In this document: one piece after another, positions 1 through 64,000 of the stretch | Position numbering within the stretch: the first letter of the stretch is position 1 | Layout of the letters: each line of letters opens with the position of its first letter | Assembly (NCBI GenBank): GCA_964455555.1 | Contig: CAYVXV010000001.1 | Span: forward strand, 149,096-213,095 | Direction: 5' to 3' | From: an uncultured Pseudomonadales bacterium | GTDB lineage: Bacteria > Patescibacteriota > Microgenomatia > UBA1400 > PJMF01 | DNA: 64,000 nt | Notes under the pieces: generated by a model | Databases searched by the model: none | What the model saw: the letters and a program-made list of their open reading frames with translations, nothing else | Told to the model about the DNA's origin: nothing | Translations under genes and position numbers: made by a program

Positions 1-833
1 CTCCGGAAAACGGGAGGTGGATTCAAGAAACCGACACCTTTGATACTTGGTTTTCTTCTGCCCAATGGCCTGTTGTAGTATTAAAAACCGGCAAACCAGG
101 AGACTTCGAGCGATTCTATCCCACCACCGTTATGGAAACGGGTTATGACATCCTAATGTTCTGGGTAATGAGGATGATGCTTATGGGTGCGTACCTTACC
201 GGCAAAACCCCATTTAAACAAGTTTACCTTCACGGCCTTATCCGCGACAGCAAAGGCCAAAAAATGAGCAAAAGCAAAGGAAACACGATTAATCCTTTTG
301 AAGTGGTTGAGAAGTTTGGTGCAGACGCCCTCAGAATGGCCTTAATAATCCGTTCTACGCCTGGTCAGGACAAAAGCGTCAGCGATCAAGATTTTAAAGC
401 AATGCGCAATTTAACCAACAAAGTATGGAACGCCAGCCGCTATATTATCCTTAAAAATAAAGTTGCTAAAACCCGTCACACTTCTGATACTGTTGGATAT
501 GTTGATAGTAATTTTGATAAAAAATTTCATATGGAACTCGAGGAGAAAGCGGCGTTAATTACCCAAAGCCTGGTACGCCTGAAAATCGGTCTAGCAGCCG
601 AACAAACTTACAACGAATTTTGGCATTGGTATTGCGACGAATGCATTGAAAAAAATAAGGCCGGACAACTGTCCGACGAAGCTCTTCTTGAGGGGCTAAC
701 AGTTTTCCTAAAATTACTCCATCCGTTTATTCCGTTTGTAACAGAAAAGGTATGGCAGGAACTTTTCCACGCAGGAGCTGTGAGTGAAAATCTTTTAGCC
801 ACTGCACCCTGGCCCTCCCCAACCCGCGGTTGA
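1..833 (+). CDS. valS: valyl-tRNA synthetase, C-terminal part (5' end lies upstream of window; frame opens at nt 3)
   Basis: Open frame from window edge: PENGRWIQETDTFDTWFSS...FYPTTVMETGYDILMFWVMRMM, then the class-I KMSKS signature 'GQKMSKSKGNTINP' and the anticodon-binding region; stop TGA at 831-833. Confidence 0.9.
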   Translation, partial: PENGRWIQETDTFDTWFSSAQWPVVVLKTGKPGDFERFYPTTVMETGYDILMFWVMRMMLMGAYLTGKTPFKQVYLHGLIRDSKGQKMSKSKGNTINPFEVVEKFGADALRMALIIRSTPGQDKSVSDQDFKAMRNLTNKVWNASRYIILKNKVAKTRHTSDTVGYVDSNFDKKFHMELEEKAALITQSLVRLKIGLAAEQTYNEFWHWYCDECIEKNKAGQLSDEALLEGLTVFLKLLHPFIPFVTEKVWQELFHAGAVSENLLATAPWPSPTRG

Positions 834-1297
834 TTCAGCACATTCATACTATAATAATAGTATCTGTGAAAGAAAAACTCCGTTTTCGACTATTCCAGCT
901 AGAGCTGTTGCTAAACCTTCTCGGGCTGACCCTACTTAGAGCCCAGCATTCTTTTGATGCCCGCAAGTCTTTTCTGCCGACATGCTTGGTGTTTGCAGCA
1001 ACAGCCGGCATCTTTTTAAATCACCTTTACCCCCCTCAGTCCAATGTTATTCAAGAAATTATCGCTGCCCCTCCCCCACCCTACATAGATATGGTGGAAA
1101 AAGAAGTTGTTTCTGTTAGAGATGTTAAAGAACGCATTACCCGACTTGAGTCTGTGCTGCAAAAACAACCCACTCACTTCGACCTTCTTATCAATCTCTC
1201 ATTTCTTTACCAATCCATAAACGATGATGAAAAAGCTGCTGCTTACTGGCTAAGAGCAGAAGAACTCTACCCCAACCATCCTCTTTTTAAGGATTAG
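830..1297 (+). CDS. hypothetical small protein, C-terminus TPR-like (AAYWLRAEELYPNHPLF); start uncertain (internal Met at ~1093 possible)
   Basis: ORF only; weak TPR-like motif; no recognisable N-terminus; sits in a 650-bp gap between valS and rplY. Confidence 0.25.
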   Translation: MIQHIHTIIIVSVKEKLRFRLFQLELLLNLLGLTLLRAQHSFDARKSFLPTCLVFAATAGIFLNHLYPPQSNVIQEIIAAPPPPYIDMVEKEVVSVRDVKERITRLESVLQKQPTHFDLLINLSFLYQSINDDEKAAAYWLRAEELYPNHPLFKD

Positions 1298-1435
1298 CCG
1301 CCACACCAACCCCTGCTCCTTCCATGGTTAAACCAGTATTAAGTATGCACGCAGTCCATTTGAATTAAATAAAAACATTGCAAGAACTTGGATAAGTGAG
1401 TTGTGCTCTGCTTCTCTCAGATTAGTTTTAAACCA

Positions 1436-1470
1436 GCAAAAAAGCCCTCCGCTGAGCGGAGGGCTTTAAG
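1436..1470 (-). terminator. intrinsic terminator hairpin downstream of rplY
   Basis: gccctccgc-tgag-cggagggc stem-loop at 1444-1464; on the minus strand it is followed by TTTTTTG (plus-strand 'caaaaaa' at 1437-1443); it lies 20 nt after the rplY stop. Confidence 0.6.
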
Positions 1471-1487
1471 ATCAAACTATTTTTTAA

Positions 1488-2183
1488 TTATTCTTCCTGG
1501 GAAGCATTAGTATCCTCAGTAGAGGATGGTCCCTCATCCTTTTCTGCTTTTTCGGTGGTTACCTCAACATCATCAACTGAAACCTCTTCTTCCGGCTCTT
1601 CCTCTTCTTTGACTTCCTGAAGAATCACCAGCGGAGACTCAAGGTCTAATTCTCCCTCAAGAACAATTTCGATTTTTGATTTATCATAACTAAGGTCGCC
1701 AATAGTGATGGAATCACCAAATTCTTTAAGGCCACTGATATCAACCTCAAAGTTGTCCGGTAAATCAGCTGGAAGGGCACTGACCTCAAGAGCGTCCCTA
1801 ACCATAAGCACGGTGGCGTCAGGCACTTCGTTTTCACCTACCAACTCAACAGGAACTTCAGCTGTAATCTTCTCGAGCAGGTTGACGCGGCGGAAAACCA
1901 CATGAGTGGCTGCATTGGAAACCGGATGATAATCGACTTGATCAATAAGGACCGGGATTTCTTTTTTTGATCCCTCAACTACAAGATAAACTAAGCCTGT
2001 ATCACCTTCGGATTCATAGAGTTTGGTGAAGCCGGCATAATCCACTGCAACAGTTTCAGAATCCAAGCCGAGGCCGTAAATATTGGCCGGCAAGCTGCCT
2101 TCCTGGCGCAGTTGTCCTACTTTTTTGCCAACTAGGTCCCGATGCTTAACATGGAAGATGGTTTTCTCATTGCTGGTGGTCAT
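1488..2183 (-). CDS. rplY: 50S ribosomal protein L25 / general stress protein Ctc with acidic C-terminal tail
   Basis: N-terminal 'KTIFHVKHRDLVGKKVGQLRQEGSLPANIYG' and the two L25 beta-barrel domains; glutamate-rich tail. Confidence 0.9.
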   Translation of the reverse strand: MTTSNEKTIFHVKHRDLVGKKVGQLRQEGSLPANIYGLGLDSETVAVDYAGFTKLYESEGDTGLVYLVVEGSKKEIPVLIDQVDYHPVSNAATHVVFRRVNLLEKITAEVPVELVGENEVPDATVLMVRDALEVSALPADLPDNFEVDISGLKEFGDSITIGDLSYDKSKIEIVLEGELDLESPLVILQEVKEEEEPEEEVSVDDVEVTTEKAEKDEGPSSTEDTNASQEE

Positions 2184-2352
2184 AATATTTTTGCCTTATT
2201 TTGTATTTAGGATAACAACAGAGTAGTGATTATACCAGGTAATGAATAAATCTGCTAGCTGAGTGAAAAAGGGTTTTTCGAGGAGATTAGAGAAGGGGAC
2301 TTAACATTTTTTATGCGGGCGAGGGCGAGGATATGGCGTTTTTTCAAAAACC

Positions 2353-5300
2353 CTACTCAAACCTCACACCAACGAAGGAGTGTTTTTCATTTATTTTGTC
2401 AAATACAATAGTGTTGCCAACCACCTCCGCCTGAGGAGCAATTAAGACAGGGGAGTGTTTGCTATTATTGATAATAGTGATGGTTGAAGGCGTTTCATTG
2501 GTACCGGCCTGCTTCTGATTAAAGAAAGCGTACGAGAAAGTGCTGTCCGCTTCAAAGGGAGTAGTGTAGGACACCCTAACTTGCCTGGAGGTTTGAATCG
2601 GCACATCCACTAACACGCCGATGATCATTTTTTCATTCTCAACAGCCAGGGTTAACTGATCCTGGCCAACCACCTGATCATCAATTTTTATCTCAGAAAA
2701 CACTGAGTCTTGAGGTATGTAAAAGCGGATGTAAGTTTTATAGCTGCCCTTAGGCCAGGAGTTGGTTTGCGCGGTGTTTTCCAGCAAAACAGTCCGCTGG
2801 TGGTTGATACGGTCCGGGTTGATAGTGATCATTTGGTCAATAGAGCGCTTAATATAGTAATTGGCCTTATTTACGCCGACATTTGCCTCTACTTGGGCGG
2901 TGGAATCTACTACACAAGTACCATTGCTAAAAAGCGCCGGGCAGTTGGGTTTGATTAGTTCACCCGTCCATCCTAGTGAAGTTAAAGTGAGCTGAGGATC
3001 TGCATTGAATGCCGCAATTGCCATCTGCTGAGTAGAGATGCTTTTGGAAAATGCCCCAAGAAGAGAAGTTATTTTGTCCTCCTGAACGTTTTTTACTTTT
3101 TCGAAAATTTTAGATAAAACAACAGCAGAGTAGTCCTTCGATTCTGAGGTTTCCACCAAAACCACCTCTGAGTGAAATTCCATCCGCTCCTGCAGGTTTT
3201 TGTTCGTCAAAGTCTCGTTGTACTCTTCAAGGTCAACCGGTCCCAGCGCAGCAATAATTTCCTCTAGTGCATAAAGGTTTAAGCCAATTACACCATCAAG
3301 TTTAATGCCCAAGCTCTTATCCATAAACCAAGCCATCCGCTCTGCGGCAACAGGAAAGCTCGGGTCCCAATTGCTGTCGCGGAAATACCAATTTTGTTCT
3401 CCTAAAAACTGCCTGATTTCCTCCGGAGGACTAATTGCGCCGCCAAACCTGCGGTCAATTTCATAACTACTGTAAATCTGATGTGATGAGAGTGAGCCGT
3501 TTTCAAAGCTTAAAATTGCCACTGCTTGAATAAAACCGCCCGTTGGCCTCAACTCTTGATTGTTTTGAAGCACTAGGGCATAGGTGCGCCGGCCGCCTAT
3601 GCCCACAAGGTCATCAAGCACTGTTTCCAGTTGCTGCACTGATACTAGGCCGTCCCTGAGTTTTTTAATTTCCCCAGAATACTGATTAACCAAAGACTCT
3701 TCCTCGCCTAAATCCAAAACAGAATCAACCTGGTCTAAACCAGCCTGCAACAACGAAAGGTTTTCATAGGCTCTTTGGGCTTCAGTATTAAGATTTTGGG
3801 CTAGTACACTAACATCACCATCCTCTCTGCCCAACACTGCTAAAACCAGTTTTTCAGTGCTGCTGCGCGCCGCGTCAACAGAAACAACAGCCTCCCTCAT
3901 CTGCGAGCTAAGCTCCACCAGGAGTGAGGCTTGAGAAAACATTGCGCTGTCGATTAAGCTGGTGTAAGCATTAGTCTGAAACTCCAAGAAGCTATTTCTT
4001 TTCCTCAGGGTTTCCCAGTGCTGGTCGCCCTCAATCTCCGAAACAGACGTTGTTTGAGCATTGACGATGACTCCGACCAGGGCTTTTTTCACGCCATATT
4101 GAGACAAAACAAATACTCCGGCTAAAACCACTATAGAGGCGGCCGCAAAAATACTAACTAACCCCGCCCAGAACATGGTTGTTTTCCGTTTTGATTTCTT
4201 AAAAAACTTCTTTTCCGTTTTGACCAATTTTTTAATATGTTCAACTTTTTGTTCAGTCCTTGTAGCCGTGAAAATTTTTGACAATTCTTCATTTACATCC
4301 AGCGATTTACTGTGGTTTTTTACGGATGCTTCCTGAGTTTTTTTCGGTGGAAAATCGGGCTGCTTGGAGGAGAAGGCAGTGGTTTTTGAGGCCGGCGCTT
4401 CTTGAGTTTTTTGCGGTGTAGGAGAATTAGCAACACTGTTTTCAACCTGGTTGTCTGTGGTTTTTTCAGGCACAACACCACTGCCCACATCTGAAGAAAC
4501 CTTGGCGTCTGGCTCAATTGCTAGTAGTGGGGCTGCAGAAGATAAGGATTCTCGGGTGGGCAATTTCGCAGAAAAAATACTTTTCAACTGTTTTTTTTGA
4601 TTCCCTTGATTTTTATCCGGCTTCTCCAGTTCCTCCTCAAGAGGGGAGGATGCTGCAGAAAATTCGGACACCTTTGGTCGCGGCAGGTTTTGGGCTATAA
4701 CACTAAGTTTTTCCCAACTAATTCCGGTAGAAATTTTTTCAGATACCACAAACGGAACGGGAGGCGACTGCACCTGAGGATAGGGGGATATTTTTAAATT
4801 AAATTGATGATAATGGCCATACTTTTCTTTTATAAAATCTAAAACCCCCGTACTTGGTGATCCGTCAGCCCTGATAAGAACGCTGCCGGAAGATTGGGTT
4901 CTAATCAAATACTCCTTGGCTGCCTTTAGGGCAGAATTAGTATCCTGCAGATACCAGGTTGTCTTCGGATCAACCAAAATCCCTTGCTCAATTAATTTAG
5001 CCGCAAAAAACAGCGGCGAGCTTTCCGGAAGCGGGCTTTCTGTTAAATCGATCAGAAATACAAAGTTGCACCTTGGGAGATGATGACTGCTGTCTAAAAC
5101 GACCTCTTGTTCTATGCGTGCTCTTTTATACCATTGTTGAACTACTTCATGAGTGTTGGTTGAGGCTGAAATCGGGCTTATTAGAGGCATTACCAGAGTA
5201 ACTGGTATAGATACTGATTTTAAATAATTTTTAACTGCCTCATAACCTGTATTTCCAACTCTTCCCGACACCACCCAAATCATTTTATGGGCAGCGGCAG

Positions 5301-5469
5301 CCTGTTGAGGAATAAACCCTCCCAATATATCTTCCGGCTTAACCAACAGCACCCTCAAGCCGCCTGTTTCCAGCAAACCAACTACTTCATCTAGCAGGGG
5401 TGAGGAATCGCCAAGCACAGCAACCACGGGTTGCTCAGCCACAAATTCAGTAGTAAACCGCTGTGACAT
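2353..5469 (-). CDS. large membrane-anchored DUF4012-domain protein (N-terminal Rossmann-like region, P/S/T-rich linker, one TM helix, coiled-coil, C-terminal DUF4012)
   Basis: C-terminal 'LVLQNNQELRPTGGFIQAVAILSFENGSL...NWYFRDSNWDPSFPVAAERMAWFMD' matches the DUF4012 signature; TM helix 'FWAGLVSIFAAASIVVLAGVFVL'. Confidence 0.7.
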   Translation of the reverse strand: MSQRFTTEFVAEQPVVAVLGDSSPLLDEVVGLLETGGLRVLLVKPEDILGGFIPQQAAAAHKMIWVVSGRVGNTGYEAVKNYLKSVSIPVTLVMPLISPISASTNTHEVVQQWYKRARIEQEVVLDSSHHLPRCNFVFLIDLTESPLPESSPLFFAAKLIEQGILVDPKTTWYLQDTNSALKAAKEYLIRTQSSGSVLIRADGSPSTGVLDFIKEKYGHYHQFNLKISPYPQVQSPPVPFVVSEKISTGISWEKLSVIAQNLPRPKVSEFSAASSPLEEELEKPDKNQGNQKKQLKSIFSAKLPTRESLSSAAPLLAIEPDAKVSSDVGSGVVPEKTTDNQVENSVANSPTPQKTQEAPASKTTAFSSKQPDFPPKKTQEASVKNHSKSLDVNEELSKIFTATRTEQKVEHIKKLVKTEKKFFKKSKRKTTMFWAGLVSIFAAASIVVLAGVFVLSQYGVKKALVGVIVNAQTTSVSEIEGDQHWETLRKRNSFLEFQTNAYTSLIDSAMFSQASLLVELSSQMREAVVSVDAARSSTEKLVLAVLGREDGDVSVLAQNLNTEAQRAYENLSLLQAGLDQVDSVLDLGEEESLVNQYSGEIKKLRDGLVSVQQLETVLDDLVGIGGRRTYALVLQNNQELRPTGGFIQAVAILSFENGSLSSHQIYSSYEIDRRFGGAISPPEEIRQFLGEQNWYFRDSNWDPSFPVAAERMAWFMDKSLGIKLDGVIGLNLYALEEIIAALGPVDLEEYNETLTNKNLQERMEFHSEVVLVETSESKDYSAVVLSKIFEKVKNVQEDKITSLLGAFSKSISTQQMAIAAFNADPQLTLTSLGWTGELIKPNCPALFSNGTCVVDSTAQVEANVGVNKANYYIKRSIDQMITINPDRINHQRTVLLENTAQTNSWPKGSYKTYIRFYIPQDSVFSEIKIDDQVVGQDQLTLAVENEKMIIGVLVDVPIQTSRQVRVSYTTPFEADSTFSYAFFNQKQAGTNETPSTITIINNSKHSPVLIAPQAEVVGNTIVFDKINEKHSFVGVRFE

Positions 5470-5565
5470 AGGCAGGCAAAAAAGTGTACTAGTACTTAAG
5501 CCATTGTAGAAAAATTTGAAGGTCTGGGGAAGTGGGGGAACAAGCCTGTCTGATAAAAATAGTTA

Positions 5566-5988
5566 TTAAAGTTCGTAAGCGTCGATGGCTTGGTTAACCA
5601 AGGCGTCTGCCTCAGCATTGTCGCTCCGGCCAATATGGATAACCGTCACATTGGGGAAGGGGAGTACGGTCATTAAGCCCCATGCCTCTACGGCCAACTG
5701 CTTAAGCCTGGGTTCTTTAATTTTCCAGCGCTTATTAACCTGTTCAACCACAAGTTTTGAGTCAAGTTTGCAGGAAACGGAAAAGCCGCTATATTCCCTA
5801 CCATTTTCATTCAGCCATTTCAGGGCTGCAATAAAAGCTTTGTACTCTGCCTCGTTGTTGGTAGCAACTCCAATAAACTCCGAGTGCTCATAAATAACTT
5901 GACCGGCCTCATCATAAATAATCACCCCAATACCCGCGTTGCCAGGATTGCCCCGGGCTCCACCGTCTGTAAATACATTGAGCTGCAT
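5566..5988 (-). CDS. rnhA: ribonuclease HI
   Basis: 'VFTDGGARGNPGNAGIGVII...ATNNEAEYKAFIAALKW' matches the RNase H catalytic D/E motifs. Confidence 0.9.
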   Translation of the reverse strand: MQLNVFTDGGARGNPGNAGIGVIIYDEAGQVIYEHSEFIGVATNNEAEYKAFIAALKWLNENGREYSGFSVSCKLDSKLVVEQVNKRWKIKEPRLKQLAVEAWGLMTVLPFPNVTVIHIGRSDNAEADALVNQAIDAYEL

Positions 5989-5990
5989 AA

Positions 5991-6449
5991 TTAATCTTCT
6001 TTTTTGCGCTGAATTGTCAGTTTTCTATCTCTACCATCACCGTTTGAAACACTTTCAAGGTCTGGAAACTCATCAGAAACAGTGGTGTGGACTACAAACC
6101 GCTCGTGAGAGGGGATGTGATAGGTGAAAGTATAAGGAGAGTTAGTTTCCTGAACCCGTTTAGCGGCGTTACGAGCCATTTCTTTAACTTTTTCTTCTCT
6201 TTGCTGGCGGTATTCGTTAATATTTAGATTGATCCGTTTGTCTGTTTCTCGCTGAAATACAATTCTCAATATTCGTTGGATTGAATCCAGGGTTTCACCG
6301 TGATAACCAATGAACAAGCCTGAGTCGGCTTCAGGAAGATTCATTTGGACGTTTATCGCTTCATCATCTTCGTCGACGATGACTTCAACAGCTGAAGTGG
6401 CGATGCCGCAGTGTTCTGCAAGTTGGGTTAAAAAGGTATCGATAGTCAT
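5991..6449 (-). CDS. khpB: Jag/KhpB RNA-binding protein (Jag_N, KH and R3H domains)
   Basis: Domain pattern 'FLTQLAEHCGI...IGYHGETLDSIQRILRIVFQRE'; classic position immediately after yidC. Confidence 0.75.
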   Translation of the reverse strand: MTIDTFLTQLAEHCGIATSAVEVIVDEDDEAINVQMNLPEADSGLFIGYHGETLDSIQRILRIVFQRETDKRINLNINEYRQQREEKVKEMARNAAKRVQETNSPYTFTYHIPSHERFVVHTTVSDEFPDLESVSNGDGRDRKLTIQRKKED

Positions 6450-6465
6450 AAAAACCTTAAAAGTA

Positions 6466-7260
6466 TTATTTATTCGCTTGTAAAAATCCTAGGGCTCGCT
6501 GCAGGTAAATAGTCAGCCCGCCCCAGCCGGAAACAAAGTATTGTTGAACAACACTAAACACAGTAGTTACTATCCAGTAGAGTGCTAGCCCGGCAGGGAA
6601 GGTATAGGCGAAAAATCCAGTGAACACCGGCATGATATAAATCATTTGCTGCTGCATGGACTGAGCCATTTCAGCAAAGTTTTCTTCTTTCTTATTTGCT
6701 TCCTGAACCGCTTTTTTCTTTGATTTATTCGGTACGATGTCTGGAGTTTCTGCTCCAGGAGCAATCATGACTGAAAGAACCAGCTGCGACAAAGCAGCAA
6801 TAACTGGAAGAACTAGGGTAGATCTACTTTCAACAAGATTGATTCCTAAAAATCTGGTGGTTATCATCTCGCCATTAACCATGATTGTGTCCAAAATTTC
6901 GCCATTATTTCCAAGCTGAGGCTCAAGGAAGCCGATTAAAACCCTATAGAGCAGAATTAGGACAACCAACTGCACTATTTGTGGTAGGCAGCCTGCCAGA
7001 GGATTTACGTTGTATTTTTTATAAAGGTCCATCTGCGCAGCCTGCAAGCCTTTTTTGTCGTCTTTAAACTGCTTTTTAAGTTTATTTAACTCTGGTTGAA
7101 TGGCTTTCATCTGCTTAGCAGCCTTGAGGGAAGGGATAGTAATCGGTAGCAATATCGTCCTGGTAAGAATTGTAAAGGCAATAATAGCTAAACCCAGGTT
7201 TCCTGTTAGGCCATTAAGAAATACTAAAATTTGCAATAAAAATTCTGAAAAAATGCTCAT
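6466..7260 (-). CDS. yidC: membrane protein insertase YidC/Oxa1 (short form)
   Basis: 'MDLYKKYNVNPLAGCLPQIVQLVVLILLYRVL' plus multiple TM helices. Confidence 0.9.
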   Translation of the reverse strand: MSIFSEFLLQILVFLNGLTGNLGLAIIAFTILTRTILLPITIPSLKAAKQMKAIQPELNKLKKQFKDDKKGLQAAQMDLYKKYNVNPLAGCLPQIVQLVVLILLYRVLIGFLEPQLGNNGEILDTIMVNGEMITTRFLGINLVESRSTLVLPVIAALSQLVLSVMIAPGAETPDIVPNKSKKKAVQEANKKEENFAEMAQSMQQQMIYIMPVFTGFFAYTFPAGLALYWIVTTVFSVVQQYFVSGWGGLTIYLQRALGFLQANK

Positions 7261-7346
7261 AACTCCTTCTGTATTAATTCGGTCGGAACGACTAATTGTA
7301 CCATTTTTTATTATTATTAATTATCTGGTTTAATCCCTGTTGTTCA

Positions 7347-7553
7347 CTACCAGCAGGTTAATACTCGTATAATCCCCTTAATGCCGCCCACCAACAACCC
7401 TTCTTTCTCGATTTTTTTAAATGCATATGTACCGCATGTTGGATTGTGCTTGCAGTGACTTATATAACCGAAGGCGCTGTATAGAATCTGGTACCTAAAT
7501 GCCCTAAACACTTGATAAGACTTAAACAAAAATCTAAATATTAATTTATTCAT
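7347..7553 (-). CDS. yidD: membrane protein insertion efficiency factor YidD
   Basis: 68 aa with the conserved 'CKHNPTCGTYAFKKIEKEG' motif (CxxxPTCS-type); overlaps rnpA by 8 nt. Confidence 0.8.
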   Translation of the reverse strand: MNKLIFRFLFKSYQVFRAFRYQILYSAFGYISHCKHNPTCGTYAFKKIEKEGLLVGGIKGIIRVLTCW

Positions 7554-7899
7554 GAGCCTTCAACCGGCTACCAATTTTTAAAAAGGCTTTCTCCATGGCC
7601 TCTGAGATTTCTTGGTGAGAGGAGGAGGAAACCGGATGTTTTGCCACCACAACAATATCCGCAGGCACTCCAGCCACACTTTGAATACTATCAGAAATAG
7701 ACCTACTTATCAATCTTTTTATTCTTATTCTCTCGGCGGCTTTCGCGGCAATTTTCTTAGAAACAACAACTGAGAAGGCTGGGCTACCGTCATCTCTCTT
7801 TACAATGAATAAATTAAATAAGGGATACCTTAAGATCTCCGCCTGCTTAAAAAAATCAGGCTTACTCCTAAGCTGAAGTCTAAATTGTTTTGGCAACAT
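7546..7899 (-). CDS. rnpA: ribonuclease P protein component
   Basis: 'LPKQFRLQLRSKPDFFKQAEILRYPLFNLFIVK...FSVVVSKKIAAKAAERIRIKRLIS' matches the RnpA signature. Confidence 0.85.
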   Translation of the reverse strand: MLPKQFRLQLRSKPDFFKQAEILRYPLFNLFIVKRDDGSPAFSVVVSKKIAAKAAERIRIKRLISRSISDSIQSVAGVPADIVVVAKHPVSSSSHQEISEAMEKAFLKIGSRLKAHE

Positions 7900-7914
7900 T
7901 AAAATTAGCGTACC

Positions 7915-8056
7915 ACTATTTGGCGTTGTCAGTTAAGCGCTTACGCCCTTTTGCCCTGCGGGATTTTAAAACACCTAAATGCTTTTTGGCTCTGTGCAAA
8001 AAACCGTGCTTGCGGGCGCGCTTCTTTTGTTTGGGGTTCCAGGTTCTCTTGGTCAT
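7915..8056 (-). CDS. rpmH: 50S ribosomal protein L34 (46 aa; below the ORF-track length cut-off)
   Basis: Hand translation of the minus strand gives MTKRTWNPKQKKRARKHGFLHRAKKHLGVLKSRRAKGRKRLTDNAK*; canonical position upstream of rnpA. Confidence 0.85.
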
Positions 8057-8092
8057 AAGTTTGACATTATATCACAAGGCTAAAACAGGTAA

Positions 8093-9202
8093 TTATTGAT
8101 TAACTTTAAAAGGCATAATTATGTATTGGTAGGATTGCATCTCTTCTGTTTCAAACGTTGCCGGCTTCAAACTGTCAGACATGCTGAAAGAAATTGTCTG
8201 GCCGGTTGCAGCCTGCAGAAAATCAAGAAGATAGCGGGCATTAAATGCAATATTGCTTTCTTCACCCTCAACAGCAGCCTGCTGAAGATCTCCTGAGAAA
8301 GTTCCCAGGGAAGGGGATGAAGATTTTAATACTGCCTTGCCGCCTTCAAAATGAAATCTGACAATATTCGAGGCGTCCCGAGAAAATATAATCGCTCTTT
8401 TGATGTTGTTTGCCAATTCTTCAGTGTCAAAAGTCACTTTGGTAGTAAAACTGTTGGGTACGATTTTCTCATAAGGAGGATAACTACCTTCAATCAACCG
8501 CACAAAAACTTGGGCGTCGTTCACTGCAAAAAAGACTTGTTTAAGCTCCTCAGAGACCGTAAAACGGACTTGGCCAGTGTCGGATTGACTGAGTATCCGG
8601 AATACCTCGCTAAGAGCCCTTGCCGGCACTAACATTTCTTTTTCAACGGATGCAGGCTCTTCGCTCAGCTGCATTAGCGCCAATCTAAATCCATCTGTAC
8701 TCACAACCTTAAGGCCGCCTTCTGAGAAAGAGAAGAGAACTGATGTTAATACCGGCCTAGCCTGATCGGTTGAGGCTCCAAATACTATATAGCGCTCAAT
8801 TTTCTCCAGGTATTCTTTGGAAAGTTCATACTGTTCACCTTGAACCTCTGGAAAAGGAGGGTACTCATTACTATCTAGGCATTGAAGGGAAGCCTTAGAA
8901 TTTTTTGATTTAATGGTTAGAGTTCCATTTTTATAAACTAAGTCTAGTGCTCCGGGAGGAAGTGAAGCGATGATTTCTCTAAATTGCTTTCCTGGAATTA
9001 CAATTTCTCCTTCATCAATTATTTCAGCTTGAACACTTGATCTCACTCCAAAGTACAGGTCTGTGGCAGCTATAGTGCACTCATTGCCTTTGGCTGAGAG
9101 CAGTACTGAGGATAGGATTGGCAAGGTAGGTTTTGAAGGAATCGCTTTTTGGATGTAATTCAGTGACTGATGAAGGTTTTCTTGTAGGACTTTGAGTTTC
9201 AT
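8093..9202 (-). CDS. dnaN: DNA polymerase III beta sliding clamp
   Basis: 369 aa, 'MKLKVLQENLHQSLNYIQKAIPSKPTLPILSSVLL' N-terminus, three-domain clamp length, directly downstream of dnaA. Confidence 0.9.
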   Translation of the reverse strand: MKLKVLQENLHQSLNYIQKAIPSKPTLPILSSVLLSAKGNECTIAATDLYFGVRSSVQAEIIDEGEIVIPGKQFREIIASLPPGALDLVYKNGTLTIKSKNSKASLQCLDSNEYPPFPEVQGEQYELSKEYLEKIERYIVFGASTDQARPVLTSVLFSFSEGGLKVVSTDGFRLALMQLSEEPASVEKEMLVPARALSEVFRILSQSDTGQVRFTVSEELKQVFFAVNDAQVFVRLIEGSYPPYEKIVPNSFTTKVTFDTEELANNIKRAIIFSRDASNIVRFHFEGGKAVLKSSSPSLGTFSGDLQQAAVEGEESNIAFNARYLLDFLQAATGQTISFSMSDSLKPATFETEEMQSYQYIIMPFKVNQ

Positions 9203-9483
9203 AAACTGTTTCTATTATTAAGAAAAATAGTATTAATTAATAGTTGCATTAGTAGTAGAGCAAAAAATAATCGTGGATTTCCTTAGTATTTCCGCCTGGT
9301 GTTTTAGTGTGGATCGAATGTTGATATTCCCCGCTATCTTTTGTTAATAACATTTGGGGATTGGTGTGGGGCAGGTGTTTGCAACCTTTTTCGTTTCCCC
9401 ATCCGGCAAGAATATTCAACATCTATTAACACCACAATCCTCATTTTTTCAACAGCTTTATCCACAACTGTGGATAAAAACCA
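9203..9483. promoter_or_regulatory. candidate oriC / DnaA-box region in the dnaA-dnaN intergenic spacer
   Basis: Perfect TTATCCACA at 9458-9466 and its perfect inverse TGTGGATAA at 9469-9477; imperfect boxes TGTGGATCG at 9308-9316 and CGTGGATTT at ~9272; AT-rich stretch at 9205-9265. Confidence 0.6.
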
Positions 9484-11052
9484 CTAACTTCCTGCAGCCA
9501 GAGTCATCCTTAGCGCCGAAATATCCCGTTGAACCAATTCATTACTCTTAACCTCACCATTAATTTTATTCACTGCATGAAGTACTGTGGTGTGATCTCG
9601 GTTTGAGAACCACTTGCCAATTTCTGTAAGAGGTAAGTCGAGGTCGGTTTTTAATAAATACATGGCAATATGGCGGGCTTGAACCAGTGATTTAACCCTT
9701 CTTTTGCCCTTAATTGCTGTTTGTTTGAGCCGGTAATGATTGGCCACGGTCTTGATAACCTCGGCCGGAGCGGCTTTAATTTGAGGCCTCTTATCTTGAA
9801 TTTCAACTAAAAGAATGTCATCAATTAGTTCGTTATTAACTTCGCGGTGCTTTAATTCAACTTCTGAACGGATGCTGGTGATAATCCCCTCAATTTTTCT
9901 GGCGCTTTCTACCTGTGAAGCAATGGTTTTAGCCAACTCAATTGGAATATTTAAGTTGGCAGCTTTTGATTTAACCAGCAAAATTGCGGTTCGCAGTTCA
10001 AAAGATGGTTGTTGAATATCTATCATGAGTCCGGCTTCAAACCTCGAGCGCAGCCTGTCTTCCAGTAAGTTTATTTCGTGAGGGGGCCGGTCTGAAGTTA
10101 CGACTATTTGGCTTTGCTGCTTTGTTAAGGAATTGAAAGTGTGAAAAAATTCCTCTTGCACAGCATTTTTTCCAGCAATAAACTGAACATCGTCAATCAG
10201 GAGTACGTCGGCATTGCGGTATTTTGCCTTAAATTGGCTAGCTTTCTTAGTTTGAATGGCATGGACTATCTCATTGGTGAATTCTTCGCCAGTGCAGTAA
10301 ATAATTTTTGCATCAGGGTTGTTTCGTAGGATGTTGTTGCCGATAGCGTGCATAAGGTGGGTTTTGCCGACTCCAACTCCCCCATACAGGAAAAGCGGGT
10401 TGTAAGACTGTCCTGGCCGGTTGGAAACTGCGGTGGCAGCTGCGTGAGCCATTTCATTGGTTGTTGATACAGCAAAGGTTGTGAAGGTGTAGTCAGTGCG
10501 AAGACCCACTTTTCTAGCTATAGCCTCAACCCTATCAACAGCAGCAGACCGCATGTTGTTTTCTGAGAACAAATCTTCTACCCGGGGAGAAGCTGTACCG
10601 CCGTGCCCGGAGTAGGACTGCGGCTGAAGGGTTTGTTGGGGCGAAGACTGAGGCGTGGGTTGAGAAAGCTGTCCTTCATCACTCTTGTTTTGTTCGAAAT
10701 TTGGCGTAAAAGTCTGGCCTATGGTTTTAAAACCTTCGCTGCGCTGTTCTTGCCCGCTTTGAGCTAGGGGGTCACCGACTTTGTAAACAATCTCTACATC
10801 CCGCCCTGTCACCTTATCCACTGCTGACTTTATAAACATATGAAGGTTTTTTTTGAGGTTTGTTGAATGAAAGGCTGTAGGGCTGGTTATGGTTGCCGTG
10901 GCCTTGTCAGCATCCTCAAAAACCAACTCTGTAATTGGATTGGAAATAATCCAGGTGCTGTATACAGCGGGAGACAGCTGTAATTGGAGGTGAGAGCAGG
11001 CTTGCTGCCAGATTTTTTTAGTTTCGGCTGTCGGTAGTGCTGTGGTTTGCAT
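9484..11052 (-). CDS. dnaA: chromosomal replication initiator DnaA
   Basis: Walker A 'GGVGVGKTHLMHAIGN', 'LLIDDVQFIAGK', C-terminal DNA-binding 'HTTVLHAVNKI'. Confidence 0.95.
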   Translation of the reverse strand: MQTTALPTAETKKIWQQACSHLQLQLSPAVYSTWIISNPITELVFEDADKATATITSPTAFHSTNLKKNLHMFIKSAVDKVTGRDVEIVYKVGDPLAQSGQEQRSEGFKTIGQTFTPNFEQNKSDEGQLSQPTPQSSPQQTLQPQSYSGHGGTASPRVEDLFSENNMRSAAVDRVEAIARKVGLRTDYTFTTFAVSTTNEMAHAAATAVSNRPGQSYNPLFLYGGVGVGKTHLMHAIGNNILRNNPDAKIIYCTGEEFTNEIVHAIQTKKASQFKAKYRNADVLLIDDVQFIAGKNAVQEEFFHTFNSLTKQQSQIVVTSDRPPHEINLLEDRLRSRFEAGLMIDIQQPSFELRTAILLVKSKAANLNIPIELAKTIASQVESARKIEGIITSIRSEVELKHREVNNELIDDILLVEIQDKRPQIKAAPAEVIKTVANHYRLKQTAIKGKRRVKSLVQARHIAMYLLKTDLDLPLTEIGKWFSNRDHTTVLHAVNKINGEVKSNELVQRDISALRMTLAAGS

Positions 11053-11210
11053 ACTTAATTAATTGCCGAAAAGCAAATTACACTGATGTGTATGACTTTT
11101 CTGCAGTTTACTGGGGGCAGGTATAAATTACTTAATTGGCGTATTTGTTTATACACAAAGTTTTCCACATTTTACAAGTGGGAAAATATTCCTGTGTGCA
11201 GGGGCGTCCC
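11053..11210. promoter_or_regulatory. dnaA upstream region with near-consensus DnaA boxes (promoter / possible second origin module)
   Basis: TTATACACA at 11149-11157 and TTTTCCACA at 11161-11169 (one mismatch each to TTATCCACA); TGTGTATGA at 11088-11096; 12-nt palindrome cctgtgtgcagg. Confidence 0.45.
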
Positions 11211-13337
11211 TCAAGATTCAGGCGGTGTGTAATCCTGGATTGATTGTTGGCCGTGATATCTTACTCCCTCTCTTCCAAGCGGTTCTTGAGCCGCAGGCGC
11301 AGGGCTACCATTGGATTGGGGATTAGGATTTTCTGACTGGGCCGATGCTTGTTCAGGAGGGTTTTGCCCTGGTTCGCCGTCGCCTTCTGTCTGGTAGTAG
11401 GCTGGAGCCGGCCTGTTTTGTTCGGTCTCCAGTTTTTTTCTGGCTTCAATCTGCCGCCGCTTAAGTATTTCCTCTGGGTTGCTGGTGATAACCTGATGTT
11501 CTTCGTCGCTAGCCACCACTCTGAGGGCTACATGGTTTTGTCCGGCAAAGAAGATCCCTTCCCCAATATCGGAAGAAATTAGAAGTTGGCGCTCTCCCTG
11601 TGAGAGATAAAAGGTCTCTGACAAAACGGGGATTGAAGCGGTTGACTGCTTCATTAAAAATTGTATTGAAGCATTGGTGACAATAGCTTTGCCATAATCG
11701 TTGTGCAAAAAGTCCTCAACATCCTGAGTGATTGTGGTAATGCCTAAATAATATTTTCTTGAACGCTTAACCATTGAATGCAGGAACGAAGCTGAATCCT
11801 GATGCTTCATGAAATACCAGGCCTCATCAACCACGAGGATGCGTTTCTTGAGGTCTTTTTTAATTCTGGTCCAGATAAACTCTAGGATTATATACATAGC
11901 AATCGGTCGGAGTTCTTCCTCCATCTCCTTAACCGAAAAAACCGTAAGTTGGTTGCGGATATCCAGGTTGGAGGGTTGGTCAAAAATACCCCGGAATGAG
12001 CCGGTGATAAACTTCTCCAGCCTTGAAGCAATGTCGTCAGAGTCCTTGTTTTCCATGCCAATTAAAACCTTGTAAACATCTTCCATCAAGGGAGGTTCAT
12101 TGGTTTGGGTGGCTGGATCCGGAGTAATTCCCTTGGCTTTGTAGGCAGCTACCAAGGCGCGGTCAAGGATGGCGTCCTGCTGAGGCGTCATTTCCCCGAG
12201 CATAACTTTTAGCAAGCCATGAAGGGAAATGATTTTTTGGCCCAGCTCATTTTCACCTTCTTCATAGAGATTGGACAGGTCGAAAGGATTGATTTTGGTT
12301 TCGGAACCGAAAGTAAAGTTGATATATTCGCCTCCGGCCGCCTTGCAAAGCTCCTCATACTCTTGCTCTGGGTCAAGGACAATTACTTCTGTGTCAAACA
12401 TGAGCTGCCTGAGGATTTCCAGTTTTACAGTGTAGGATTTTCCTGCACCAGATTTGGCAAAGATAACCATATTGGCGTTTTCCATTTTGAAGCGGTCAAA
12501 AATAACCAGCGAGTCATTGTGTTCGTTGATGCCGTACACAATGCCGGTTTCCATGGTCAGCTCCGAAGAAGTAAAGGGAAAAGTTGTAGCCAGAGACGTG
12601 GTGTCCATGTTTCTGGTCACCATCAGTTTGTCGGTGCCCATAGGTAGGGTGGTTTTAAAACCTTCGTCCATCTGGAGGGTAGCTTTTTTGGAGACAATTA
12701 ATAGTGAACCCAAGGAAGACTGTATGGCCTTAGTCACCTTATCCAGCTGTTCCTTGCTGTCTGCTTGTATAGTTATATAAAGCCCGAATTGATAGAAGCG
12801 CTCTGATCCTTTAGCCAGTTCTTCCCGGATAAAGCGGGCGTCTTCAAGTTTAACTTCTGTATTGATGTTGCTAATCTTTCCCGACCTAAGGTCTGATTGG
12901 ATTTCCGCCTCCATCTCTGTGATTTTTCTTTTAAGATTGTCGAGAATTTCGGCTGAATCAACCGGAAAAATGTACATGGATACATTTATCTGATGGGGAA
13001 AGTTAATCAGCGGTGAAAGCCAGTTGGCCGGGACAGCCCTTGGGTATCCGGCCACAAAAAGCGTTCTTGTGTAGGTGGAATTGATTTTTTGAAAGGTGAA
13101 ATCAACCTCAATTGCTTCTGGGGCAATAATATCTTGAATAGTAACCAGGCCTCGGGAAAACGCTTTTAGCTTTTCTTGGTTGCGCTGATCTAAGTTCTGC
13201 TGAACATTATTTTCAGAAGAACCGCTTTCTTTTGGTTTATTGAGGAATGGTAGTCCTGCAAATAGATTGGGCATCTTGTTTTTTTTGACTAACCGCTGTC
13301 TGCCGCTATCATCATTACTCGGAACATTAACAATCAA
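11211..13337 (-). CDS. VirB4/TrbE/CagE-family type IV secretion ATPase (core; lacks the extreme N-terminal VirB4 motif)
   Basis: Walker A 'FAKSGAGKSYTVK'; VirB4 hallmark Walker B 'ILVVDEAWYFM'; N-terminal CagE_TrbE-like 'YTRTLFVAGYPRAVPANWLSPLI'; P/Q/N-rich C-terminal tail. Annotated start is TTG; an ATG (MPNLF) lies at 13274. Confidence 0.85.
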   Translation of the reverse strand: MIVNVPSNDDSGRQRLVKKNKMPNLFAGLPFLNKPKESGSSENNVQQNLDQRNQEKLKAFSRGLVTIQDIIAPEAIEVDFTFQKINSTYTRTLFVAGYPRAVPANWLSPLINFPHQINVSMYIFPVDSAEILDNLKRKITEMEAEIQSDLRSGKISNINTEVKLEDARFIREELAKGSERFYQFGLYITIQADSKEQLDKVTKAIQSSLGSLLIVSKKATLQMDEGFKTTLPMGTDKLMVTRNMDTTSLATTFPFTSSELTMETGIVYGINEHNDSLVIFDRFKMENANMVIFAKSGAGKSYTVKLEILRQLMFDTEVIVLDPEQEYEELCKAAGGEYINFTFGSETKINPFDLSNLYEEGENELGQKIISLHGLLKVMLGEMTPQQDAILDRALVAAYKAKGITPDPATQTNEPPLMEDVYKVLIGMENKDSDDIASRLEKFITGSFRGIFDQPSNLDIRNQLTVFSVKEMEEELRPIAMYIILEFIWTRIKKDLKKRILVVDEAWYFMKHQDSASFLHSMVKRSRKYYLGITTITQDVEDFLHNDYGKAIVTNASIQFLMKQSTASIPVLSETFYLSQGERQLLISSDIGEGIFFAGQNHVALRVVASDEEHQVITSNPEEILKRRQIEARKKLETEQNRPAPAYYQTEGDGEPGQNPPEQASAQSENPNPQSNGSPAPAAQEPLGREGVRYHGQQSIQDYTPPES

Positions 13338-13472
13338 GCGGCCAACGAGCCTAGCGTTGTCGTTGCAACCATTGTACTGAAAATACTCCGGTCATCAAAG
13401 ACCCAGCTATTCTAGCAGATGAGCACAGGTCTGCGATTTATTAGTTCTAGTTACAGGATTTAGCCGGTCCTC

Positions 13473-14966
13473 TTATTGTTTGTCTGGCTCGGTTGGAGCA
13501 GCGTTGGGCGAAACATTTTGGTCAGGCGTCGTAGATGTTGCGGCCGCAGGGTTAGAGCCAAGTTCTCCCAGTGTCTTATTAATCTCATCTTGAGCTGCTG
13601 TAAGTTCGTCGTCTGCAGGAGGTGGACTGCCGGTTCCTTCTCCGGCTGGTTCTGGGCTTGCGGACGGAGCAGGCGGCACTTCCTGTTTTTGAACCTGTTG
13701 TTCTTGATTTGGCGTCAAGTTAACCTCGTTCGGCGCACCGGTTTGTGCAGCGGGCTGCCCGGAAGTTGGTTCTGTGGTTGCCTCAACCATTGGTGTGGGA
13801 GGGGCAGTGGGCATTGGAAGAGGAGCTTCTTCAGGAGCTGTGTCTGAAGAAGTTTCTCCCTCTGGCTTTTGGATGGTTTGAGACTCTACCGGTACCGGAG
13901 GGACAGCATCACCCTCACTAGGCATAGCTGGAGTTGGGGGAGGTGTAATTGGGTTTGGAGTGGAATCGCCCTGACCCCCATTTTCAACAACAACTTGTTC
14001 GAGTGTCATTGGAGTTGGCGCAGCACTGGCCTGCGGCTCGGTTGGAGTAACCTGGGCACCAGTGTCAGGTGCGGTGGTGTCAGCAATGGGGTTGGGTAGT
14101 TCGGTCGGAGCAGCTTGTTGTTCAGCTGGAGCCGGCTGCTGTGCTTGAGCCGGAGCAGGTTCGACTTGTGGCTGAGTAGGCGGCTGTGTTGGTTGCTCGA
14201 CTGGAGCCAATTGTTCTTCGGTTCCGGGCTGAGTGGCCTGCGTCTCATCCGGGTTGTTGGGTGTATTTTGCGGCATGGCAAATCCTTCAAAACTCGCTTT
14301 TACTAGTGGTGTTGTATAGCTGTTGCTGTCTGCAATTCCTTGCCCTTCCGCAGCTTCGGGATTGTAGCTTAAATAGAATAATTGAATAATTTCTTGAGTA
14401 GTGAGTTGATTTGAATAGAGGCCTATTCTGGCAAATTGAGAAATAATGTGATCCCGTTTGGGTTCCAGAATATTTTGAGCTTTTTCCAGCAAAACGCTTC
14501 TTTCTATTTGTGTTACATCAAATGTTTGCTGTCCCGGAAGCACGCTTTGAGCGGTTAATAAGCCTAGTTCGAGAGGGCCGGCGGGGATAACAACATAAAA
14601 CTTTTTATCAAGCACGTTGCGCTCGTGAATTAAGTTGCTTACAAATTCGCGGTAGCGGCCAATCCGGTGGCGTTTTTCTTGAGTAGAGGCCTGAGCCTCC
14701 TGCTCCTGAAGCCTTCTTAGATAACTGGTTACATCTTTTGTTTGAGAGCGGACCAACACCTGAATTGGATAATTGAGGGAATTCAACAAGCCGGCATAGG
14801 CGTAGATAATGCTGTCCTGTTCTTCCTCGGCTAGAAGGCCGAAGTTCATCGCGTCGACGGTTAGGATGAGTGATGTAGTGCCATCCTTCATAATCACTAA
14901 ATCATTAGTGATATCGTGAATATCAAGGTATTGTTGAGTGGTGGAAGAAATTGTTTGTTCTGCCAT
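13473..14966 (-). CDS. VirB4 N-terminal-domain-like protein with ~270-aa P/T/Q/A-rich disordered tail (putative detached N-terminus of VirB4)
   Basis: 'DLVIMKDGTTSLILTVDAMNFGLLAEEEQDSIIYAYAGLLNSLNYPIQVLVRSQ' mirrors the extreme N-terminal motif of VirB4/TraC ATPases (compare A. tumefaciens VirB4 'IVLLEDGSIMSIARIDGVAFELEEIE...IYAHLVRH', recalled from memory); no ATPase motifs; lies directly upstream of the ATPase ORF. Confidence 0.5.
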   Translation of the reverse strand: MAEQTISSTTQQYLDIHDITNDLVIMKDGTTSLILTVDAMNFGLLAEEEQDSIIYAYAGLLNSLNYPIQVLVRSQTKDVTSYLRRLQEQEAQASTQEKRHRIGRYREFVSNLIHERNVLDKKFYVVIPAGPLELGLLTAQSVLPGQQTFDVTQIERSVLLEKAQNILEPKRDHIISQFARIGLYSNQLTTQEIIQLFYLSYNPEAAEGQGIADSNSYTTPLVKASFEGFAMPQNTPNNPDETQATQPGTEEQLAPVEQPTQPPTQPQVEPAPAQAQQPAPAEQQAAPTELPNPIADTTAPDTGAQVTPTEPQASAAPTPMTLEQVVVENGGQGDSTPNPITPPPTPAMPSEGDAVPPVPVESQTIQKPEGETSSDTAPEEAPLPMPTAPPTPMVEATTEPTSGQPAAQTGAPNEVNLTPNQEQQVQKQEVPPAPSASPEPAGEGTGSPPPADDELTAAQDEINKTLGELGSNPAAATSTTPDQNVSPNAAPTEPDKQ

Positions 14967-15028
14967 GCTGTAAAGAGTATTTTAATAGTAAAGCGTTTGG
15001 ACTACTGGTTCAAGTTCTAACCAGGGAT

Positions 15029-16240
15029 TTAGGCACTCCTTATTTCGAGTGGGGCAACAGGCTCTCCTTTCAAAACTATGGTTTGTGGAGTAAAGCTGAA
15101 ACCATCCTTTTCGACATTTACCAAATATTCACCATTTTTTAGAGGGGTGGTAATGAAAAATTGGCCTAATGCATTTGTTTTAACAGCTCGAACAATTTGG
15201 CCTCCGAGTTGTATTTCTACAATAGCGTTGGTAATTAATTCGTTGTTTTGGGTTAATACCATTCCGACGAGCTTGTTGGCTTCTTCCGGAGGATCCGGGA
15301 AGGGCAGGTCTAAATTAAACGCTGCCTCTGTTGCATTTTGAGTTTCCTGTACTGGGACTGATGTGCTAGTCTCAACATAGGTGTGGCCGGAAGCATTTGT
15401 TTGAGTTTGTTCTGATTCAGCTGCGGCTGATTCCTCTATTATATTTGCTACCTGCTCAACTTCGGGAGGAGTGTTTTCGGGCACATCGACTAAGGTGGCA
15501 GCCTCTTCTGCGGTAAGATCAGCAGTTTTCTTAACCTCAAACTCTTCTTGTTGATTTATCGAAGTAGCCAGGTTTGGAGTCGAAATTTTTTTAATTGGCG
15601 CGTCATCAGCGATGCTGGTGGGAGCGTAAATAGTTACTTCTTCTCTGGTTTTAATAACTGGAGAAGTTTGGCTCCGCATGCTTCTAACTCTGACCTGAAG
15701 ATTTGGTTTGGCAGCAACTTTTTTCTGCGCGGCTGTGGGTGTGATTGGCTCCGGAGCAGCATCAAAGAAAGAAGAGATTTGCTGTATCCTACTAGCTTCC
15801 CAGTCAGTCAGGTCGCTCTGATATTCGGAAGGTGTATTTACCGAAGTGATGTATTCTTTAATCCTAGCTTTTTTTACCGGACTTAAGTCTAGTTCCGGTT
15901 CATATTGTGTCTGGTTAGCTGTGGGTTCGTATAAGAAAGGTTCCGGAATATTGGATGTTCTTTTCCAAAAAAACTTAGTTGGTTTGTAGAGTGTTCTGAA
16001 AAAAGTGATAATCCAGTGATCAAGTGGCCTTTCCTCAATCGGCAAGAAAGCCGCTCCGGCTCCCAGGCCTACGGAGAGCAGTATGAACGCCCACTTAATT
16101 GGTGTAGGCAGGTTGGTGCTGTAAAAAGCGACACCAACAACCACGCCAATGAATATTTCAGCAAACTGCTTGAGGGTCATGCTGCCAATAATATGAAAAC
16201 GGTAGTTGGTGATGTCTTGTGGGATTGGGTGTTCTCGCAT
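15029..16240 (-). CDS. VirB3/PrgI-like two-TM membrane protein fused to a C-terminal CarboxypepD_reg-like beta-sandwich domain
   Basis: N-terminal 'RFHIIGSMTLKQFAEIFIGVVVGVAFY...WAFILLSVGLGAGAAFLPIE' (two TM helices, GxxTxxQ-like motif) in the position typical for VirB3 just before VirB4; C-terminal 'AIVEIQLGGQIVRAVKTNALGQFFITTPLKNGEYLVNVEKDGF' is prealbumin-like; SD 'aggaaag' upstream. Confidence 0.45.
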   Translation of the reverse strand: MREHPIPQDITNYRFHIIGSMTLKQFAEIFIGVVVGVAFYSTNLPTPIKWAFILLSVGLGAGAAFLPIEERPLDHWIITFFRTLYKPTKFFWKRTSNIPEPFLYEPTANQTQYEPELDLSPVKKARIKEYITSVNTPSEYQSDLTDWEASRIQQISSFFDAAPEPITPTAAQKKVAAKPNLQVRVRSMRSQTSPVIKTREEVTIYAPTSIADDAPIKKISTPNLATSINQQEEFEVKKTADLTAEEAATLVDVPENTPPEVEQVANIIEESAAAESEQTQTNASGHTYVETSTSVPVQETQNATEAAFNLDLPFPDPPEEANKLVGMVLTQNNELITNAIVEIQLGGQIVRAVKTNALGQFFITTPLKNGEYLVNVEKDGFSFTPQTIVLKGEPVAPLEIRSA

Positions 16241-16328
16241 AACAAGGCTTTCCTGCCGCTCATCTAATCATATCAGGTCGAGGTATAACCTGAGTAGGGC
16301 GAGTTGGTTCAGTTAAAAATAGGCTAAG

Positions 16329-17369
16329 TTAAAAGCCTGAAGTAGTTTCAATTGCCGGAGTAATGAATGTTAAGAAAACATTATCGAATTCTGAGCCGGC
16401 GCTTTCTCCTTCCGCCTCAATCCGGAAATATGGGTAGTAAGCCTGGGTTCTAGGAGAGTAGCGGTATTCAAGCTCTAGATTATTGACAGTGATGGTTTTA
16501 AGGGAGGTAATCTCAAAGTTGGCTGCAAGGTTTCCCGCTTCAATTATTTCAGCACTGCCGCCGGCGATTTTTTCTCTGATCTTTGACAGCGGCAGAATGT
16601 TTTTGTCTGCTATTTTTGTAGCCATGGGCGGCGGCGGGTAAAACTCTGCTTTTTTAATTTCGTAGTTAAAGCCAACCTGGATTGTTGCAAGTGATTTTCT
16701 GGCAGCTGAGTAGTAGGCGGGATAATTATCAATTAAAAAAGTAAACGGGATTACAATCGTTTCAGCAGTGCCGGCCGACGCAGTCCTGGATTCCTGAGCC
16801 AGGAAGGTGATCTCTCTTCTTAGAGGCGAGAGTTCGGGATAACCGGGAATTTGTTTAATGAAGGCGCTGGCGGCATTAATTGCAGGCTCAATTACAATTT
16901 CCTGATTATCATCTGATATTTCGGGTATCGAAACCACATACATTAGTTTGTTCTCGTGCTCAAGGAAGCTGAGTGAGCGCTTGGTCTCATAATCGGTCCA
17001 CGTACTCACCTGATATGGAGATGTGTCCTGAGGCAGGCTTAAGCTTTCTGCAACTTGTTGGGCAAAATTTCTAGTAGATGAGTAGGAAGGAGTGCCGGTG
17101 TAAACACCGAGGGTTTTGGGAAAGTCAACTTCGTCTTGAGAAATATTCATAACTACCCGTACGTTTTCGGGCGGCTTAGTAATGCCCGAGCTGATTCCTT
17201 CAATTGTCACAGGCGTGCTTTCAGGAGGTTCTGGTGTAAGGATAAGTAATAGGGCTGAACCCACCAGCACAAACCCAAGAAGGATAATGAAGTAGCGCAA
17301 TGGGTTGGCTTTTATCTTTTCCGGAATACTCCGGATTGTTTGCAGTATTTGTTCTTTATTAATTGTCAT
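16329..17369 (-). CDS. N-terminally membrane-anchored extracytoplasmic protein (possible VirB8/TcpC-like T4SS component)
   Basis: Single N-terminal TM 'YFIILLGFVLVGSALLLIL' and ~300-aa ectodomain; only positional and topological support. Confidence 0.3.
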   Translation of the reverse strand: MTINKEQILQTIRSIPEKIKANPLRYFIILLGFVLVGSALLLILTPEPPESTPVTIEGISSGITKPPENVRVVMNISQDEVDFPKTLGVYTGTPSYSSTRNFAQQVAESLSLPQDTSPYQVSTWTDYETKRSLSFLEHENKLMYVVSIPEISDDNQEIVIEPAINAASAFIKQIPGYPELSPLRREITFLAQESRTASAGTAETIVIPFTFLIDNYPAYYSAARKSLATIQVGFNYEIKKAEFYPPPPMATKIADKNILPLSKIREKIAGGSAEIIEAGNLAANFEITSLKTITVNNLELEYRYSPRTQAYYPYFRIEAEGESAGSEFDNVFLTFITPAIETTSGF

Positions 17370-17403
17370 GAGGCAATGTCTTTATCATACACGGTAGAAG
17401 TTT

Positions 17404-20400
17404 TTAATTGCTTGTACCAACTGTTTGAATGAATGCGTTTTTTAAACCTATGTTAACCGGCATGGGCCTGCCTCCGGGCATTGAGAGCGAGTTTGAACAG
17501 AAAGAAGCAGAGCCTCCGGAGTCAAGGAAAATAAATTGGTCGGCACCGCATTGCTGCATAATATCTGCCAAGTCAGAATAGTTGCCCGTTCTGATTGAGG
17601 CAAAAATAATTGCTTCTCCAGTGAAATCGGTGCACTCGCCATTTGCGTTGCCATAACCCAAGGCAACCCTGTTTCTCTCTCCACCTCCGTCCGGATGATC
17701 ACTGAGTACACCGGTAACAGCTTTTTGATAGCCTCCCACTACAAAAGGCATGTCGGTGCGGTTGTACCAGGCAGAAGGGACGGGGTCAATCCGGAAGTTT
17801 CCACTGTTGTCTACAGTGAACATTCTCATAGTTTGTTCCATGTAAGCAGGATCCCGACCGTTGGCATTGGCAAAATACACCGGGGGGTTGGCTCCGCCTA
17901 TACCAATCGGCTGAGTGGGGGTGTTGTAGTAATTGGCATTAATGGCAACATCTAGCTCTGGGTTGTTTCTAAACCAGTCGCAGGTGTATTTTGGAGAGCT
18001 GGCTTCAGCACTATTACTGACAACAAAGTTGTCAGCGGTTTTTGGCCCAATGGCTACATACCCGGATACGCCGGCATCATCGTCATCCTGAGCAGCCGCA
18101 CAATCACGCGAATTAACGCTCATGCCATAAATTGCGCTTTCATCTGCGCGGATGGCGCTTTTTTCAGCTGCCGTAAGCGGCAGGATGTCCAAGACATCTA
18201 TGCCGACTGTTTCAAAGTGAAGGTGGTTTCCAGAAGAGTTTCCTGTGCTGTCAACCCTGCCCAGAAGTTCTCCAGCTTGAACTTGAAGATCGCGGGTAAT
18301 ATTGGACATACTGATTCCTGGTGCAAAGTCGAGTAAGTGGGCAAAAATCATGATATAGCTGCCGGTATCAACAATGACGTGGGTGCCGTACTTATATTGG
18401 CCGTCACTGCTCCTCATTCCTGTGCCATCTGGATAGAACGAGGCAGTTCCGGCATATGGTGTAAATACTGGTGCATTGGCACCACCATCTGAAGCAGAGT
18501 TGTCCCAGGTAGTAATATCAATGGCAACACCGTCTCCAGGGTAAGAGCCATAGCCGCCCCGTATTACAGCATGAGGGCCACCGCAACCCGCGCAAAGCGT
18601 GGGGTCATAATTTTGGTAAGCCCTAATCACCCCAGTGGTTGGCCAGCAGCCTTCAAAATTTGAAAGTGTCCGGTCAAAAGTGCTGCTCTTATATGAAGCC
18701 GGCAGCGGGCCTAAGAAAGCAGCAAAAATAATAAGCAGGGTTATCAGCGAAATTAAAATTGAACCGGCTATGGTACCTGCAGCTGCTGCGGTACCAACAG
18801 GAAGTGTGGACAGATAACTGGCGGCTGTTCCCGCTACATTGTAACTGCCGCCTGCGGTTGCTGTGCCTGTGGCGCCGGTGGTAGCGCCGGCTGTTTGGGC
18901 GCTTGGCGGCAGGGAACTGGATCCTAAGGCAGGATATGAAGAAGTGCCGGTTGAGCCGCCAAATGACGGCAAGCTGAAGCCCCCGCCTCCTATTGCCGCA
19001 CCGGCGTTGGCGCCGACTGCGGCTCCAAGGCCAGCTCCGACAACTGCTCCTACAGGTCCTCCAATCAAGAAGCCAGCAATGCCACCGCCAATGCCTCCAA
19101 CCAGCCCGCCAATAAGGCCGCTTATTCCGGCTGTAAACATTTTTATCAGGCCTTGAACTACAAAAGCTCCGCCCACAGCCAAAGCTCCAAGAATCCACTT
19201 GCGCTTTTTCTTGTCTGCCAGAAGAGCTGCTGCTTTACCCCACGGGCCTGCCGCTGCCAGGGCTTTGGTTGCCAACTTATCACCGCCGGCTTTTTTCAGG
19301 GCACTTAGCGCTTTTCCTCTAGCATCAACCTTTTTGCTGAAGCGGTCAGTGAAGCGGCTTCTGGCCGAGGCGAATCTGCCTCTTATACCCCCCGGCGGCG
19401 GTCTTTGTGCGCCTGGAATGCCGGCTGGAACACCTGCCACATCATCGGCTGAATAAGTTCTATCACCACCCGCCCCGACGGGCGCACCTCCGTGGGATTC
19501 TGAAACAGCGGCCTCATTAGCTTGGATTAGCTCCATTAAGCTTGCTTGGTGGAGAGCCGCTAGGCTTTCATACTCCAATTGCTCGAGAATGCGCTCTCTT
19601 TCCTCTAAGGATGTTTGGGCAATAAATGACTCAACATAGAAGCGGCGCAGATTTTCTATATAGATTGCTTCTTGATGAGCTGTTTCCAGTTGAAAAAGCC
19701 TTTCCTGGTCGATTTCTGCCTGAAGCTGAATGGCTTCCTGTGCACGCATTTGCAGTTCTGCAAAATTGAGCAGATGGATGTTGGTCGGCACCATGTTGCG
19801 GTCGGTAATTTTATCCAAATCGTGGCCCAGGTATTCATAAATGAGTGTTTTTTCATCAGGTGAAAGGGCATTCCATGCAATCAAGTGGCGCTTATGCTGG
19901 TCTTTCACACTATTGGTGACTGCCCTTGCCACGCGTTCTGCACCATGCTCCTGAACAGATGAGCTGGCGCTGCTCAGTGAGGGGAGGAGCCGGCGTTCAA
20001 AAATTTGGTGATTGCCGGCTGCCAGCTCATCAGCTTCTTTGCCGCTCAGGGGCGCCAAACCTGCTGACAGGCTGGTTTTTTCCGCTTCTAAAGCCAGTTC
20101 AACAGCAAAAAGTTGAGCGTATTTAATGAGGAGTTTTCTCAAGCGCCTGATGGCATCTTCGGTTAAGCGGTATTCCTCCGGTATACCCAGCATTAAGAGC
20201 AGGTGCTCATCGCTCATGTGTTGTAGAAGCCAGGCTGCAGTGTGAGGGTGGGTGGCAAGGCTTTGAAGCGAAGCTTGGCTTGAAACATCAATGTTCACAA
20301 ACTCAAACTCAGCCCCTTGGTTAATTAATAGGGACTTTAGGGCAACCTGGATTCGGCCTTCTACTTGAGTGAATTCCCTGGTGCCCAGGCCGACAATGGT

Positions 20401-21540
20401 GGGGCTGTCAGATTTAAGGACATCTTTAAGCTCTTGGCGGAAATTGTAGCCGGTGGTAAAGCCTGAAAGTTCTTCAAGGGCAATGGTATGGTTTTTAAGC
20501 GAATCAACCAATTGAGTAGCGTGCTGAGCAAAAGCCTCGCGCTCTTCTTCTGGCAGACTGAGAGTGTAGTCTTTGTAAAAGTTCTCGAGCGCCGCCACAA
20601 ACTGGGGTGAGCGGGAAATTTTTAGGTAAAGCTCATCGAGGATTTCCAACCGGCGGCGTGGATTAGCAAAAAGCAGGCCAATTTCCGCCTTATCCTTGCT
20701 GAGCATGATTTCCATGACTTCATTGAGCAGCAGATTTTTAAGCTCGGGGTTTGCCTCCAGATAAGCATAACTAATGTCCTTGGAGACAAAAAGCTCGTGC
20801 AAAGCCCGGTTGTAAATCCATGTTGCTTCATACTGCATTTTTTCCAGATCATCTCTGGTGGCAGTAGGTTCGACCTCTTCTTCCTGAGGGGGTAGTTGGT
20901 CAGCCCCTCCGGTCTCCGGTTCCTCTGGAGTTGTTGGAGCGGCTGAAACACCAGTGGGCGCTGGTGGTTCGTTAATTTGTTCATCTAGCTCATCAACCTC
21001 ATCTTCGAGTAGGTCCTGATTGATTTCCTCGGCAGCCTCTGAAAACTCCACTATTGTTGCCCGGGCTACAGCTTGCAGTAGTTTAAGAATTTTATCTCTA
21101 TGGCTATGAGCAATAGTTTCTGATACTAATTTTTCATCATCCCGAGAACCCGCGATTTCTATCAGTAATCGCTTCTGCAGGTCGGAAGACCTGAGAAAAC
21201 TATAAGCATTCAGGCTGGCCTGAGTTTCAGCCGTACCCCTGTGTAACAAAATAGCGGCAGCATCAGAGAGCAGCAGAATAGCGTCGGTATAAAATAGGTA
21301 ATTTTTGCGGTCCTTAGGATCAATTAGGGCTTTATCAGCATCAAATAGTGAAGAGGTGTGAACCTTAAAACTGGGTAGTTGGACCGGTTGCTGATCGAGT
21401 AGTTCGCCGTTAGGTTTAAAGGCGCGGCTGAGGTCAATAACTAAATCACGGACCTTTTCAAGTTTTTCGCTTGGGTCAATAAACTTCACTTGCTGAAGCT
21501 CAGTCAAAGGGACTGATTGATTTTGCTCGTCAGGCGCCAT
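17404..21540 (-). CDS. giant membrane protein: cytoplasmic alpha-helical/coiled-coil N-terminal half, glycine-zipper membrane segment, extracellular M23 (LytM) peptidase domain plus phosphodiester-glycosidase (NAGPA/DUF2233)-like domain
   Basis: M23 signature 'GTHVIVDTGSY...GNSSGNHLHFETVGIDV' (HxxxD and HLHFE); C-terminal 'FIFLDSGGSASF' NAGPA-like motif; Gly-rich 'GGLVGGIGGGIAGFLIGGPVGAVVGAGLGAAVGANAG'. The ORF track starts at TTG 21618; ATG (MAPDEQ) at 21540 is preceded by a 'tataat'. Confidence 0.7.
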   Translation of the reverse strand: MAPDEQNQSVPLTELQQVKFIDPSEKLEKVRDLVIDLSRAFKPNGELLDQQPVQLPSFKVHTSSLFDADKALIDPKDRKNYLFYTDAILLLSDAAAILLHRGTAETQASLNAYSFLRSSDLQKRLLIEIAGSRDDEKLVSETIAHSHRDKILKLLQAVARATIVEFSEAAEEINQDLLEDEVDELDEQINEPPAPTGVSAAPTTPEEPETGGADQLPPQEEEVEPTATRDDLEKMQYEATWIYNRALHELFVSKDISYAYLEANPELKNLLLNEVMEIMLSKDKAEIGLLFANPRRRLEILDELYLKISRSPQFVAALENFYKDYTLSLPEEEREAFAQHATQLVDSLKNHTIALEELSGFTTGYNFRQELKDVLKSDSPTIVGLGTREFTQVEGRIQVALKSLLINQGAEFEFVNIDVSSQASLQSLATHPHTAAWLLQHMSDEHLLLMLGIPEEYRLTEDAIRRLRKLLIKYAQLFAVELALEAEKTSLSAGLAPLSGKEADELAAGNHQIFERRLLPSLSSASSSVQEHGAERVARAVTNSVKDQHKRHLIAWNALSPDEKTLIYEYLGHDLDKITDRNMVPTNIHLLNFAELQMRAQEAIQLQAEIDQERLFQLETAHQEAIYIENLRRFYVESFIAQTSLEERERILEQLEYESLAALHQASLMELIQANEAAVSESHGGAPVGAGGDRTYSADDVAGVPAGIPGAQRPPPGGIRGRFASARSRFTDRFSKKVDARGKALSALKKAGGDKLATKALAAAGPWGKAAALLADKKKRKWILGALAVGGAFVVQGLIKMFTAGISGLIGGLVGGIGGGIAGFLIGGPVGAVVGAGLGAAVGANAGAAIGGGGFSLPSFGGSTGTSSYPALGSSSLPPSAQTAGATTGATGTATAGGSYNVAGTAASYLSTLPVGTAAAAGTIAGSILISLITLLIIFAAFLGPLPASYKSSTFDRTLSNFEGCWPTTGVIRAYQNYDPTLCAGCGGPHAVIRGGYGSYPGDGVAIDITTWDNSASDGGANAPVFTPYAGTASFYPDGTGMRSSDGQYKYGTHVIVDTGSYIMIFAHLLDFAPGISMSNITRDLQVQAGELLGRVDSTGNSSGNHLHFETVGIDVLDILPLTAAEKSAIRADESAIYGMSVNSRDCAAAQDDDDAGVSGYVAIGPKTADNFVVSNSAEASSPKYTCDWFRNNPELDVAINANYYNTPTQPIGIGGANPPVYFANANGRDPAYMEQTMRMFTVDNSGNFRIDPVPSAWYNRTDMPFVVGGYQKAVTGVLSDHPDGGGERNRVALGYGNANGECTDFTGEAIIFASIRTGNYSDLADIMQQCGADQFIFLDSGGSASFCSNSLSMPGGRPMPVNIGLKNAFIQTVGTSN

Positions 21541-21719
21541 GCTTTGATTATAGCGCAGGGTGTGTAGAGAATGGGAGGGTGAAGCGGGTATGTAAACCGC
21601 TGCTTTTCCTTTTTTCAACGTGTATGAAATAATAGAGCTATATTTACCTGCGGAAGGTTTTAAGTGTTAGTAGTTGATGCCAGATGTAATCATCAGGCGT
21701 TTTTGATATAATTCAGACA

Positions 21720-24575
21720 ATGAGCGAAGGAACCCCCATTACCCCCAATCCTGAAAATCAAGAAGAGCGGCCAAATCAAGATGCTGAGAAAGATGCTAAT
21801 GGGTTGGAGGGTGAGACTGGTGGTGAAACTTGGGAAAGTTTTAATAAAGAAATTACAAACAACATAAAGACACTTCTTCTTAGAGTATCAAAATTGAACC
21901 AAAAGGGATCAATTGATCAAAAAGGGACTCAGCAGGCAATAAGAGATTTGCAAGAAGTTCAGGATCGATTAGAACTTGCGATAGTAGATGAGTATTTTGA
22001 TCACTACGATGAGCTCTTAAAAAAACACTCTCTTCTTCAGTTAAAAATAGACCAGCTGATCTCTAGAGTTCAAACTGCAGACACTCCATCACCACAACAA
22101 CAAGATGCAGACGAACAACCGCAGGCCAGGTTTGAAAAGCCTTCTAAAATTAACAACCTTGACTTGCTGTTGGCGGATATCCAACCAAGAATAACCGCTC
22201 TTAAAGGCAGGTTAAGCCGTGATTTTGATCTTGATAATCCCACTGATAAAACAGAACTGGATTCAATTGGCGCTGAGCTAAGCTTAGAACAGCCGAAAAT
22301 TTCTGAACTGAAGTCGGCATTGGCTTGGGCTGAAAGGCATTTGGCAGGTGTAGTCTCAAGAGATTTGCCTGGCATGACTGATGATGAAAAAACTGATTAT
22401 GAGGTTGAATTAACTACCCAAATCGAATTGGCGAGTCAGTTAGCCAAAACTTATCAAGAGCTAATTAATTTAAAGCTGCAGAAGGAGCTTCCAAAACCAG
22501 AACCAGCCCGAGCTTCTTATGACTCTGTCACAGTGGAAAGATGGAGAAAGTTTGATATATATGAACTTTTCCGCATGTGGTATACAGGCAGTATTGCAGC
22601 CGACAGCGAACCCAAGCAAGCTTATGATGTTGTTTTTGAGGAAAAACTTGATGAAATTAGGGCTGATTTCATAGCTAAGGCTTTGGAGGTAGATGCTGGC
22701 AGCGGAAAGACTGAGGAAACTATTCGAGCTGAGGCTGAAAAGAGATATCAAGACTTTAGGTCACTTTGTGAAATGATGAATGACCTGATTGATTTTGGGA
22801 TTATGTCAGCAGCGAGTTTAAACATGGGTCAGTTGACGGCTAAACACGAAACAATTTTAGCCAAAGCAGCGAGCGCTGATGCCATGAACCTAAATAGCAA
22901 ATTTAACACACATGCCTTGGTGCGTTCAGAGGGAGTTGATCAGAAAGAGCAGTACTCTGACGACATGGGTTTGGTTCAGAGGATGGTCTTTGCCATGCTG
23001 CAAGAATTAAAGAAAAAAGGGAATTATCCTAAAGATCCGGGGAATGGTCAGAGCACAGACAGCCGTTTCTCAAGAAACCAGGGATTTTCCGCCAATCTTT
23101 CTGGTGAACTATTAGATATGGTGTCAGGCTTGGATCGAATTAGGACTCACGAAGGTTATGGGGGAAATAGATTAGAAATTTTAAATATCGGGCAGGAACT
23201 TAGGTACTACCCTGAATTAGCGAAAAAACTTCTTAAGCACTTTGCTAAACAAAAAGCCACGCGCGACGACATAGGTTCTGAGGCAGGCATGTATCATCTG
23301 GGCAGAAACAAAGGTGCTTTTAAATTTGCTGATGGAGCTTCCGGAAGACCAGCGGGCTTGCTGCCAGCCATTCTTTATCAGGTTGGAAAAAATTCTGCCA
23401 GGGAGAGCCATGCCGCTATGTTGTGGTTTGTTAACCCAACTAAGGTTGATGCGCTAATGGCCTTCGGCAGACCTGGCCCCGGAGAAGATTTGGATGACCA
23501 TACAACTTGGAAAGATACAAAGATTGAACCAGGGGCTCCCCCAAGAGAAGTACCTGACCCAGAAGCAAGACAAAACAAGGAAGTTGTTAGAGTAAGAAAG
23601 TTGGTTGAAAAATATTTCTTATGGGCAAACCCACAATGGGCAGAGGCAAGAGGGTTTTTACCATACAAACCCACCGAGTGGTATGAAGACTTCCCAAACC
23701 TTTCAGAGTTCTTTAATCAGTCAGAGGCCACAGTACTTTCTCCGGATTATATTCAGTCAAGAGACGCAGTATTAAAAATTATTGAGATGGCAGCTCAGTC
23801 TCCTTTAACAAACCTAAGCACGATCACTACGCAGATGGAGGAGAAAATTCAGGTGCTTGTTAAAACCTTTAACTCTGAAATCGGCAAAGCGATGGCCTAC
23901 ATCGGACCCTATGCTTTAGATACTGAAGAAGAAGATGATACGAAGAAGAAATTTAAGAAAGTTTTGGAAGATATTCGGGAAGTTAAAAAAGAAATTGAGG
24001 ACTCTGGCAAGCCTGAAGATGATCCTGATAATCAGGCTAATAAAGAAAAGCTGAAAGAACTCCAAAAAGAAGAGAGGCGGTTGAGACCCAAATATAGGTT
24101 GCAGCAGAACCAGTATGTTCACGAACTCATCATCGCTTGCTATCAATTTTTCTTGGCAAATATCTTAATGAGTGTTCCCTCAGGTGACATACCGCTGATT
24201 AATCCGGGTGGTGTGCGCACTAGGGAATATGACACTCTCTATGTCAGAGCTGTAAAAACAATGAGAAATACTATTTCACAAAATACCACATTAACTAGAT
24301 ATTGGCCGATGATTATTGGAACAGCGGCGCCTGCAAACAGCAAGCATCCAGCCGTTGACTTCATCGGGCAACCGGAATTAAAGAGGCGGTGGAGAGAAGA
24401 CGCAAGACTTGCCAATGAGTATCTTAGGTGGGTGTTGGAAAATGAACCAGACAGAGCTGAGATGGGTGCATTTGAGCGCGCAAAATACATGAGAGAGGAG
24501 AGACCTCATTCTCCAATAAATGTCAAAGAAGGCTGGAAGTCTTCTTATCAGGATCCCACTGAGCAGAAAATGTAA
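21720..24575 (+). CDS. hypothetical 951-aa soluble protein, coiled-coil-rich N-terminus, no recognisable catalytic motif
   Basis: Long ORF with uniform coding character, divergent from the T4SS-like operon across a 100-bp spacer (21619-21719); no HUH/relaxase, ATPase or nuclease motif found. Confidence 0.5.
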   Translation: MSEGTPITPNPENQEERPNQDAEKDANGLEGETGGETWESFNKEITNNIKTLLLRVSKLNQKGSIDQKGTQQAIRDLQEVQDRLELAIVDEYFDHYDELLKKHSLLQLKIDQLISRVQTADTPSPQQQDADEQPQARFEKPSKINNLDLLLADIQPRITALKGRLSRDFDLDNPTDKTELDSIGAELSLEQPKISELKSALAWAERHLAGVVSRDLPGMTDDEKTDYEVELTTQIELASQLAKTYQELINLKLQKELPKPEPARASYDSVTVERWRKFDIYELFRMWYTGSIAADSEPKQAYDVVFEEKLDEIRADFIAKALEVDAGSGKTEETIRAEAEKRYQDFRSLCEMMNDLIDFGIMSAASLNMGQLTAKHETILAKAASADAMNLNSKFNTHALVRSEGVDQKEQYSDDMGLVQRMVFAMLQELKKKGNYPKDPGNGQSTDSRFSRNQGFSANLSGELLDMVSGLDRIRTHEGYGGNRLEILNIGQELRYYPELAKKLLKHFAKQKATRDDIGSEAGMYHLGRNKGAFKFADGASGRPAGLLPAILYQVGKNSARESHAAMLWFVNPTKVDALMAFGRPGPGEDLDDHTTWKDTKIEPGAPPREVPDPEARQNKEVVRVRKLVEKYFLWANPQWAEARGFLPYKPTEWYEDFPNLSEFFNQSEATVLSPDYIQSRDAVLKIIEMAAQSPLTNLSTITTQMEEKIQVLVKTFNSEIGKAMAYIGPYALDTEEEDDTKKKFKKVLEDIREVKKEIEDSGKPEDDPDNQANKEKLKELQKEERRLRPKYRLQQNQYVHELIIACYQFFLANILMSVPSGDIPLINPGGVRTREYDTLYVRAVKTMRNTISQNTTLTRYWPMIIGTAAPANSKHPAVDFIGQPELKRRWREDARLANEYLRWVLENEPDRAEMGAFERAKYMREERPHSPINVKEGWKSSYQDPTEQKM

Positions 24576-24644
24576 TGTTGCTTCAATAATTTCTGTATTT
24601 AAATTTAGCGTATTGATAAGAGGGGACAATAAAGCTTTCAAATT

Positions 24645-26405
24645 TTATTCCCGAGCTACTGGTGTTGTGAACTCACCTTTTCTTAAGCGCTCTTCTTCCC
24701 AATCAGCTTTTGCTGCCCTCTGTTCTGCTAATTGCCTCCGGGTTCTCCAATCTTCTGAGGATCGGCCTCTCTCACGCCCAAATAAGCCAGTTCGGTTTGC
24801 AATCCGCTGCAACCTAGCCTCATCTGTAAGTGCTGCTGTTCCACTATCGATTCCACTTTCTATATTTCTAAGCAATCCTGGGGAGGTGCCAATCATCGAC
24901 CCAACTCTCCCAAAAGTAGATGAACCTCTTGCAGTAGCATTTGCCATGTGTCTTCCCGTGCTATGACCGATGTTCATAAGCCTGCTTATATTCCAACGAT
25001 CACCCCTTGTCTCCACAACACCTCTTCCAAGTCCTTCGACCGCACCGGTTGCAGCACCCGCACCAGCACCCAATAATTTAGAGCTGACCGGCGCAGCTTG
25101 CCGCGCTGTCGTTGCTGCAGCCCCAGCCACCATCTCACCAAATCCTCCACTCGCCCCCAGCCTCTTCTTCACATCCTTAACAATTTCGGGCAAGGCCAGC
25201 AAAATAGCCAAGCCCATCAAGGAAGTTATCGCATCGGGCATGCCCCGGCCAACCAAGAAGGGTGGCATAAAGCCGCCATCACTGACGTTAACTTGCTGTG
25301 TAAACAGGTAGAACATTACAGCTACTACCAGAACAACAGGGAAAACTGCCAGGTTAGCAATCAGATTCCTAATCCAAGGACCGAAGGCATCTTTGCCTGG
25401 TATTGCACCGACCACCAACTGGATAGGAGCGGTCACCACCGAAATAACAATGGTGGCGTAAGATTTAAGCAGTTCAAAAAACAGCTTAAAGGCGCCGATT
25501 AGCACCGCTATGGCGATTACCAAACCTACAGTGATGCCGGCTGCCCAGCCAAAGGTGTCGCCGATAAGGCTGTTGTTAGTGCCTAGGATGGAGTTGATCA
25601 TTTTCTCAACAATATTACTGCCGGCCGAGAACCCCTCAACAGCCCCTGACTTCATAAAGACCCACGAAAGCTCAAAAATATTGTAATTGATGATGTCAGG
25701 ATTATCTCTGAAGACAACTCCAAACAAACCAATAATCAGGTACATTGATAAATACATTAGGTCGATCATGAAACCAGCTATAGCGTAGGAAAAAGTCACA
25801 AACAACAAGCTGACAATAATACTGGGAATTGCCTGCTGAGCAGTGATTGCCTGTTGATTGACCTTTTTTCTGAACATGATCAGGAAGCCGATGACAATAA
25901 AAATCACCACAAAGAACATGTAGGCAATATTCCTGAAAGTTTTCCAGAGTTCTAGAATGGGGTTAAGGGCTACAAAACCGAGGCCTTGGGCGTATGCCGG
26001 CTGGGCAATGCCAATCCCGGCAGAATTCAAAACATCTGCCACGTAAACATGAGTGTTGGCCGGAGGAGTAGCGTACATCTGGCCGATTAGGTAGGCTAAT
26101 CCCGGTACGATGCCCTGACGCTGGGCAACTGCGGGACTGCCATCTGGATTTTCATTAATCGTGCCGCCGGAAGACAAGCCATTAATCGGGACAATGTTTT
26201 GAGTTAGCTGAATAGCGGTGTAATTGAGTGTGTAATAAATTAAACACTCCAGGGAAGGATCTTCACAATTTTCGGTTGCCGAGAGGTATTCGTTGATTAA
26301 TTCTTGGTCTCTGGCTGCAGTGTTGTCTTGTGCCTGAGCAGTATTCGAAAGCACGCCAAATAGAATTACCACCACTGCTAATATACTCAGGGCACGTTTC
26401 GCCAT
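24645..26405 (-). CDS. VirB6/TrbL-like polytopic membrane protein with signal peptide and Gly/Ala/Arg-rich C-terminal cytoplasmic tail
   Basis: Signal peptide 'MAKRALSILAVVVILFGVLSNTAQA', at least 6 TM helices in the central 300 aa, hydrophilic tail; architecture typical of VirB6/TrbL. Confidence 0.6.
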   Translation of the reverse strand: MAKRALSILAVVVILFGVLSNTAQAQDNTAARDQELINEYLSATENCEDPSLECLIYYTLNYTAIQLTQNIVPINGLSSGGTINENPDGSPAVAQRQGIVPGLAYLIGQMYATPPANTHVYVADVLNSAGIGIAQPAYAQGLGFVALNPILELWKTFRNIAYMFFVVIFIVIGFLIMFRKKVNQQAITAQQAIPSIIVSLLFVTFSYAIAGFMIDLMYLSMYLIIGLFGVVFRDNPDIINYNIFELSWVFMKSGAVEGFSAGSNIVEKMINSILGTNNSLIGDTFGWAAGITVGLVIAIAVLIGAFKLFFELLKSYATIVISVVTAPIQLVVGAIPGKDAFGPWIRNLIANLAVFPVVLVVAVMFYLFTQQVNVSDGGFMPPFLVGRGMPDAITSLMGLAILLALPEIVKDVKKRLGASGGFGEMVAGAAATTARQAAPVSSKLLGAGAGAATGAVEGLGRGVVETRGDRWNISRLMNIGHSTGRHMANATARGSSTFGRVGSMIGTSPGLLRNIESGIDSGTAALTDEARLQRIANRTGLFGRERGRSSEDWRTRRQLAEQRAAKADWEEERLRKGEFTTPVARE

Positions 26406-26508
26406 GCGCTCATTATAACAAGAACTCCAAGTTGAGCATAGGGGTTAGGTTGTGTTTTCCGCCCGGCCAAAACTCCACATATCCGATATACTGTGATATA
26501 CTTTCATC

Positions 26509-27468
26509 ATGATAAATCAAGATATTGTCAGACAACTCCAATCTTTGCTCGAAAATGCCCGCACTATCTTTATTATGTATGGCAGCGACCCTAGCCTCGA
26601 CCAATTGGCGGTTGGCACAGCACTGCATCAGGCTATTTTGTCCTCCGGCAAAGATGCTCAGTTGTTTTCCCCTCAAAAACCAAGCGATGACTTTAGGCTT
26701 GCCGGAGCTGAGGCAACCAAAACCGAGGTCGGCAACCAAAATCTCACTGTCAGCTTTAATTATTCAGAGGAAGCCGTTGATAAAGTCAGCTACCACATTG
26801 GTGAAGAAACCAATAAATTCTATCTGACCATCAAACCCAAGAAGGGCTCTGAGCCGCTTAGTGCAGATGACGTCGAGTTCAGCTACACGGGAGCAGACAC
26901 TGACCTGATTTTTGTTATTGGAGTTGATCAGTTGGAAAACCTTGAGCAGCTTTATTTTGGCTACGAAAACTTATTTAGAGATGTTCCGGTTGTTAGCCTT
27001 AACACCTTTGCTACAGGTTTTGGTACGGTTAAAATTAACACCGGCAGTGCCGGCAGCATGAGTGAGATAGTTGCTAAGCTGCTTTTTGATCTTGGCTTCA
27101 CCCTGGATGACCGCAGCGCCACCAACTTGCTCATGGGCATCGATTGGGCAACTGATTCATTCCAATCTTTCACTTCAACCGCTGAAACCTTTGAGATGGT
27201 TGGAGCATTGATGCGCTCAGGTGCCAGAAGAATCAAACGCCGCGGCCAACTGGATCAAGCTTCAGTATTTCAAGACAGCTTGAGGCAACAATCTAAACCC
27301 CGGTTGGAACAGGCTCCAACCCAGCAGAAACCCAGGGAAATAACTGTTTCAGAAAGAAAACAAAGCCAGGACACCAAAGGAGACGGCCTTTCCAAAAGAA
27401 GGAAAGTTGATGCCACTAAACCAGGTGGTTTAAAACATCAGCCAGGCAAAGACGTTAGCTCAAAATAA
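26509..27468 (+). CDS. DHH/NrnA-fold-like protein with degenerate catalytic motifs and basic C-terminal tail
   Basis: Co-linear pattern match to NrnA ('TIFIMYGSDPSLDQLAVGTALHQAI', 'LIFVIGVDQLEN', 'SMSEIVAKLLFDLGF', 'ATNLLMGIDWATDS'), but DHH and GGGH motifs are absent. Confidence 0.4.
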   Translation: MINQDIVRQLQSLLENARTIFIMYGSDPSLDQLAVGTALHQAILSSGKDAQLFSPQKPSDDFRLAGAEATKTEVGNQNLTVSFNYSEEAVDKVSYHIGEETNKFYLTIKPKKGSEPLSADDVEFSYTGADTDLIFVIGVDQLENLEQLYFGYENLFRDVPVVSLNTFATGFGTVKINTGSAGSMSEIVAKLLFDLGFTLDDRSATNLLMGIDWATDSFQSFTSTAETFEMVGALMRSGARRIKRRGQLDQASVFQDSLRQQSKPRLEQAPTQQKPREITVSERKQSQDTKGDGLSKRRKVDATKPGGLKHQPGKDVSSK

Positions 27469-27525
27469 CTATTTCCTGTTTGTTTGGAAACTTATTCGAC
27501 GGTTTCAAAACTTAAGTCAAGTAGC

Positions 27526-30500
27526 CTAGGGCACCAGGCCGCAGTAAGAGGCTGCAGACCAGGCGTTCCAGTTGCCCCATCTCGTTCTGATTTCAATCAT
27601 TTTTTCAATATTCTTTAATGGGTCGAGCATGGCTGTTTCGCAGGAGTTGAGCAAAGCTTGGTCAGCAACTTGGCATGGTAGGTTCCAGGCGTTATAACCT
27701 GGTGTTCCGCTCACTCGGCCGCTGGCATCAGCAAGCGCCCCCGGACAATGTGCCATAAGGTTAATCTGGAAAAGGCCAATACTGTAGTCAACCGACTGGC
27801 TTGTTAGGCAGCGCTTGTTGACGGCGTCGCTGCCGCCACGGCTTTCTTTATTGCAGATGCGTGAGGCAATCTCAGCTTCTGCTTGAGGGTTGGAGAATCC
27901 AGCTTGCTCAAAGAAGGGAAGTAGTGTTTCAACACTGCAGGGCCCGGTCGGAATAATGTTGCAGCTGCCGTCTCCTGCGCCGGCACCGCTGCCACTGATT
28001 GAGCCAACTACTTCATTAGTGATTCCGCCGGCACATTTTCCAAGCAGGAACTCCTCAGTAGTCGAGCAGGAACTTAGATAGGCATGAGCTTGGCCGTAAT
28101 ATGTGTTGAGGCCCCGCTGCACGTTCCTGAGCCAATATCCCAGGCTTGCGCCCAGAAAACTGATCCCGCCTCTGCCTTCTTCTGTTGTGCCAATCCTGAA
28201 GTTTTTGGAGCAGTCATATTCCACCACCTCAATGGGCGGGTCGAGCGGAACCGGCTCGCCGCCGATAATTTCATAGTATTTTAGGTATCGGTTTTCTTCG
28301 CAGTTACCGCTAGTCGGGTCTTCCTGATAAGTATGGCTGGCACTGCCGCCGCCAAAATTTGCCTGGAAACCACTGCCGTCAAAGCGGTTTTTAGTGTCTC
28401 TCTCTTCTAGCTTGGCAACCTGCTGTTGGTTGAAGAAGGTGTGTTTCATCACTTCAGTCACTGATTCAAGTTCATAGCCAACCGGGTACACCAGGAAAAA
28501 GTCTACTTTAGCGGTTTGGCCGGCCGCGTTGCTCCATTTGCCCCTGACGACATCAAAGATAGTCTTAAGAGGGTTGTTTACAGTAGTTGCTCTTTGCGGG
28601 TTTTGGTTTCCTAAGAAAATATAATTAAAAACATCGGTACCAAAACCGTATCCCTCCCTATACACCCTTGATGAATCATCTGTGCTTGGGGGAATTATGT
28701 TGGCTGCTTCAAATATTTCCCTAACCGGTTCGCTTCCAAGGTTGTCACAACTGGGGGTGTTGCCATTTATCAAGTCTACAACTGACTTGCCCAGGACATC
28801 CTTGCAGGCTGCAGCACCATTCAAGCCGGCTAATTCTGCCGGGGTATTGCCGTCGCCTGCTAGACAATAAATTGTGCTCCCTGATCCTTGGGTTGAAGCT
28901 CCGGTGGCCTGTTGGCCGATAATAGTCCTCCTGTCCCTGGACTGCTTGTCAAAACCCGGGTTTTCCTCGTCTTCAGAAAGCTTGAATTTTTGCGGAACCA
29001 GAATATTTCTGGTCTGGCTGACTGCGTCAGTGAAGAAAAAATGGCCACTTTCTTCTCCGCCGCCTTTGTTCGTCAGTATATCAGGGATTTTAAAGGCAAC
29101 AATCAAAACTTCATGCTTTGGTTGGGCAGACTGGGAAAAAGAGAAGAAGCTAAAAGCATCGGCAACTGATCTTTGTTCGATTGAGGCAACCATAAAAGCC
29201 AGCCGATAGGAGCGGTTGATGTAGAGAGGAGTGTTTAAAATGCCTTTTTTCAGCTTGTCGTATTGAGGGGACGTATTGCCAAAAAGCCGCTGGCAGCCGG
29301 CCGTTTCTCCGCCGCTGTAGTAATCCGGCATGAAGTCGCTGATGTCATCAAGCAAAGTGTCAACAATATAGTCCGTATTGGGGATTGCCTCAGCTCTGGG
29401 AGCGCATCTGTCCCACGCTCCAAGCCGCTCACACATTTTTTGGGTGTTGGTTAGGATGCGAACAGACTGGATGCAGCGTTGTTCTGCTGCCATGAGCGAA
29501 TTAATTGGCGCAGTATTTACTTCCTGCTCAGGATAGCTTGAGGCATAGTAGTCCTCGAAGCCAAAATACTCTTCAAGGGATGAGGTCAGAAACCTTCTGC
29601 CCTCTGTATCCCGGAAGATAGGCACCCTGCCGCTTGAGGAATCAATGGTGTAATTTGATTCTGTTTCCAGCCGGATTCCCTCATAAAGCTCTAAAAAGCG
29701 GTTTATCAGGCCTTCTGTTTCAATATTAAGTTTGATGTTGGTGGGCTCGGCAGCGCAGTGGGCTTCATATCCTTGAGCTGCTAAATCCCCCCTGGTGGTG
29801 CTTACGCTTTGCTGGTCCGGCCGGCTTAGCGGATGAATGCCCCTGATGGGGTGGAGCAGATAGTATGCCGGGTCCACTAAATATTCAGGATACTTGCTCA
29901 GGTCATAGCCGAACACTCCTGATCCGCCGGCTGATAGGGCGCTGCCTCCTGGGGGCGCCTCGCCGATATAGAAAGGTTTGCCCAACTCCTGACTTTGAGA
30001 TAATGCCAGCATGGCGCTTTGTTTTTCTGATTCAGTGTAATAGTGAGCAGAGGTTACTGTAATAGCACCGATGCTGTTTGTATTTTTAAAATCTCCGGGC
30101 CCAGTGCTGTCGCAGCGGGTGGTGTCTTGACTAGCCATCTGGCCATAGCCGACATTTGAAGTTACGCCCCTTAGTTGGCTGCCGATCACTTGCCCCCAGG
30201 TTTTGTAGGCCGGCATAGCTGCAGCATTGCCTCCGCAGTGCGGTTCATTGGCCAGCTCGTAGCCCCAAAGAGCCGGATGAGACCCCAGCGCCCTGACCTG
30301 GCTGACTAAAGCTTGGTACTCTCCCTGATAACCGCTTTCATACCATTCTATTCCTGCTCCCTGAGGTATACCGCCGCCGCCATTGCTGTAATCACCGATG
30401 GCGATGATCATTTTTACACCAGCTTGCTGGGCTGCATTGAGAGCATTTTGAACACCGGCCGCTCCCTCAATCTTGGCAAAAGCTCGGACAACAGAGACAC

Positions 30501-30879
30501 CGCAGGTGTTTTTTAGCCAGGAAAGATGTTCTGCAGCTGTGCCGTCAGCGAACTCAGCGGCTCCAATATTATTAATGTTGACACCCACAAACCTGTCGGG
30601 ATATTGCTCGGCTTTTTCTCTGAGAGCTAAACAAATATCAATATTTGTATCTCTGTACCAGGAGAACTGATCTACCGCGATCTGACGGCCGTTTTGGTCA
30701 CCGCCATATTGCCAAACAAGGTATCCAGATGCTCCGGCTTGAAAAAAATCTTCAATTTCTTGGGAAAGGATGGCGGCATTGCTTTCTTGAGCGTTGGCTT
30801 TGGAAAGGTTTGCTGTTATCCCTGCCAGAAGAAAAATTGTTGCCGCTAGTGCCAGTAGTTTAAACGGGAGTATGCGCAC
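27526..30879 (-). CDS. giant secreted protein: N-terminal GH5-like (cellulase/mannanase superfamily) domain and C-terminal lytic transglycosylase (SLT, VirB1-like) domain
   Basis: Signal peptide 'MRILPFKLLALAATIFLLAGITANLSKANA'; GH5 catalytic-acid motif 'WGYELANEPH'; C-terminal SLT pattern 'CNKESRGGSDAVN...SIGLFQINLMAH...Y'. Confidence 0.7.
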   Translation of the reverse strand: MRILPFKLLALAATIFLLAGITANLSKANAQESNAAILSQEIEDFFQAGASGYLVWQYGGDQNGRQIAVDQFSWYRDTNIDICLALREKAEQYPDRFVGVNINNIGAAEFADGTAAEHLSWLKNTCGVSVVRAFAKIEGAAGVQNALNAAQQAGVKMIIAIGDYSNGGGGIPQGAGIEWYESGYQGEYQALVSQVRALGSHPALWGYELANEPHCGGNAAAMPAYKTWGQVIGSQLRGVTSNVGYGQMASQDTTRCDSTGPGDFKNTNSIGAITVTSAHYYTESEKQSAMLALSQSQELGKPFYIGEAPPGGSALSAGGSGVFGYDLSKYPEYLVDPAYYLLHPIRGIHPLSRPDQQSVSTTRGDLAAQGYEAHCAAEPTNIKLNIETEGLINRFLELYEGIRLETESNYTIDSSSGRVPIFRDTEGRRFLTSSLEEYFGFEDYYASSYPEQEVNTAPINSLMAAEQRCIQSVRILTNTQKMCERLGAWDRCAPRAEAIPNTDYIVDTLLDDISDFMPDYYSGGETAGCQRLFGNTSPQYDKLKKGILNTPLYINRSYRLAFMVASIEQRSVADAFSFFSFSQSAQPKHEVLIVAFKIPDILTNKGGGEESGHFFFTDAVSQTRNILVPQKFKLSEDEENPGFDKQSRDRRTIIGQQATGASTQGSGSTIYCLAGDGNTPAELAGLNGAAACKDVLGKSVVDLINGNTPSCDNLGSEPVREIFEAANIIPPSTDDSSRVYREGYGFGTDVFNYIFLGNQNPQRATTVNNPLKTIFDVVRGKWSNAAGQTAKVDFFLVYPVGYELESVTEVMKHTFFNQQQVAKLEERDTKNRFDGSGFQANFGGGSASHTYQEDPTSGNCEENRYLKYYEIIGGEPVPLDPPIEVVEYDCSKNFRIGTTEEGRGGISFLGASLGYWLRNVQRGLNTYYGQAHAYLSSCSTTEEFLLGKCAGGITNEVVGSISGSGAGAGDGSCNIIPTGPCSVETLLPFFEQAGFSNPQAEAEIASRICNKESRGGSDAVNKRCLTSQSVDYSIGLFQINLMAHCPGALADASGRVSGTPGYNAWNLPCQVADQALLNSCETAMLDPLKNIEKMIEIRTRWGNWNAWSAASYCGLVP

Positions 30880-30931
30880 GGGTTCATTATATCAGCAGAA
30901 CGAGCGCCAGGGACTTTTCCTTAATTAGTTC

Positions 30932-31363
30932 CTAATATTGAAAATCAGAAGTGGGAATGCCGAATTGGGTAATAATGCTGACGCCGGTAAACTGAGAAAT
31001 TAGATTTAGGATAATAAAGGCGCTTAGAGATACAACCAAACCGATTACCGCATAGGTCATCATGCCTTTGGCACTTTGCACTTGTTGGGTGCTGCCACCT
31101 CCGGAAAGCATGTAGCGGAAGGCTCCGACAATAAACATCACAAAGCCCGCCAGCCCGATAACGGTAATGATTACCGTGAACACATTGGCAATCAGGCACT
31201 CCAATCCTTGGAGGGTGGCTACATCGCCACTGCCGTATTCTGTATCAGCTACGCAGACACCAGACCAAGATGAAGTTTGGGCAGAAACAGGTGCTGCGCC
31301 GGCGAAGGCCCCAACCAGAACAATTAAAAATAAGATTGCAGAGTGTTTAAGGCTTTTTAGCAT
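30932..31363 (-). CDS. T4SS pilin-like (VirB2/TrbC-type) paralogue P1
   Basis: Signal peptide (MLKSLKHSAILFLIVLVGAFAGAAPVSAQ), then C-terminal two-helix module 'VIGLAGFVMFIVGAFRYMLSGGGSTQQVQSAKGMMTYAVIGLVVSLSAFIIL'. Start trimmed from 31447 to the internal ATG to remove overlap with P2. Confidence 0.6.
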   Translation of the reverse strand: MLKSLKHSAILFLIVLVGAFAGAAPVSAQTSSWSGVCVADTEYGSGDVATLQGLECLIANVFTVIITVIGLAGFVMFIVGAFRYMLSGGGSTQQVQSAKGMMTYAVIGLVVSLSAFIILNLISQFTGVSIITQFGIPTSDFQY

Positions 31364-31391
31364 TAATTTAGTATAACAATTTGCGGCAGGA

Positions 31392-31967
31392 TTAGCGATT
31401 ATTAATGTTGGAGCTATTGATAAGCTCTTCCAACGAAGAATAGCCAAGGAAGTTGAGGATGATAATTAGAATAGCATAGCTGGCTGCCAAGATGATTATT
31501 CCCACAACGGCAGCTACGATGGTGCTTTGAGCAGCCTGAGTTTTGCCTTTGTCACCTCCTGAAGTTATCCATCTGAAGGCACCCAAGATTAAGTAGAAAA
31601 AGACGAGTAGGGCGGCAATTACAAAAACGAATTGCAGCAGGCTGTTAAAGAGTTCACTAAAGCTGCGGAAAAAACCTTCCGGCAGGTTGATGTCTACCCG
31701 CTGAGGTGAAACAGGAGCCTCTTCCTCTACAACAATTACTCTGTCGCCCGAATCCGTGACTACCCGAGTGCCGTCCTCCAGAATAATTACTTCTGAATCA
31801 GTCAGTGTAGCTTCATCAATTTCGGTGCTCAAATATAAAACACCGTCTTGGCCGCGGACCAAACGAACTTCGCCATCAGTGGAATCGGCGGATACAGCCT
31901 GGGAAAAGTTGAACGCCATGAAGGAAAATACAATTATTATTAGGATGCGGGATAATAGTTTAATCAT
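31392..31967 (-). CDS. T4SS pilin-like paralogue P2
   Basis: Signal peptide 'MIKLLSRILIIIVFSFMAFNFSQAVSA'; module 'FVFVIAALLVFFYLILGAFRWITSGGDKGKTQAAQSTIVAAVVGIIILAASYAIL...NFLGY'. Confidence 0.65.
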   Translation of the reverse strand: MIKLLSRILIIIVFSFMAFNFSQAVSADSTDGEVRLVRGQDGVLYLSTEIDEATLTDSEVIILEDGTRVVTDSGDRVIVVEEEAPVSPQRVDINLPEGFFRSFSELFNSLLQFVFVIAALLVFFYLILGAFRWITSGGDKGKTQAAQSTIVAAVVGIIILAASYAILIIILNFLGYSSLEELINSSNINNR

Positions 31968-32007
31968 CTATAACAACTATTATAGCGCAAAATCAGGCAA
32001 AAGTCAC

Positions 32008-32040
32008 TAAAAAAGCCCTCGATAAGAGGGCTTTTTTATT
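32008..32040. terminator. bidirectional intrinsic terminator inside the pilin array (between P2 and P3)
   Basis: aaaaaa-gccctc-gataa-gagggc-tttttt at 32009-32037; A-run and T-run on either side. Confidence 0.6.
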
Positions 32041-32059
32041 ATTCAAATGATTTCCCGGT

Positions 32060-32452
32060 TTAAACGCTTTGCAGTAAGCCTTCGAGGCCCTGTTCATAGC
32101 CGAGGAAGTTAAGGACGATCTGTAGAATAGCCCAAGCTGCTGCTAGGACGATGATGCCGACTACAGCGTTGGTGATCATGTTTCTGGCGTTTTCTGTTTT
32201 GCCTTTGTCACCTCCTGAGGTAATCCAAGTGATGGCACCTAGGATCAAGTAGAAGAAGACGAGTAGGGCTGCGATTACAAAAACAAAATTTAGGATGCCA
32301 TTGATTAGGTCACCGATGTTGCCGAAGAAACCGGTTGGAACATCAATGTCGATGTCTCCCTGGGACTGGGCAAATGCGGGTGTAATTGTTGCAACCATTG
32401 CCGAAGCGGTCACGGAAGCGTAGGCGGCATATTGTTTGAGGGATTTTATCAT
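32060..32452 (-). CDS. T4SS pilin-like paralogue P3
   Basis: Signal peptide ending 'TPAFAQS'; module 'FVFVIAALLVFFYLILGAITWITSGGDKGKTENARNMITNAVVGIIVLAAAWAIL...NFLGY', about 85% nt identity to P2 over the module. Confidence 0.65.
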   Translation of the reverse strand: MIKSLKQYAAYASVTASAMVATITPAFAQSQGDIDIDVPTGFFGNIGDLINGILNFVFVIAALLVFFYLILGAITWITSGGDKGKTENARNMITNAVVGIIVLAAAWAILQIVLNFLGYEQGLEGLLQSV

Positions 32453-32608
32453 ATACTCCTTTTCCTAAATTTTTAGATACACATAGCTAAAAAATTATAC
32501 TCATACTTCGAGTGTTGCGTCAAGTTTCGAAAATATCTTATAGTTAACATTATAACTTGGTCAAAATAGGCCGTCAAGTTGCTTGGCCTGGATGTTCTAA
32601 ATTACCAG

Positions 32609-33082
32609 TTAATCAGAGATGGTAATTCCCTCAAGGTTGAGGAAGTTAAAGAGAAGCTGCAGTATGGCGAGGACTGCTGCCAGGACAATAATGCCAATAA
32701 CAGCATTGAGCATTCTGGTACGAGCTTTTTCGAGCTTGCCACTGTCGCCTCCGGCAGTTATCCAGCCAAGTGCTCCCAAAACCAAGTTTAGAAGTACCAG
32801 AAAGGCTGCGATGGCCAGGATAATTTGCAGAATTCTGCTGATGAGCGATCCGAATTCACTACCGGGGTCGTCTTCATCTACACTGACTATTTGAGGCAGT
32901 TCGCTGGCGCCTTCATTGAGAATATCTAATCGAGGTGCGTTTTGAGTGCTACTTCCTCCGCCGCCTCCACCGCCGCCAGCGCCGGCGTCATCGGCTGCCA
33001 TGATGCTTGGGGGTGAAATAAGTAGTAGTCCGGCCAAAAGAAAGGGCAGTGATTTTTTGAGAAGGTTTTTTAATGATGGCAT
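32609..33082 (-). CDS. T4SS pilin-like paralogue P4 (Gly-rich ectodomain)
   Basis: Signal 'MPSLKNLLKKSLPFLLAGLLLISPPSIMAADD', 'GAGGGGGGGGSS' linker, module 'ILAIAAFLVLLNLVLGALGWITAGGDSGKLEKARTRMLNAVIGIIVLAAVLAIL'. Start trimmed from 33187 to the internal ATG. Confidence 0.6.
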   Translation of the reverse strand: MPSLKNLLKKSLPFLLAGLLLISPPSIMAADDAGAGGGGGGGGSSTQNAPRLDILNEGASELPQIVSVDEDDPGSEFGSLISRILQIILAIAAFLVLLNLVLGALGWITAGGDSGKLEKARTRMLNAVIGIIVLAAVLAILQLLFNFLNLEGITISD

Positions 33083-33086
33083 TAGC

Positions 33087-33515
33087 CTAATCTCCTGTAT
33101 TTGCAAATGGCAGTATTGGTGAAAGGATGCTGAATTCATCTCCGAAGAACAACCGGCTGATAAAGGCAATAATGGTAAATGAAGCAACTAGGATAATGAT
33201 GCCTATAATTGCATTAGTGAGGCGGCGCTGGGCTGCCTGCACTTTGCTGGCGTCATCTCCAGAGGTAATCCACTGCACGGCTCCCATGATAAACATCACT
33301 ATTACTACAATGGCACCGATCGTAATAGCGGCATTCCAGACAAGAACGAAGTATGAAACAAATAGCTCGCCAGAACGGGCTTCTTCCAGGCTTTCCTTGC
33401 TGCCAAGTTTTCCGGTCACAGGGTTTTCAATTTGAGCAAAGGCTGTAGATGCCTGAAAAAGTAAGGCAGAAATTGCTGTTAAAATTGAAGAAACTGCCGG
33501 CTTTAGTTTGTTCAT
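33087..33515 (-). CDS. T4SS pilin-like paralogue P5
   Basis: Signal peptide '...QASTAFAQ'; module 'ITIGAIVVIVMFIMGAVQWITSGDDASKVQAAQRRLTNAIIGIIILVASFTII'. Confidence 0.6.
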   Translation of the reverse strand: MNKLKPAVSSILTAISALLFQASTAFAQIENPVTGKLGSKESLEEARSGELFVSYFVLVWNAAITIGAIVVIVMFIMGAVQWITSGDDASKVQAAQRRLTNAIIGIIILVASFTIIAFISRLFFGDEFSILSPILPFANTGD

Positions 33516-33520
33516 GGGCT

Positions 33521-33898
33521 TTACTGTGCTCCCGGAATAATTTGTAAGAGCATCCTGCCTGGTTCGAGTAGGTTCAGGCCGACAATGCTGCCAATTAGGC
33601 CGATGATGGCATAGGCGGCAACCAAGATAATCAGGCCGATAACTGCATGAAGAATTTTTTGCTGGGCACTGGCAACTTTACTGGCGTCCCCGCCGGCGCC
33701 GATAATTTGGAAAACGGCTGTCAAGAAGTAAAAGATAAAAAATAGGCTGGCCAGGATTGTCAAGAAACCAATGACATTTGAGATAATCAACTCTAGATTA
33801 GAGAGCGCTCCTTCCTGGGTAGCGGAATCTTCACTAAAAGCAGGGCTGACAGGCTGAAATTCGCCAAGAGATTTGGCAATCATAACGGGTAGTGACAT
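33521..33898 (-). CDS. T4SS pilin-like paralogue P6
   Basis: Module 'LTILASLFFIFYFLTAVFQIIGAGGDASKVASAQQKILHAVIGLIILVAAYAII'. Confidence 0.55.
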   Translation of the reverse strand: MSLPVMIAKSLGEFQPVSPAFSEDSATQEGALSNLELIISNVIGFLTILASLFFIFYFLTAVFQIIGAGGDASKVASAQQKILHAVIGLIILVAAYAIIGLIGSIVGLNLLEPGRMLLQIIPGAQ

Positions 33899-33968
33899 AG
33901 CCTAAGTATTTTAACCTTTTTTTAATTACTACTCTAGTAGTGTGTCATTTATACCGGGCAAACTCCGT

Positions 33969-34502
33969 TTATTGCTCTAATGCCCCTTTTATTGTTGGCT
34001 CAAGTATAAAAGTTGCATCTCCAAAAAAGATTAAACCAACAATAGCGGCTATTGTATATGCAGAAACAATAACGAGCAGGCCGATTACACTAAAAGTAAG
34101 TTTTTCGCGGACTTGGGTGTTGGCTTGAGTATTTCCCATGCTGGTAATGTAGATGAAGCCGGCAGCCACGAAGTTGAGCATGGCTAGAATACCGCCAACA
34201 ATGGCAACAAGCCTAATAATGATGCTCAGGAAAGCGATAATACCGACACCATCACCAAACCTGGTTCTGATGGCAGCAGGAGGAACGACCGCCCCCACAA
34301 CTTTTGAACCAACGTTGGAGCCACAGGGCATACCTGAATCAGCCACAATCACGTTGCAGCTCGCATCAAGACACCTACAGGTTGAGCCGTTGTCGCACTG
34401 GCCCTCATACTCGCAGACAGCATTGGCCTTTTCCGGAGCAACCGCCATGGATGCTCCAACCAAGAAAACTAAGACAATGAGTGCTGCGGCTATTTTTTTC
34501 AT
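33969..34502 (-). CDS. T4SS pilin-like paralogue P7 (Cys-rich ectodomain)
   Basis: Signal 'MKKIAAALIVLVFLVGASMAVA'; eight Cys in ectodomain; module 'IVGGILAMLNFVAAGFIYITSMGNTQANTQVREKLTFSVIGLLVIVSAYTI...FFGD'. Confidence 0.6.
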   Translation of the reverse strand: MKKIAAALIVLVFLVGASMAVAPEKANAVCEYEGQCDNGSTCRCLDASCNVIVADSGMPCGSNVGSKVVGAVVPPAAIRTRFGDGVGIIAFLSIIIRLVAIVGGILAMLNFVAAGFIYITSMGNTQANTQVREKLTFSVIGLLVIVSAYTIAAIVGLIFFGDATFILEPTIKGALEQ

Positions 34503-34516
34503 GTTTTTGTTTCTTT

Positions 34517-35023
34517 TTATATGGTCGGGTTTAAGATGTAGCTGGCATCACCAAAGAAAACTAGGCCGATGATTCCTCCTAATGTGTAGAACGAAACAAT
34601 TAAAATTAGGCCAACCAAGCTTGATGTCAGCAGATTTCTAACCTTGGTATGGGTGCCGGGATCTCCTGAGCCAGTAATGTAGAAGAAGGCGGCCAATAGT
34701 ACATTAATCACAACCCAAATACCCCCGATTACGGTGGCAATCCCAATCAGCCTTGAGATAAAGAAAATTATTGCTGTTTCGCCTTCTGAGACTCCGGCAG
34801 CTTGGTTATAAACATCTGTGCCCGGAGGAGATTCTATTTGCCCGATACCAAATTCACAGCCCGCATCATTTCGGTCGCAGACATCAGATTGTTCCGGAAT
34901 AACTGTTGGTGCCGGCGATTGAGCAGCGGCCAGGGCAGCCATGTTCAGAAATATGGCAAATACCAGGGTGTAAAATACTATTTTTGTCAGAATCAGGCGG
35001 TTGTTCTTTATAAAAGTCAGCAT
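34517..35023 (-). CDS. T4SS pilin-like paralogue P8
   Basis: Module 'TVIGGIWVVINVLLAAFFYITGSGDPGTHTKVRNLLTSSLVGLILIVSFYTL...FFGD'. Confidence 0.6.
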   Translation of the reverse strand: MLTFIKNNRLILTKIVFYTLVFAIFLNMAALAAAQSPAPTVIPEQSDVCDRNDAGCEFGIGQIESPPGTDVYNQAAGVSEGETAIIFFISRLIGIATVIGGIWVVINVLLAAFFYITGSGDPGTHTKVRNLLTSSLVGLILIVSFYTLGGIIGLVFFGDASYILNPTI

Positions 35024-35025
35024 TT

Positions 35026-35397
35026 TTAGATTGGAATATTTACTCCGGTAATCATTTTTACAATCTGAACAACCCAGTAGGCAGTGAACATAATGATAAA
35101 ACCGATAACCGCTGTGGTAATAATGCTTTTAGCATCTTCCGCACCTTTTTTTCCTCCTGAAATGAATTTAAAACCGGCAAATACGATTAAAAAAAACAGG
35201 ATAATGCCTGCAAGTACAAAAAGGTTGCGGACAATTAGGTTTACAAGAAAAGCTGGATCGGAATAAAGTTGGCTGATTGGGGTATCGTCGTTGAGTCGCA
35301 GGCAGTCTCCTAGAGAAATTCCTGCACCATCAACTCCTCCGCTGCCGGGATCACAGTCAGTCTGAGCGTACGCAGTAGGCACAAGCTTGCTTAGCAT
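35026..35397 (-). CDS. T4SS pilin-like paralogue P9 (first gene of the tandem array)
   Basis: Module 'FVLAGIILFFLIVFAGFKFISGGKKGAEDAKSIITTAVIGFIIMFTAYWVVQIV'. Confidence 0.6.
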   Translation of the reverse strand: MLSKLVPTAYAQTDCDPGSGGVDGAGISLGDCLRLNDDTPISQLYSDPAFLVNLIVRNLFVLAGIILFFLIVFAGFKFISGGKKGAEDAKSIITTAVIGFIIMFTAYWVVQIVKMITGVNIPI

Positions 35398-35469
35398 CTC
35401 AAGTAATATCTTACAGCAACCCGGTGAAAAATGCCAACAATGGGCTTGTTAAGGTATACTATCACTGTT

Positions 35470-36012
35470 ATGAAAAAGCAGACCTCGGATGAAGCCTTAT
35501 TGGAGCAGCTCAGAAAAGGTGAGCCTAGGGCAGTAAATGAGTGGTTCAACCTGTATCATGACCGCCTGCTTGCCTCGGTTATCTTAAGAGTAACCAGTAT
35601 TAAAGATGCTGAAGAAATTGTTCAAGAAACTTTTTTAAACTGTTTAAAGCATTTGCCGCTCTTCCGCGGTGACGCCAGTATATGGACCTGGATGAATACA
35701 ATTGCCAGGCATGAAATAGCTGATTATTTCCGGAAAAAATATGCCCGCAAGGCCATCCAAACCCTTCCATTGCACGAGTGGCTGCTGGCTAAAAATGTCC
35801 ATGATTCTCATGAGGTTGCCGAGCAGGTTTACTTTATTTTAGACAAAATGCGCAAGTCATACCGAGACCTATTGCTGCTTAAGTATGTCGAAGGCAAAAA
35901 AGTGTCGGCAATAGCAGAGGAGCTAGACCGGAGCATTAAATCTATAGAATCTGATTTGTTTAGGGCCAGGGAGGAATTCCGGGTGCTCTGGGCGGCAGAG
36001 TATGGCGTATAA
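35470..36012 (+). CDS. ECF-type RNA polymerase sigma-70 factor
   Basis: Region 2 'EEIVQETFLNCLKHLPLFRGDASIWTWMNTIARHEIADYFRKK' and region 4 'YRDLLLLKYVEGKKVSAIAEELDRSIKSIESDLFRAREEFR'; divergent from pilin P9. Start moved to the ATG at 35470. Confidence 0.8.
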   Translation: MKKQTSDEALLEQLRKGEPRAVNEWFNLYHDRLLASVILRVTSIKDAEEIVQETFLNCLKHLPLFRGDASIWTWMNTIARHEIADYFRKKYARKAIQTLPLHEWLLAKNVHDSHEVAEQVYFILDKMRKSYRDLLLLKYVEGKKVSAIAEELDRSIKSIESDLFRAREEFRVLWAAEYGV

Positions 36013-36049
36013 TTTGCCAGATAGTTTGCCGGCCGGCTATGGCTAACTT

Positions 36050-36244
36050 ATGAGCAACAGCGAACAAACCCAACAATTTTTAGAGCGGCTTCAAAAGGAA
36101 GCTGCTTTGCAATCTAGGCTTCACAGAGAGAGGTTGTTGCCGCAGCGATTGGACAGCCTAACTTCTCTGGTGGGCAATTACCCCTGGCAAGTGATTTTAT
36201 TATTGTCCGGCGTATCAGCATTTCTTCTGGAGATGATGAGATAA
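36050..36244 (+). CDS. small protein with C-terminal TM helix (candidate anti-sigma factor)
   Basis: 64 aa, immediately downstream of the ECF sigma; TM helix 'PWQVILLLSGVSAFLL'. Positional inference only. Confidence 0.3.
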   Translation: MSNSEQTQQFLERLQKEAALQSRLHRERLLPQRLDSLTSLVGNYPWQVILLLSGVSAFLLEMMR

Positions 36245-36246
36245 CA

Positions 36247-36591
36247 ATGCACATTGGTCAACTAATTATTTCAGCTGTTTACTCGCTCTCGCAAATAACC
36301 GGGGGTTTGTTGCTGCATCCTTACCAAACTATGCAGTCTCTAGTTAGGGACAAGGTCTTTGTTTGGATGACCTTGCTGCCAACAGGGGTTCTGGCACTTT
36401 TGACTTTGGCGTGGAAGTTGGCGGTGGTGCCGCTGGTCAGCCTTTTTTTTTCCTGCAACACAACCGGATTTATCGGCTGCCAGTGGCTAACCTTTATTTC
36501 CAACTGGATTACTTTCTTTTGCATTTATTGGCAGGTCCTGTTGTTTTATTTATTAATCCGCTTCTCCAAAATTTATTCATTTAACAATTAG
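36247..36591 (+). CDS. hypothetical polytopic membrane protein
   Basis: Three or four hydrophobic helices; 2-nt spacing to the upstream ORF. Confidence 0.3.
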   Translation: MHIGQLIISAVYSLSQITGGLLLHPYQTMQSLVRDKVFVWMTLLPTGVLALLTLAWKLAVVPLVSLFFSCNTTGFIGCQWLTFISNWITFFCIYWQVLLFYLLIRFSKIYSFNN

Positions 36592-36605
36592 TTCAGGATG
36601 TTTAT

Positions 36606-37238
36606 ATGGTTTCTGATGAAGTTGTTTTGGTAAGAAGTTCCGATGAGGTGCAGGGTGTTATGGATAAGCATCAAGCACATCGCCACCCAGCCCAGCTGCA
36701 CCGGGCCTCATCCGTGTGGTTGATTAATGATGCAGGTGAAATATTGCTTCAAAAACGTTCGGATAAAAAAATAGTCGGTGCTGGCTGGTGGGCCAACACT
36801 GTTTGCGGCAATCTAGTTGATGGAGAAAGCTATGAGCAGGGAGCTTTAAGGCGCTTGAAAGAAGAGCTTGGAATCGAAAATGTTCAACTGGAAGAATTGT
36901 ACAAGTTTTCCTATCGCGCATACTGCAATGGCGAATATGGTGAGCACGAGATTGACACTGTTTTTCTAGCCAGAGGCACTGCGGATTTTTATAAAAATGA
37001 AATAAAGCCAAATGCTGACGAGGTAGCTGAGATTGCCTGGGTGCAGGCCGAGGATTTAGCCCGCCAGCTAAAAGATGTGCCTTATGTTTTGCCGGCAGCA
37101 ACTCTAGAATTGAGTCTGGTTCAGTTGGCGGAACAAACTCCACCTATGAATGTTAAAATTGGCGGCAGGGCAGTTGGCCTGGCCCCATGGACGGTGATGA
37201 TGCTTCAAGATTCTCGGCTGCTTAATTCTTTATCTTAG
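36606..37238 (+). CDS. idi: isopentenyl-diphosphate delta-isomerase, type 1 (Nudix)
   Basis: 'SVWLINDAGEILLQKRSDKKIVGAGWWANTVCGNLVDGESYEQGALRRLKEELGI' contains the Nudix box and IDI-1 Cys/Glu. Confidence 0.85.
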   Translation: MVSDEVVLVRSSDEVQGVMDKHQAHRHPAQLHRASSVWLINDAGEILLQKRSDKKIVGAGWWANTVCGNLVDGESYEQGALRRLKEELGIENVQLEELYKFSYRAYCNGEYGEHEIDTVFLARGTADFYKNEIKPNADEVAEIAWVQAEDLARQLKDVPYVLPAATLELSLVQLAEQTPPMNVKIGGRAVGLAPWTVMMLQDSRLLNSLS

Positions 37239-37307
37239 AAAATAGTTAGTTTGCATGATTTTAGCCGTTTTTGCGACTAATATACTGCTTTAGTATCGGA
37301 CAAACCT

Positions 37308-38336
37308 ATGAAACACAACACCGTAACAGCTTCTGCACCCGGCAAACTGATGCTTGCTGGAAGCTATGCAGTGGTTCACGGCTATCCCGCAGTTGTAACT
37401 GCTGTTGATCAGCGTTTGTATGTAACCGTGACCAAAAATGGAGAGGATGTGTTCCAGCTTTCTGCTCCTGATTTGGGTTTGCATGCTTATTCAAAGACAA
37501 TTGATGATTTAGCCAGAAAAGAACTGCCCAAGGGAGTGCGGTTTATCGAGCACCTTTATAAGCGTTTTTTAGAGTTATACCCCCAGGATCATGGTATTGT
37601 AGTCACTTCCCGCAGTGATTTTTCTTCGTCTTTCGGATTTGGTTCCAGCAGTGCTGTGACGGTTGCCTTTGCTAAAGCTCTAATGACGCTTTATGAAATT
37701 GAAATGACCCCCAAAGAGCTTTTTGATTTTTGTTATCAGGTGATTTTGGATGTTCAGGGAGTGGGCTCAGGGTTTGACCTGGCTGCTGCAATTTGGGGCG
37801 GGACAATTTTTTATCAAAAGCCGGCCGCGGTTGTGGAACAAGTCCCTCTTGATTATGTAGAGATTGTAGTTGGCTACACTGGTATTAAGGCTGATACACC
37901 CACACTTATTCACATGGTTAATTCTAAGCTTAAAGAAAATCCGGAAAAAATTAAGCGCATTTTTAAACAAATCGGTTCTGTTTCCTCAACTTTAAGAGAG
38001 CATTTGATTCAAGGAAACCTTCAAAAGGCCGGCCAATGTTTAACTGAACACCAAAAGCATGTTGAACAGTTGGGGGTCAGTACCGCGATGCTAAACCTAA
38101 TGACCCGTCGTGCAGTTGAGGCTGGTGCCAACGGTGCCACCCTGTCAGGAGCAGGCGGCGGCGATTGCATGGTGGCCTTTGTTGAACCGCATACCAAGGC
38201 AGCAGTTCAAAACGCCATTGCCGCGGTTGGAGGCGAAGTAATTCCGATTTCCTGCGACCAGGAGGGTGTCAGGCTCGAAGCAACAAAGACTAGAATCAGC
38301 AAGCATGAAGAAATGTACATTTCAAGCTTCCAGTGA
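37308..38336 (+). CDS. GHMP-family kinase of the mevalonate pathway (mevalonate kinase or phosphomevalonate kinase)
   Basis: 'SAPGKLMLAGSYAVVHG' N-terminal motif and GHMP ATP-binding loop 'SSSFGFGSSSAVTVAFAKAL'; adjacent to mvaD. Confidence 0.8.
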   Translation: MKHNTVTASAPGKLMLAGSYAVVHGYPAVVTAVDQRLYVTVTKNGEDVFQLSAPDLGLHAYSKTIDDLARKELPKGVRFIEHLYKRFLELYPQDHGIVVTSRSDFSSSFGFGSSSAVTVAFAKALMTLYEIEMTPKELFDFCYQVILDVQGVGSGFDLAAAIWGGTIFYQKPAAVVEQVPLDYVEIVVGYTGIKADTPTLIHMVNSKLKENPEKIKRIFKQIGSVSSTLREHLIQGNLQKAGQCLTEHQKHVEQLGVSTAMLNLMTRRAVEAGANGATLSGAGGGDCMVAFVEPHTKAAVQNAIAAVGGEVIPISCDQEGVRLEATKTRISKHEEMYISSFQ

Positions 38337-39294
38337 TATAGCCCTAATTAAATATTGGGGAAAAAAAGATGCTCAAAACCGGCTGCCGGCCAACGGCAGT
38401 ATTTCTATGGTTCTTGAGGGATTGGATACTGTTACAACTGTTGAGTTCTCTCCATCCCTGGCTCAGGATATAGTTTTTCTAGATGGGGTTGAAGTAGTTG
38501 TCGGGAGCAGGGAGGCTGCCAGGGTGTCAAAACACTTGGATAGGATTCGTTCCCTGGAAAACACTGATTTAAAAGCCAAAGTTTACTCAAAAAATAATTT
38601 TCCTAAAAAAACTGGCCTGTCCAGCTCCAGCTCAGGTTTTGCGGCATTGACCCATGCTGCCTTGGGAGCTTTGGAAATAGAACTTTCAGAGAAGGAAATC
38701 AGTATTTTAGCCAGACAGGCTTCGGGCTCCGCTTGCAGAACGGTTTGCGGCGGTTTTGTTGAATGGTTTGCGGGCGACTCGCCGGAAACTTCATATTCAG
38801 AAACAATTGCTGAGCAAGGTCATTGGGATCTGCGGGACATTATTGCTGTTGTCGGCAGCGAGGAGAAAAGGGTTTCTTCAACCGGCGGACATGAATTGGC
38901 TCAAACCAGCAAATTTTTCTCAGTCAGGCAGCAGCATATTCAAGAAAAACTGGAGAAATGCAGGCAGTTTATCAGCGAGAGGTCTTTTAGCGAATTGGGG
39001 CAGTTGGCAGAAGCTGAGGCGCTTGAATTTCACAGCATAATTTTTACCAGCTCACCACCGCTGCTGTTTTGGCAGCCGGGTACAGTTGCGGTCATGAAAG
39101 AAGTGGAACAGTTGCGCTCTGAGGGCATTGAGTGCTACTTTACGCTCAATACAGGCTTCAATATTCATGTTATTGCCCTTCCGGAAAATGAAAAAATTGT
39201 CGCTGAAAGGATTCAGGCTTTGCCATTGGTTGAAGAAATACTGACTGCAAAAGTAGGCAGCAAGCCGAAAGAGCTGCCGGAACACTTATTTTAA
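38305..39294 (+). CDS. mvaD: diphosphomevalonate decarboxylase
   Basis: 'SSDIALIKYWGKKDAQNRLPANGSISMVLEGL' and GHMP loop 'TGLSSSSSGFAALTHAALGA'; start placed at second Met. Confidence 0.85.
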   Translation: MKKCTFQASSDIALIKYWGKKDAQNRLPANGSISMVLEGLDTVTTVEFSPSLAQDIVFLDGVEVVVGSREAARVSKHLDRIRSLENTDLKAKVYSKNNFPKKTGLSSSSSGFAALTHAALGALEIELSEKEISILARQASGSACRTVCGGFVEWFAGDSPETSYSETIAEQGHWDLRDIIAVVGSEEKRVSSTGGHELAQTSKFFSVRQQHIQEKLEKCRQFISERSFSELGQLAEAEALEFHSIIFTSSPPLLFWQPGTVAVMKEVEQLRSEGIECYFTLNTGFNIHVIALPENEKIVAERIQALPLVEEILTAKVGSKPKELPEHLF

Positions 39295-39301
39295 GGAAAT
39301 T

Positions 39302-40012
39302 ATGATTAAAGACACGACTCCACAGCACGTAGCAATCATTTGTGATGGCAACCGCCGCTGGGCAAGAGGCAAAGGCTTGCCGGTTTTTAAAGGCCATGAA
39401 TTTGCGGTCAAGAATACGATGGAGGAGTTAATTGATGCGGCTTCAGAAATTGGTATAGATTATCTGACCTTTTGGATCTTTAGTACGGAAAACTGGAATA
39501 GGGATAAGAAGGAAGTAGAAGGCTTAATGAATTTATTCCGCTACATGTTTGATAAGCAGTTGGAGCGGCTGCACAAGAAGAATTATAAAGTCAAGCTTAT
39601 CGGCAACCGAGCCGGTTTGGCAGATGACATTCAATCAAGAATTGAAAAAGGTGAGGAACTGACAAAAAATAACACCGGAATGACGGTGATTTTTGCCATG
39701 AACTACGGCGGCCATGATGAATTGGTTCGAGCCGTTAAGAAAATTACAGAAAAAGTCCAATCGGGAAAGCTAACTACTGATCAAATCACCGAGCAGTTGG
39801 TGGAAGCTCATCTCGACACTAATGGAACCCCAAGCCCTGATATGATCATCAGGCCCGGCGGCGAACAGCGGATGTCAGGTTTTATGTCCTGGCAAAATGC
39901 CTATTCAGAATATTTTTTCACAACTTTTGCTTTTCCGGAATTTACCAGGGATAAGCTTGTTGGTTTAGTGGATGAATTTAAACAGAGAAACAGGCGTTTT
40001 GGCGGGAATTGA
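39302..40012 (+). CDS. uppS: isoprenyl transferase / undecaprenyl-diphosphate synthase
   Basis: 'HVAIICDGNRRWARGKGLP...YLTFWIFSTENWNRDKKEV...RPGGEQRMSGFMSWQNAYSEYFF'. Confidence 0.9.
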   Translation: MIKDTTPQHVAIICDGNRRWARGKGLPVFKGHEFAVKNTMEELIDAASEIGIDYLTFWIFSTENWNRDKKEVEGLMNLFRYMFDKQLERLHKKNYKVKLIGNRAGLADDIQSRIEKGEELTKNNTGMTVIFAMNYGGHDELVRAVKKITEKVQSGKLTTDQITEQLVEAHLDTNGTPSPDMIIRPGGEQRMSGFMSWQNAYSEYFFTTFAFPEFTRDKLVGLVDEFKQRNRRFGGN

Positions 40013-40055
40013 GCTGAAATCAATCGGCGCGAAATCAGAGCGCCAGCGAATAAAG

Positions 40056-40589
40056 TTATAAAATCGCAACGCCAAAGATAGTTTCCAGAATCTGGAATAG
40101 CCAATAGGCAACAAATAAGAGAATGAACCCAACCACAGCTGCGCCGATGCGCTGTTTGCCGGCATCGACTGTTTTCTTGGTAGCAGAACCGGCTAAAACC
40201 TCAAACCCCCCCCAAATCAGCATGACAAATAGGACCAAGCCTGCCATTGGCAGCAAGAATGCCAGCAGCCTGGTAACAATGGCTCCCGGAGTAACCAGGT
40301 TCTCGCTTAAGCCGGATTCACCATAGCGTTTGAGCGGATTGAGTTCGTCAAAAGTTTCGTTGGACGGTCCTGCAACAACGTCAAAGCTGTCGTCAGTAGT
40401 GCCTGTCTGAGCTGTAGTTGGGCAACAGACATAGCCGCTGACGCATTGGTCGCTTCTGACTTTTCTATAATCAGCACCGCAGTTTAAGTTTTCTGGGGCA
40501 CAAATTCCTCCGGCACACATTTGTGCTGAAGCTTCCTTTGGCAGCATGACGAGGAGTGCAAATGATAAAAGTAGTACGATTTTTTTCAT
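40056..40589 (-). CDS. T4SS pilin-like paralogue P10 (Cys-rich ectodomain), unlinked from the main array
   Basis: Signal 'MKKIVLLLSFALLVMLPKEASAQ'; module 'LLPMAGLVLFVMLIWGGFEVLAGSATKKTVDAGKQRIGAAVVGFILLFVAYWLF'. Confidence 0.6.
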   Translation of the reverse strand: MKKIVLLLSFALLVMLPKEASAQMCAGGICAPENLNCGADYRKVRSDQCVSGYVCCPTTAQTGTTDDSFDVVAGPSNETFDELNPLKRYGESGLSENLVTPGAIVTRLLAFLLPMAGLVLFVMLIWGGFEVLAGSATKKTVDAGKQRIGAAVVGFILLFVAYWLFQILETIFGVAIL

Positions 40590-40591
40590 TC

Positions 40592-41914
40592 TTAGCCTCC
40601 AAATCCTGGTATTTGCAAGACTGAGTAACCGATAAATTGCAGAATGGCTACAGAGAAGATTATAAAGATAAGCCCGGTAACTGCTGCTACCAGCATTTCT
40701 TTGGCTTCACCAGTGCGTTTGGGATCGCCTGCTGAGACACTGATGATAAACCCGGAGCCAAGGATCATGAGTAGAGAAATGCCTCCGCCCATGGTAAGTC
40801 CAAGTCTGATGAATGTGCCGATAATGTCTTTGGGCGAGCGGTTTATGCAGCCGACTGCTGTCCAAACACCAGCCCGGCCTTCTTCACCTTCATCGCCGCC
40901 TTCGCCTCCGCTTGCACATTTCAAGCAATTGTCTTTGGCCTGAGAACCTTCCGGTAATTGATCACAAAGATAATAAGGCGTGCTCCCGCCGTCCTCAGTC
41001 GAGGTAGTAATCGAGGTAGATGAGGTGTTGCATTGGTCAGCACTGCAGCCGTCTTTTGTAGAAACACCTTTTAACTCGCAGCCGGCAAAGTCTGTTGTCC
41101 GCGGTAATGATTGCGAATTATAAGCCATCATTTTGAAATCATATTTAGCATCCCGGGCCGCACTATTTAAAGTGATGGTTGTATTTACTACACCATTAAC
41201 TGAGTCAGCATGAACGTTGGCCTCACCTCCTAGCCCCGCTTGCTTTATGTCGATTTCTACCCGGCCGTTATAGGGGTTGCCTGCATGCTTCAGACCGCTA
41301 ACTGATAAAGTAATGGGATTGCTACTTCCATGTGCCAGACAGGAATTTCCGGTGTAGTAGCAGGTATTGCCGCTGTTTTGTTGTGAGATTGTCCAGTTGC
41401 ATGGTCCTGAATATTGATCGCTTGAAGTGTTGTATGTGCCGAGTTCACACTCATTTGCAAATGAGCCCAACAGTGCTTTTCGTACTAAGACTACATAATT
41501 TTTATTGTCACCGCTGGTTGGAACAAGCGCACCCATGTCTTTGATGGTGAAGGTGGCTACATAGTTTGTTACCTTAACACAAGCTGAGTTGTTGGGTTGG
41601 CACAACTCGCTAACATTGCCGCCGGCGTCGAGCCTAAAACTGGGGCTTTTGACTAAGCTAGTGGAATATGCATCTAGAACTTTGGCAGCAAAGACCTCAA
41701 GGTGGTAGTCTCGGCTGGTGTCGAATCCTTGGCTCATGTTTATAGTAACCACATGATTGGCACCGGCCGTATAGGCTGGCAAGGTTATTCCTGTTCCGGT
41801 TACATTTGAATATGCCGGACAAGCGCTGGCTGCAAAGACAGGTGTGGGGGAAAGCACTAAACCACTAATAGCAACAAAGGTGACTACCAGCAGAATCAAG
41901 AGCGCTTTTTTCAT
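40592..41914 (-). CDS. large pilin-like protein P11: ~330-aa Cys-rich secreted ectodomain fused to the C-terminal VirB2-like two-helix module
   Basis: Signal 'MKKALLILLVVTFVAISGLVLSPTPVFAAS'; C-terminus 'GGGISLLMILGSGFIISVSAGDPKRTGEAKEMLVAAVTGLIFIIFSVAILQFIGY'; ~20 Cys in ectodomain; Gly/Glu-rich linker. Confidence 0.55.
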   Translation of the reverse strand: MKKALLILLVVTFVAISGLVLSPTPVFAASACPAYSNVTGTGITLPAYTAGANHVVTINMSQGFDTSRDYHLEVFAAKVLDAYSTSLVKSPSFRLDAGGNVSELCQPNNSACVKVTNYVATFTIKDMGALVPTSGDNKNYVVLVRKALLGSFANECELGTYNTSSDQYSGPCNWTISQQNSGNTCYYTGNSCLAHGSSNPITLSVSGLKHAGNPYNGRVEIDIKQAGLGGEANVHADSVNGVVNTTITLNSAARDAKYDFKMMAYNSQSLPRTTDFAGCELKGVSTKDGCSADQCNTSSTSITTSTEDGGSTPYYLCDQLPEGSQAKDNCLKCASGGEGGDEGEEGRAGVWTAVGCINRSPKDIIGTFIRLGLTMGGGISLLMILGSGFIISVSAGDPKRTGEAKEMLVAAVTGLIFIIFSVAILQFIGYSVLQIPGFGG

Positions 41915-42058
41915 GAATTAATTTTCTTATCAATAGTAACCGGACAGTATCGATATTGTAACCTACGCGTAATTTTAATGCTACAATCGTCTGGAGGAAC
42001 GGGTACAATGTGAGGTGGTATAGTACAGTGGCCTTTACTTAGCCACCAGCCAAGAATT

Positions 42059-43798
42059 ATGTTCTGCCCAGATAAAATTTTTACCATTTTTTCAAGCAAA
42101 ATATTATATTTGCTGGGTTTGCTGTTAGTTGTCTTTGTTGTGGGGGCGCTCAGCCCCGGCAAATATATTCTGGCGGACGAAGTAAAAGAACTGCAAAAAC
42201 AAATTGACGACCTGGAACACCTAAAAAAACTTTCAGAAGATGCCACCACTCCACTTGAGGCAGAGGTGGCCAGCCTTGACCAAAAAATCCAAAATGCCAG
42301 AGCTGGCATTGTTAGGGCCAGGCAGCAGAGCGCTGAGCTGGCCATAGAGATTGAAAAACGCGAAGCGGAAATGTCCTACCAGTACACCATTCTTTCTAAG
42401 CGGATTGCCGAGCAGTATAAAAAAGCCCGGACTTTTTCTCCGCTTTTAATGCTGCTTTCCAGCAATGATGCCAAAGAGCTTACAAAAGATTTGGCCTATC
42501 GAAGCTCAGTCAAGGCTCAAGACAACAGGATGATTCATGCACTTAGTGAAGACATAGCCAACTTGGAGAGAGATAAAAGGACGCTTGAAGAAAATCAAGT
42601 TACGCTAGCCAGATTGGAAAGACAACTCGATGAGCAGGCAGCGTTCTTTAAGGGGGAAATTGCTAAGGCTAGGGATTATCAAAAGGATTTGACAGGAAAA
42701 ATTGCCGAGCTGTCCGCCCGCCAGCAGGAAATTATTAATGCCAGGAGCGGCGGCTTTACCGTGAGCGGAGACAGTGAGTTGGCAGATGATCGCCTGGCTT
42801 CTATTGTGGGTTTTCGCGAGTCTGCTCCAGGCGGTTATTTTGCTGTATTTTCTTTTGGAGCATATACACACCGCAATGGCATGAGCCAATATGGGGCCTT
42901 AGGCAGAGCTAAGAGCGGCCAAAATTATGAGCAGATACTTAAGGCTTATTATCCCAATACTTCTATCAAAAAAGATTACAGCGCAATGAGTCAAATCAGT
43001 GTGGATGGCCATGGATCCGGTTCGTTTGAGGATTGGTACCTGATGAGAATCTACGAAGTTCCTGCCAGCTGGCCAGCCGACGTGCTCAGGGCACAGGCAA
43101 TCGCAGCCAGGACATATGCTATCCGCTACACCAACAATGGCCAGAAATCGATTTGCGCTACTGAGAAGTGCCAAGTTTTCAAAGACTCACCAAAAGGAGG
43201 GGCTTGGGAGCAAGCCGTTAAGGATACCAAAGGAATGGTATTGGTTGATGGGGGCGGAAGCCCTGTGTCCACTCAGTATGCTTCGACTCACGGAGGCTTT
43301 ACCAATACATCCGGTTGGGATACCACCGATGGTTCCGGCGGCTCGAATTTTATGGATAAAGCCTATGACAAAATTGGCGGCTCTCCTTGGCTATACAAAG
43401 CTTGGTGGAGAGAGGGTTACAGTAGCGGCGGCAATACCTGCGGCCGATCCAACCCATGGTTAAGCCCGGAAGAAATGGCGGATATAGTCAATGCCCACTT
43501 GGTTTTGTCCAAGGGTTCGTCCAGTGAGGCAGAGCGGATTAGCCCAGTGACGACTTCATGCTGGGGAGGTAATCCTTACAGCCATGGGGAGTTAAGAGAC
43601 GTAGCTCAAAAATACGGGGGAATTTCTTCCGCCAATAGTGTTTCGGTCACCCAGGGAAATGGCACAACTTCCAAGGTGACTATCAACGGCGTTAGTATGA
43701 GCGGCAGTGAGTTTAAAAAAGCCTACAACCTAAGGGCGCCGGGAAATCTCCGTATTCCTCAGAGCAGTTTTGCCTTCTTCAACGTTGAGCGGAAGTAG
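42059..43798 (+). CDS. SpoIID/LytB-domain protein with N-terminal TM and ~200-aa coiled-coil region (EnvC-like coiled coil)
   Basis: 'VLRAQAIAARTYAIRYTNNGQKSICATEKCQVFKD...KGMVLVDGGGSPVSTQYASTHGGFT' matches SpoIID/LytB conserved blocks. Confidence 0.8.
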   Translation: MFCPDKIFTIFSSKILYLLGLLLVVFVVGALSPGKYILADEVKELQKQIDDLEHLKKLSEDATTPLEAEVASLDQKIQNARAGIVRARQQSAELAIEIEKREAEMSYQYTILSKRIAEQYKKARTFSPLLMLLSSNDAKELTKDLAYRSSVKAQDNRMIHALSEDIANLERDKRTLEENQVTLARLERQLDEQAAFFKGEIAKARDYQKDLTGKIAELSARQQEIINARSGGFTVSGDSELADDRLASIVGFRESAPGGYFAVFSFGAYTHRNGMSQYGALGRAKSGQNYEQILKAYYPNTSIKKDYSAMSQISVDGHGSGSFEDWYLMRIYEVPASWPADVLRAQAIAARTYAIRYTNNGQKSICATEKCQVFKDSPKGGAWEQAVKDTKGMVLVDGGGSPVSTQYASTHGGFTNTSGWDTTDGSGGSNFMDKAYDKIGGSPWLYKAWWREGYSSGGNTCGRSNPWLSPEEMADIVNAHLVLSKGSSSEAERISPVTTSCWGGNPYSHGELRDVAQKYGGISSANSVSVTQGNGTTSKVTINGVSMSGSEFKKAYNLRAPGNLRIPQSSFAFFNVERK

Positions 43799-43828
43799 TT
43801 TGCCGGGTGAAAGAAAGTTTCCGGCAAA

Positions 43829-44491
43829 TCAAGCTAATAAGCCCAACAGATAGGCTTCAAAAAGGTGTTGAACCAAGGTGTCTTTCTTTTCAACCGGCAG
43901 CATGCCAGGAATTTCAAAAACATAACCGCGTTGGATTAAGCCATTGTCCAGGGCATAATCAGTAAACATGCCGCTATTAGGGCTAACTTTTACCTCAGCG
44001 CTATAGTAACCATCAACAATCTTGTTTCCCAAGACGGGGTCGCTCGGGTCATCAATTCCGTTGTAGAGCTCGACCCCTGCAGCCTCAACCATTTGCTGCA
44101 GAACCAGCCGATTGGGCTTTTTCATTTCGTGGCTGTCATAAAAATAAAACTCGGTGCGTTCATAGTCCTCATGAAAATTCAGGCAGAGATCAAAATTGTG
44201 GTTCGCTAAAATTTGCCGGTTGGCAATGATTTCCGGTTCATTGCTTTGGCTGGTAAACAGCCGGTTAAGATCCTGACCAGCCTGATTGTGGCGCGTCTTT
44301 TGCGCCACTGCTGACGGACTGATCTCAGGTATAAAAAGATAACTACCTAAGTCTTGATTGTAGCGCTCAATATTTTTGTAAATACTGCCGATAACCTCAT
44401 GCTCATCCCCGTGAGTGCCCGAGATTATTAGCAGTTTTGGAGATTCCCCTTGCTGGATATAAGGCACGCTGCCTATTTGACCGGAAAACAT
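43829..44491 (-). CDS. M14/AstE-AspA-family zinc carboxypeptidase-like protein (possible murein peptide carboxypeptidase)
   Basis: 'KLLIISGTHGDEHEVIGSIY' zinc-binding HxxE motif and short length. Confidence 0.5.
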   Translation of the reverse strand: MFSGQIGSVPYIQQGESPKLLIISGTHGDEHEVIGSIYKNIERYNQDLGSYLFIPEISPSAVAQKTRHNQAGQDLNRLFTSQSNEPEIIANRQILANHNFDLCLNFHEDYERTEFYFYDSHEMKKPNRLVLQQMVEAAGVELYNGIDDPSDPVLGNKIVDGYYSAEVKVSPNSGMFTDYALDNGLIQRGYVFEIPGMLPVEKKDTLVQHLFEAYLLGLLA

Positions 44492-44575
44492 TTACGGCAT
44501 TATGCACTATGGCCATAAAAAAATGCAACAGTTTGATTTGGTGTTTCCCTCGGGCTGTCATACAATACCACCAGA

Positions 44576-45676
44576 ATGAAAATTAGCGGTTTAGCTCTGC
44601 AAAATGTTAGAGGGCACAGCTCTCTAGTTCTTAAGTTTCCGGAAATGGCTACGGTAATTGTCGGCCCAAATGCCAGTGGTAAGACAACAATCATCGAAGC
44701 ACTTTCTCTTTTGGCAACCGGAGAGAGTTTCAGGGCTGGAAAAATTGAAGAAATGATCAATTTTGATGCTGAGCTGGGCAGGATAAAAGCTGTGGTTGCT
44801 GACTTGAGGGACAGTGAGTCCGGCAAAGATGAAATTGAGGCTGTTTTAACCAATGGAGAAGTGCAAGGCAAAAGAACAGCCAAGCGGCTGTTCTCAGTTA
44901 ATGGAATCAGGCGCCGTAAAAAAGACGCCATCGGGAAGTTTTACGCCGTGGTTTTCCGTCCGGAGGATATGCGTTTGATTGAAGGTTCTCCGGGGAGGCG
45001 GCGCAACTTTTTAGACGCGCCGCTGCTGGCGCTTCATCATGAGTATGCCCGCTCAGCCAAGGAGTATGATCAAGTGCTGCGCCGCCGCAATAAACTTCTG
45101 CTGCAGGTTCGGGAAGGCGAGCAGCCCAGGACTTCGCTGCAATATTGGAACTTGTCGTTGGTTAAACATGGCGAAATTGTTCAACGTTACCGGCGCCAGT
45201 TTTTGCAAACTTTCCGCGAAGTCAGTTTCCCTTTGGATTTTTTGATTGAGTACAAACCTTCAGTGATTTCGGAAAGCAGGATTGGCCAGTATTTAGACCG
45301 GGAAATTGCTGTTGGTCACACTCTGGTAGGCCCGCACAAAGATGATTTCGTGGTCACGCTGCCCATAAATTCGGATTTCCGTGACATTGCCGTTTATGGT
45401 TCGCGCGGCCAGCAGCGGCTGGCTGTTTTATGGCTTAAGTTTTGTGAAATTGAGTATGCGTCGGCTCAGTTAAACGAAAAACCCCTGCTGCTTTTGGACG
45501 ATATTCTGTCTGAATTAGACAACGACAGCCGTAAATTAGCGTTGGCGGTAGTACCTGAGTATCAGACAATAATAACCACCACCCAACGCCAGGTCGTTAA
45601 AAATATTGCCAAGAAAATTTCTCCAGCTCAGCTGCTGGAGTTTCAAGATGGCAAACTCACCGGCTTTAAAGGATAA
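44576..45676 (+). CDS. recF: DNA replication and repair protein RecF
   Basis: 'MKISGLALQNVRGHSSLVLKFPEMATVIVGPNASGKTTIIEAL' Walker A; 'YGSRGQQRLAVLWLKF' signature; 'LLLDDILSELD' Walker B. Confidence 0.9.
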   Translation: MKISGLALQNVRGHSSLVLKFPEMATVIVGPNASGKTTIIEALSLLATGESFRAGKIEEMINFDAELGRIKAVVADLRDSESGKDEIEAVLTNGEVQGKRTAKRLFSVNGIRRRKKDAIGKFYAVVFRPEDMRLIEGSPGRRRNFLDAPLLALHHEYARSAKEYDQVLRRRNKLLLQVREGEQPRTSLQYWNLSLVKHGEIVQRYRRQFLQTFREVSFPLDFLIEYKPSVISESRIGQYLDREIAVGHTLVGPHKDDFVVTLPINSDFRDIAVYGSRGQQRLAVLWLKFCEIEYASAQLNEKPLLLLDDILSELDNDSRKLALAVVPEYQTIITTTQRQVVKNIAKKISPAQLLEFQDGKLTGFKG

Positions 45677-45689
45677 TCGGAGTGCCAAA

Positions 45690-46550
45690 ATGGAAAAGAC
45701 TGTCAAACCCTATTTTAAGCAATTGATTTTACCCAAGGCCTCATCCCACAAAGGCCAGAATGGCAAGCTGCTCATCATCGGCGGCTCAGAACTGTTTCAC
45801 GCAGCCAGTAAATGGAGCCTGGATATTGCTTCAAAATTTGTTGATATGGTTTTTTATTCTTCAGTGCCAGGCAATAACAAACTGGTGCAAGAGGCAAAAA
45901 AGGAATTTTGGAACGGCATAGTCATTCCGAGGGAAGATTTAGAAAATTATATTGATGAGGCTGACTGCATTTTAATCGGGCCCGGAATGACCCGCGCACT
46001 TGCTTCTGCAGATGGAGAGCCCTCAGCTCTTACTCAAACAAAGTGGGACACTGACACAAAAAAAATAACCGATTATTTGCTAAAAAAATACCCTGACAAA
46101 AAATGGGTGATTGATGCCGGTGCGCTCCAGATGGCAGACCCCAACATCTTAAACAATAACTGCATAATTACACCGCATACCAAAGAACTATCTCAGCTTG
46201 AAAAGAGCATATCAAGGAAAAAACTATTGGATAAAGGCCTGACGATTGTCCTGAAAAGTGAGGTTGATTTGATTATGCAGGGCAAAAAAACTGTAGAGAT
46301 AACGGGAGGAAATCCCGGTATGACCAAAGGCGGCACGGGGGATGTTTTAGCAGGCTTGATAGCTGCTTTGTATTGCACTCACGATATGTTTGCAGCATCA
46401 GTGATGGGAAGTTATGCCAATAAAGCTGCTGGGGACTCTTTGTTTAAAAAAGTTGGGCCTTATTATAATGCCACTGACCTGGTTGAAAAATTGCCGGAAG
46501 TATTTTGGAAATTGGCTCGGGAAGCTGGAGCTACCCCTCAGCATGGCTAG
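45690..46550 (+). CDS. nnrD: ADP-dependent NAD(P)H-hydrate dehydratase (YjeF C-terminal family)
   Basis: 'GQNGKLLIIGGSELFHAASKWS', 'GGTGDVLAGLIAALY'; start placed at the Met after the recF stop. Confidence 0.8.
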   Translation: MEKTVKPYFKQLILPKASSHKGQNGKLLIIGGSELFHAASKWSLDIASKFVDMVFYSSVPGNNKLVQEAKKEFWNGIVIPREDLENYIDEADCILIGPGMTRALASADGEPSALTQTKWDTDTKKITDYLLKKYPDKKWVIDAGALQMADPNILNNNCIITPHTKELSQLEKSISRKKLLDKGLTIVLKSEVDLIMQGKKTVEITGGNPGMTKGGTGDVLAGLIAALYCTHDMFAASVMGSYANKAAGDSLFKKVGPYYNATDLVEKLPEVFWKLAREAGATPQHG

Positions 46551-46551
46551 C

Positions 46552-46935
46552 CTATTTCTTTTTATGTCTTTTTGTTAGCGGGGTAACTGTGCCTTCATGG
46601 TCAATCTCAACGTAATCGCCTTTGTGATTCTTCATGACCCGTACGCTGATTTTCTCCAGTCGCCGCTGCATAGTAGCCAGCTGCATGGTGACCAATACAG
46701 CCAGGGCGGTCATCAGTAAAGCATAAATAAACAGGGAAATCATGGTGCCGTCTTTGCCGAGATAGGGGTCAACATAACCGGCCACAAAGCCCTTAATCAG
46801 TTCGTTCCAGGCCAAAGCTACTACGACACCAAAACCGCTTGTAGCCAGCGTAACCATGTTTTTTACCATTGCTAAGGGCAGCTCTTCAAATTTTTCCGGT
46901 GTTTCAATTTTTGCCATGCCGATATTGTAAGTCAA
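46552..46935 (-). CDS. hypothetical small membrane protein
   Basis: Two hydrophobic helices; no recognisable motif. Confidence 0.35.
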   Translation of the reverse strand: MTYNIGMAKIETPEKFEELPLAMVKNMVTLATSGFGVVVALAWNELIKGFVAGYVDPYLGKDGTMISLFIYALLMTALAVLVTMQLATMQRRLEKISVRVMKNHKGDYVEIDHEGTVTPLTKRHKKK

Positions 46936-47046
46936 ATCCTGGCAAAAGTTAAGTTTAGCTAGTTATTGTTGTTTATTGGCTGATTTTCTTTGCAGTTTAT
47001 GCAAAAATTACTGATATAATAAGAGACATAAAGCACAAGGACGTAT

Positions 47047-48135
47047 ATGTATAAAGCCAATTTCACCATCACCAACAACCTTCTCACTTACATAGCAAAA
47101 ATTGAGTCTGCCAAGGCTTTAATCGAGAATGCTCCGTTGGTTCCAGCATGGGAAGCTAAGTTCCGTGATGAGGCTATGACCAGGACTGTTCACTATGGCA
47201 CAAAAATTGAAGGCAATGACCTGACTGAAGAGCAGGCTCAGCAAGTAGTCCGCCTCAATGATGTGGTTGATACACACGAGATGATTAAGCGGACAGGAAT
47301 CATGGCCCGCGAACGGGATATTCAGGAAGTAATCAATTACAGAAATGTTTTGGCTTGGATTGACCGCCAGCAAAACCCTCAGTTTACCAAGGTTTTTAAC
47401 GAGGATACCCTTAAAACAGTTCATAAACTCACAGTCAACCGTTTAGTTGAGGATGAATACCAAGGAGAGTTTAGGGACAAGCAAGTAATCCTGAGGAGCC
47501 CTGTGGGAGACGTGGTCTTCCGGCCGCCGGTTTCAGTTGAAATTCCATATTTAGTCAGCGATTTTTTTGAGTGGTCGCAGACGGATGAGGCCAAGCGGCT
47601 GCATCCGGTTATCCGGGCGGCAATTACCCACTATCAGTTGGTTTATATTCATCCGTTTATTGAAGGCAACGGCAGGACAGCTAGAGCTATGGCCATGCTG
47701 CTGCTTTATGCCTCTGGTTATGATTTTAAGCGCTTTTTCTCGATTGAACAGTATTTTGACAGCGATGTCCAAGCTTACTATCAAGCCCTGCTTTCCGTAC
47801 AGCACACTCCGAGTAGTGACCTAACTTACTGGCTGGAATATTTTTGCTATGGATTAGCTATTGAAATTGATAAAGTTAAACAGCAGGTGCTTAAGCTTTC
47901 CCGCGACCTCAAACTTAAAAAAGAACTTGGCAAGCAAGTGGCACTCTCAGAGCGTCAAATCATCTTGTTGGAGCTGTTCCAGCAAAAAGAAGAGGTGACA
48001 TCCGACGAGATGCAGAAAGTTCTGCCCAATGTTTCCGTTGACACCATTTTGCGCGATGTCAAAGATTTGATTCAAAAAAATGTAATCGAAAAGCGGGGCG
48101 TAACTAAAGGAGTGACGTACCAGCTTGCAGATTAA
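47047..48135 (+). CDS. fic: Fic-family protein (AMPylase-type) with C-terminal winged-helix domain
   Basis: Canonical Fic motif 'HPFIEGNGRTARAMAMLLL'; N-terminal 'TKIEGN' resembles the inhibitory-helix motif. Confidence 0.85.
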   Translation: MYKANFTITNNLLTYIAKIESAKALIENAPLVPAWEAKFRDEAMTRTVHYGTKIEGNDLTEEQAQQVVRLNDVVDTHEMIKRTGIMARERDIQEVINYRNVLAWIDRQQNPQFTKVFNEDTLKTVHKLTVNRLVEDEYQGEFRDKQVILRSPVGDVVFRPPVSVEIPYLVSDFFEWSQTDEAKRLHPVIRAAITHYQLVYIHPFIEGNGRTARAMAMLLLYASGYDFKRFFSIEQYFDSDVQAYYQALLSVQHTPSSDLTYWLEYFCYGLAIEIDKVKQQVLKLSRDLKLKKELGKQVALSERQIILLELFQQKEEVTSDEMQKVLPNVSVDTILRDVKDLIQKNVIEKRGVTKGVTYQLAD

Positions 48136-48153
48136 TTTGTTAGACTATAGATC

Positions 48154-49956
48154 ATGACCTTCTCTCAATTTTCAGAATACCTGCAAACGATGGAGCAGTT
48201 GTCTTCCCGCCTGGAGATGACCGATGTTTTGGCAGCACTTTTCAAAGAGCTTGGCACTGATGAAATCAAGCCGGCCACATATCTGATGCAGGGCAGCCTG
48301 GTTCCTCCCTATCAATCGATGGAATTTCAGCTCTCCAGCAAAATGGTAATCCGGGCATTGGCTAAGCTGCCAAAAGAGGAAGAAAAATCTCACGAAACCA
48401 TCAATCTTTTTGGTGAAACCGACAGCAGCGGTGATGAGCAAGCAGTAAATAAAAAATTTAAGCAACTTGGTGATCTGGGTTTGGTGGCCCAGGAACTAAC
48501 TGCCGCTGCCGGCCGGAACGAAGACCGCCTTAGGCTGCTGGAAGTTTATGAAAAATTGGTAGAAATCGCCTGCTTTTCCGGCAGCGGCTCGCAGTCGCAA
48601 AAGGTTGAGGGTTTAGCCGCTTTACTGAAGCAGCTCAGTCCTTTGGGAGCTAAGTTTGTGACCAGAATAGTTATTGGCAAGCTCCGGCTGGGCTTTTCTA
48701 CCATGACTATCCTGGATGCGCTTTCCTGGGCTGCTACCGGGGGAAAAAGTCACCGGGATCTTTTGGAGCTGGCTTACCAAAAGCGGGCAGATGCCGGCGA
48801 GTTGGCTCAGTTTTATCTTTCCAACCGCAGTAATCTTCAAAACGGCAGCAGTGCTGAAAAATTGCTGGCAGAGTACACGGTAGAAGTTGGAATTCCCGTA
48901 GTTCCGGCTTTGTGCCAACGCTTGAACACCGCCGGTGAAATTATCGAAAAAATGGGCTGTGTTATTGCCGAGCCCAAATATGACGGCCTTAGAATTCAAA
49001 TCCACTTTCTCCGTCATCCGGCTGAAAACCAGCAAGCCATCACTGCTTATACCCGCAATTTGGAAGACATCTCGCACATGTTTCCGGAGCTGCAGGAAAT
49101 AGGAGAAAGCCTGAATTGTGACAGCTGTATTCTTGATGCTGAGGTAATCGGCTTTAATCCTGAGACAGGCAAGCTCTTGCCGTTTCAGCAGACAATCACC
49201 AGAAAACGCAAGCATGGCATTAGCGAAGCAGTTACTAAGGTCCCGGTCCGGTTCTATATTTTTGACGTTATTAAGGTTGATCATCGGCCTCTGATTGCTG
49301 AGCCGCTGCGTTCCAGGAAAACTACCTTGAGGGAAGTGCTTCATCACAGTGAAATATTTGTTTATACGCCAACTTTGGAAACCTGCGATCCGGTAGAACT
49401 TCATAATTTCCACGAAGAACTGCTTAAAGATGGTTTAGAAGGCGCAGTTATCAAGAAGGTTGACGGCGATTACCAAGGCGGCCGCAAAGGCTGGAAGTGG
49501 GTAAAAATTAAGGAAACAGAAGGGGCCTCGGGAAAACTTTCTGACACTCTTGACCTGATTGTTCTAGGTTACTATTCAGGCAGGGGAAAGCGGGTGGCTT
49601 TGGGCATCGGCGCTTTCTTAGTCGGCACTTTGGTTAAAGAAGGGAATGATGTTGAGATTAAAACAGTCGCCAAAATTGGCACAGGCTTGACGGATGATCA
49701 ATTCAGGGAGATGAAGCTGCGGATAGATAATCTGGCAGCAGAGAAAAAACCCAAGCAATATGATGTCCCCAAAGGCTTGATTCCTGATGTCTGGGCTGAA
49801 CCGGAGCTGGTTGTAGAAATTGCTGCGGATGAAGTGACACAGTCGCCGCTGCATACAGCTAAAGTAGCCTTGCGGTTCCCCCGGTTGGTTAAATTCAGGG
49901 AAGATAAAACTTGGGATCAGGCTACTACGGTCGAGGAAATAAAGTCTTTAAAATAA
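48154..49956 (+). CDS. lig: ATP-dependent DNA ligase
   Basis: Motif I 'EPKYDGLRIQIH' (KxDG), 'EGAVIKK', OB-fold C-terminal region. Confidence 0.85.
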   Translation: MTFSQFSEYLQTMEQLSSRLEMTDVLAALFKELGTDEIKPATYLMQGSLVPPYQSMEFQLSSKMVIRALAKLPKEEEKSHETINLFGETDSSGDEQAVNKKFKQLGDLGLVAQELTAAAGRNEDRLRLLEVYEKLVEIACFSGSGSQSQKVEGLAALLKQLSPLGAKFVTRIVIGKLRLGFSTMTILDALSWAATGGKSHRDLLELAYQKRADAGELAQFYLSNRSNLQNGSSAEKLLAEYTVEVGIPVVPALCQRLNTAGEIIEKMGCVIAEPKYDGLRIQIHFLRHPAENQQAITAYTRNLEDISHMFPELQEIGESLNCDSCILDAEVIGFNPETGKLLPFQQTITRKRKHGISEAVTKVPVRFYIFDVIKVDHRPLIAEPLRSRKTTLREVLHHSEIFVYTPTLETCDPVELHNFHEELLKDGLEGAVIKKVDGDYQGGRKGWKWVKIKETEGASGKLSDTLDLIVLGYYSGRGKRVALGIGAFLVGTLVKEGNDVEIKTVAKIGTGLTDDQFREMKLRIDNLAAEKKPKQYDVPKGLIPDVWAEPELVVEIAADEVTQSPLHTAKVALRFPRLVKFREDKTWDQATTVEEIKSLK

Positions 49957-49971
49957 AACTGCCACAAGGTT

Positions 49972-50703
49972 TTAACGGTAACGGTCATCCATAGGGTAAA
50001 GCTTATTTTGTTTTTCGCTGGAAAGCCTCACCCCGAGCAAATGGGCTAAGCCTACTTGAGCCTGATCAACAACACTTTTCAGTGAGCCGCGCTTTTCAAT
50101 CCTTCTCATGTGCATCGTAAAAAACAGCTTGTCAAAAACCCGGAATTTGTATCCTTGGGCTACGCCCCTTTCCATAAATTCACTGCCTTCATTAACTCTT
50201 AGGCTCGTGTCAAAACCTCCAAGCAGATTGAATTTCTCCCGGTTGCAGCCAAACAACCCCTCTGTCACGAAAGGCTTAGCGGTATGTTCCATTATTTTGC
50301 TGTACCAAAACACCGCCACCAGCATCAGAGTATAAATTATTTTTGGAGGGTAAGGTTTATCGTTTGTGCTGAAGAAATCTGCCTTGGAGCGGCTGATCTC
50401 TGCTGAAAGTTTTTCCAGAAAATCTTTTTCAAGTCTAATGTCAGCATCCATGAAGAGCAGCCATGGGTTTTTGGCCTGGCCAGCCCCGACATTGCGCTGA
50501 AAGCTGGGGCTGCGCACATCTACGGTCAAGGTTCTCAGGTTAAGCTGTTTCTTGAAGCTCGAGGCAATCTCAACGGTTTTATCCGCAGAGTTGGCATCAA
50601 TATGAATCACCTCAAACTCCCGGTAGGTCTGCTCAGCCAGGTTATTCAGCAGTTTAGGGAGGTATTTCTCCTCATTTAGTGTTGGTATGATGATTGAAAA
50701 CAT
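49972..50703 (-). CDS. family 2 glycosyltransferase
   Basis: 'FSIIIPTLNEEKYLPKLLNNLAEQTY...EVIHIDANSADKT'. Confidence 0.8.
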   Translation of the reverse strand: MFSIIIPTLNEEKYLPKLLNNLAEQTYREFEVIHIDANSADKTVEIASSFKKQLNLRTLTVDVRSPSFQRNVGAGQAKNPWLLFMDADIRLEKDFLEKLSAEISRSKADFFSTNDKPYPPKIIYTLMLVAVFWYSKIMEHTAKPFVTEGLFGCNREKFNLLGGFDTSLRVNEGSEFMERGVAQGYKFRVFDKLFFTMHMRRIEKRGSLKSVVDQAQVGLAHLLGVRLSSEKQNKLYPMDDRYR

Positions 50704-50775
50704 ATTTGCTCTATAATTCTAGCAATGATTCGCTCAATCACAACAACAGACCAGTAGAGGATAGTTTATGCGGTT

Positions 50776-51561
50776 TTGCCTGCCTTTATTGAAAAAAAAG
50801 TAAGAAAGAAAAACGAAACAGTAGTTTTGCTTCATGGCCTTGGTGGTGACCTGAGTGTTTGGCAGCCTCTGGTGAAAATTTTAAATCAGTTGGGTTATTC
50901 ATGTATAAGTTTAGATTTAAGAGGCCACGGCAAATCTTCCCGTCCCGGCAAGCTTATTGACTATGATTTTGACCGCCTGGGCCAGGACGTTATAGAGGTG
51001 ATGGAAGCAGAAGGAAGCACTTCTGTCATTTTAGTAGGCCACTGTTTGGGGGCAATTGTGGCACAACACGCGGCAATTGCCCGCCCGGAAAAAATCAGCA
51101 AACTAATCCTACTGGCACCCACCTATAAAACTTATGCCTGGGCCAAGCTGATCAACAGTAAAAATCTGCTGATTCGGATTGGCGGCCGGATAGCTGAATT
51201 ATTACCAAGCAGCCATTATCAGCGCCGGTTCGATTCGCATCAATTTTGGAGGGGAACCACAGATTTTTCCGGCCGCCGCCTTGCAGGAGATTTGGCCAGA
51301 ACTTCGCTGAGGAGCTACAGTTTCCTGACGCTGAATGTGCTGAAATTGGATATAGCAGACCGCTTGGTTAGTGCTGCCGGGGTTAAATCACTGATCATTA
51401 TGGGCAAAAAAGATCACGTTATTCCTCCTTCAATCGCAGAAGAGTACCGGCTTTACTGGCCGCAAACTGAAATTCATTATTTAGAAAAAACCAATCACCA
51501 ATTGCTGTTCAACAACTTTAATTTAGTGGCAAAAAAACTGGCCGTTTGGATAGAAAAATAA
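50776..51561 (+). CDS. alpha/beta-fold hydrolase with Cys in the nucleophile elbow
   Basis: 'VVLLHGLGGDLSVW', nucleophile elbow 'VGHCLGAIVA' (G-H-C-L-G instead of GxSxG). Confidence 0.75.
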   Translation: MPAFIEKKVRKKNETVVLLHGLGGDLSVWQPLVKILNQLGYSCISLDLRGHGKSSRPGKLIDYDFDRLGQDVIEVMEAEGSTSVILVGHCLGAIVAQHAAIARPEKISKLILLAPTYKTYAWAKLINSKNLLIRIGGRIAELLPSSHYQRRFDSHQFWRGTTDFSGRRLAGDLARTSLRSYSFLTLNVLKLDIADRLVSAAGVKSLIIMGKKDHVIPPSIAEEYRLYWPQTEIHYLEKTNHQLLFNNFNLVAKKLAVWIEK

Positions 51562-51562
51562 A

Positions 51563-52456
51563 CTAATTGATTTCCAACTCTTTGAGTGAATTAAAAACCT
51601 TGCGGGCATGTTGAAGCTGCTTGGATGACGCGCTTCGGATATAGCGGTTGAGCTGGGTTAATATGGAAACTGCATCATCATCGTAGTAGCCGCCGCCTTT
51701 CATCACATACCCGAAATCATCAGTGCTAAAATCAGCTCCCTGAATATATTTAAGCAAGAGTGTGCCGGTTGACCGAGCCATTTTTAAGGTGCCTTCTTTC
51801 TTCATTCTTCTGAGTGAATAATAGTATCTTGGCTCGCGGAAAACAAAGTAAGTGAAGCCGGAATCAACGGCTTGATGTAAAAATCTTGCGTCTTCATATA
51901 CCTTTTGTGACTCGTCAAATTTAATGGTATTGAATACTTTTTTTTGTGCTCCGATCATTGCCCCGAAGGCAGCCTCCTGGCCTATGCTCTTAAATAGTTC
52001 AAAGCTGAAGTTAATTGACTTTTCTATTGCTTGATCCAGCCTCGCCCCATTGTCATTTATTTTGACCCAGGTAGTGAACACATCAGTTTCGGGATGTTTG
52101 GCAAGTTGGTACTTAATGCCGTCTAAAAAGTAAGCTGGCAGGCGGTTGTCCGCATCCATAAAAATTACCCATTGGGCTGCAGCTTTGGTTACACCGTGAT
52201 TGCGCTGATAACTAACATTCTGCACCTCGGTGGAGAGGATTTTCATGGGCATAATTGAAGAAAATTCTTTGGCTTTGGCAAGGGTGCTGTCAGTTGAGCT
52301 GCCATCGACAACTATTACTTCGAAAGCCTGATTGGTTTGGTTGGCAAGGTCTGAGAGCAGCCTCGGCAGCCTTTTTTCTTCATTCAGCGTGGGAATAATA
52401 ATTGAAAAATAAGGCTGGTTTTGTAATTCCTTTGACTTAGTCATTGCAGCAGCCAT
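51563..52456 (-). CDS. family 2 glycosyltransferase
   Basis: 'FSIIIPTLNEEKRLPRLLSDLANQT...EVIVVDGSSTDST'; start trimmed to an internal Met to avoid antisense overlap with pth. Confidence 0.8.
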   Translation of the reverse strand: MAAAMTKSKELQNQPYFSIIIPTLNEEKRLPRLLSDLANQTNQAFEVIVVDGSSTDSTLAKAKEFSSIMPMKILSTEVQNVSYQRNHGVTKAAAQWVIFMDADNRLPAYFLDGIKYQLAKHPETDVFTTWVKINDNGARLDQAIEKSINFSFELFKSIGQEAAFGAMIGAQKKVFNTIKFDESQKVYEDARFLHQAVDSGFTYFVFREPRYYYSLRRMKKEGTLKMARSTGTLLLKYIQGADFSTDDFGYVMKGGGYYDDDAVSILTQLNRYIRSASSKQLQHARKVFNSLKELEIN

Positions 52457-52483
52457 TATACCGCAGATGGTACAATCTAAACT

Positions 52484-53035
52484 ATGAAAGTAGCAATTGG
52501 CCTTGGAAACCCTGAGCCAACCTATCGGAATACCCGACATAACGCCGGAAAGATGTTTGTGGACCGTTTGGCCAGAGAGTTTCTTTGCAGCCAATTTGAA
52601 ACCAATACCAGGATCGAGGCCTCTGTTTGTAAGGCAGGCAATTATGTTTTTGCTAAGCCGCTAACATATATGAACGAGTCCGGCCGGCCGGCCAGGGCGC
52701 TGATAGATTTTTATAAGATAGAAACCAGTCAGGTGTATGCCATTCATGATGATTTAGACCTGGAACTGGGTCAGTATAAAATCCAGTTTGGCAAAGGACC
52801 GGAAGGCCACAATGGCCTGCTTTCCTTCTACCAGCATTTAGGTACTAAAAACATCTGGCACGTTCGGATTGGGGTTGATGGCCGGGAAGGCGACCGGTCC
52901 ATGAGCCCCAGCGGGTATGTTTTGCAGCAGTTTACTCCGGCTGAGTTGAATATATTTGATTCGATGAGCAATGAACTGGTCAAAGAACTCTCCTCACATC
53001 TCAAAATGAACCACTCCAGCCAGCCGCTTTCTTAA
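52484..53035 (+). CDS. pth: peptidyl-tRNA hydrolase
   Basis: 'KVAIGLGNPEPTYRNTRHNAGKMFVDRLA'. Confidence 0.9.
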   Translation: MKVAIGLGNPEPTYRNTRHNAGKMFVDRLAREFLCSQFETNTRIEASVCKAGNYVFAKPLTYMNESGRPARALIDFYKIETSQVYAIHDDLDLELGQYKIQFGKGPEGHNGLLSFYQHLGTKNIWHVRIGVDGREGDRSMSPSGYVLQQFTPAELNIFDSMSNELVKELSSHLKMNHSSQPLS

Positions 53036-53088
53036 CCCTAGCCAATCATTTCCCCGACTAGCTCTTCATTGGTAAGTTTAATTAGGGT

Positions 53089-54330
53089 ATGCTAGATTTC
53101 ATGCCCCGTTATAGAGAGCATCATTTATCTTTGCCTTTTTTTAATGTAGATCGCAGCCGGAACATGAGGTTGCTGCATTTGCTGCGAGTTACCCGTGATT
53201 TAACCAACAAATTTGCCCTATTTTTCCTGCCAATTTATCTTTTTCAGCTTGGCATGGAGACTAGCCTGCTGCAATTTTTGCCGGTCAGCCCTCTTCAACG
53301 CGGCTTGTTGACGATTGCGTTTTACTATATTTCCACCGGCATAGTCGGTATTGCGCTCAGCATTCCTTTTGGCAGGCTGGTTTCAAAGATAGGTTATCAG
53401 CGGGCCCTGGTGCTTTCTGATGCCATGAGGCTTGTTCAATTTTTAGGTTTGTTTTACCTGCACTCAAATCCATTTTTTATGCTTTTTGTGGCTGTAGCCT
53501 TAATAGATGGCGCCAACTCACTGTTTTTTTGGAGCAGTTACTGGACTATCCTGAGCAAACAGGCTAGGAGAAACCGCATGGGTGGAGACTTGGGGCTGCT
53601 GCAGCTGCTGCTGCAGATTGTAGCGGTAGTCACGCCTGCACTCAGCGGTATTTTAGCTTTGCTTCTCGGTTTAGAAATGCTTTTCTTGGCTGGAGTGGCC
53701 TTTGCTTTAATTTCAATGATTATTGTGCTGTTTATGGACACCGAAGAGGTTAAATATACGGTTAGCTGGAAGGAATTCAGGCGTTGGCTGCACGAGCGCC
53801 GGTATGAGCGTTTGGCTCTATCTATGGCTGGCAAATATATCAATGACGCAACTGTATTTATCTGGCCTCTTTATGTTTTTCTGCTGCTTGGTTCTGTGGA
53901 CAAGGTGGGCTACCTTTATACGATTTCACTGTTTTTGGCTATGATAGTAGTCTTCTTTACCGGAACATATCTAGATAAATCAAAGAATAAAAAACCGTTT
54001 TTCTTGTCCGGGGGTCTACTGGCGGCGGTTTGGCTGGCCAAAACCCAAGTGGTTACTGTCTGGGGTATAGCTATATCGGATGCAGTTGAGCGGCTGTCTT
54101 CAAACGTTCATGGGCTTTACTTTGATGTAGCCGTTCTAAAGCGGGGCAAAGGCTCCAAGGCAATCTGTTATTTTATTTACCGTGAGCTGCTAATAAGTGG
54201 AGTCAAAGTAGTTTTTTGGTCTCTTTTTGCTATCTTTTTCCTCTTATTTGGAGAATGGAAGGCGCTTTTTGTTTTTGCCAGCCTTGGTGTTATGTTGAGC
54301 TTGCTGATTAAAGAATCTAAATTAGATTAA
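53089..54330 (+). CDS. MFS-type polytopic membrane transporter (putative)
   Basis: About 12 predicted TM helices; 'GRLVSKIGYQRALV' loop resembles the MFS loop 2-3 motif. Confidence 0.5.
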   Translation: MLDFMPRYREHHLSLPFFNVDRSRNMRLLHLLRVTRDLTNKFALFFLPIYLFQLGMETSLLQFLPVSPLQRGLLTIAFYYISTGIVGIALSIPFGRLVSKIGYQRALVLSDAMRLVQFLGLFYLHSNPFFMLFVAVALIDGANSLFFWSSYWTILSKQARRNRMGGDLGLLQLLLQIVAVVTPALSGILALLLGLEMLFLAGVAFALISMIIVLFMDTEEVKYTVSWKEFRRWLHERRYERLALSMAGKYINDATVFIWPLYVFLLLGSVDKVGYLYTISLFLAMIVVFFTGTYLDKSKNKKPFFLSGGLLAAVWLAKTQVVTVWGIAISDAVERLSSNVHGLYFDVAVLKRGKGSKAICYFIYRELLISGVKVVFWSLFAIFFLLFGEWKALFVFASLGVMLSLLIKESKLD

Positions 54331-54358
54331 ATACAGCTTGCTATAATAGAACAACTCC

Positions 54359-54724
54359 ATGTCCGCACAGGATAAAACACCATCAGCTAAAAAGCGGGGC
54401 GCTGAAGAAGCAGCTTCCCTGGAACAAATCTTTTCCGGTTATCAAATTAAGGAAGACAAAGGGTATATTACCCAGGAATTCCAAGACTTTGGTTACCGCT
54501 TAGCTTTAGAATTGAACGACCTCAAGCACAAAAGTTTATATATAAAGATGGCTAAGGATGAAGACAGGGGCATTCTTGAGAGAGCGCTTTCGTTTGTAAG
54601 CGATGCCAATAATGCGAAAAGCAAGGCTCGGCTTTTTATGTGGAAAGTCAAGGAGCTCAAAAAGGAAAAAGCCAGCCGTATTAAGGAACAAACTCCGGAA
54701 GAGGAACAACCGCCGCTTTTCTAG
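54359..54724 (+). CDS. hypothetical charged protein
   Basis: ORF only. Confidence 0.3.
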   Translation: MSAQDKTPSAKKRGAEEAASLEQIFSGYQIKEDKGYITQEFQDFGYRLALELNDLKHKSLYIKMAKDEDRGILERALSFVSDANNAKSKARLFMWKVKELKKEKASRIKEQTPEEEQPPLF

Positions 54725-54736
54725 TACAATACACCC

Positions 54737-56002
54737 ATGGCTAATAACCGCGGAACAAACATTTTTATTGCCGCTCTGTTTCTTTTAACATTGTTAATGG
54801 GCTACAACTATTTTGCCCGGCCGTTTGGCAGCCCGGCTGATACCGTTGGTAGCCAAGAGGATTTAGAACCGTCTGCCCAAGAGGTTCAGGAAACCAACCC
54901 CCAAAGCATCTTTGCTTTATTGTCTCCCCACCAAAAAGTAGTGCAGATGATTGCGGCACCCGCCACCGTGGCAAATACATCCGGCACCAGCGCCGCAGCA
55001 GCCGCAACACCCAGCGCCGCCACTGAAACGGCAACTTCGCGCCAGACAAACCCAACTGCCTCAGGATCAGCTGAGGCTTGGATAGAGAAGAACAACCCAG
55101 GATTCATCACTCTTTTTGGCGATAATATTGATAGGCAGGCAGCTGAGGATGCAATTGGCAGGTATAAGTCGCTGGCCAGGCTTTGGCAGCAGCCTTTGGT
55201 TAGCGCAGTTGCCGTAGATCACGAAGGCGGCAATGTTCAACGCTTAAGCGGGACTGGATTTACCAAATTGCCAAGCTGGCAGGCTTTTTGCCGTTTGGAT
55301 GTGGTAGAGCGCGATGGGCTGCTGCAGCTTTCAAGCCAGGAACTAAACTTAGTGAAGGTTGACTTAGTTTTTGCCCCAATGCTGGATGTGGCAGCCAATA
55401 ACCCAGCCCTAGGATCAAGAGCCTGCAGTGGAGAGTATGAAACTGTGTTGGAGCATGCTACTGAGTTTACAGCTGCATTTAATGGCCGTGGCATTACCAC
55501 TGTTTTTAAGCATTTTCCGGGCATAGGGGCAACAACCCGGGATTTGCATTTCAGCTTTGACCGCATAGAGGTTAAGCAGCAGGACAGCCAACTTTACCGC
55601 GTACTCTTGGACACGTTTCAAGACTCTGCTGTGATGGTAAGCCATGCAGGTGTAATTAATCAGTTTCCGAATGTGCCTTGCTCCCTAAGCAAGCAGTGCG
55701 TCGGTGAATTGTATGCGGTATTTCCAGAAGTGATAACCTTTACAGATGCTCTGAACATGCGTTCGGCTGCTTATTCCTCAACCGGGCCAGAAAAAGAACT
55801 GCTGCAAGTAGCAGAGGAGGCAGTGCTGGCGGGCAACTCAGTCCTGGTTTTTGAAAAAGGCATGACAGAAGCCAGCTTGGAAGAACTCACTGAAGCTTTG
55901 ACTCAGAGATATCTGGACAGCCCTGAGTTTAGGCAGGCAGTTGATAAGAGTGTGATGAAAATAATCGAGTATAAGTTTTCCCGCAATCTTACGATACAAT
56001 AG
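54737..56002 (+). CDS. membrane-anchored glycoside hydrolase family 3 (NagZ-like beta-N-acetylhexosaminidase)
   Basis: 'FAPMLDVAANNPALGSRACSGEYE...ITTVFKHFPGIGATTRDLHFSFDRI' GH3 catalytic region; N-terminal TM helix. Confidence 0.8.
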   Translation: MANNRGTNIFIAALFLLTLLMGYNYFARPFGSPADTVGSQEDLEPSAQEVQETNPQSIFALLSPHQKVVQMIAAPATVANTSGTSAAAAATPSAATETATSRQTNPTASGSAEAWIEKNNPGFITLFGDNIDRQAAEDAIGRYKSLARLWQQPLVSAVAVDHEGGNVQRLSGTGFTKLPSWQAFCRLDVVERDGLLQLSSQELNLVKVDLVFAPMLDVAANNPALGSRACSGEYETVLEHATEFTAAFNGRGITTVFKHFPGIGATTRDLHFSFDRIEVKQQDSQLYRVLLDTFQDSAVMVSHAGVINQFPNVPCSLSKQCVGELYAVFPEVITFTDALNMRSAAYSSTGPEKELLQVAEEAVLAGNSVLVFEKGMTEASLEELTEALTQRYLDSPEFRQAVDKSVMKIIEYKFSRNLTIQ

Positions 56003-56028
56003 AGGCAGCAGAATCGGATTATAGCTTT

Positions 56029-56559
56029 ATGAAACGCATTAACCGGATCTTTTTAACACAGCTTATTTTTCCCTTAATTTATGGGTTGGTTTTTTATTTC
56101 TTTTCTGCAATAGAAGAACCCAATCCGGTGCTTTCCCTATTTTTATTTACTGCTGGCCTATACATTGGACAAGCAATTTTATGGCTGGATGCCAAATGGT
56201 TTTACCAGTATTACAATCCTCCCAGTGATGTTGAGCCCTTAACTGCTGAAACAGAAGAACTGCCGCCCACTTCGGATATACCGGAGCTGATAACCCGCTC
56301 ACTGCTATTTATGCTGTCACTTATTCCTTTGAGTATCTACATTCTGACCTCGACCGGCAGTACTCTGGGTGTAGGTGTATTGCTGGGTATTTTAGTGGGT
56401 TTGTCTATTGAAATAATTGTCCTGAAAAACGACCTACTGTTATTTCAACAGCACTTTTTCTTCCAGCTTAGGCGGGTGGCTTCAGAAAAAGAAACTGACC
56501 GCTTCATTTATGGCTTTGTCATATTTACTGCTTTGGTGAGTGCTGTGGTATTACTCTAG
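56029..56559 (+). CDS. hypothetical membrane protein
   Basis: Four hydrophobic helices. Confidence 0.35.
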   Translation: MKRINRIFLTQLIFPLIYGLVFYFFSAIEEPNPVLSLFLFTAGLYIGQAILWLDAKWFYQYYNPPSDVEPLTAETEELPPTSDIPELITRSLLFMLSLIPLSIYILTSTGSTLGVGVLLGILVGLSIEIIVLKNDLLLFQQHFFFQLRRVASEKETDRFIYGFVIFTALVSAVVLL

Positions 56560-56565
56560 GTTCTT

Positions 56566-57846
56566 ATGGAAATTGCCATTTTCGGTATTACTTTTCACCT
56601 TTATGGCTTAATTATTGGTGTGGCGGCGGTTGTTGCCTTATTGTTGATTGAGTACCGCGCTAAGCTGCATGGCATTTCAGCGAGGTGTGTTTGGACCGCC
56701 GCCGCCGCTGTTGTTGGCGGTGGGGTAATAGCTGCCAGGCTTTGGCACATTGCTACAGACTTTCAGCTTTATGGCAAGATTAGCCCGAACATGCTTTTTA
56801 CTTGGCAGGGAGGGCTGAGCATTATCGGTGGAGTAGTTGGGGGAATATTAGTTTTGGCATTTGGACTGAAGTATTTATCTGCCTGCAAAGGCGTCTCACG
56901 CTTAGTGTTGGCAGATTTGGCAATTTTTGGTTTGCCGGTGGCTCAAGCCATTGGTCGGCTTGGCAATTTTGCCAATCAGGAGCTTTATGGTTTGCCAACT
57001 GCATTGCCTTGGAAACTTTACATTTCTCCCGAGAGGCGCCCGCCTGGTTTTGAGAACTCGGAATATTTTCACCCCCTATTTGCTTATGAGATGGCCTTTA
57101 CCGGTTTATTTGCTCTTGGCGTATGGTGGTATGACCGTAAATATTTGTCCGCATCAGAGCGGAAGCAAAGAATTGGGAAGGGAACTTATTTCTTGGTATA
57201 TCTGGCTTATTACAGTGCAGTTAGATTTGGCTTAGACTTTTTTAGAATCGATAAAACAATCGCAGCCGGCACCGGGCTGGGTATTAATCAACTTGCACTG
57301 GTTCTGGGCCTAGCTGTTATTGCCTTTGCTGCCTACCGGTTAAAACTATTAAAAAGAACTCAGACCACAGCAGCTGCAGCCTTAATTATTATCGGTTTAG
57401 TCATTTATTCTGTTGTATTTATCAGGCTAAATAATCTCAGCAGCACCCCAAATGTGGAACAGGCAGTAGTGCAGGAAAATCTTAGAGAAATAGTTGTTGG
57501 TTCTAATACTTTAACAGTAGAGTTGGTAGATTCACCAGAAACACTTAGCCGGGGATTGGGGTACAGGGATGAAATTGGCAGTGACGGCATGCTTTTCTTG
57601 CTTCCCGAACGAAAAACACCGGTATTTTGGATGAAGGGAATGAGGTTTGCCATCGATATTGTTTGGATTGATGCTGGTGCGGTAGTTGAAATCACCCGCA
57701 ATATTCCCAACCCTCCATCTGACAAGTTGCCGGATAAAAATTTGCCCCGTTATTCTCCTAGCACACTGGTTATGATGGTGCTCGAATTGCCTGCCGGTGA
57801 GGCGGAGAGGCTGGGTATAAAAATCGGAGACCAAGTCTCTTGGTGA
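56566..57846 (+). CDS. lgt: prolipoprotein diacylglyceryl transferase fused to a C-terminal DUF192 (COG1430) domain
   Basis: Lgt signature 'AQAIGRLGNFANQELYG'; C-terminal 'RGLGYRDEIGSDGMLFLLPERKTPVFWMKGMRFAIDIVWIDAGAVV...LELPAGEAERLGIKIGDQV' matches DUF192. Confidence 0.85.
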   Translation: MEIAIFGITFHLYGLIIGVAAVVALLLIEYRAKLHGISARCVWTAAAAVVGGGVIAARLWHIATDFQLYGKISPNMLFTWQGGLSIIGGVVGGILVLAFGLKYLSACKGVSRLVLADLAIFGLPVAQAIGRLGNFANQELYGLPTALPWKLYISPERRPPGFENSEYFHPLFAYEMAFTGLFALGVWWYDRKYLSASERKQRIGKGTYFLVYLAYYSAVRFGLDFFRIDKTIAAGTGLGINQLALVLGLAVIAFAAYRLKLLKRTQTTAAAALIIIGLVIYSVVFIRLNNLSSTPNVEQAVVQENLREIVVGSNTLTVELVDSPETLSRGLGYRDEIGSDGMLFLLPERKTPVFWMKGMRFAIDIVWIDAGAVVEITRNIPNPPSDKLPDKNLPRYSPSTLVMMVLELPAGEAERLGIKIGDQVSW

Positions 57847-57880
57847 ACCCTTCCAGAGATGGTATCATAAGGGATAGTTC

Positions 57881-58594
57881 ATGAACGACACTGCCCAAAC
57901 CTCTTCCAGCATGATGGACAGGCTGAAAAGTTCCTTTTCTCCTGGACAACCGTCAGCAAGCGACCATCAAACCAATAATGGAGGGGCTAGCACGCAACCT
58001 TTTCCACCAACTGCAACCGAGACCTTAGACAAGCAAACACCACCTTCTAGTCTTTCCGACAATGATAAGCTAGACATTTTCAATGAGGTATTAGATCAAG
58101 TTGAAAGCCAATCGGCGGGCGATTCTCTTCACGCTGATTCCGGCCAAGATCCTTCAATGCTCCGCCAAGCGTTGCCCCAAGCTGTGGATTATGCAACTGA
58201 TACTCTAAACCCTGCCTACACCTCAAGATCTGGAGCCAAAGAAGCAATAGATGGCGGTTCATCCATAGATCAGGGAATTGCCGAAACTCCAGGATTGCAA
58301 TATGTGGAGACAGAGAAAAATCCTGAAATTCCGGTAGAAGTGGAAGGTTTTATCAAAAGAGTAGAAAGCCAGTCACAAGACAATCCTCCGGAGATTATAA
58401 TTGCCGATGGCAGCGGTGAATCAGATGCGGTTGATTATCCCAGCCGGCCGGTTATTGTTTTGCCGATTACTGAAGAAATTGAAGATCAAGGCCTAAAAAA
58501 GGGCCCGGCTTATAGTGTCCGTTGGCTGGTTGAGTGGAGTCATAAAATTATTAAGATGTTTGCAGGCAAAGTTGTTTACAAAACAGATAGCTAG
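57881..58594 (+). CDS. hypothetical acidic, S/T/Q-rich protein immediately upstream of the coupling ATPase
   Basis: ORF only. Confidence 0.35.
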   Translation: MNDTAQTSSSMMDRLKSSFSPGQPSASDHQTNNGGASTQPFPPTATETLDKQTPPSSLSDNDKLDIFNEVLDQVESQSAGDSLHADSGQDPSMLRQALPQAVDYATDTLNPAYTSRSGAKEAIDGGSSIDQGIAETPGLQYVETEKNPEIPVEVEGFIKRVESQSQDNPPEIIIADGSGESDAVDYPSRPVIVLPITEEIEDQGLKKGPAYSVRWLVEWSHKIIKMFAGKVVYKTDS

Positions 58595-58629
58595 CCGATA
58601 TATACTAGTATCATGCCTGCGCAATTATT

Positions 58630-60969
58630 ATGAGAAATCTTGCAGAAATAAATCTAGCCAGCACCGGCCTTCAGCTGATAACCAGCCTGGTTATGCTGTT
58701 ATTGGTGATAGCGGTCTTGGCTGTTTTTGGCTACATGCTGTTTCAATGGTGGAAACACCGCAATCGAGAAAAATATGCCCTGAACTTTGTTACTTTGTTG
58801 GTCCGGTTGCCTAGGGATAGTGAAATTAAAATTGATGCTGCCGAACAGTTGTTTGCCGGCCTTCACTCCCTCAAGAAAAGCGGCTTTTTTGCTTGGGCTA
58901 AACCGGAAGATGTCTTTGCCTTTGAAATTGTTGCCTTGAAGGAAGAGTTGTCATTTTATGTAAGTTGTTCGCGCAAAATAAGGGATTTAGTAGAAAAGCA
59001 GGTTCACGGCGCCTATCCTAATGCTGATATCAAAGAGGTAGACGAAGTCAATATTTTCAATGAAAAAGGCCGGGTAGAATTTTCTTCGCTTAAATTGGAC
59101 AAGGCCAACTATTTCCCGATTAAGACATATAAAGACTTACCGACTGACGGTTTATCTCTGATTACTTCAGCATTATCCAAAATGAATACCGGAGAAGGCG
59201 CCATCCTGCAGATTTTGCTGCACCCGGAGGGCAGCAAATGGAAAAAACAAGGCAGAAAATATGTTTCCGGGGAAAAGAAGCGCGAATCCGATCCGGAAAA
59301 GGCTACTTATGCCCATGACCCCAAAGAAATGGAGAATGTTGGTAACAAGGTTGAAAAACCCGGTTTCAGAATTTCCCTGAGAATTGTTGTTTCTGCTCCG
59401 GAGCAATATCAAGCAGAGGCGCACTTGAACAATATTAAAGGTGCTTTTGCTCAATTTACTTCTGCCTACAATTCTTTCAAAAGGGGAAGAATTTTCTTTA
59501 AACATCTGTTCATGATTGATTTTATTTACCGGTACATGCCGCTGTTAAACCGAAATACCTTTATTTTAAATACTGAAGAATTGGCCACGGTTTTCCATTT
59601 TCCCAATAAAACAGTGGAGACTCATCATATCCGCTGGCTCAATGCTAAAAACGCACCTGCACCGCAAGAAATTCCTACAGAAGGCCTGTATTTGGGGACT
59701 TCAAATTATCGTGGGGAAAAGAGGAAAATATTTATCTCCGATGATGACCGTCGCCGGCACATGTACATTGTTGGAAAGACCGGTACAGGAAAATCAGAGT
59801 TCCTCAAGGAAATGATTCTTCAGGATATAGAGGCAGGCAAAGGTGTTTGTGCCATTGACCCCCATGGAGAATTTGTTGAGGATATTTTGCAACTGATGCC
59901 GCCAGAGCGGGCTGATGATGTGATTTACTTTAACCCCTCAGATTTAGTGCGGCCGATGGGGCTGAATATGATGGAGGCTGAGACCGAGGAACAACGCCAT
60001 TTTGTGGTCAGTTCAGTTATTGGCCTTATGTATAAGTTGTATGACCCGCACCGGACAGGTATTATCGGACCTCGGTTTGAACACGCAATCCGCAACGCCA
60101 TGTTAACGATAATGTATGTAAAAGGCACTACTTTTGTGGAATTGGTGCGGATTTTGACTGACTCCAAATATGTTGAAGAACTGCTGCCATATGTCAAAGA
60201 TCCGGTGGTCAGGCGATACTGGACTGATCAAATTGCCCAGACATCCGATTTCCATAAATCAGAGGTTTTGGACTATATTGTCTCAAAATTTGGAAGGTTT
60301 GTGACCAATAAGACCATGCGCAACATCATTGGCCAGCCTCAAAGCGCCTTCAGTTTCCGCCAAGCTATGGATGAGCAGAAGATTGTTTTATGCAACCTCT
60401 CTAAAGGAATTTTGGGCGAAGAGGATGCAAAATTCCTAGGTTTGATTTTGGTCCCCAAGGTGCTCACCGCTGCCATGAGCCGTCAGGATATGGCTATGTC
60501 AGAGCGCAAGGATTTTTATCTTTACGTAGACGAGTTTCAAAACTATGCCACTGAAGATTTTGCCGTGATTTTGTCGGAGGCAAGGAAGTACCGCCTTAAC
60601 CTAATTGTGGCCAATCAGTTTGTTTCCCAAATTGATGAAGAAGTGAAAAACGCAGTTTTTGGCAATGTCGGCACTATGGTATCTTTCCGGGTTGGTGTGC
60701 CCGATGCCAACTTCCTTCAGCATGAATATGCCCCGACCTTCAATGAAACTGACCTGACCAATATTGAAAAATACCATGTTTACATCAACACCATCGTAAA
60801 TAATGAGCCAGTGCCGCCCTTCAGCATGTCGCTTTATAAAGACATGGACAAGGTTAAAGCCAGGATGAACCCAAGGCAAGCGGAGATGATTAAACAGCTT
60901 TCACGCTTGAAGTACGGTAAAGACCGGGACATGATTGAGGCGGAAATTAAGAGCCGCTCAAACCTATAA
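58630..60969 (+). CDS. type IV coupling protein-like ATPase (VirD4/TraG/TraD family; FtsK/HerA-like alternative not excluded)
   Basis: N-terminal membrane helix 'LQLITSLVMLLLVIAVLAVFGYMLFQWW'; Walker A 'HMYIVGKTGTGKSE'; Walker B 'FYLYVDEFQNYA'. Confidence 0.75.
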   Translation: MRNLAEINLASTGLQLITSLVMLLLVIAVLAVFGYMLFQWWKHRNREKYALNFVTLLVRLPRDSEIKIDAAEQLFAGLHSLKKSGFFAWAKPEDVFAFEIVALKEELSFYVSCSRKIRDLVEKQVHGAYPNADIKEVDEVNIFNEKGRVEFSSLKLDKANYFPIKTYKDLPTDGLSLITSALSKMNTGEGAILQILLHPEGSKWKKQGRKYVSGEKKRESDPEKATYAHDPKEMENVGNKVEKPGFRISLRIVVSAPEQYQAEAHLNNIKGAFAQFTSAYNSFKRGRIFFKHLFMIDFIYRYMPLLNRNTFILNTEELATVFHFPNKTVETHHIRWLNAKNAPAPQEIPTEGLYLGTSNYRGEKRKIFISDDDRRRHMYIVGKTGTGKSEFLKEMILQDIEAGKGVCAIDPHGEFVEDILQLMPPERADDVIYFNPSDLVRPMGLNMMEAETEEQRHFVVSSVIGLMYKLYDPHRTGIIGPRFEHAIRNAMLTIMYVKGTTFVELVRILTDSKYVEELLPYVKDPVVRRYWTDQIAQTSDFHKSEVLDYIVSKFGRFVTNKTMRNIIGQPQSAFSFRQAMDEQKIVLCNLSKGILGEEDAKFLGLILVPKVLTAAMSRQDMAMSERKDFYLYVDEFQNYATEDFAVILSEARKYRLNLIVANQFVSQIDEEVKNAVFGNVGTMVSFRVGVPDANFLQHEYAPTFNETDLTNIEKYHVYINTIVNNEPVPPFSMSLYKDMDKVKARMNPRQAEMIKQLSRLKYGKDRDMIEAEIKSRSNL

Positions 60970-60987
60970 ATTGGTTTGCTGAATTTT

Positions 60988-61341
60988 CTAATTTGCTTCT
61001 CTAGATTCGTAATCTTCAACTACTTGTTGGCAGTAGATGTAGCGGCCATAGTCTATGGCTCTTTCATGGATTGGCTGCTTCTCTTCATTAACCTCTATAG
61101 TAGACCCCAAAACGTTTTGGGCATGCTCGCCAACCTCTTTGCTCCGCTCAGAGATAATTTTCAGTTCCTCGGAAGCGGTGCTGGTAAATTTTTCCAGTTC
61201 TGCCTGGTCCAGCTGAAAAACAGTTTCTGAAAAGGGCAGCTGGGTTAACATTTCTGGGTTAACTTTAAGCAGGTAATATCCTGCTGCAATGATTAGAAAA
61301 ATCACTAGGAGGAGGATTTTAACAACCTTCATTATTTTCAT
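60988..61341 (-). CDS. hypothetical N-terminally anchored small protein
   Basis: 'VVKILLLVIFLIIAAGYYLL' TM helix; ORF only. Confidence 0.3.
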   Translation of the reverse strand: MKIMKVVKILLLVIFLIIAAGYYLLKVNPEMLTQLPFSETVFQLDQAELEKFTSTASEELKIISERSKEVGEHAQNVLGSTIEVNEEKQPIHERAIDYGRYIYCQQVVEDYESREAN

Positions 61342-61370
61342 AAGTAAACTTAGTATAGCCTATGGTGAAA

Positions 61371-62585
61371 TTATTCGTAACGGAGGGCTTCGATCGGGGA
61401 AAGCTTGGCAGCTTTGTTGGCCGGTGCCGCTCCGAATATCAGCCCGACAATAGTTGAGACGCTAAAAGCTAAAATTACCGCCTGGGTGGTAACAGTTGCC
61501 GGGAAGTAAGCCTTCAATACTTGCACTCCTCCAAAAGCAATCAGCAAACCAATTAAACCTCCGATCACTGATAGCAGGGCAGCCTCAATCAAAAATTGAA
61601 GCAGGATCATCCTGGGAGTTGCTCCCAAGGCTTTTCTAAGGCCGATTTCCCGTGTTCTTTCAGTAACAGAGACCAGCATTATGTTCATAATGCCTATGCC
61701 TCCTACAACTAGGGAGATGGCTGCAATGCCACCTAATCCGGTAGTTAGTGCTCCGAGAATTTGATTGATGGTATCAAGAAGTTGAGTTTGGTCAAAAACG
61801 GAAAAGTCATTTTCATTTATGTCCTGAATTAAAATATTCTCAATTGCAGCTTTGGCCGCTACCAAGTCTTCCTGAGAATTGACTTCAAAGATAAATGAAT
61901 CAATAAAATTAGCGTCAAAATGTCTGAAAGCTGTTTCCAGAGGCACATAAATATAATTGTCAAAACTCGGGCCGCCAAAGCCGCCCCCCTTTGGTTCCAG
62001 CACTCCAAGTACGGTGTAGTTTTGCCCATTTAGTTTCATTTGTTTATTTACGGGGTCAACTCTGCCAAAAAGCTCCTCTGCTATTTCCGGTCCAAGCAGA
62101 ACAACCCGTTCGCCGCTCAATTCCTCGCTGCGCGTAAACCATCTGCCGGCTTCTGCCTTGGTATTCTGCACATTTTCGTAAGCCGGCATGACACCGTATA
62201 GGGTCACTTTTTTGGTATTTTCTCCAAACTTAGCCTCTGCTATAGCAACTGTAGTGGCAGTTCCGCTTGAAAGGAGGTCGCGGTGGTTGCGCATAATGCG
62301 GTCAAATTGCTGCCTTTTTAAGGTTGGCCGGGTTGATTCAATAAAAGCCTGTTCTTGATTGCCAAAGCCGCCTTCTTCGCCAAAGGGGTTGCCAGGAACC
62401 ACATAAAGTGTATTGGTGCCGAGGTTGGCAAACTGTTCAGAGACATATGCTTGCAGTCCCGTGCCGATGCCCGTAAGCATAACCACTGAGGCAACGCCTA
62501 TGATTACACCAAGCATAGTCAAAAATGACCTCACTTTGTTGAGCATAATCGATTTGATGGCTAGTGAAAAAATTGCACTGGTCAT
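61371..62585 (-). CDS. ABC transporter permease, FtsX/MacB family
   Basis: N-terminal TM, large periplasmic domain, C-terminal FtsX-like 3-TM bundle 'REIGLRKALGATPRMILLQFLIEAALL'. Confidence 0.85.
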   Translation of the reverse strand: MTSAIFSLAIKSIMLNKVRSFLTMLGVIIGVASVVMLTGIGTGLQAYVSEQFANLGTNTLYVVPGNPFGEEGGFGNQEQAFIESTRPTLKRQQFDRIMRNHRDLLSSGTATTVAIAEAKFGENTKKVTLYGVMPAYENVQNTKAEAGRWFTRSEELSGERVVLLGPEIAEELFGRVDPVNKQMKLNGQNYTVLGVLEPKGGGFGGPSFDNYIYVPLETAFRHFDANFIDSFIFEVNSQEDLVAAKAAIENILIQDINENDFSVFDQTQLLDTINQILGALTTGLGGIAAISLVVGGIGIMNIMLVSVTERTREIGLRKALGATPRMILLQFLIEAALLSVIGGLIGLLIAFGGVQVLKAYFPATVTTQAVILAFSVSTIVGLIFGAAPANKAAKLSPIEALRYE

Positions 62586-63280
62586 TTTACTTTGCGCCTT
62601 TTCTTTTTTCTGGTGTCGCTGACAATTTTGCCGTCTTTAAAGACTATCTTTCTATTTGCTATAGCAGCGACATAGTCTTCATGAGTTACCATAATTATTG
62701 TTTTGCCTTCATTGTGAAGATTAATTAAAAGCTTTTGAATTTCTTTGCCGCTTTTAGAATCAAGGTTGCCGGTTGGTTCATCTGCAAAAATAATAGAAGG
62801 GTTATTAACCAGGGCCCTGGCTATTGCTACGCGCTGTTGTTGACCCCCTGAAAGTTGGGCTGGAGCATTATTAAGCCGATCTCCTAATCCGACTTTATCA
62901 AGCATTTCTTTAGCCAGTTTCTGCTGCACAGAATGGCTTTTTCTGGCATAAATTAGGGGAAGGGCAACATTGTCGAGTGCAGAGGTCCTGGGAAGCAAAT
63001 TAAACTGCTGAAAAACGAAACCTATTTCCTGATTTCGTAGCCTTGCCCGCTCAACTTCATCATAATTAGTTACATTTTTTCCCTTGAGGAATATTTGACC
63101 TTTGGTTGGTTCAGCTAAGATACTGGCAACTTGCAAAAAAGTTGATTTGCCGGAGCCTGACGGGCCCATTACCGACAAAAACTCACCTTCTTCAACTTCA
63201 AGTGAAATATGATCAAGTGCTTTGATGGTAGAGCCTCCAAGCGCATAGTGTTTGGAAACATCCTTGAGTTTTAAAAGCAT
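62582..63280 (-). CDS. ABC transporter ATP-binding protein (MacB/LolD-like)
   Basis: Walker A 'GPSGSGKST', signature 'LSGGQQQRVAIARAL', Walker B 'IIFADEPTGNLD'. Confidence 0.9.
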   Translation of the reverse strand: MLLKLKDVSKHYALGGSTIKALDHISLEVEEGEFLSVMGPSGSGKSTFLQVASILAEPTKGQIFLKGKNVTNYDEVERARLRNQEIGFVFQQFNLLPRTSALDNVALPLIYARKSHSVQQKLAKEMLDKVGLGDRLNNAPAQLSGGQQQRVAIARALVNNPSIIFADEPTGNLDSKSGKEIQKLLINLHNEGKTIIMVTHEDYVAAIANRKIVFKDGKIVSDTRKKKRRKVK

Positions 63281-63288
63281 TTAGAACC

Positions 63289-64000
63289 TTAATCCGGAAT
63301 CAACACCCAGTCTTCCTCTGAAAGCCCGCTGACAACCTCCACCAATTCATCGGTTTGCAAGCCCAAAACTATTTCGCGTTCCTCGAGTTGATTGTCTCCT
63401 GTTTTCACATCTACGTAAACCTTGCTGCCTCGTTCCCGGGTGGCAATAAGGGGGATTGTCAGGGCATCATCTTTGCTGTCCAGCTCAATTCTGACATCTC
63501 CGTTCATGCCAATCCTAAAGGTGTTGATATCGGGGTTTAAGATAGGTAGTTCAACCAGGAAAACAGTGCCTGTGGCTGTGCTGCTGCTGGTAAAGGAAAC
63601 ATAACTTACCTCTGAGTTAAATTCAGTGCCGCGGTACGCATCCAGCTCAATCGTTGCCCTTTGCCCAGTCAGTACTTCTGCAATATCTGTCTCATCAACG
63701 GCCGCTCTAAAAACCAAGGTATTGGGATTAACAATTTCAAAATAATCAGTTGGTGCAAGCTGAACTCCTGCGACCGAAGCTGGGGCAGCAGTCAACACTC
63801 CGGCAAATGGGGCATAAACCACTGTGTCACTGATAGAAATTTGCTGAATTTCCACGTCCAAAACAGAATTATTAAGCCTGAACTGCTCTTGTTCGACTGC
63901 CCGTCGTTCATTGTCATCAAGGCTTTCGCCCTCAATGTTGTCCTGGGTTGTTTCCCAATTCCAGCGTTCAATTAAGTAGTTGTTGAGGGTTTTTTCCTGT
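63289..64000 (-). CDS. HlyD/MacA-family periplasmic adaptor (membrane fusion protein), C-terminal part; gene continues beyond window end
   Basis: Frame stays open to nt 64000; beta-barrel/MP-domain pattern 'VEIVNPNTLVFRAAVDETDIAEV...RATIELDAYRG'; forms an operon with the ABC ATPase and permease. Confidence 0.7.
   Translation of the reverse strand, partial: QEKTLNNYLIERWNWETTQDNIEGESLDDNERRAVEQEQFRLNNSVLDVEIQQISISDTVVYAPFAGVLTAAPASVAGVQLAPTDYFEIVNPNTLVFRAAVDETDIAEVLTGQRATIELDAYRGTEFNSEVSYVSFTSSSTATGTVFLVELPILNPDINTFRIGMNGDVRIELDSKDDALTIPLIATRERGSKVYVDVKTGDNQLEEREIVLGLQTDELVEVVSGLSEEDWVLIPD

Follow-up and report, generated by a model that had tools for sequence, protein, structure and literature searches.

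What does the giant protein encoded at the head of a type IV secretion system (T4SS) operon contribute to the biology of an ultra-small bacterium (Patescibacteria)? Within the window (the whole stretch of 64,000 nucleotides analyzed here), the minus-strand open reading frame 17404-21618 is open throughout, with no interruption, and was originally predicted to encode a membrane protein of 1,400 aa. The gene is real, because full-length homologues are found at 47-48% identity (E=0), but the length and the start have to be revised. TTG 21618 is the upstream codon of the maximal reading frame, a gene caller chose GTG 21489, yielding 1,361 aa (P0001), and the actual start is likely to be ATG 21540 (1,378 aa), because the homologue P0002 also opens with MAPD (alignment A1). 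The family is one of Patescibacteria; a cut-off of E≤1e-30 retrieves 22 cluster representatives and one of E≤1e-10 retrieves 71; most of the relatives among the top matches listed are 1,000-1,800 aa long.

Organization of the T4SS gene cluster

The predicted position of the giant gene, ahead of genes for a membrane-anchored, a VirB3-like, a VirB4N and a VirB4 protein, was confirmed. The operon and the neighboring T4SS-related genes are as follows.

17404..21540, minus strand: giant protein, 1,378 aa plus stop (start shared with P0002, homologues at E=0)
16329..17369, minus strand: 346-aa bitopic protein, the next gene, transmembrane segment aa 22-48; syntenic in all related loci
15029..16240, minus strand: PrgI/VirB3-like protein fused to a CarboxypepD_reg beta-sandwich (Pfam PrgI, 6.9e-7; CarboxypepD_reg, 3.9e-7)
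13473..14966, minus strand: TrsD/TraC-like protein resembling the N-terminal part of VirB4 (NCBIfam TrsD, 1.4e-4; VirB4_plasma, 1.6e-6)
11211..13337, minus strand: VirB4 ATPase, CD1110 (monoderm) family (NCBIfam, 1.9e-114; Pfam)
27526..30879, minus strand: second wall enzyme, 1,117 aa, with a signal peptide, a C-terminal SLT_3 lysozyme-like domain, a weak GH5 match and 24 Cys
30932..35397, minus strand: array of eight VirB2-like T4SS pilin paralogues (Pfam T4SS_pilin)

The VirB4 gene is followed by dnaA and dnaN, and genes of the giant-protein family often adjoin dnaA. The 346-aa bitopic protein, which produced no match in Pfam or PDB, is possibly a VirB8 analogue; PF26593 was found in the TrsD/TraC-like genes of orthologous loci. 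Across the family, the C-terminal cassettes comprise M23 only, M23 with NAGPA, CHAP, M23 with CHAP, and NAGPA without M23; the hydrolase cassette is interchangeable.

M23 proteins often act in cell division, and the cluster adjoins dnaA and dnaN, among housekeeping genes, as would befit a general wall-remodelling or division hydrolase that merely lies next to T4SS genes near the replication origin. We consider such a role highly improbable, given that the intergenic gaps in the operon are short, with all genes on one strand, and that the order giant, bitopic protein, PrgI, TraC-like protein, VirB4 is repeated in five further loci of distant relatives (L002, L003, L006, L009 and L010), even though the giant proteins of these loci differ widely, one carrying a CHAP cassette in place of M23 and NAGPA.

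Two predicted enzymatic domains at the C-terminus

The C-terminal region of the giant protein folds as an M23 peptidase followed by an NAGPA-type glycosidase, as originally predicted, and in each domain, the catalytic-type residues do not vary among family members.

18121..18660, minus strand: M23 metallopeptidase domain, aa 961-1140 (Pfam, PDB profiles, Foldseek, invariant residues)
17416..18072, minus strand: NAGPA/DUF2233-like phosphodiester glycosidase domain, aa 1157-1375 (Pfam, Foldseek; five invariant Cys)
17509..17523, minus strand: D1340-S-G-G-S1344, counterpart of the NAGPA catalytic DGGGS loop (alignments A3 and A5)

The Peptidase_M23 match (aa 1043-1111) scores 34-36 bits, above the Pfam gathering score of 28.7, and is corroborated by Foldseek and by PDB profile matches to Csd1/Csd2 (deposited as TagE), Csd3, ShyA and LytM. 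The residues invariant in the family are C965-W-P-T-x-G970, H990, D1008, H1068, H1106-x-H1108 and E1110. The M23 motif had been called unambiguous; GNSSGNHLHFE is present and its HxH aligns with the canonical residues, but the literal HxxxD is missing because a Gly sits four positions ahead of the aligned Asp1008, for which an invariant His 18 positions earlier serves as the partner instead. M23A peptidases (LasA, beta-lytic protease) likewise have a long loop between the first zinc-ligand His and Asp rather than HxxxD (His23 and Asp36 in LasA), and the M23A structure 3it5 gave a weak profile match (E 0.0033). The giant protein differs from M23A in that its best sequence and fold matches are of the M23B type (the four proteins named above) and in that the N-terminal CWPxxG signature is specific to the giant-protein family. 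Because the canonical HxxxD is absent, we infer the probable catalytic competence of this domain from residue conservation alone.

Conceivably, the domain could be a degenerate M23 of the LytM type, as in EnvC, NlpD and the LytM domain of PrgK, that binds peptidoglycan or controls another hydrolase, for example, the 1,117-aa SLT_3 protein, with the main role of the giant protein being structural, in the channel. The missing HxxxD, with Gly four positions before Asp, points in this direction, as do the large size and several membrane helices of the protein, resembling a structural subunit, and the reported regulatory function of the LytM and CHAP domains of PrgK (PMC12857230). Against this, H990, D1008, H1068, H1106 and H1108 are invariant in relatives at 32-58% identity; all 72 family members have an upstream His, 70 of them retain the middle His and 69 the HxH. 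Loss of the catalytic-type residues that are kept here is usual in degenerate LytM domains; the second domain, too, retains its DGGGS-type motif. On balance, a non-catalytic scaffold or regulator appears unlikely.

The match of the second domain to the NAGPA family (PF09992; E 5e-4) falls short of the gathering score of 25, at 20.7 bits, but spans profile positions 4-166 of 169, and 10 of 14 relatives match the same family (best 1.3e-8). Foldseek comparison of the AF2 model (pLDDT 86) with NAGPA structures yielded E 6.6e-7 and probability 1.00, with matches to 6pku, 6pki and 6u11 at about E 1e-6 and to 3ohg at 2.6e-5. The fold is thus the same as in NAGPA, the mannose-6-phosphate uncovering enzyme, and in bacterial DUF2233 proteins (6pku, 6pki, 6u11, 3ohg, and Slr0280, 5h3k), with which the giant protein shares AINAxF(F/Y)N and LDGGGS-type motifs, although the identity is only 13-16%. 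The ‘LDSGGS’ noted in the original prediction is present; here the motif reads DSGGS, with D, the second G and S invariant (A3 and A5), and aligns with LDGGSS of Slr0280. The DGGGS loop is required for NAGPA catalysis (PMC13474241). Unlike these proteins, the giant protein is a T4SS membrane protein in which an M23 peptidase directly precedes the NAGPA-like domain; our literature search found no report of an NAGPA-like domain in a T4SS hydrolase. The substrate cannot be a lysosomal-enzyme glycan. Human NAGPA takes off a terminal GlcNAc, whereas the GlcNAc of wall linkage units is substituted; this mismatch counts against a proposed cleavage of GlcNAc-1-phosphodiester bonds.

N-terminal domain, membrane region and orientation

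The portion of the giant protein upstream of the enzymatic domains consists of the following segments.

20848..21540, minus strand: aa 1-231, poorly conserved, with an acidic, Pro-rich low-complexity end (alignment A1, sequence)
19495..20847, minus strand: aa 232-682, conserved domain, helical throughout apart from one small beta-hairpin (AF2, relatives)
19204..19494, minus strand: aa 683-779, basic segment rich in Gly, Pro, Arg and Lys before the first hydrophobic helix (low pLDDT)
18988..19203, minus strand: aa 780-851, hydrophobic helix H1 and glycine zipper (hydropathy, AF2 helices, family alignment)
18808..18987, minus strand: aa 852-911, uncharged linker rich in Gly, Ser, Thr, Ala and Pro (hydropathy, sequence)
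18700..18807, minus strand: aa 912-947, strongest transmembrane segment (Kyte-Doolittle 2.68, family alignment)

The predicted glycine-zipper segment is present, but the part that precedes it comprises about 780 aa rather than 850, and of the helical or coiled-coil sequence expected there, residues 225-682 are helical in the AF2 model (pLDDT 70-92). Residues 232-682, which are conserved among relatives, are probably cytoplasmic; no signal peptide was detected in the N-terminal sequence, no Pfam family in a Pfam search and no fold match in PDB (Foldseek best E 0.32). The basic segment contains 19 K/R and 7 D/E and is a positive-inside signal ahead of H1. H1 spans residues 780-803 and the glycine zipper residues 807-827 and 829-851, with a break at Gly-Pro; relatives show weak Gly-zipper_Omp and C19orf12 matches to the membrane region. 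The strongest transmembrane segment ends in the family-conserved ‘AFLxPxP’. The basic flank of H1 was counted in favor of an outward-facing C-terminus.

Hydropathy and the AF2 model yield four candidate helices (780-803, 807-827, 829-851 and 915-941); should each of them cross the membrane, the enzymes would end up in the cytoplasm. The identity of the domains and the partition of cysteines suggest that the enzymes face outward: there are 0.08 Cys per 100 aa before the CWP motif vs 1.85 after it, and in the window, the signal peptide-bearing SLT_3 protein contains 2.15% Cys vs 0-0.4% in VirB4, the TrsD-like protein and DnaA.

A long helical, nearly Cys-free N-terminus, Gly-rich hydrophobic helices, a C-terminal M23 domain and the lack of a signal peptide are also what might be expected of a penetration protein comparable to phage tape measure or ejection proteins, whereby the T4SS would send the protein, in full or just the C-terminal half, toward a host, the Gly-rich helices entering the target membrane and the hydrolases digesting the host wall. 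The best PHROG match is indeed a tape measure protein (7.6e-11), the PDB profile matches include two phage proteins, Gp16 (9m7n) and the internal (pre-ejectosome) protein of cyanophage A4, over the M23 region, and the number of hydrophobic blocks differs between relatives. However, the phage matches in PHROG and PDB are confined to the M23 domain, a search of the viral fold library with the model of residues 225-960, covering the N-terminal domain and the membrane region, produced no significant match (best E 0.07, probability 0.14), and no secretion signal was identified; moreover, the constant location of the gene as the first of a structural operon, together with the basic stretch ahead of H1, is consistent with a resident membrane protein. 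Export as a penetration protein is, in our estimate, quite doubtful.

Comparison with known wall-opening systems

All VirB1 homologues of Gram-positive bacteria are membrane-anchored, with extracellular enzymatic domains (PMC12857230). Among these, PrgK of Enterococcus pCF10 (VirB1-like, DELTA class, along with TraG of pIP501 and Orf14 of Tn916) is encoded, like the giant protein, in a monoderm T4SS cluster beside VirB3 and VirB4 homologues. It combines an intracellular N-terminal domain and a membrane anchor with three extracellular domains (LytM, muramidase, CHAP), that is, several wall-active domains including one of the M23/LytM type (PMC12857230). The coupling of a cytoplasmic domain to wall-active domains, previously considered unusual, therefore has a precedent. 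Direct comparison revealed no sequence similarity between the two proteins (BLASTP E 0.22; hhalign probability 0.3), only the shared layout, from which the giant protein departs solely by the size of its N-terminal part, its NAGPA module and an M23 that appears active. The N-terminal domain of the giant protein, about 780 aa, is a conserved orphan fold, and the anchor comprises several helices with a glycine zipper. The giant protein lacks SLT, muramidase and CHAP domains, the lysozyme-like domain residing on a separate secreted protein; it contains an NAGPA-like domain, and its M23 keeps catalytic-type residues, whereas a regulatory, not a catalytic, function is reported for the PrgK LytM. 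The giant gene heads its operon, whereas the PrgK gene follows virB4.

A T4SS cluster with an essential peptidase has already been published for Southlakia, where the peptidase and a lysozyme homologue are essential (PMC12102498, Tn-seq table). Like the cluster in the window, Southlakia epibionticum SEML1_0006-0019 is a chromosomal patescibacterial T4SS with a pilin array, PrgI, TrsD-like protein and VirB4 (PMC10633639). It encodes, as distinct products, a lysozyme-like protein and a very large protein with a peptidoglycan peptidase at its C-terminus, both Tn-seq essential there (PMC10633639, PMC12102498). SEML1_0007 (1,113 aa) has a C-terminal DD-peptidase fold, and SEML1_0006 contains two lysozyme-like domains and a cysteine-proteinase-fold domain (PMC10633639). 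The SEML1_0007 peptidase is of the Hedgehog/DD-peptidase fold, not M23, with no NAGPA domain listed, and the gene follows virB4 instead of heading the operon. N-terminal homology between the two proteins is at most hinted at by the second-best AFDB neighbor of SEML1_0007, an ‘M23 domain-containing protein’.

Spore-forming Bacillota encode large extracellular proteins with a TelC and NAGPA core, some with an additional NlpC/P60 peptidase (Lipocone preprint, bioRxiv 10.1101/2025.01.14.632903), that similarly unite NAGPA with a peptidoglycan peptidase in one multidomain protein that is extracellular and directed at the envelope. In contrast to the giant protein, these proteins are predicted to be conflict toxins; they carry ligand-binding domains and a peptidase of another family, outside any T4SS context and without a large, presumably cytoplasmic N-terminal domain.

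Proposed function

The reading that we favor, with a probability of roughly 60%, is that the giant protein is a Patescibacteria-specific subunit of a chromosomal, monoderm-type T4SS, acting as a VirB1-like, membrane-anchored wall hydrolase. The N-terminal domain would stay cytoplasmic and dock the protein to the VirB3/TrsD/VirB4 base, a role that is a guess because this domain has no known fold. The C-terminal enzymes would point outward, the M23 domain cutting peptide cross-links and the NAGPA-like domain cleaving GlcNAc-1-phosphodiester bonds in polymers attached to the wall. The giant protein and the secreted SLT_3 lysozyme-like protein would jointly open a local gap for the channel and the VirB2-like pilus in a wall that could belong to the cell itself or to its host. 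The giant protein is an unusual variant of the wall-opening enzymes of monoderm secretion machines, not a new kind of system, and the interchange of hydrolase cassettes within the family would suit adaptation to varied wall chemistries.

The giant gene and its T4SS neighborhood

The window is an origin region on the chromosome of a member of the Patescibacteria (CPR); the sole match of two peptide patterns among the GTDB species representatives scanned was 'Patescibacteria group bacterium UBA1370'. On the minus strand, a single ORF runs without interruption from 21618 to 17404, the TTG at 21618 being merely the first possible start, and heads an operon whose downstream genes lie on the same strand, separated by gaps of 34-158 nt. 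Because full-length relatives exist (47-48% identity, E = 0), this giant gene is real, as originally predicted from the 17404-21618 ORF, with a correction of the start from TTG 21618 to ATG 21540 (1,378 aa). The most likely CDS is 17404-21540, given that the translation from this ATG, MAPDEQ..., matches MAPDDP..., the beginning of the homologue P0002; the public gene call, P0001, starts at a GTG 17 codons further in (1,361 aa).

A perfect TATAAT is located 6 nt upstream of ATG 21540 (21541-21552, minus strand), with no Shine-Dalgarno-like sequence in between, so that the mRNA from which the first gene of the operon is translated may have no leader or almost none. This TATAAT is missing from the consensus promoter scan because it has no good -35 element. 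Scanning 10.9-21.8 kb for promoters and terminators yielded fewer sites than shuffled controls and is thus uninformative on the operon either way; an Rfam scan of the window found no RNA.

Genes of the T4SS cluster and its surroundings in the window (coordinates, strand, product)
2353-5469, minus: 1,038-aa protein with a DUF4012 domain (9.9e-27), just beyond the yidC, khpB and RNase H genes
beyond virB4: dnaA, dnaN, rnpA and yidC, with dnaA and dnaN adjoining virB4
downstream of the TrsD-like gene, minus: VirB4 of the monoderm CD1110 family (1.9e-114)
downstream of the PrgI/VirB3-like gene, minus: TrsD/TraC-like protein resembling the N-terminal part of VirB4
15029-16240, minus: PrgI/VirB3-like protein with a C-terminal CarboxypepD_reg beta-sandwich (aa 324-390)
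16329-17369, minus: 346-aa bitopic protein, directly downstream of the giant gene; no Pfam or PHROG match
21720-24575, plus: 951-aa soluble protein, divergent, upstream of the giant gene; no Pfam or PHROG match
upstream of the giant gene: 586-aa polytopic membrane protein, a VirB6 candidate by topology alone
26509-27468, plus: 319-aa soluble protein, divergent; no match in a scan against Pfam only
27526-30879, minus: 1,117-aa protein with a signal peptide, 24 Cys and a C-terminal SLT_3 lysozyme-like domain (1.7e-6)
30932-35397, minus: eight tandem, divergent VirB2-like T4SS pilin paralogues
35431-36012, plus: ECF-type sigma factor, divergent, beyond the pilin array

By its gene content, this cluster is the T4SS described for Patescibacteria, which is a relative of the monoderm MPF-FATA class, comprises pilin arrays, lacks a relaxase and often lies near dnaA (PMC12102498). 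Among the ORFs scanned at 1-37 kb of the window, no relaxase was found by Pfam. The T4SS operon context proposed for the giant gene is confirmed by its VirB3 and VirB4 neighbors (VirB4 at 1.9e-114, TrsD, PrgI) and by synteny in five other loci.

The 951-aa, 319-aa and 346-aa proteins are candidates for unrecognized T4SS parts, for example, a VirB8 analogue; their genes are conserved in the cluster across related loci. The fused CarboxypepD_reg domain distinguishes the PrgI-like protein of the window from PrgI of pCF10 (encoded by a gene of only 354 nt); among the related loci, the PrgI proteins of L002, L003, L006 and L009 carry the same fusion. In the 1,117-aa SLT_3 protein, aa 141-287 additionally match a GH5 cellulase weakly (E 0.002); this protein, which is kept in related loci, is secreted and gives the cluster a second enzyme acting on the wall or on polysaccharides. 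Between two of the maximal pilin ORFs, 30932-31447 and 31392-31967, there is an overlap of 56 nt, which makes a later true start probable for the downstream one (30932-31447).

A conserved family with exchangeable hydrolase cassettes

When 1.84 billion cluster representatives were searched exhaustively with a profile, 22 matched at E <= 1e-30 and 71 at E <= 1e-10. Among the top matches listed, most are 1,000-1,800 aa long, a few fragments aside, and many display the helical N-terminal domain followed by the membrane region; one partial relative is named Patescibacteria by NCBI. The C-terminal hydrolase domains (the cassette) vary among the members. The M23+NAGPA combination of the giant protein is present in about 14 clusters and M23 alone in many others (P0013, P0026, P0027 and P0033 among them). 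CHAP was matched by Pfam in 4 of the 24 members scanned. It forms the cassette in P0025, as Pfam confirms, and the C-terminal sequence of P0025 is recognizable by eye in P0028, P0031 and P0035; P0039 and P0055 carry M23+CHAP. In P0032, the NAGPA domain follows an HExxH-like segment (seen by eye) in place of M23. In some members (P0033, P0037, P0042 and others, for instance, at 10001-13843 of locus L009), the last TM and the CWP-M23 domain are separated by a further domain of about 150 aa, which is beta-sandwich-like by eye and would fit an extracellular stalk.

In every locus that is long enough, the gene after that of the family member encodes a protein of 230-350 aa, and those for PrgI, a TraC-like protein and VirB4 come next, often with dnaA behind them; this order is shared by L002, L003, L006 (a CHAP variant), L009 and L010. 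Since the gene order is kept while the cassettes differ, comparative genomics identifies the giant protein family as a conserved component of the Patescibacteria T4SS with an exchangeable hydrolase module. The alternative that the giant protein is an unrelated housekeeping hydrolase appears highly improbable.

The M23 peptidase domain

Peptidase_M23 (PF01551, gathering score 28.7) matches aa 1043-1111 of the giant protein with 34.2-36.4 bits and was detected in 14 of the 14 relatives (best 1.8e-20). When the alignment of the region after the last TM (A3; 14 relatives, 32-58% identity) was used as a profile against PDB, M23 chains were retrieved down to 2.1e-14, including Csd1/Csd2 (deposited as TagE) and Csd3, along with the solved enzymes ShyA, LytM, zoocin and lysostaphin. 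Residues 957-1378 were modelled by AF2 with a mean pLDDT of 86, and the Foldseek search with this model recovered Csd1/Csd2, LytM, lysostaphin, DipM and ShyA (E 4e-5 to 1e-3, probability ~1.0).

The residues of the M23 domain that are invariant in A3 are the opening motif C965-W-P-T-x-G970, H990, D1008, H1068, H1106, H1108 and E1110. Three signature segments can be aligned with those of solved enzymes: H1106-L-H1108 with HLH, and F-A-H1068-L with Y-A-H-L (AHL), of Csd1/Csd2, Csd3 and StM23, and A-I-D1008-I with the G-I-D-I of solved M23 enzymes in the A3 profile. The original description of an unambiguous M23 motif stands for HxH, which aligns, but not for HxxxD, which is literally absent: the position four residues before D1008 is occupied by Gly, and the invariant H990 is found 18 residues upstream. 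Among the 72 family members with an M23 domain, a His precedes the Asp in all 72, mostly at a spacing of 7-18 residues, and occupies the canonical HxxxD position in only 3; 69 of them retain HxH and 70 the middle His. In M23A enzymes such as LasA, a long loop likewise separates the first two ligands, His23 and Asp36. Judged from these alignments, the conservation pattern differs from that of degenerate LytM domains, and the M23 domain is probably active, with the first His displaced. The giant protein might instead be a non-catalytic scaffold or regulator, a reading that the Gly in the HxxxD position could recall; given the retention of the other M23 residues across the family, we consider it unlikely. 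Standard motif checks would misread the non-canonical signature, CWPxxG...H-x6-18-D, as that of an inactive domain.

The NAGPA-like domain

The second C-terminal domain matches NAGPA (PF09992) at about aa 1197-1364 over profile positions 4-166 of 169, and its 19.1-20.7 bits (E 5e-4 to 1.6e-3) fall short of the gathering score of 25; in the relatives, the same family was matched in 10 of 14 at E<=0.01 (best 1.3e-8). The top PDB matches of the 957-1378 model in Foldseek are the vertebrate NAGPA catalytic domains 6pku, 6pki and 6u11 (E 6.6e-7 to 5e-6); the NAGPA set including 6pky extends to E 2.4e-5, with a probability of 1.00 and a TM-score on target of <=0.54, and the bacterial DUF2233 structure 3ohg follows at E 2.6e-5. 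M23 structures rank behind these, at E of about 1e-4. [quoted passage not shown] Its equivalent in the giant protein is D1340-S-G-G-S1344; many relatives have DGGGS, and the D, the second G and the S are invariant among those aligned. With a profile of this domain only, AINAnF(Y)N and LDgGgS aligned to the motifs of Slr0280 (5h3k; LDGGSS), which is also among the top fold matches. Because three residues of the loop are invariant and the motifs align with Slr0280, the NAGPA/DUF2233-like assignment that had been proposed from 'LDSGGS' (DSGGS, 1340-1344) holds, in agreement with the NAGPA fold matches. Both domain calls, M23 and NAGPA/DUF2233-like, are thus borne out.

The N-terminal domain and membrane topology

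The first 780 residues of the giant protein matched no family in Pfam, NCBIfam or PHROG. As predicted, this region is mostly helical in the AF2 model, although its length is about 780 aa rather than 850; residues 225-682 form a helical domain with one small beta-hairpin (pLDDT 70-92). No significant PDB structural neighbor of the N-terminal domain was found by Foldseek with the AF2 model of residues 225-960 (best E 0.32), and alpha-pore-forming toxins were accordingly rejected as its fold. Neither the N-terminal domain nor the 346-aa neighbor gave a meaningful match when its sequence was searched against PDB.

A different role has to be weighed here, namely, that of a tape-measure-like protein that would be extruded for penetration and would act on the envelope of the host. 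Matches to PHROG tape-measure families do exist but are confined to aa 1021-1112, that is, to the M23 domain, and the viral library BFVD provided no significant fold match beyond the hydrolase domain (best E 0.07, probability 0.14, for residues 225-960), so that a tape measure fold was rejected and this role seems distinctly unlikely.

The membrane region, which is a low-confidence part of the AF2 model, consists by hydropathy of a hydrophobic Gly-rich block of 70 residues (aa 780-851), corresponding to the glycine-zipper membrane segment noted originally, an uncharged Gly/Ser/Thr linker (aa 852-911) and a very hydrophobic segment (aa 912-947). AF2 and hydropathy together delineate helices at 780-803, 807-827, 829-851 and 915-941. 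In this model, four full spans would place the enzymes inside, and three would place them outside, for instance, if the glycine zipper were a single kinked helix. The N-terminal part is likely to be cytoplasmic because the giant protein has no signal peptide and because the stretch leading up to the first hydrophobic helix, with 19 K/R vs 7 D/E, is strongly basic. The linker and the flank after the last TM have similar K/R counts, a difference too small to decide the topology; the latter flank is neutral or acidic in most relatives.

The distribution of cysteines is strongly partitioned. In more than 60 long members, 55 Cys were counted among the 68,135 residues before the CWP motif (0.08 per 100 aa) vs 271 among the 14,646 residues after it (1.85 per 100 aa). 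As a control within the window, the signal peptide-bearing SLT_3 protein contains 2.15% Cys and VirB4, the TrsD-like protein and DnaA contain 0-0.4%. In A3, six Cys of the C-terminal region are invariant, one being that of the CWPxxG motif that opens the M23 domain. Furthermore, each cassette type identified is a wall-active or extracellular enzyme. The Cys partition, the basic N-flank, the neutral or acidic flank after the last TM and the identities of the cassettes favor an outward orientation, and we infer that the C-terminal enzymes face outside. The invariant Cys could form disulfides, and that of CWPxxG might be a metal ligand or a latency switch. The last TM ends in a family-conserved 'sAFLxPxP' (aa 941-947; 18700-18720), just before the hydrolase region. 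This motif could cap the helix or could be a processing site from which the enzymes are released; it contains no recognized cleavage motif.

Comparison with known T4SS hydrolases

All VirB1 homologues of Gram-positive systems are membrane-anchored with extracellular enzymatic domains, and PrgK of the Enterococcus plasmid pCF10 combines an intracellular domain with LytM, muramidase and CHAP domains (PMC12857230). Given that PrgK shares the layout, the claim that the coupling of cytoplasmic and wall-active domains is unusual is weakened. The comparison with the pCF10 PrgK sequence showed no similarity (E 0.22, hhalign probability 0.3), and homology was rejected. Like PrgK, TraG of pIP501 and Orf14, the giant protein is encoded in a T4SS cluster beside VirB3 and VirB4 homologues; unlike them, it has no SLT, muramidase or CHAP match in Pfam, and with no homology to PrgK either, it is likened in function to the VirB1-like group rather than filed as a member. 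A tblastn search against plasmids detected generic M23 segments only and no relative of the giant protein on known conjugative plasmids.

To our knowledge, the Patescibacteria T4SS is the only T4SS reported as one without which its bearer does not grow, and most of its parts lack annotation. Southlakia epibionticum requires it to grow as an epibiont; two genes of the cluster scored as essential are SEML1_0006, with lysozyme-like domains and a cysteine-proteinase-fold domain, and SEML1_0007 (1,113 aa), with a C-terminal DD-peptidase fold and an 'M23 domain-containing protein' as its second-best AFDB neighbor (PMC10633639). Both have been cited as possible VirB1 substitutes (PMC12102498). SEML1_0007 is probably the counterpart of the giant protein, with a different cassette. 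NAGPA domains are combined with peptidoglycan peptidases in predicted conflict proteins of Bacillota (bioRxiv 10.1101/2025.01.14.632903). We found no report of an NAGPA domain in a T4SS in the literature, and the accessible part of the PMC12102498 supplements nowhere mentions NAGPA or M23 Pfam families near virB4.

Proposed role and implications

The reading that we favor, with a probability of roughly 60%, is that the giant protein is a subunit that stays resident in the T4SS, connects two wall enzymes facing outward with the cytoplasmic base of the system and clears the wall. Its N-terminal domain would dock to the VirB4/TrsD/VirB3 base, as suggested by position and synteny, and the enzymes would clear the wall for the channel and the pilus, acting jointly with the secreted lysozyme-like (SLT_3) protein.

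More speculative, and rather unlikely, is the proposal that the M23 and NAGPA-like pair is a two-step breaching tool against a Gram-positive-type wall, possibly that of the host of the epibiont. The target of the NAGPA-like domain would be the GlcNAc-1-phosphate linkage unit between MurNAc and teichoic-acid or arabinogalactan-type polymers, that of the M23 domain the peptide cross-bridges thereby exposed, and the exchangeable cassettes (M23, M23+NAGPA, CHAP, M23+CHAP) would track the wall chemistry of the host. If so, a wall substrate would be defined for a bacterial enzyme of the NAGPA family for the first time, and no T4SS hydrolase before it would have acted on the linkages of wall polymers.

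A membrane-anchored T4SS wall hydrolase is of a known kind, and the system has already been published; the general view of how the wall is handled by monoderm T4SSs is unchanged. What is new in the giant protein is its NAGPA module, its non-canonical M23 signature and its orphan N-terminal domain, which is conserved and is combined with exchangeable cassettes. An NAGPA-type glycosidase adds to the set of T4SS-linked wall enzymes, and the giant protein is a candidate route to the first physiological substrate for bacterial DUF2233 enzymes. One large conserved T4SS subunit, with its orphan N-terminal domain, glycine-zipper anchor and exchangeable cassette, is hereby defined as a family, which provides mutagenesis targets for the cultivable Saccharibacteria.

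Follow-up and report, generated by a model that had tools for sequence, protein, structure and literature searches.

Positions 27526..30879 of the window (the whole 64-kb stretch of DNA that was analysed) hold one ORF on the minus strand, which starts with GTG and encodes 1117 amino acids followed by a stop codon. The product is identical to the database protein P0001. From the N- to the C-terminus it consists of a signal peptide, a GH5-type barrel, a Cys-rich core of about 630 aa, and a domain of the lysozyme superfamily, and it is predicted to be a tri-modular exported glycan hydrolase. The first-pass annotation had placed an ORF at exactly these coordinates and had read it as a secreted GH5-like glycosidase fused to an SLT-like domain. 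This reading holds as far as a secreted fusion of a GH5-type glycosidase and a lysozyme-superfamily domain inside a T4SS locus is concerned. The motifs quoted there are all found, namely, WGYELANEPH at aa 205-214, NKESRGG at aa 1010-1016, and SIGLFQINL at aa 1033-1041, and the motif FYIGEA, which bears the second catalytic Glu (E307), is present as well. NCBIfam returned no match to the 1117-aa protein and Rfam none to the 64-kb window.

The gene lies in a chromosomal T4SS cluster that adjoins dnaA/dnaN. Upstream are nine T4SS pilin (VirB2-like) ORFs (30932..35397, minus strand), four of them above the Pfam T4SS_pilin cut-off and five weaker; this array stops 52 nt before the gene, on the same strand. 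Directly downstream, a convergent ORF for a 319-aa cytosolic protein is followed by a polytopic membrane protein of 586 aa (24645-26405, minus strand) with a signal peptide and about seven TM segments, which has no Pfam match and is called VirB6-like by topology only. The position formerly given to the gene, between the VirB6-like gene and the pilin array, is therefore correct on the pilin side, whereas on the other side the 319-aa ORF intervenes. The rest of the cluster (11211..26405) is on the minus strand except for one ORF. Besides the VirB6-like gene, it includes VirB4 (11211-13337), a PrgI-like protein (15029-16240), and a giant M23 protein (17404-21618), all on the minus strand, and a 951-aa ORF on the plus strand (21720-24575). 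A NAGPA domain had also been attributed to the giant M23 protein, but it falls below the Pfam cut-off (E 0.012).

Linkage to a T4SS was found in 9/9 loci examined (the window and L001, L002, L003, L005, L006, L007, L009, and L010). The count covers the gene itself or a protein sharing only its permuted GH5 domain, located after a T4SS_pilin array or within a PrgI/TraC/VirB4 cluster. The gene order at the locus is kept down to 29% identity.

The predicted Sec signal peptide spans aa 1-30 (MRILPFKLLALAATIFLLAGITANLSKANA, followed by Q; 30790..30879, minus strand). It is the sole hydrophobic segment of the protein and has an AxA end (ANA before the Q), which fits the signal peptide proposed earlier; the AlphaFold model has a helix at aa 4-23 in this region. 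The protein contains 24 Cys, whereas cytoplasmic proteins encoded at the locus have only 0-1. Thirteen of them fall within aa 314-978, 12 in the core and one (C973) in the second linker. From the signal-peptide-like N-terminus and the 24 Cys we infer that the protein is extracytoplasmic, presumably after export by the Sec route.

The route of export bears on whether the protein could be an antibacterial effector, translocated by the T4SS and injected into the target envelope. Peptidoglycan-hydrolase effectors are delivered by the X-T4SS of Xanthomonas, and the polymorphic, cassette-like architecture described below and the encoding of wall-degrading domains in a T4SS locus would suit such a role. 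However, the N-terminal Sec signal and the 24 Cys point to Sec export and not to translocation from the cytoplasm. No secreted immunity-like gene is adjacent, the conserved neighbour being the cytosolic 319-aa protein on the opposite strand, and the Patescibacterial system has no recognisable coupling protein (PMC10633639). An effector role is thus regarded as very unlikely.

The first enzymatic module is a GH5-type (β/α)8 barrel. Strands β1-β7 occupy aa 94-313 (29941..30600, minus strand), as defined by PDB profile matches, the model, and Foldseek. The family profile matches PDB GH5 mannanases with E 1.6e-16, and the AlphaFold model of the domain (pLDDT 88.2) has eight strand/helix units. The best 12 Foldseek matches in the PDB are all GH5 mannanases or mannosidases (E 1e-8 to 6e-6). 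With Pfam Cellulase (PF00150) the protein alone scores 18 bits, below the cut-off of 23.5, which its homologues P0020 (29.1 bits) and P0035 (34.3 bits) exceed. The GH5 relationship claimed earlier is real, and the match, like that of the C-terminal domain to SLT_3 described below, lies far outside what chance would give.

The catalytic residues are also kept. All 32 aligned members that carry the GH5 domain share E212, E307, R132, N211, H279, Y281, and W56 without exception. On the minus strand, R132 is encoded at 30484-30486, the N211-E212-P213-H214 motif with the acid/base Glu at 30238-30249 (H214 also being invariant in the family alignment), H279-x-Y281 at 30037-30045, and the nucleophile E307 of FYIGEA at 29959-29961. 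E212 aligns with the ELANEP motif of 3ZIZ and 1QNO, and E307 with their EEYG nucleophile motif in the de-permuted profile alignment. Strand β3 does not carry the GH5-signature His and has a conserved D163-Y164-x-N166 instead; the aligned mannanases likewise have N-x-W there. Loss of the second Glu, which would have indicated a noncatalytic domain, is not observed, and from its residue set the N-terminal domain is predicted to be a catalytically intact GH5-type enzyme.

The barrel shares its fold with GH5 subfamily-7-type endo-β-1,4-mannanases (PaMan5A 3ZIZ, TrMan5A 1QNO, ManBK 3WH9, and 3WFL), and also the NEP acid/base Glu on β4, the H-x-Y on β6, the nucleophile Glu on β7, the Trp on β8, and the Arg on β2. 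These enzymes are its best Foldseek matches, with profile E values of 1e-15 to 6.5e-19 and a TM-score of about 0.47. Because the closest structures are mannanases at only 13-19% identity, the specificity of the barrel cannot be deduced from them. Unlike these mannanases, it is compact (about 283 aa), has four conserved Cys, is fused to wall-lytic modules in a T4SS locus, and is circularly permuted.

The permutation consists in the transfer of the α7-β8-α8 segment (aa 31-93; 30601..30789, minus strand) to the N-terminus, ahead of β1-β7. This segment is modelled with a pLDDT of 89-98 and contains the invariant W56 (codon 30712-30714, minus strand) in the motif GYLVWQYGG. When the order is not corrected, the profile matches to mannanases fall in swapped order, aa 31-93 aligning with residues 305-347 of 3ZIZ. 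With the de-permuted profile, residues 49-340 of 3ZIZ are instead matched in one colinear alignment (E 6.5e-19). A relative in canonical order, P0182, aligns with the protein by BLAST in two segments, whose order is swapped with respect to it. Residues 376-423 of P0182 correspond to aa 31-93 and follow directly the part of P0182 that matches aa 96-307. The GH5 barrel is thus circularly permuted, a feature that the first-pass annotation had overlooked. The N-terminal 60 aa were also considered as a separate small domain, which is ruled out by their high model confidence and their alignment with the mannanase β8 and the C-terminus of P0182. In the literature, of which coverage was incomplete, no report of a circularly permuted GH5 was found, and this is not proof of novelty. 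A natural permutation of a GH5 barrel with a relative in canonical order represents a clean case for the study of glycosidase evolution.

CPR bacteria live by fermenting external sugars, and the closest structures to the barrel are endo-β-1,4-mannanases. The protein might accordingly be viewed as a nutritional polysaccharide degrader, a secreted mannanase or cellulase whose position beside T4SS genes is incidental. That the neighbours are pilin arrays or T4SS genes in all nine loci, from distant lineages, and that the protein is fused to a lysozyme-like domain speak against this. Moreover, no CBM was detected in the protein by Pfam and NCBIfam, and in close relatives unrelated modules replace the N-terminal module. 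A nutritional function is consequently considered unlikely.

The second putative enzymatic module, at aa 979-1117 (27529..27945, minus strand), is a lysozyme-like domain, as judged from its match to Pfam SLT_3 (PF18896), a family of the lysozyme-like clan. The SLT_3 cut-off of 27 bits is exceeded both by the whole protein (28.8 bits) and by the isolated domain (36 bits). SLT_3 also matches 8/8 aligned C-termini (best E 2.5e-14). Pfam SLT (PF01464) gave no match in the protein, and among the eight close C-termini its best E was 0.0035; a true SLT domain (66.8 bits) is carried by P0035, a distant family member. The PDB profile search with the C-terminal domain gave only two matches, both c-type lysozymes and both weak (E 0.008 and 0.053). 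In these matches both catalytic carboxylates are aligned. E1012 in NKES, the candidate catalytic Glu (27844-27846, minus strand), corresponds to Glu35, and D1031 in SVDYSIGLFQIN (27787-27789, minus strand) corresponds to Asp52/53; both residues are invariant. Direct alignment with lysozyme by hhalign gave a probability of 44% and an E of 2e-4 over 40 columns.

The domain had previously been described as SLT-like and as a lytic transglycosylase. The lysozyme superfamily assignment stands, whereas Pfam gives SLT_3 in place of the classical SLT. The activity label is not established, given the SLT_3 match, the invariant D1031 besides the Glu, and PDB matches exclusively to c-type lysozymes. Since both the Glu35 and Asp52 equivalents are kept, as in c-type lysozyme, the domain may hydrolyse its substrate. 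It is no less likely to be a hydrolytic muramidase than a lytic transglycosylase. The likeness to GH22 c-type lysozymes extends to the pattern C-x-x-E-S...D-Y-(x-x)-G-L-F-Q-I-N-x4-C...W-x-x-W-x4-C, which parallels C30, E35, D52, Q57-I58-N59, C64, W108, W111, and C115 of lysozyme. The similarity is nonetheless marginal, and the domain differs in a two-residue insertion between the Asp and GLFQIN, in the rest of the disulfide pattern, and in being bacterial and fused to other modules. No literature was found on PF18896, with coverage being incomplete. The presence of a lysozyme-C-like Glu and Asp signature in SLT_3 raises the question of the origin of c-type lysozymes.

With the two active sites described, the protein can be weighed as a noncatalytic adhesin that binds glycans, with GH5-like and lysozyme-like domains that would be inactive modules of lectin type. 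The weak Pfam GH5 score of the single sequence and the compact, permuted barrel are consistent with it. However, members with as little as about 35% identity still share, without exception, the GH5 Glu pair, the remaining GH5 signature, and both the Glu and the Asp of lysozyme. Such invariance of catalytic residues across members would be unexpected for pseudoenzymes and makes the adhesin the least probable of the explanations considered.

Between the two enzymes lies the Cys-rich core (aa 323-955; 28015..29913, minus strand), which contains 12 Cys and has no recognised fold. Its AF2 model reaches a pLDDT of 86.4 and a pTM of 0.85. Foldseek found no match to the core in the PDB (best E 1.2) or among the viral structures of BFVD, and Pfam and NCBIfam gave no match either. 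The family defined by the core is small, with relatives in 166 clusters among 1.84 billion cluster representatives. The stretch that had been noted earlier as unknown sequence is thus a conserved, family-defining module, confidently predicted and with no structural relative found. The core is bounded by two Gly/Ser-rich linkers on the minus strand. Linker 1 (aa 314-322; 29914..29940) is the junction for the exchange of the N-terminal module, and the pLDDT is below 50 over aa 314-345. Linker 2 (aa 956-978; 27946..28014) is the corresponding junction for the C-terminal module, and here too the last residues of the core model have a pLDDT below 50.

Comparison of close relatives indicates how these junctions are used. 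P0002 shares 67% identity with the protein from aa 321 onwards, whereas its N-terminus is unrelated; conversely, P0003 is 49% identical over aa 21-979 and has an unrelated C-terminus. Across 167 family members, five major N-terminal and five major C-terminal classes occur in nearly free combination. The N-terminal enzyme domain is absent from 29 members and therefore appears dispensable for the function of the core. On the basis of these sequence comparisons, the enzymes at the two ends are cassettes that can be exchanged while the core stays constant, a property not recognised in the first-pass annotation.

At least four N-terminal classes exist besides the permuted GH5, three of them with NEP-type motifs. 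Class 2 (NEP...TE[ST]G) aligns with the de-permuted GH5 with an hhalign probability of 84%; a Pfam search of classes 2-5 returned no match. The alternative domain of P0002 type (YGNEVNN...LTEFSLSP) has no Pfam or PDB match, and its hhalign probability against the de-permuted GH5 is not significant (1.4%, 0.6% locally), so that its placement in GH-A is a guess at the motif level. An alternative C-terminal domain (GRAMYYG...) was considered as RlpA/DPBB-like and rejected, there being no Pfam or PDB profile support; its HisF match looks spurious.

A comparable mosaic organisation, with catalytic cassettes swapped around a conserved module at flexible-linker junctions, is known from phage endolysins, tail-associated lysins, and polymorphic toxin systems. 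The family may be likened to them in its combinatorial cassette exchange at linker junctions. It differs in its large, constant central core, which is flanked by a cassette on either side, and in being encoded in a chromosomal T4SS cluster beside dnaA/dnaN.

Patescibacteria (CPR) are ultra-small cells that make up a large part of bacterial diversity, and the cultivated ones are attached to host cells. Southlakia, the one genetically tractable species, cannot grow epibiotically without its T4SS and pilins (PMC10633639). Among the relatives of the Patescibacterial T4SS are monoderm systems, whose T4SS hydrolases are multi-domain (PMC12102498). Surveys have rarely found a VirB1-type wall hydrolase beside virB4 and have explicitly left other glycosidases possible. 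The present family is consistently located after a pilin array, is predicted to be exported, and appears to have two intact glycan-cleaving sites. For the "missing" enzyme that opens the wall in the Patescibacterial T4SS, it is therefore a concrete and good candidate.

It is held with moderate confidence that the gene encodes an exported, wall-cutting (VirB1/PrgK-like) accessory enzyme of the Patescibacterial T4SS/pilus, which probably acts on variable glycans of the partner cell. After Sec export and disulfide formation, the core of about 630 aa would serve as a scaffold or docking module. The lysozyme-like domain would then cut the MurNAc-GlcNAc backbone of peptidoglycan, probably as a hydrolase, and the permuted GH5-type domain, as a putative retaining β-glycanase, would cut a second β-linked glycan of the cell envelope. 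As the enzyme ends are swapped among close relatives, this second glycan is most likely a surface polysaccharide that varies between lineages, borne probably by the partner or host cell with which the T4SS pilus makes contact.

The protein could also be a pure self-wall autolysin, a strict analogue of VirB1/PrgK that opens the peptidoglycan and wall polysaccharide of its own cell for T4SS assembly, with the partner not being targeted. Sec export places the protein in its own wall first, and a lysozyme-like domain encoded in a T4SS cluster is also found in PrgK, TraG(pIP501), and VirB1 (PMC12102498). However, the organism's own peptidoglycan is conserved, and yet proteins with 49-67% identity in their other parts have had their end cassettes exchanged. 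Such swapping is more usual for enzymes that keep pace with variable targets outside the cell, although it is not decisive, as own secondary wall polymers vary too; the diversity of modules could equally mirror that of the organism's own wall polymers. The autolysin is accordingly regarded as possible and rather doubtful.

The proposed accessory enzyme shares with VirB1 (Agrobacterium), PrgK (pCF10), TraG (pIP501), and CD419/TrsG-type proteins its location in a T4SS cluster, a lysozyme-superfamily domain, and a multi-domain build (PMC12102498). In contrast, known Gram-positive T4SS hydrolases are membrane-anchored and carry CHAP or NlpC-P60, whereas this protein has a predicted cleavable Sec signal and neither of these domains. 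It also stands apart from VirB1, PrgK, and TraG in its lysozyme domain, which is SLT_3 with Glu and Asp and not classical SLT, and in the additional GH5-type barrel and 630-aa core. Going by the text and supplements of the 2025 survey (PMC12102498), its VirB1/TrsG/CD419 profiles did not recover the family, and PF00150 and PF18896 are unmentioned there. The architecture is also unmentioned in two key papers on the CPR T4SS; as literature coverage was incomplete, this is not proof of novelty.

The first-pass annotation had suggested that the enzyme might help an episymbiont to breach a host envelope, and the module swapping is compatible with this. A far-reaching version can be put forward only tentatively. 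The family would be a host-range determinant of episymbiotic CPR bacteria, in which the core would attach to the pilus or channel of the T4SS, the end cassettes would breach the partner envelope at the contact site, and cassette swapping would retarget the symbiont to new hosts. SLT_3 would moreover be a bacterial domain truly homologous to the c-type lysozyme of animals, and the GH5 domain would be a natural circular permutant of a clan GH-A barrel. A scan of genome contigs with a single protein gave matches in UBA1370 only. The exchange of cassettes around a constant core could be used to find out what is cut by these cells and, possibly, which cells they attach to.

The gene under study is a single ORF of 1117 aa with a GTG start on the minus strand (27526..30879). 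It lies exactly where the first-pass annotation had placed a giant secreted enzyme, all the sequence motifs quoted there are found in its product, and the product is identical to database entry P0001. The sole hydrophobic segment of the N-terminus ends in ANA/Q, and the protein contains 24 cysteines versus 0-1 in the cytoplasmic proteins of the same locus. Together these features fit a predicted export by the Sec route, as we infer, with disulfide bonding outside the cell.

The N-terminal domain had been described as a GH5-like glycosidase. Taken singly, the query reaches 18 bits against Pfam Cellulase, short of the cut-off of 23.5 bits. A profile built from 32 members of the family matches GH5 endo-beta-1,4-mannanases in the PDB (E 1.6e-16), and a confident AlphaFold model of aa 1-345 (pLDDT 88.2) retrieves GH5 mannanases or mannosidases as all 12 of its top 12 Foldseek matches. 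The family keeps W56, R132, N211, E212, P213, H214, H279, Y281, and E307 without exception, and this set is, by residue conservation, the GH5 signature with both catalytic glutamates (E212 and E307). The GH5 relationship stands, and the loss of the second glutamate that had been considered, which would have pointed to a non-catalytic domain, is not seen. These invariant residues speak against an inactive binding protein, for which the sub-threshold Pfam score could be cited.

That the GH5 barrel is circularly permuted is shown in four ways. With the domain in its native order, the profile aligns to mannanases only as far as about β5, and query aa 43-85 pair separately and weakly with the C-terminal β8 region of the GH5 mannanase structure 3ZIZ. 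Past aa 94, the model shows just seven strand/helix units, the last of them β7 (E307), after which comes a disordered linker; the W56-bearing strand and its flanking helices stand ahead of β1. When 14 family domains were re-ordered (aa 94-313, then aa 31-93), the de-permuted profile aligned colinearly and in one piece with residues 49-340 of 3ZIZ (E 6.5e-19), spanning NEP, H-x-Y, the nucleophile, and the β8 motif 'lfWQwg'. Finally, P0182, a canonical-order relative of 457 aa with Pfam Cellulase and GH5_mannosidase matches, aligns by BLASTP in two swapped segments, query 96-307 with its residues 169-380 (E 5e-16) and query 16-59 with 376-423 (E 0.002), which in sequence terms is the classical signature of permutation. 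On the contig that carries the P0182 gene (L008, 8001-9374) there are also genes for an Alba protein and for a Glucosaminidase-domain protein of 566 aa; this metagenome contig may derive from a small-celled organism, such as a DPANN-type archaeon.

The C-terminal domain had been called an SLT lytic transglycosylase. Against Pfam SLT_3 the full-length protein scores 28.8 bits and the domain alone 36 bits, both above the cut-off; a lysozyme-superfamily domain is upheld, but Pfam gives no match to classical SLT. Searched against the PDB, a profile of eight such C-termini finds two c-type lysozymes (E 0.008 and 0.053) and nothing else, and hhalign with the hen and human enzymes yields a probability of 44% (E 2e-4). 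In the lysozyme alignment, E1012 falls on Glu35, D1031 on Asp52/53, GLFQIN on G(I/L)xQIN, and the tail W-x-x-W-x4-C on WVAWRNRC; E1012 and D1031 are invariant among the aligned C-termini. We conclude that the domain is a predicted lysozyme-superfamily muramidase. Because the Glu and Asp pair is kept, hydrolysis would be favoured over lytic transglycosylase chemistry.

The region between the two enzymatic ends is bordered on both sides by Gly/Ser-rich linkers of low pLDDT, and phmmer found only 166 proteins with it among 1.84 billion cluster representatives. Judged by alignment, this core is the constant part of the family and both ends are cassettes. The relative P0002 is 67% identical to the target from aa 321 to the end and has an unrelated N-terminus, whereas P0003 shares 49% identity with it over aa 21-979 and has an unrelated C-terminus. 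Of 167 members, 33 have the permuted GH5 at the N-terminus, 33 and 31 belong to two more classes, 17 to a beta-rich one, and 9 to another, with a few others besides; an N-terminal domain is lacking in 29. Class 2 matches the de-permuted GH5 with an hhalign probability of 84% and is probably another GH-A barrel, this one in the canonical order; the searches left the remaining N-terminal classes unassigned. Among the C-terminal domains, at least five classes can be told apart; most have E-S/E-G lysozyme-type motifs, and one is left without assignment. N and C classes pair almost freely, and the exact pairing of the window occurs in 5 of the 167 clusters.

In 20 family clusters, the lysozyme-like domain is replaced by a cassette of ~120 aa (GRAMYYGxGvMN...GCVALLRxGD...GPxxVIDVA), carried by P0003, P0004, P0009-P0011, and P0013 in the alignment of alternative C-termini (A5). 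This cassette has neither a Pfam nor a PDB match, and these searches gave no confirmation of a guessed RlpA/DPBB-like identity. The 1495-aa relative P0020 (L007, 10001-14488) carries permuted GH5 and a class-3 'GNEVNN' domain in tandem, followed by the core and SLT_3, and may be a cassette-acquisition intermediate.

The window's DnaA shares 80% identity with the DnaA P0184 and groups with Pacebacteria, Woesebacteria, and Patescibacteria entries; because of this similarity, the organism is taken to be a CPR bacterium of Microgenomates type. The target gene sits in a T4SS cluster adjoining dnaA/dnaN, which includes VirB4 (11211-13337, minus), a PrgI-like protein (15029-16240), and a protein of 586 aa that has a signal peptide and ~7 TM segments and is VirB6-like by topology only. 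The 1404-aa neighbour at 17404-21618 (minus) has several hydrophobic segments and a Peptidase_M23 domain above cut-off (aa 1069-1137); the NAGPA domain also ascribed to it is not sustained, being sub-threshold at aa 1224-1390 (E 0.012, 16.3 vs 25 bits). The cluster is the Patescibacterial T4SS, for which a relationship to monoderm conjugation systems and VirB2 arrays have been described (PMC12102498). In Southlakia, the T4SS is essential for epibiotic growth (PMC10633639).

Nine T4SS_pilin-type ORFs precede the target gene on the same strand. Inside this array, a strong terminator-like hairpin (32008-32038, minus; 13 pairs, then a T run) is directly followed by a promoter-like site, GTGACT-17-TATAAT (31979-32007, minus); by these consensus matches, the last two pilin genes may be transcribed together with the hydrolase as a separate unit. 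An ECF-type sigma factor gene (35431-36012, plus; Sigma70_r2, r4_2, and ECF domains) is divergent from the start of the array. The order of sigma factor, pilin array, and hydrolase recurs in two other loci (L003 and L006), and this recurrence suggests that the pilin/hydrolase operon is under dedicated control. A 319-aa cytosolic ORF (26509-27468, plus) with 0 Cys, no TM segment, and no Pfam match runs convergently to the hydrolase gene; opposite-strand genes of similar size occupy its position in L001 (324 aa), L003 (302), L006 (295), and L007 (326).

The T4SS cluster (8093-13337, minus) begins directly beside dnaN and dnaA. Proximity to dnaN is seen also in L005, and the essential Southlakia T4SS has locus tags 0006-0019, so that, across CPR lineages, the T4SS seems to have a fixed place in the region of the replication origin. 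A DUF4012 protein of 1038 aa (2353-5469, minus; E 1e-26) is encoded nearby in the window, and one of ~1000 aa likewise lies near the T4SS/hydrolase locus in L002.

The linkage extends beyond the window. In the window, as in eight further loci, a gene of the family comes directly after a T4SS_pilin array or lies among PrgI, TraC-like, VirB4, and M23 genes; in two of these eight, the encoded proteins have the permuted GH5 domain alone in common with the target. In a Pacebacteria genome (29% identity), the next four genes are in the order of the window. A nutritional glycanase would agree with the resemblance to mannanases, but this recurrent neighbourhood speaks against it. A translocated effector would share the neighbourhood, but the N-terminal segment predicted for Sec export argues against it. 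The best-supported model is an exported wall-opening enzyme of the Patescibacterial T4SS, a function missing or unassigned in a 2025 survey (PMC12102498). Most likely, the lysozyme-like end would cut the peptidoglycan backbone and the permuted GH5 end, as a retaining beta-glycanase whose catalytic residues are all present, would cut another beta-linked envelope glycan, while the core would dock; the substrates named are putative.

Cassette exchange between close relatives suggests that targets differ between lineages, and such variation favours partner-cell surface glycans. Own wall polymers are compatible as well, as an autolysin acting on the self wall only would have it, with the muramidase-like end on its side and the lineage-variable targets against it. 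What had been observed in the first-pass annotation is borne out, and its interpretation is supported in part; the breach of a host envelope by an episymbiont that it proposed would be compatible with the module swapping. The protein would belong to a known kind of system, the T4SS-associated wall hydrolases. No report of a permuted GH5 was found in the literature searched, and the searchable literature does not describe a natural circular permutation of the GH5 barrel, a large core without recognisable relative, or the combinatorial swapping of enzyme modules. In L010 (4990-8842), within a T4SS cluster, the permuted-GH5 gene encodes just 464 aa, with small ORFs and a 23S_rRNA_IVP-family gene coming after it; this hydrolase gene looks disrupted or split.

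Follow-up and report, generated by a model that had tools for sequence, protein, structure and literature searches.

The nine genes arrayed on the minus strand at 30932-35397 of the window (the whole 64,000-nucleotide stretch of DNA that was analysed) encode VirB2-superfamily (PF18895) subunits, in each of which a leader and an extracytoplasmic N-terminal segment precede a helix-loop-helix hairpin. The array is probably a T4SS pilin operon in which P3 is the major subunit and the others are non-redundant accessory subunits of one fibre or conduit, and its members look like specialised subunits of a fixed set rather than a variable repertoire.

Genes of the array

ORF calling bore out the nine consecutive minus-strand ORFs of the original prediction, here named P1 to P9. 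The sizes given there, 123-192 aa, were right at the lower end and had to be corrected at the upper end: the range is 123-191 aa, because ATG starts replace the TTG starts that the tool had assigned to P1 and P4, which run into the gene upstream of each. P1 (143 aa) likely starts at ATG 31363 and P4 (157 aa) at ATG 33082.

35026..35397, minus strand: P9, first array gene, 123 aa; PF18895 23.3 bits, own module HMM E 5e-25
34517..35023, minus strand: P8, 168 aa, P7/P8 subfamily; PF18895 21.6 bits, HMM E 1e-26
33969..34502, minus strand: P7, 177 aa; PF18895 23 bits, HMM E 7e-27
33521..33898, minus strand: P6, 125 aa; PF18895 25.4 bits
33087..33515, minus strand: P5, 142 aa; PF18895 30.3 bits, exceeding the cut-off
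32609..33082, minus strand: P4, 157 aa, P2/P3/P4 subfamily; PF18895 32.2 bits
32060..32452, minus strand: P3, 130 aa; PF18895 40.4 bits, PF04956 21.2 bits
31392..31967, minus strand: P2, 191 aa; PF18895 26.3 bits
30932..31363, minus strand: P1, last array gene, 143 aa; PF18895 37 bits

All nine genes are real, but the set was incomplete, as two more genes with the same pilin module lie at 40056-41914.

40056..40589, minus strand: P10, 177 aa, Cys-rich ectodomain; own HMM E 6.6e-15, PF18895 24.4 bits
40592..41914, minus strand: P11, 440 aa; own HMM E 6e-8, PF18895 17.9 bits

The P10 class is the sister of the P9 class, and in related genomes P10 directly adjoins the array at loci L007, L015, L036, L037, L052 and L053. 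In P11 a signal peptide is followed by two predicted beta-sandwich domains, a linker rich in Cys and, C-terminally, a pilin hairpin. Its ectodomain is 330 aa long, the AF2 model of P11 has a mean pLDDT of 85, the fold matches are of the generic Ig/FN3 type, and eight Cys are invariant across 47 homologs.

The shared module

The C-terminal two-helix module that had been claimed for the nine genes is present in all of them: a hydrophobic helix is followed by an xWITSGGDxGK-like loop and a further hydrophobic helix, with NFLG or FFGD at the C-terminus. The loop motif holds as a consensus but not as a fixed sequence, the only invariant column being a single Gly in helix 2. The loop is short, and no copy of it is without a K or R. 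Mean module identity is 30%, the closest pairs being P2/P3 (69%), P3/P4 (56%) and P7/P8 (46%).

The VirB2-like identity of the module was confirmed at the family level. Pfam matched PF18895 (T4SS_pilin) to 9/9 array genes, and P3 had the top PF18895 and PF04956 scores of the whole set; the gathering score of PF04956 was reached by no protein of the window. Among the members of the P3 family, PF18895 was found in 70/70, PF04956 (TrbC/VirB2) in 49/70 (best E 2.8e-8) and CagC in 5/70. Comparison of the P3 family with Agrobacterium VirB2 by hhalign gave a collinear alignment (E 7e-5) that takes in the leader, the cleavage site and both helices, but comparison with a small VirB2/TrbC alignment gave a probability of only 33%. 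The proposed AlphaFold check also gave the expected fold, the AF2 model of P3 being a confidently predicted hairpin with helices at 46-77 and 83-116 and a block-mean pLDDT of 92-98 for residues 51-120. By analogy with TraA/VirB2, and from the positive-inside rule, the loop would face the cytoplasm or the lumen, and both termini would be outside.

The reading that the genes encode unrelated small membrane proteins with only hydrophobic composition in common has in its favour the single invariant column and a PDB profile search that gave just generic TM matches. An HMM built from the nine modules was searched against all stop-to-stop ORFs of at least 40 aa in the six frames of the window, and it matched only the nine array genes, with E 1e-25 to 1e-34, and P10 and P11; no other membrane protein in the window was matched, though YidC, MFS, FtsX and Lgt are encoded there. 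All 11 genes match PF18895, 683 database homologs have E <=1e-5 (120/120 among the matches listed carry the PF18895 annotation), and synteny is kept in 80 genomes. The likeness is thus more than generic TM composition, the probability of a chance resemblance is negligible, and that reading is refuted by the PF18895 matches, the module HMM, the class order and the database homologs.

Comparison with related genomes

The array was compared with those of 80 related species-level genomes. Its size had been called unusual, but the largest array in these genomes mostly has 7-12 genes, the commonest sizes being 7 (28 loci), 8 (13) and 9 (12) and the maximum 12. Quinonero-Coronel 2025 described 441 arrays of 2-11 pilins each, most frequent in Microgenomatia (PMC12102498), and six pilins were reported in Southlakia (Wang 2023). 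Multi-pilin arrays of this kind are therefore already published and normal for the Patescibacteria lineage.

Gene order is collinear, and the same class order (P11, P10, P9, P8/7, P6, P5, P4/3/2, P1) is found in nearly all 80 genomes. The best-minus-second class margins are 45-95 bits for P1, P5, P6, P9, P10 and P11 (68 bits for P9, 45 bits for P6 and 85 bits for P1), and the nearest relative of a pilin is in another genome in all but 17/622 cases. The paralogs form about eight ancient orthologous classes in fixed order and are not interchangeable variants.

The N-terminal parts were correctly described as unrelated among the paralogs (~21% identity when alignment is forced), and each class has a distinctive conserved ectodomain motif and Cys pairs. 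The ectodomain of P9 has a conserved Cys pair within the class motif AYAQ..C.PG..LGDCL; that of P7 is Cys-rich, with a pattern also seen in the closer orthologs aligned; that of P1 has the conserved motif W.G.VCV...DVATIQGLEC with 2 Cys. The mature N-terminus of P5 is conserved as AQIxNPVxGxLG, and the ectodomains of P4 and P2 are acidic, the former Gly-rich and the latter 74 aa long. A signal peptide of its own had been assigned to every copy; this holds for P1, P2, P4, P5, P7 and P8, whose leaders are canonical and include an AxA site, but only weakly for P3 and not for P6 and P9. The leader of P3 is Ala/Thr-rich (AFA|Q), and the leaders of P6 (21 aa) and P9 (11 aa) are without a hydrophobic core, as in most orthologs. 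The predicted mature ectodomain of P3 is short, at 16 aa. The 'LIAQ' leader of P6 is also kept in orthologs.

These ectodomains had been termed hypervariable and seen as an antigenic or host-range repertoire, in which a single pilin would exist in alternative versions, the paralogs, differentially expressed or recombined to evade recognition or match different host strains. The idea is also speculated upon in PMC12102498, with the multi-copy VirB2 of Bartonella and Anaplasma as precedent, and it would suit ectodomains that differ entirely from paralog to paralog. The copy number of the P2/P3/P4 subfamily does vary between genomes (~1-4), and for 16/169 genes of the P2 and P3 classes the nearest neighbour is in the same genome. 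The DNA identity of P2 and P3 is ~80-85% over ~80-140 nt: the figure of about 85% originally given was reproduced by local alignment of the same segments (85.2% over 81 nt), and holding the register at +656 gives 79% over 137 nt. In addition, the P11 ectodomain is strongly divergent between the otherwise close genomes L001 and L002; because its dN is 0.81, some host-range variation is possible at the P11 position alone.

Against a repertoire, order and class identity are kept over the 80 genomes and ectodomain motifs are conserved within classes. In eight close genome pairs dN/dS ranged over 0.00-0.77 in the N-terminal parts and over 0.00-0.48 in the modules, below 1 in all computable ectodomain comparisons, these being averages over sites with which positive selection at few sites is still compatible; the values point to purifying selection on ectodomains and modules. 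Every gene of the array has its own start codon, and the analysis turned up no promoterless 5'-truncated cassettes, no silent cassettes and no long identical tracts. The longest exact run shared by P2 and P3 is 23 nt, a search of 30000-42500 gave no tandem repeats, and the window ORFs that were scanned against Pfam included no invertase or recombinase. The sole reverse-transcriptase-like Pfam match (RVT_3) is on an RNase H protein. Several Southlakia array members also appear individually essential: in the Wang 2023 supplement, the PF18895 genes SEML1_0017-0019 of Southlakia epibionticum, a cultured relative, each score GD/ES/ES, essential at later time points, and the row just before SEML1_0017, apparently SEML1_0016, has identical scores. 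These scores may mean that individual pilins are non-redundant, and Tn-seq essentiality may reflect polar effects. A variation repertoire is therefore quite improbable, and the other option first offered, a heteropolymeric fibre, is favoured by the evidence.

The T4SS locus

The array was also correctly linked to a T4SS, as VirB4, PrgI, M23 and SLT_3 genes lie by dnaA/dnaN, and the window also has TrsD-like, VirB6-like and T4CP-like candidates.

8093-9202: dnaN, and 9484-11052: dnaA, neighbours of the VirB4 gene
11211..13337, minus strand: VirB4-type ATPase (PF19044, PF12846, PF03135), adjoining dnaA
13473..14966, minus strand: TrsD/TraD-like conjugative transfer candidate, 497 aa (NCBIfam TrsD E 1.4e-4, below cut-off)
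15029..16240, minus strand: PrgI (VirB3-like) family protein (PF12666 30.2 bits)
17404..21618, minus strand: M23 peptidase-domain protein, 1404 aa, the cell-wall hydrolase of the locus
24645..26405, minus strand: polytopic VirB6-like candidate, 586 aa (weak NCBIfam matches to Mbov_0396 / MMCAP2_0566 / pLS20_p028 conjugation TM proteins)
27526..30879, minus strand: secreted protein, 1117 aa, just downstream of P1; SLT_3 lysozyme-like domain at the C-terminus, weak GH5-like region
35431..36012, plus strand: ECF-type sigma factor, head-to-head with P9, start codons 33 nt apart
36050-36244 and 36247-36591: conserved small membrane ORFs after the ECF sigma gene
58630..60969, plus strand: VirD4/T4CP-like ATPase candidate (PF10412 TrwB_AAD_bind; NCBIfam TraD / CD1115 VirD4-like below cut-offs)

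The locus, in an ultrasmall bacterium of the Patescibacteria (CPR), is a chromosomal, oriC-proximal, monoderm-type T4SS typical of that lineage, and its layout agrees with that published (PMC12102498). The SLT_3 protein, a candidate for a VirB1-like role, is syntenic downstream of the array in 37/80 loci and the VirB6-like candidate is syntenic in 33 loci; the VirD4/T4CP-like candidate gene is 23 kb away from the array. The ECF sigma gene is present in 56/80 loci, and in 55 loci measured it is head-to-head with the P9 ortholog with a median gap between starts of ~17 nt.

Transcription signals and proposed assembly

Within the array, consensus matching gave the following signals.

32494..32577, minus strand: two sigma-70-like promoter matches, 11/12 each, upstream of P3
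32008..32038, minus strand: intrinsic-terminator-like hairpin, 13-pair stem and T-run, immediately 3' of P3
32007-31979: promoter-like site of P2, 10/12 match

Strong promoter-like sites together with a terminator-like hairpin are confined to the P3 class. In the relatives, 48/128 genes of the P3 class are followed by such a hairpin, against at most two genes of each other class. Intergenic gaps are 4-21 nt inside P9-P5 and 75-92 nt around P3-class genes.

Reviews describe the Patescibacteria T4SS without any observed pilus and regard its function as unsettled. The hairpins might be not a fibre but components of the T4SS channel embedded in the membrane (a short VirB2-like stalk, an inner-membrane platform), or cargo placed by the T4SS in the host membrane as a nutrient conduit, and there would then be no extended pilus, an uptake conduit having been speculated upon in reviews; monoderm (MPF-FATA) T4SSs are, moreover, mostly described in the literature without a pilus. 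The absence of a signal peptide from the P6 and P9 classes would fit this, as would sub-threshold NCBIfam matches of P3, P4, P5, P1, P6 and P8 to the Mycoplasma ICE 'Mbov_0395 pilin-like conjugal transfer protein'. The Mbov_0395 systems are not known to form a fibre. However, a set of eleven different subunits whose extracytoplasmic parts reach 330 aa, and include Ig-like domains and disulfide-type Cys pairs, is better explained by structures exposed at the surface than by a buried stalk, and the kin of the family are the pilus-forming VirB2/TrbC/CagC. A purely membrane-embedded role is thus somewhat unlikely. The present data are equally compatible with a short stalk and a long fibre.

In the preferred reading, of one fibre or conduit built from specialised subunits, the P3 class would be the abundant major subunit, as its short ectodomain, own promoter-like sites, terminator-like hairpin and frequent duplication suggest, and the tightly packed upstream block P9-P5, with P1, P10 and P11, would supply low-copy accessory ('minor') subunits. 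VirB4 would drive the co-assembly of the subunits into a single pilus-like fibre or conduit that crosses the cell wall through an opening made by the M23 and SLT_3 hydrolases. P11, with its modelled Ig-like ectodomain, is a candidate for the distal host-contact element.

Results and discussion

An ORF scan found all nine of the consecutive minus-strand genes predicted at 30932-35397, here numbered P9 to P1 in the direction of transcription. In two of them the mechanically chosen TTG start overlaps the upstream gene; the start is probably ATG 31363 for P1 (143 aa) and ATG 33082 for P4 (157 aa). The common C-terminal module that had been noticed is present in all nine proteins. It is about 80 aa long: two hydrophobic helices are joined by a short polar loop (consensus WITSGGDxGK), and NFLG or FFGD is the usual ending. 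Two TM-length segments were seen by hydropathy in every case. Mean module identity is 30%, and the closest pairs are P2/P3 (69%), P3/P4 (56%) and P7/P8 (46%). The N-terminal parts (ectodomains) gave no meaningful alignment between paralogs and are, as described, unrelated. The DNA of P2 and P3 is indeed alike, with 85% identity over 81 nt in the segments originally compared and 79% over 137 nt in fixed register, the longest exact run being 23 nt.

A signal peptide had been assigned to every copy. This was true of six of the nine, whose canonical hydrophobic leaders end in an AxA-type site on reading of the N-termini. The leader of P3 is weak, Ala/Thr-rich and ends AFA↓Q, and those of P6 (33836-33898) and P9 (35365-35397) are short with no hydrophobic core. 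Leaders in the P6 and P9 orthologs are about 7-21 aa long with an A-Q-type site at the end and are coreless in most; a full signal peptide was found in a few distant orthologs only.

All ORFs that reach 40 aa or more in the six frames of the 64-kb window were then searched with an HMM of the nine modules. The HMM matched the nine (E 1e-25 to 1e-34) and two more genes only, with no match to any other membrane protein in the 64-kb window. As the HMM is specific to these 11 genes, the similarity goes beyond hydrophobic composition, and the idea that the modules resemble one another by chance can be given practically no weight. The two extra genes lie about 4.7 kb upstream on the same strand, so that the set originally described, although correct in its nine members, was incomplete.

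The additional pilin-module genes and the block that separates them from the nine
Between P9 and P10, opposite strand, 4.6-kb block: ECF sigma factor, two small ORFs, NUDIX gene, GHMP kinase, MVD, UPP synthase
40056-40589, minus strand, P10, pilin-module gene, 177 aa, Cys-rich ectodomain (module HMM)
40592-41914, minus strand, P11, pilin-module gene, 440 aa (module HMM)

The proteins were compared with PF18895, the Pfam T4SS_pilin family (gathering threshold 26.6 bits). All nine matched it, in agreement with the VirB2-like pilin family proposed, and four exceeded the gathering score: P1 (37.0 bits), P3 (40.4), P4 (32.2) and P5 (30.3). P2 falls 0.3 bits short (26.3) and P6-P9 score 21.6-25.4 bits (E 1.5e-5 to 2.3e-4), PF18895 being the top match in each case; P10 and P11 score 24.4 and 17.9 bits. 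On these profile matches the array belongs to PF18895. In a P3-centred alignment of 70 sequences (P3 orthologs and window paralogs P1-P10), 70/70 members matched PF18895 at E <0.01, 49/70 matched PF04956 (TrbC/VirB2) at the same level (best E 2.8e-8) and 5/70 matched the CagC family. The PF04956 gathering score (27.9) was reached by no window protein, P3 giving 21.2 bits (E 3.5e-4). Alignment of the P3-family profile with Agrobacterium VirB2 (a query 100% identical to annotated virB2 genes) by hhalign gave a probability of 63% (E 7e-5), and the leader, the AxA↓Q site and both helices were collinear. The match to a small alignment of six VirB2/TrbC sequences, from five annotated alphaproteobacterial plasmids, was weaker than that to the single VirB2 (33%, E 4.7e-4). 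The wider VirB2/TrbC link has tentative support, mostly from sub-threshold HMM matches.

The AF2 model of P3 showed the expected helical hairpin, with helices at 46-77 and 83-116; block means of pLDDT are 92-98 across residues 51-120. Fold searches were non-discriminating: Foldseek of the P3 model against the PDB returned nothing at E <=0.001 (best E 3.0), and a PDB sequence-profile search gave generic TM matches only and no pilin. A tblastn search of P3 against 72,556 plasmids gave no match, indicating that it has no close relatives on known plasmids. Assignment as type IV pilins or T2SS pseudopilins was rejected: the prepilin-peptidase motif G↓F/M-x-x-x-E is absent from the 11 N-termini, and the module is C-terminal and two-helical. 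Type IV pilin and pseudopilin families were likewise absent from the Pfam matches of the pilin-module genes.

The predicted attachment of the array to a T4SS was borne out by VirB4, PrgI/VirB3 and SLT_3/VirB1-like genes, which lie on the same strand downstream of P1.

T4SS-related genes in the window
11211-13337, minus strand, VirB4 (Pfam)
13473-14966, minus strand, TrsD-like protein, 497 aa (sub-threshold NCBIfam)
15029-16240, minus strand, PrgI/VirB3 (Pfam)
24645-26405, minus strand, VirB6-like candidate, 586 aa (sub-threshold NCBIfam)
27526-30879, minus strand, SLT_3 lysozyme-like domain protein, 1117 aa, VirB1-like, downstream of P1 (Pfam)
Downstream of P1, minus strand, M23-peptidase protein, 1404 aa (Pfam)
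58630-60969, plus strand, VirD4/T4CP-like ATPase (TrwB_AAD_bind; TraD and CD1115 VirD4-like NCBIfam matches below cut-offs)

VirB4 is followed by dnaA, dnaN, rnpA and yidC. The locus is an origin-proximal, monoderm-type (MPF-FATA-like) T4SS, as described for Patescibacteria in the excerpted text of Quinonero-Coronel et al. 2025 (PMC12102498), and we are highly confident of the family and locus identity of the array. The VirD4/T4CP-like gene stands 23 kb from the array, apart from the other T4SS genes. The window ORFs scanned included no relaxase. Rfam (gathering score) and tRNA scans of the 64-kb window returned nothing, though it includes the dnaA/dnaN/rnpA/yidC origin region, and the Rfam scan detected no riboswitch or RNA element near the array.

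To place the array among its relatives, one genome per species was scanned with a P3/P2/P4/P5 pattern, giving 233 confirmed loci, of which the best 80 (L001-L080) were kept and examined with the module HMM. The arrays are of Patescibacteria type in all 80. The source MAGs are labelled Pacebacteria, Woesebacteria, Microgenomates or 'Patescibacteria group', lineages of the NCBI phylum Minisyncoccota, and their titles suggest that the window is from Microgenomatia. Many of the 80 are GTDB/ENA records titled 'uncultured Pseudomonadales bacterium', 'Gammaproteobacteria' or something generic despite a typical Patescibacteria T4SS/pilin locus; the first two look like placeholder or wrong organism names for MAGs.

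Size of the largest pilin array in the best 80 of 233 loci
2-6 genes: 19 loci, mostly short or truncated contigs
7 genes: 28 loci
8 genes: 13 loci
9 genes: 12 loci
10 genes: 4 loci
11 genes: 3 loci
12 genes: 1 locus

The size of the array had been thought unusual. Among the best 80 of the 233 loci, which were chosen by similarity to P3 and so represent relatives of the window rather than all Patescibacteria, largest arrays of 7-9 genes are in fact the commonest and up to 12 genes occur. According to the excerpts of PMC12102498, 383 assemblies yielded 441 VirB2 arrays with 2-11 genes each; Microgenomatia, the lineage suggested here, and Saccharimonadia had the most. An array is defined there as at least two PF18895/PF04956 genes, in tandem or with one non-pilin gene between, in a Patescibacteria genome. 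The nine tandem genes fit this description, and their full-length identities (mean ~30%, maximum 58%) are low like the published ones (mean 25%, maximum 54%). A six-pilin cluster, SEML1_0014-0019, is known from Southlakia epibionticum (Wang et al. 2023, PMC10633639), and a 2025 review calls these six pilins 'structurally conserved, but sequence-divergent'. This kind of feature is thus already known from the literature, and the window holds no new kind of system.

Each pilin in the best 80 of the 233 loci was assigned to its best window paralog, and the resulting class order was nearly constant: (P11 P10) P9 P8/P7 P6 P5 [P4/P3/P2-type] P1, with about 1-4 copies of the P4/P3/P2 type per locus. 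Median margins between best and second-best assignment were 85 bits for P1, 55 for P5, 45 for P6, 68 for P9, 67 for P10 and 95 for P11; P7/P8 form one subfamily and P2/P3/P4 one fuzzy subfamily. Only 17 of 622 pilins have their nearest relative in the same genome, and 16 of these are in the P2 and P3 classes. As the nearest neighbours are otherwise in other genomes, recent duplication or concerted evolution was ruled out for most classes and retained only for the P2/P3 subfamily. The ectodomains carry class-specific motifs (W.G.VCV...DVATIQGLEC in P1, AQIxNPVxGxLG in P5, C.PG..LGDCL in P9). Ortholog identity to the window protein, ectodomain against module, is 57 vs 58% for P1 and 47 vs 48% for P5, and the ectodomain is the less conserved part in P2, P3, P4, P7, P10 and P11 (28-32 vs 47-60%). 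Nei-Gojobori dN/dS in eight close genome pairs was 0.00-0.77 for N-terminal parts and 0.00-0.48 for modules and never exceeded 1.

All array copies are complete ORFs with start codons. Searches turned up no truncated cassettes or long identical tracts in the array (longest exact repeat 23 nt) and no tandem repeats in 30000-42500. Pfam scans of window ORFs gave neither a recombinase nor an invertase, the only RT-like match being RVT_3 on an RNase H protein. Programmed pilin variation by silent cassettes, gene conversion or inversion was rejected on the grounds of complete copies, short repeats, no invertase in the ORFs scanned, dN/dS <1 and collinear orthology. The original prediction of a hypervariable repertoire is contradicted by the same collinear old classes, low dN/dS and lack of variation machinery, and a variation repertoire now seems improbable. 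The pilin classes are old, fixed and collinear, and purifying selection acts on them. According to the excerpted supplement of Wang 2023, SEML1_0017-0019 of Southlakia each scored essential at later time points, and identical scores stand in a truncated row that is apparently SEML1_0016; this points to non-redundancy, with polar effects possible.

P10 and P11 are contiguous with the rest of the array in L007, L015, L036, L037, L052 and L053, so the arrangement in the window is best described as an 11-gene array split by the 4.6-kb block. The same 9 + 2 layout is found in several relatives including L001, L002, L006, L028 and L055. In the AF2 model of P11 (mean pLDDT 85) a signal peptide is followed by two beta-sandwich domains, a linker rich in Cys and, at the C-terminus, the pilin hairpin, with predicted helices at 361-393 and 398-432. 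Its fold matches are generic Ig/FN3 tandems, and eight Cys residues are invariant across 47 homologs. The P11 ectodomain is the one exception to the pattern of purifying selection. L001 and L002 are ~93% identical in P1, P5, P6 and P9, yet their P11 ectodomains are almost unrelated (dN 0.81, dS saturated; N-terminal dN 0.04-0.09 in neighbouring genes). Between these two loci dN is also raised in P10 (0.34) and the first P3-type copy (0.30). Judged from these sequences, P11 may be the only member that truly changes fast and faces the host.

Transcription signals set P3 apart. Two promoter-like sites, each matching 11/12 consensus positions, lie ahead of it, and a terminator-like hairpin of 13 pairs comes after it; a separate promoter-like site (10/12) belongs to P2. 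In the relatives, gaps are 4-21 nt within P9 to P5 and 75-92 nt around P3-class genes, and a terminator-like hairpin follows P3-class genes in 48/128 cases, against at most two for each other class. Together with its short ectodomain and its VirB2/TrbC scores, which are the highest of the set, these signals make P3 the leading candidate class for an abundant major subunit, as far as consensus matches can indicate. At the other end, P9 and the ECF sigma gene are head-to-head with 33 nt between start codons (35397-35431). A sigma ortholog is present in 56 of the best 80 of the 233 loci, with a median start-to-start distance of ~17 nt in the 55 measured. Given so short a gap, each promoter would lie inside the coding region of the other gene, or P9 would be nearly leaderless. 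The sigma gene is followed by conserved small ORFs at 36050-36244, with a C-terminal TM segment and possibly an anti-sigma factor, and at 36247-36591.

Taken together, the pilins probably belong to one multi-subunit T4SS fibre or conduit comparable to the major/minor sets of T4P and T2SS but built on a VirB2 fold. The P3 class would provide the major subunit and the other classes non-redundant accessory subunits, with P11 as the host-contact candidate. Co-assembly of the pilins, as a model, is given slightly better than an even chance. The genes may instead encode a membrane-embedded stalk or channel, or cargo put into the membrane of the host, in which case there would be no extended pilus; we consider this unlikely. 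Reports of a fibre are lacking for every Patescibacteria T4SS. The fibre-or-conduit reading can be taken further, to a heteropolymeric VirB2-fold structure in a monoderm with about eight ancient, non-interchangeable classes, P3 as major subunit, the fast-diverging Ig-like P11 as host-specificity tip and expression wired to the head-to-head ECF sigma factor. This fuller version is tentative and, as a whole, rather doubtful. We know of no multi-pilin T4SS fibre of such a kind. If it were correct, the heteropolymeric fibre could be the structure by which ultrasmall epibionts tap their hosts.

The pilins have several points in common with VirB2/TrbC/TraA of diderms (Agrobacterium T-pilus, F-pilus): a putative leader with an AxA↓Q site, small size, two hydrophobic helices with a short loop, and genes that accompany VirB4 and VirB3. 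Diderm conjugative systems normally have a single pilin gene and a VirB5 tip protein, whereas the window, from a monoderm, has 11 paralogs to which ectodomains have been added. A general scan of the locus proteins showed no VirB5. The analogy with T4P/T2SS sets (GspG with GspH-K) is functional only. In both, several paralogs join one hydrophobic assembly module to divergent exposed domains, and the division proposed here, into one abundant and several low-copy subunits with separate, non-redundant roles, has its counterpart there; operon order is, as far as is known, conserved across species in the T4P/T2SS sets too. Fold and biogenesis are unrelated: the window proteins lack a class III signal peptide and a prepilin-peptidase site, their module is a hairpin where T4P/T2SS subunits have a single N-terminal helix, and VirB4 would take the place of a PilB/GspE ATPase as motor.

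A parallel in monoderms is the pilin-like family NF045849 (Mbov_0395/MMCAP2_0565) of Mycoplasma ICEs, which, like the window system, are of MPF-FATA type. It was matched by P3, P4, P5, P1, P6 and P8, all below cut-offs (best E 1.3e-7). The 586-aa protein matches the Mbov_0396 TM protein, and the 497-aa protein matches TrsD and the N-terminal portion of the VirB4 model Mbov_0397, also below cut-offs. The Mycoplasma family was defined for mobile ICEs, whereas the window locus is chromosomal beside dnaA/dnaN and has 11 pilin-module genes. By these matches, monoderm MPF-FATA systems would already possess a pilin-like gene, a point relevant to the published question whether VirB2 was co-opted by Patescibacteria from diderms.

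The virB2 genes of Anaplasma and Bartonella are also tandemly amplified, divergent, T4SS-attached and found in host-dependent bacteria, and are thought, in the excerpts of PMC12102498, to support immune evasion by antigenic variation or varied host-surface interaction. In the window and its relatives, by contrast, class order is deeply conserved and selection is purifying, and this speaks for specialisation and against variation. The window array resembles the published Patescibacteria arrays, including that of Southlakia, in family (PF18895) and in its tandem position beside a monoderm-type T4SS near dnaA, but it is split 9 + 2 by the opposite-strand block where Southlakia has six pilins. The authors of PMC12102498 suggest that array diversity possibly aids adaptation to different host strains; collinear class orthology, purifying selection and a P3-specific terminator are not mentioned in the excerpts.

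A large part of bacterial diversity falls within Patescibacteria, which seem to be dependent on host cells. In the single species where this was tested, the T4SS with its pilin cluster proved essential. What this analysis adds is the collinear arrangement of classes and the expression signals specific to P3; they bear on the role of the essential T4SS and its pilins and move the working hypothesis away from variants kept for different hosts, towards a single machine of several subunits. Two genes are singled out, P3 as putative major subunit and P11 as host-contact candidate.

Other genes surround the array. Between its two parts (36606-40012, plus strand) are a NUDIX gene (possibly IDI-like), a GHMP kinase, a diphosphomevalonate-decarboxylase-like gene and UPP synthase, which look like a mevalonate/isoprenoid pathway in a reduced genome; some relatives lack the block at that position. 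SpoIID-domain, Fic-domain, ATP-dependent DNA ligase and DUF5654 (PF18898) proteins are encoded at 42059-43798 (plus), 47047-49956 (plus) and 46552-46935 (minus). The SpoIID-domain protein has a coiled-coil N-terminus, is encoded divergently from P11 and is syntenic in 18 loci.
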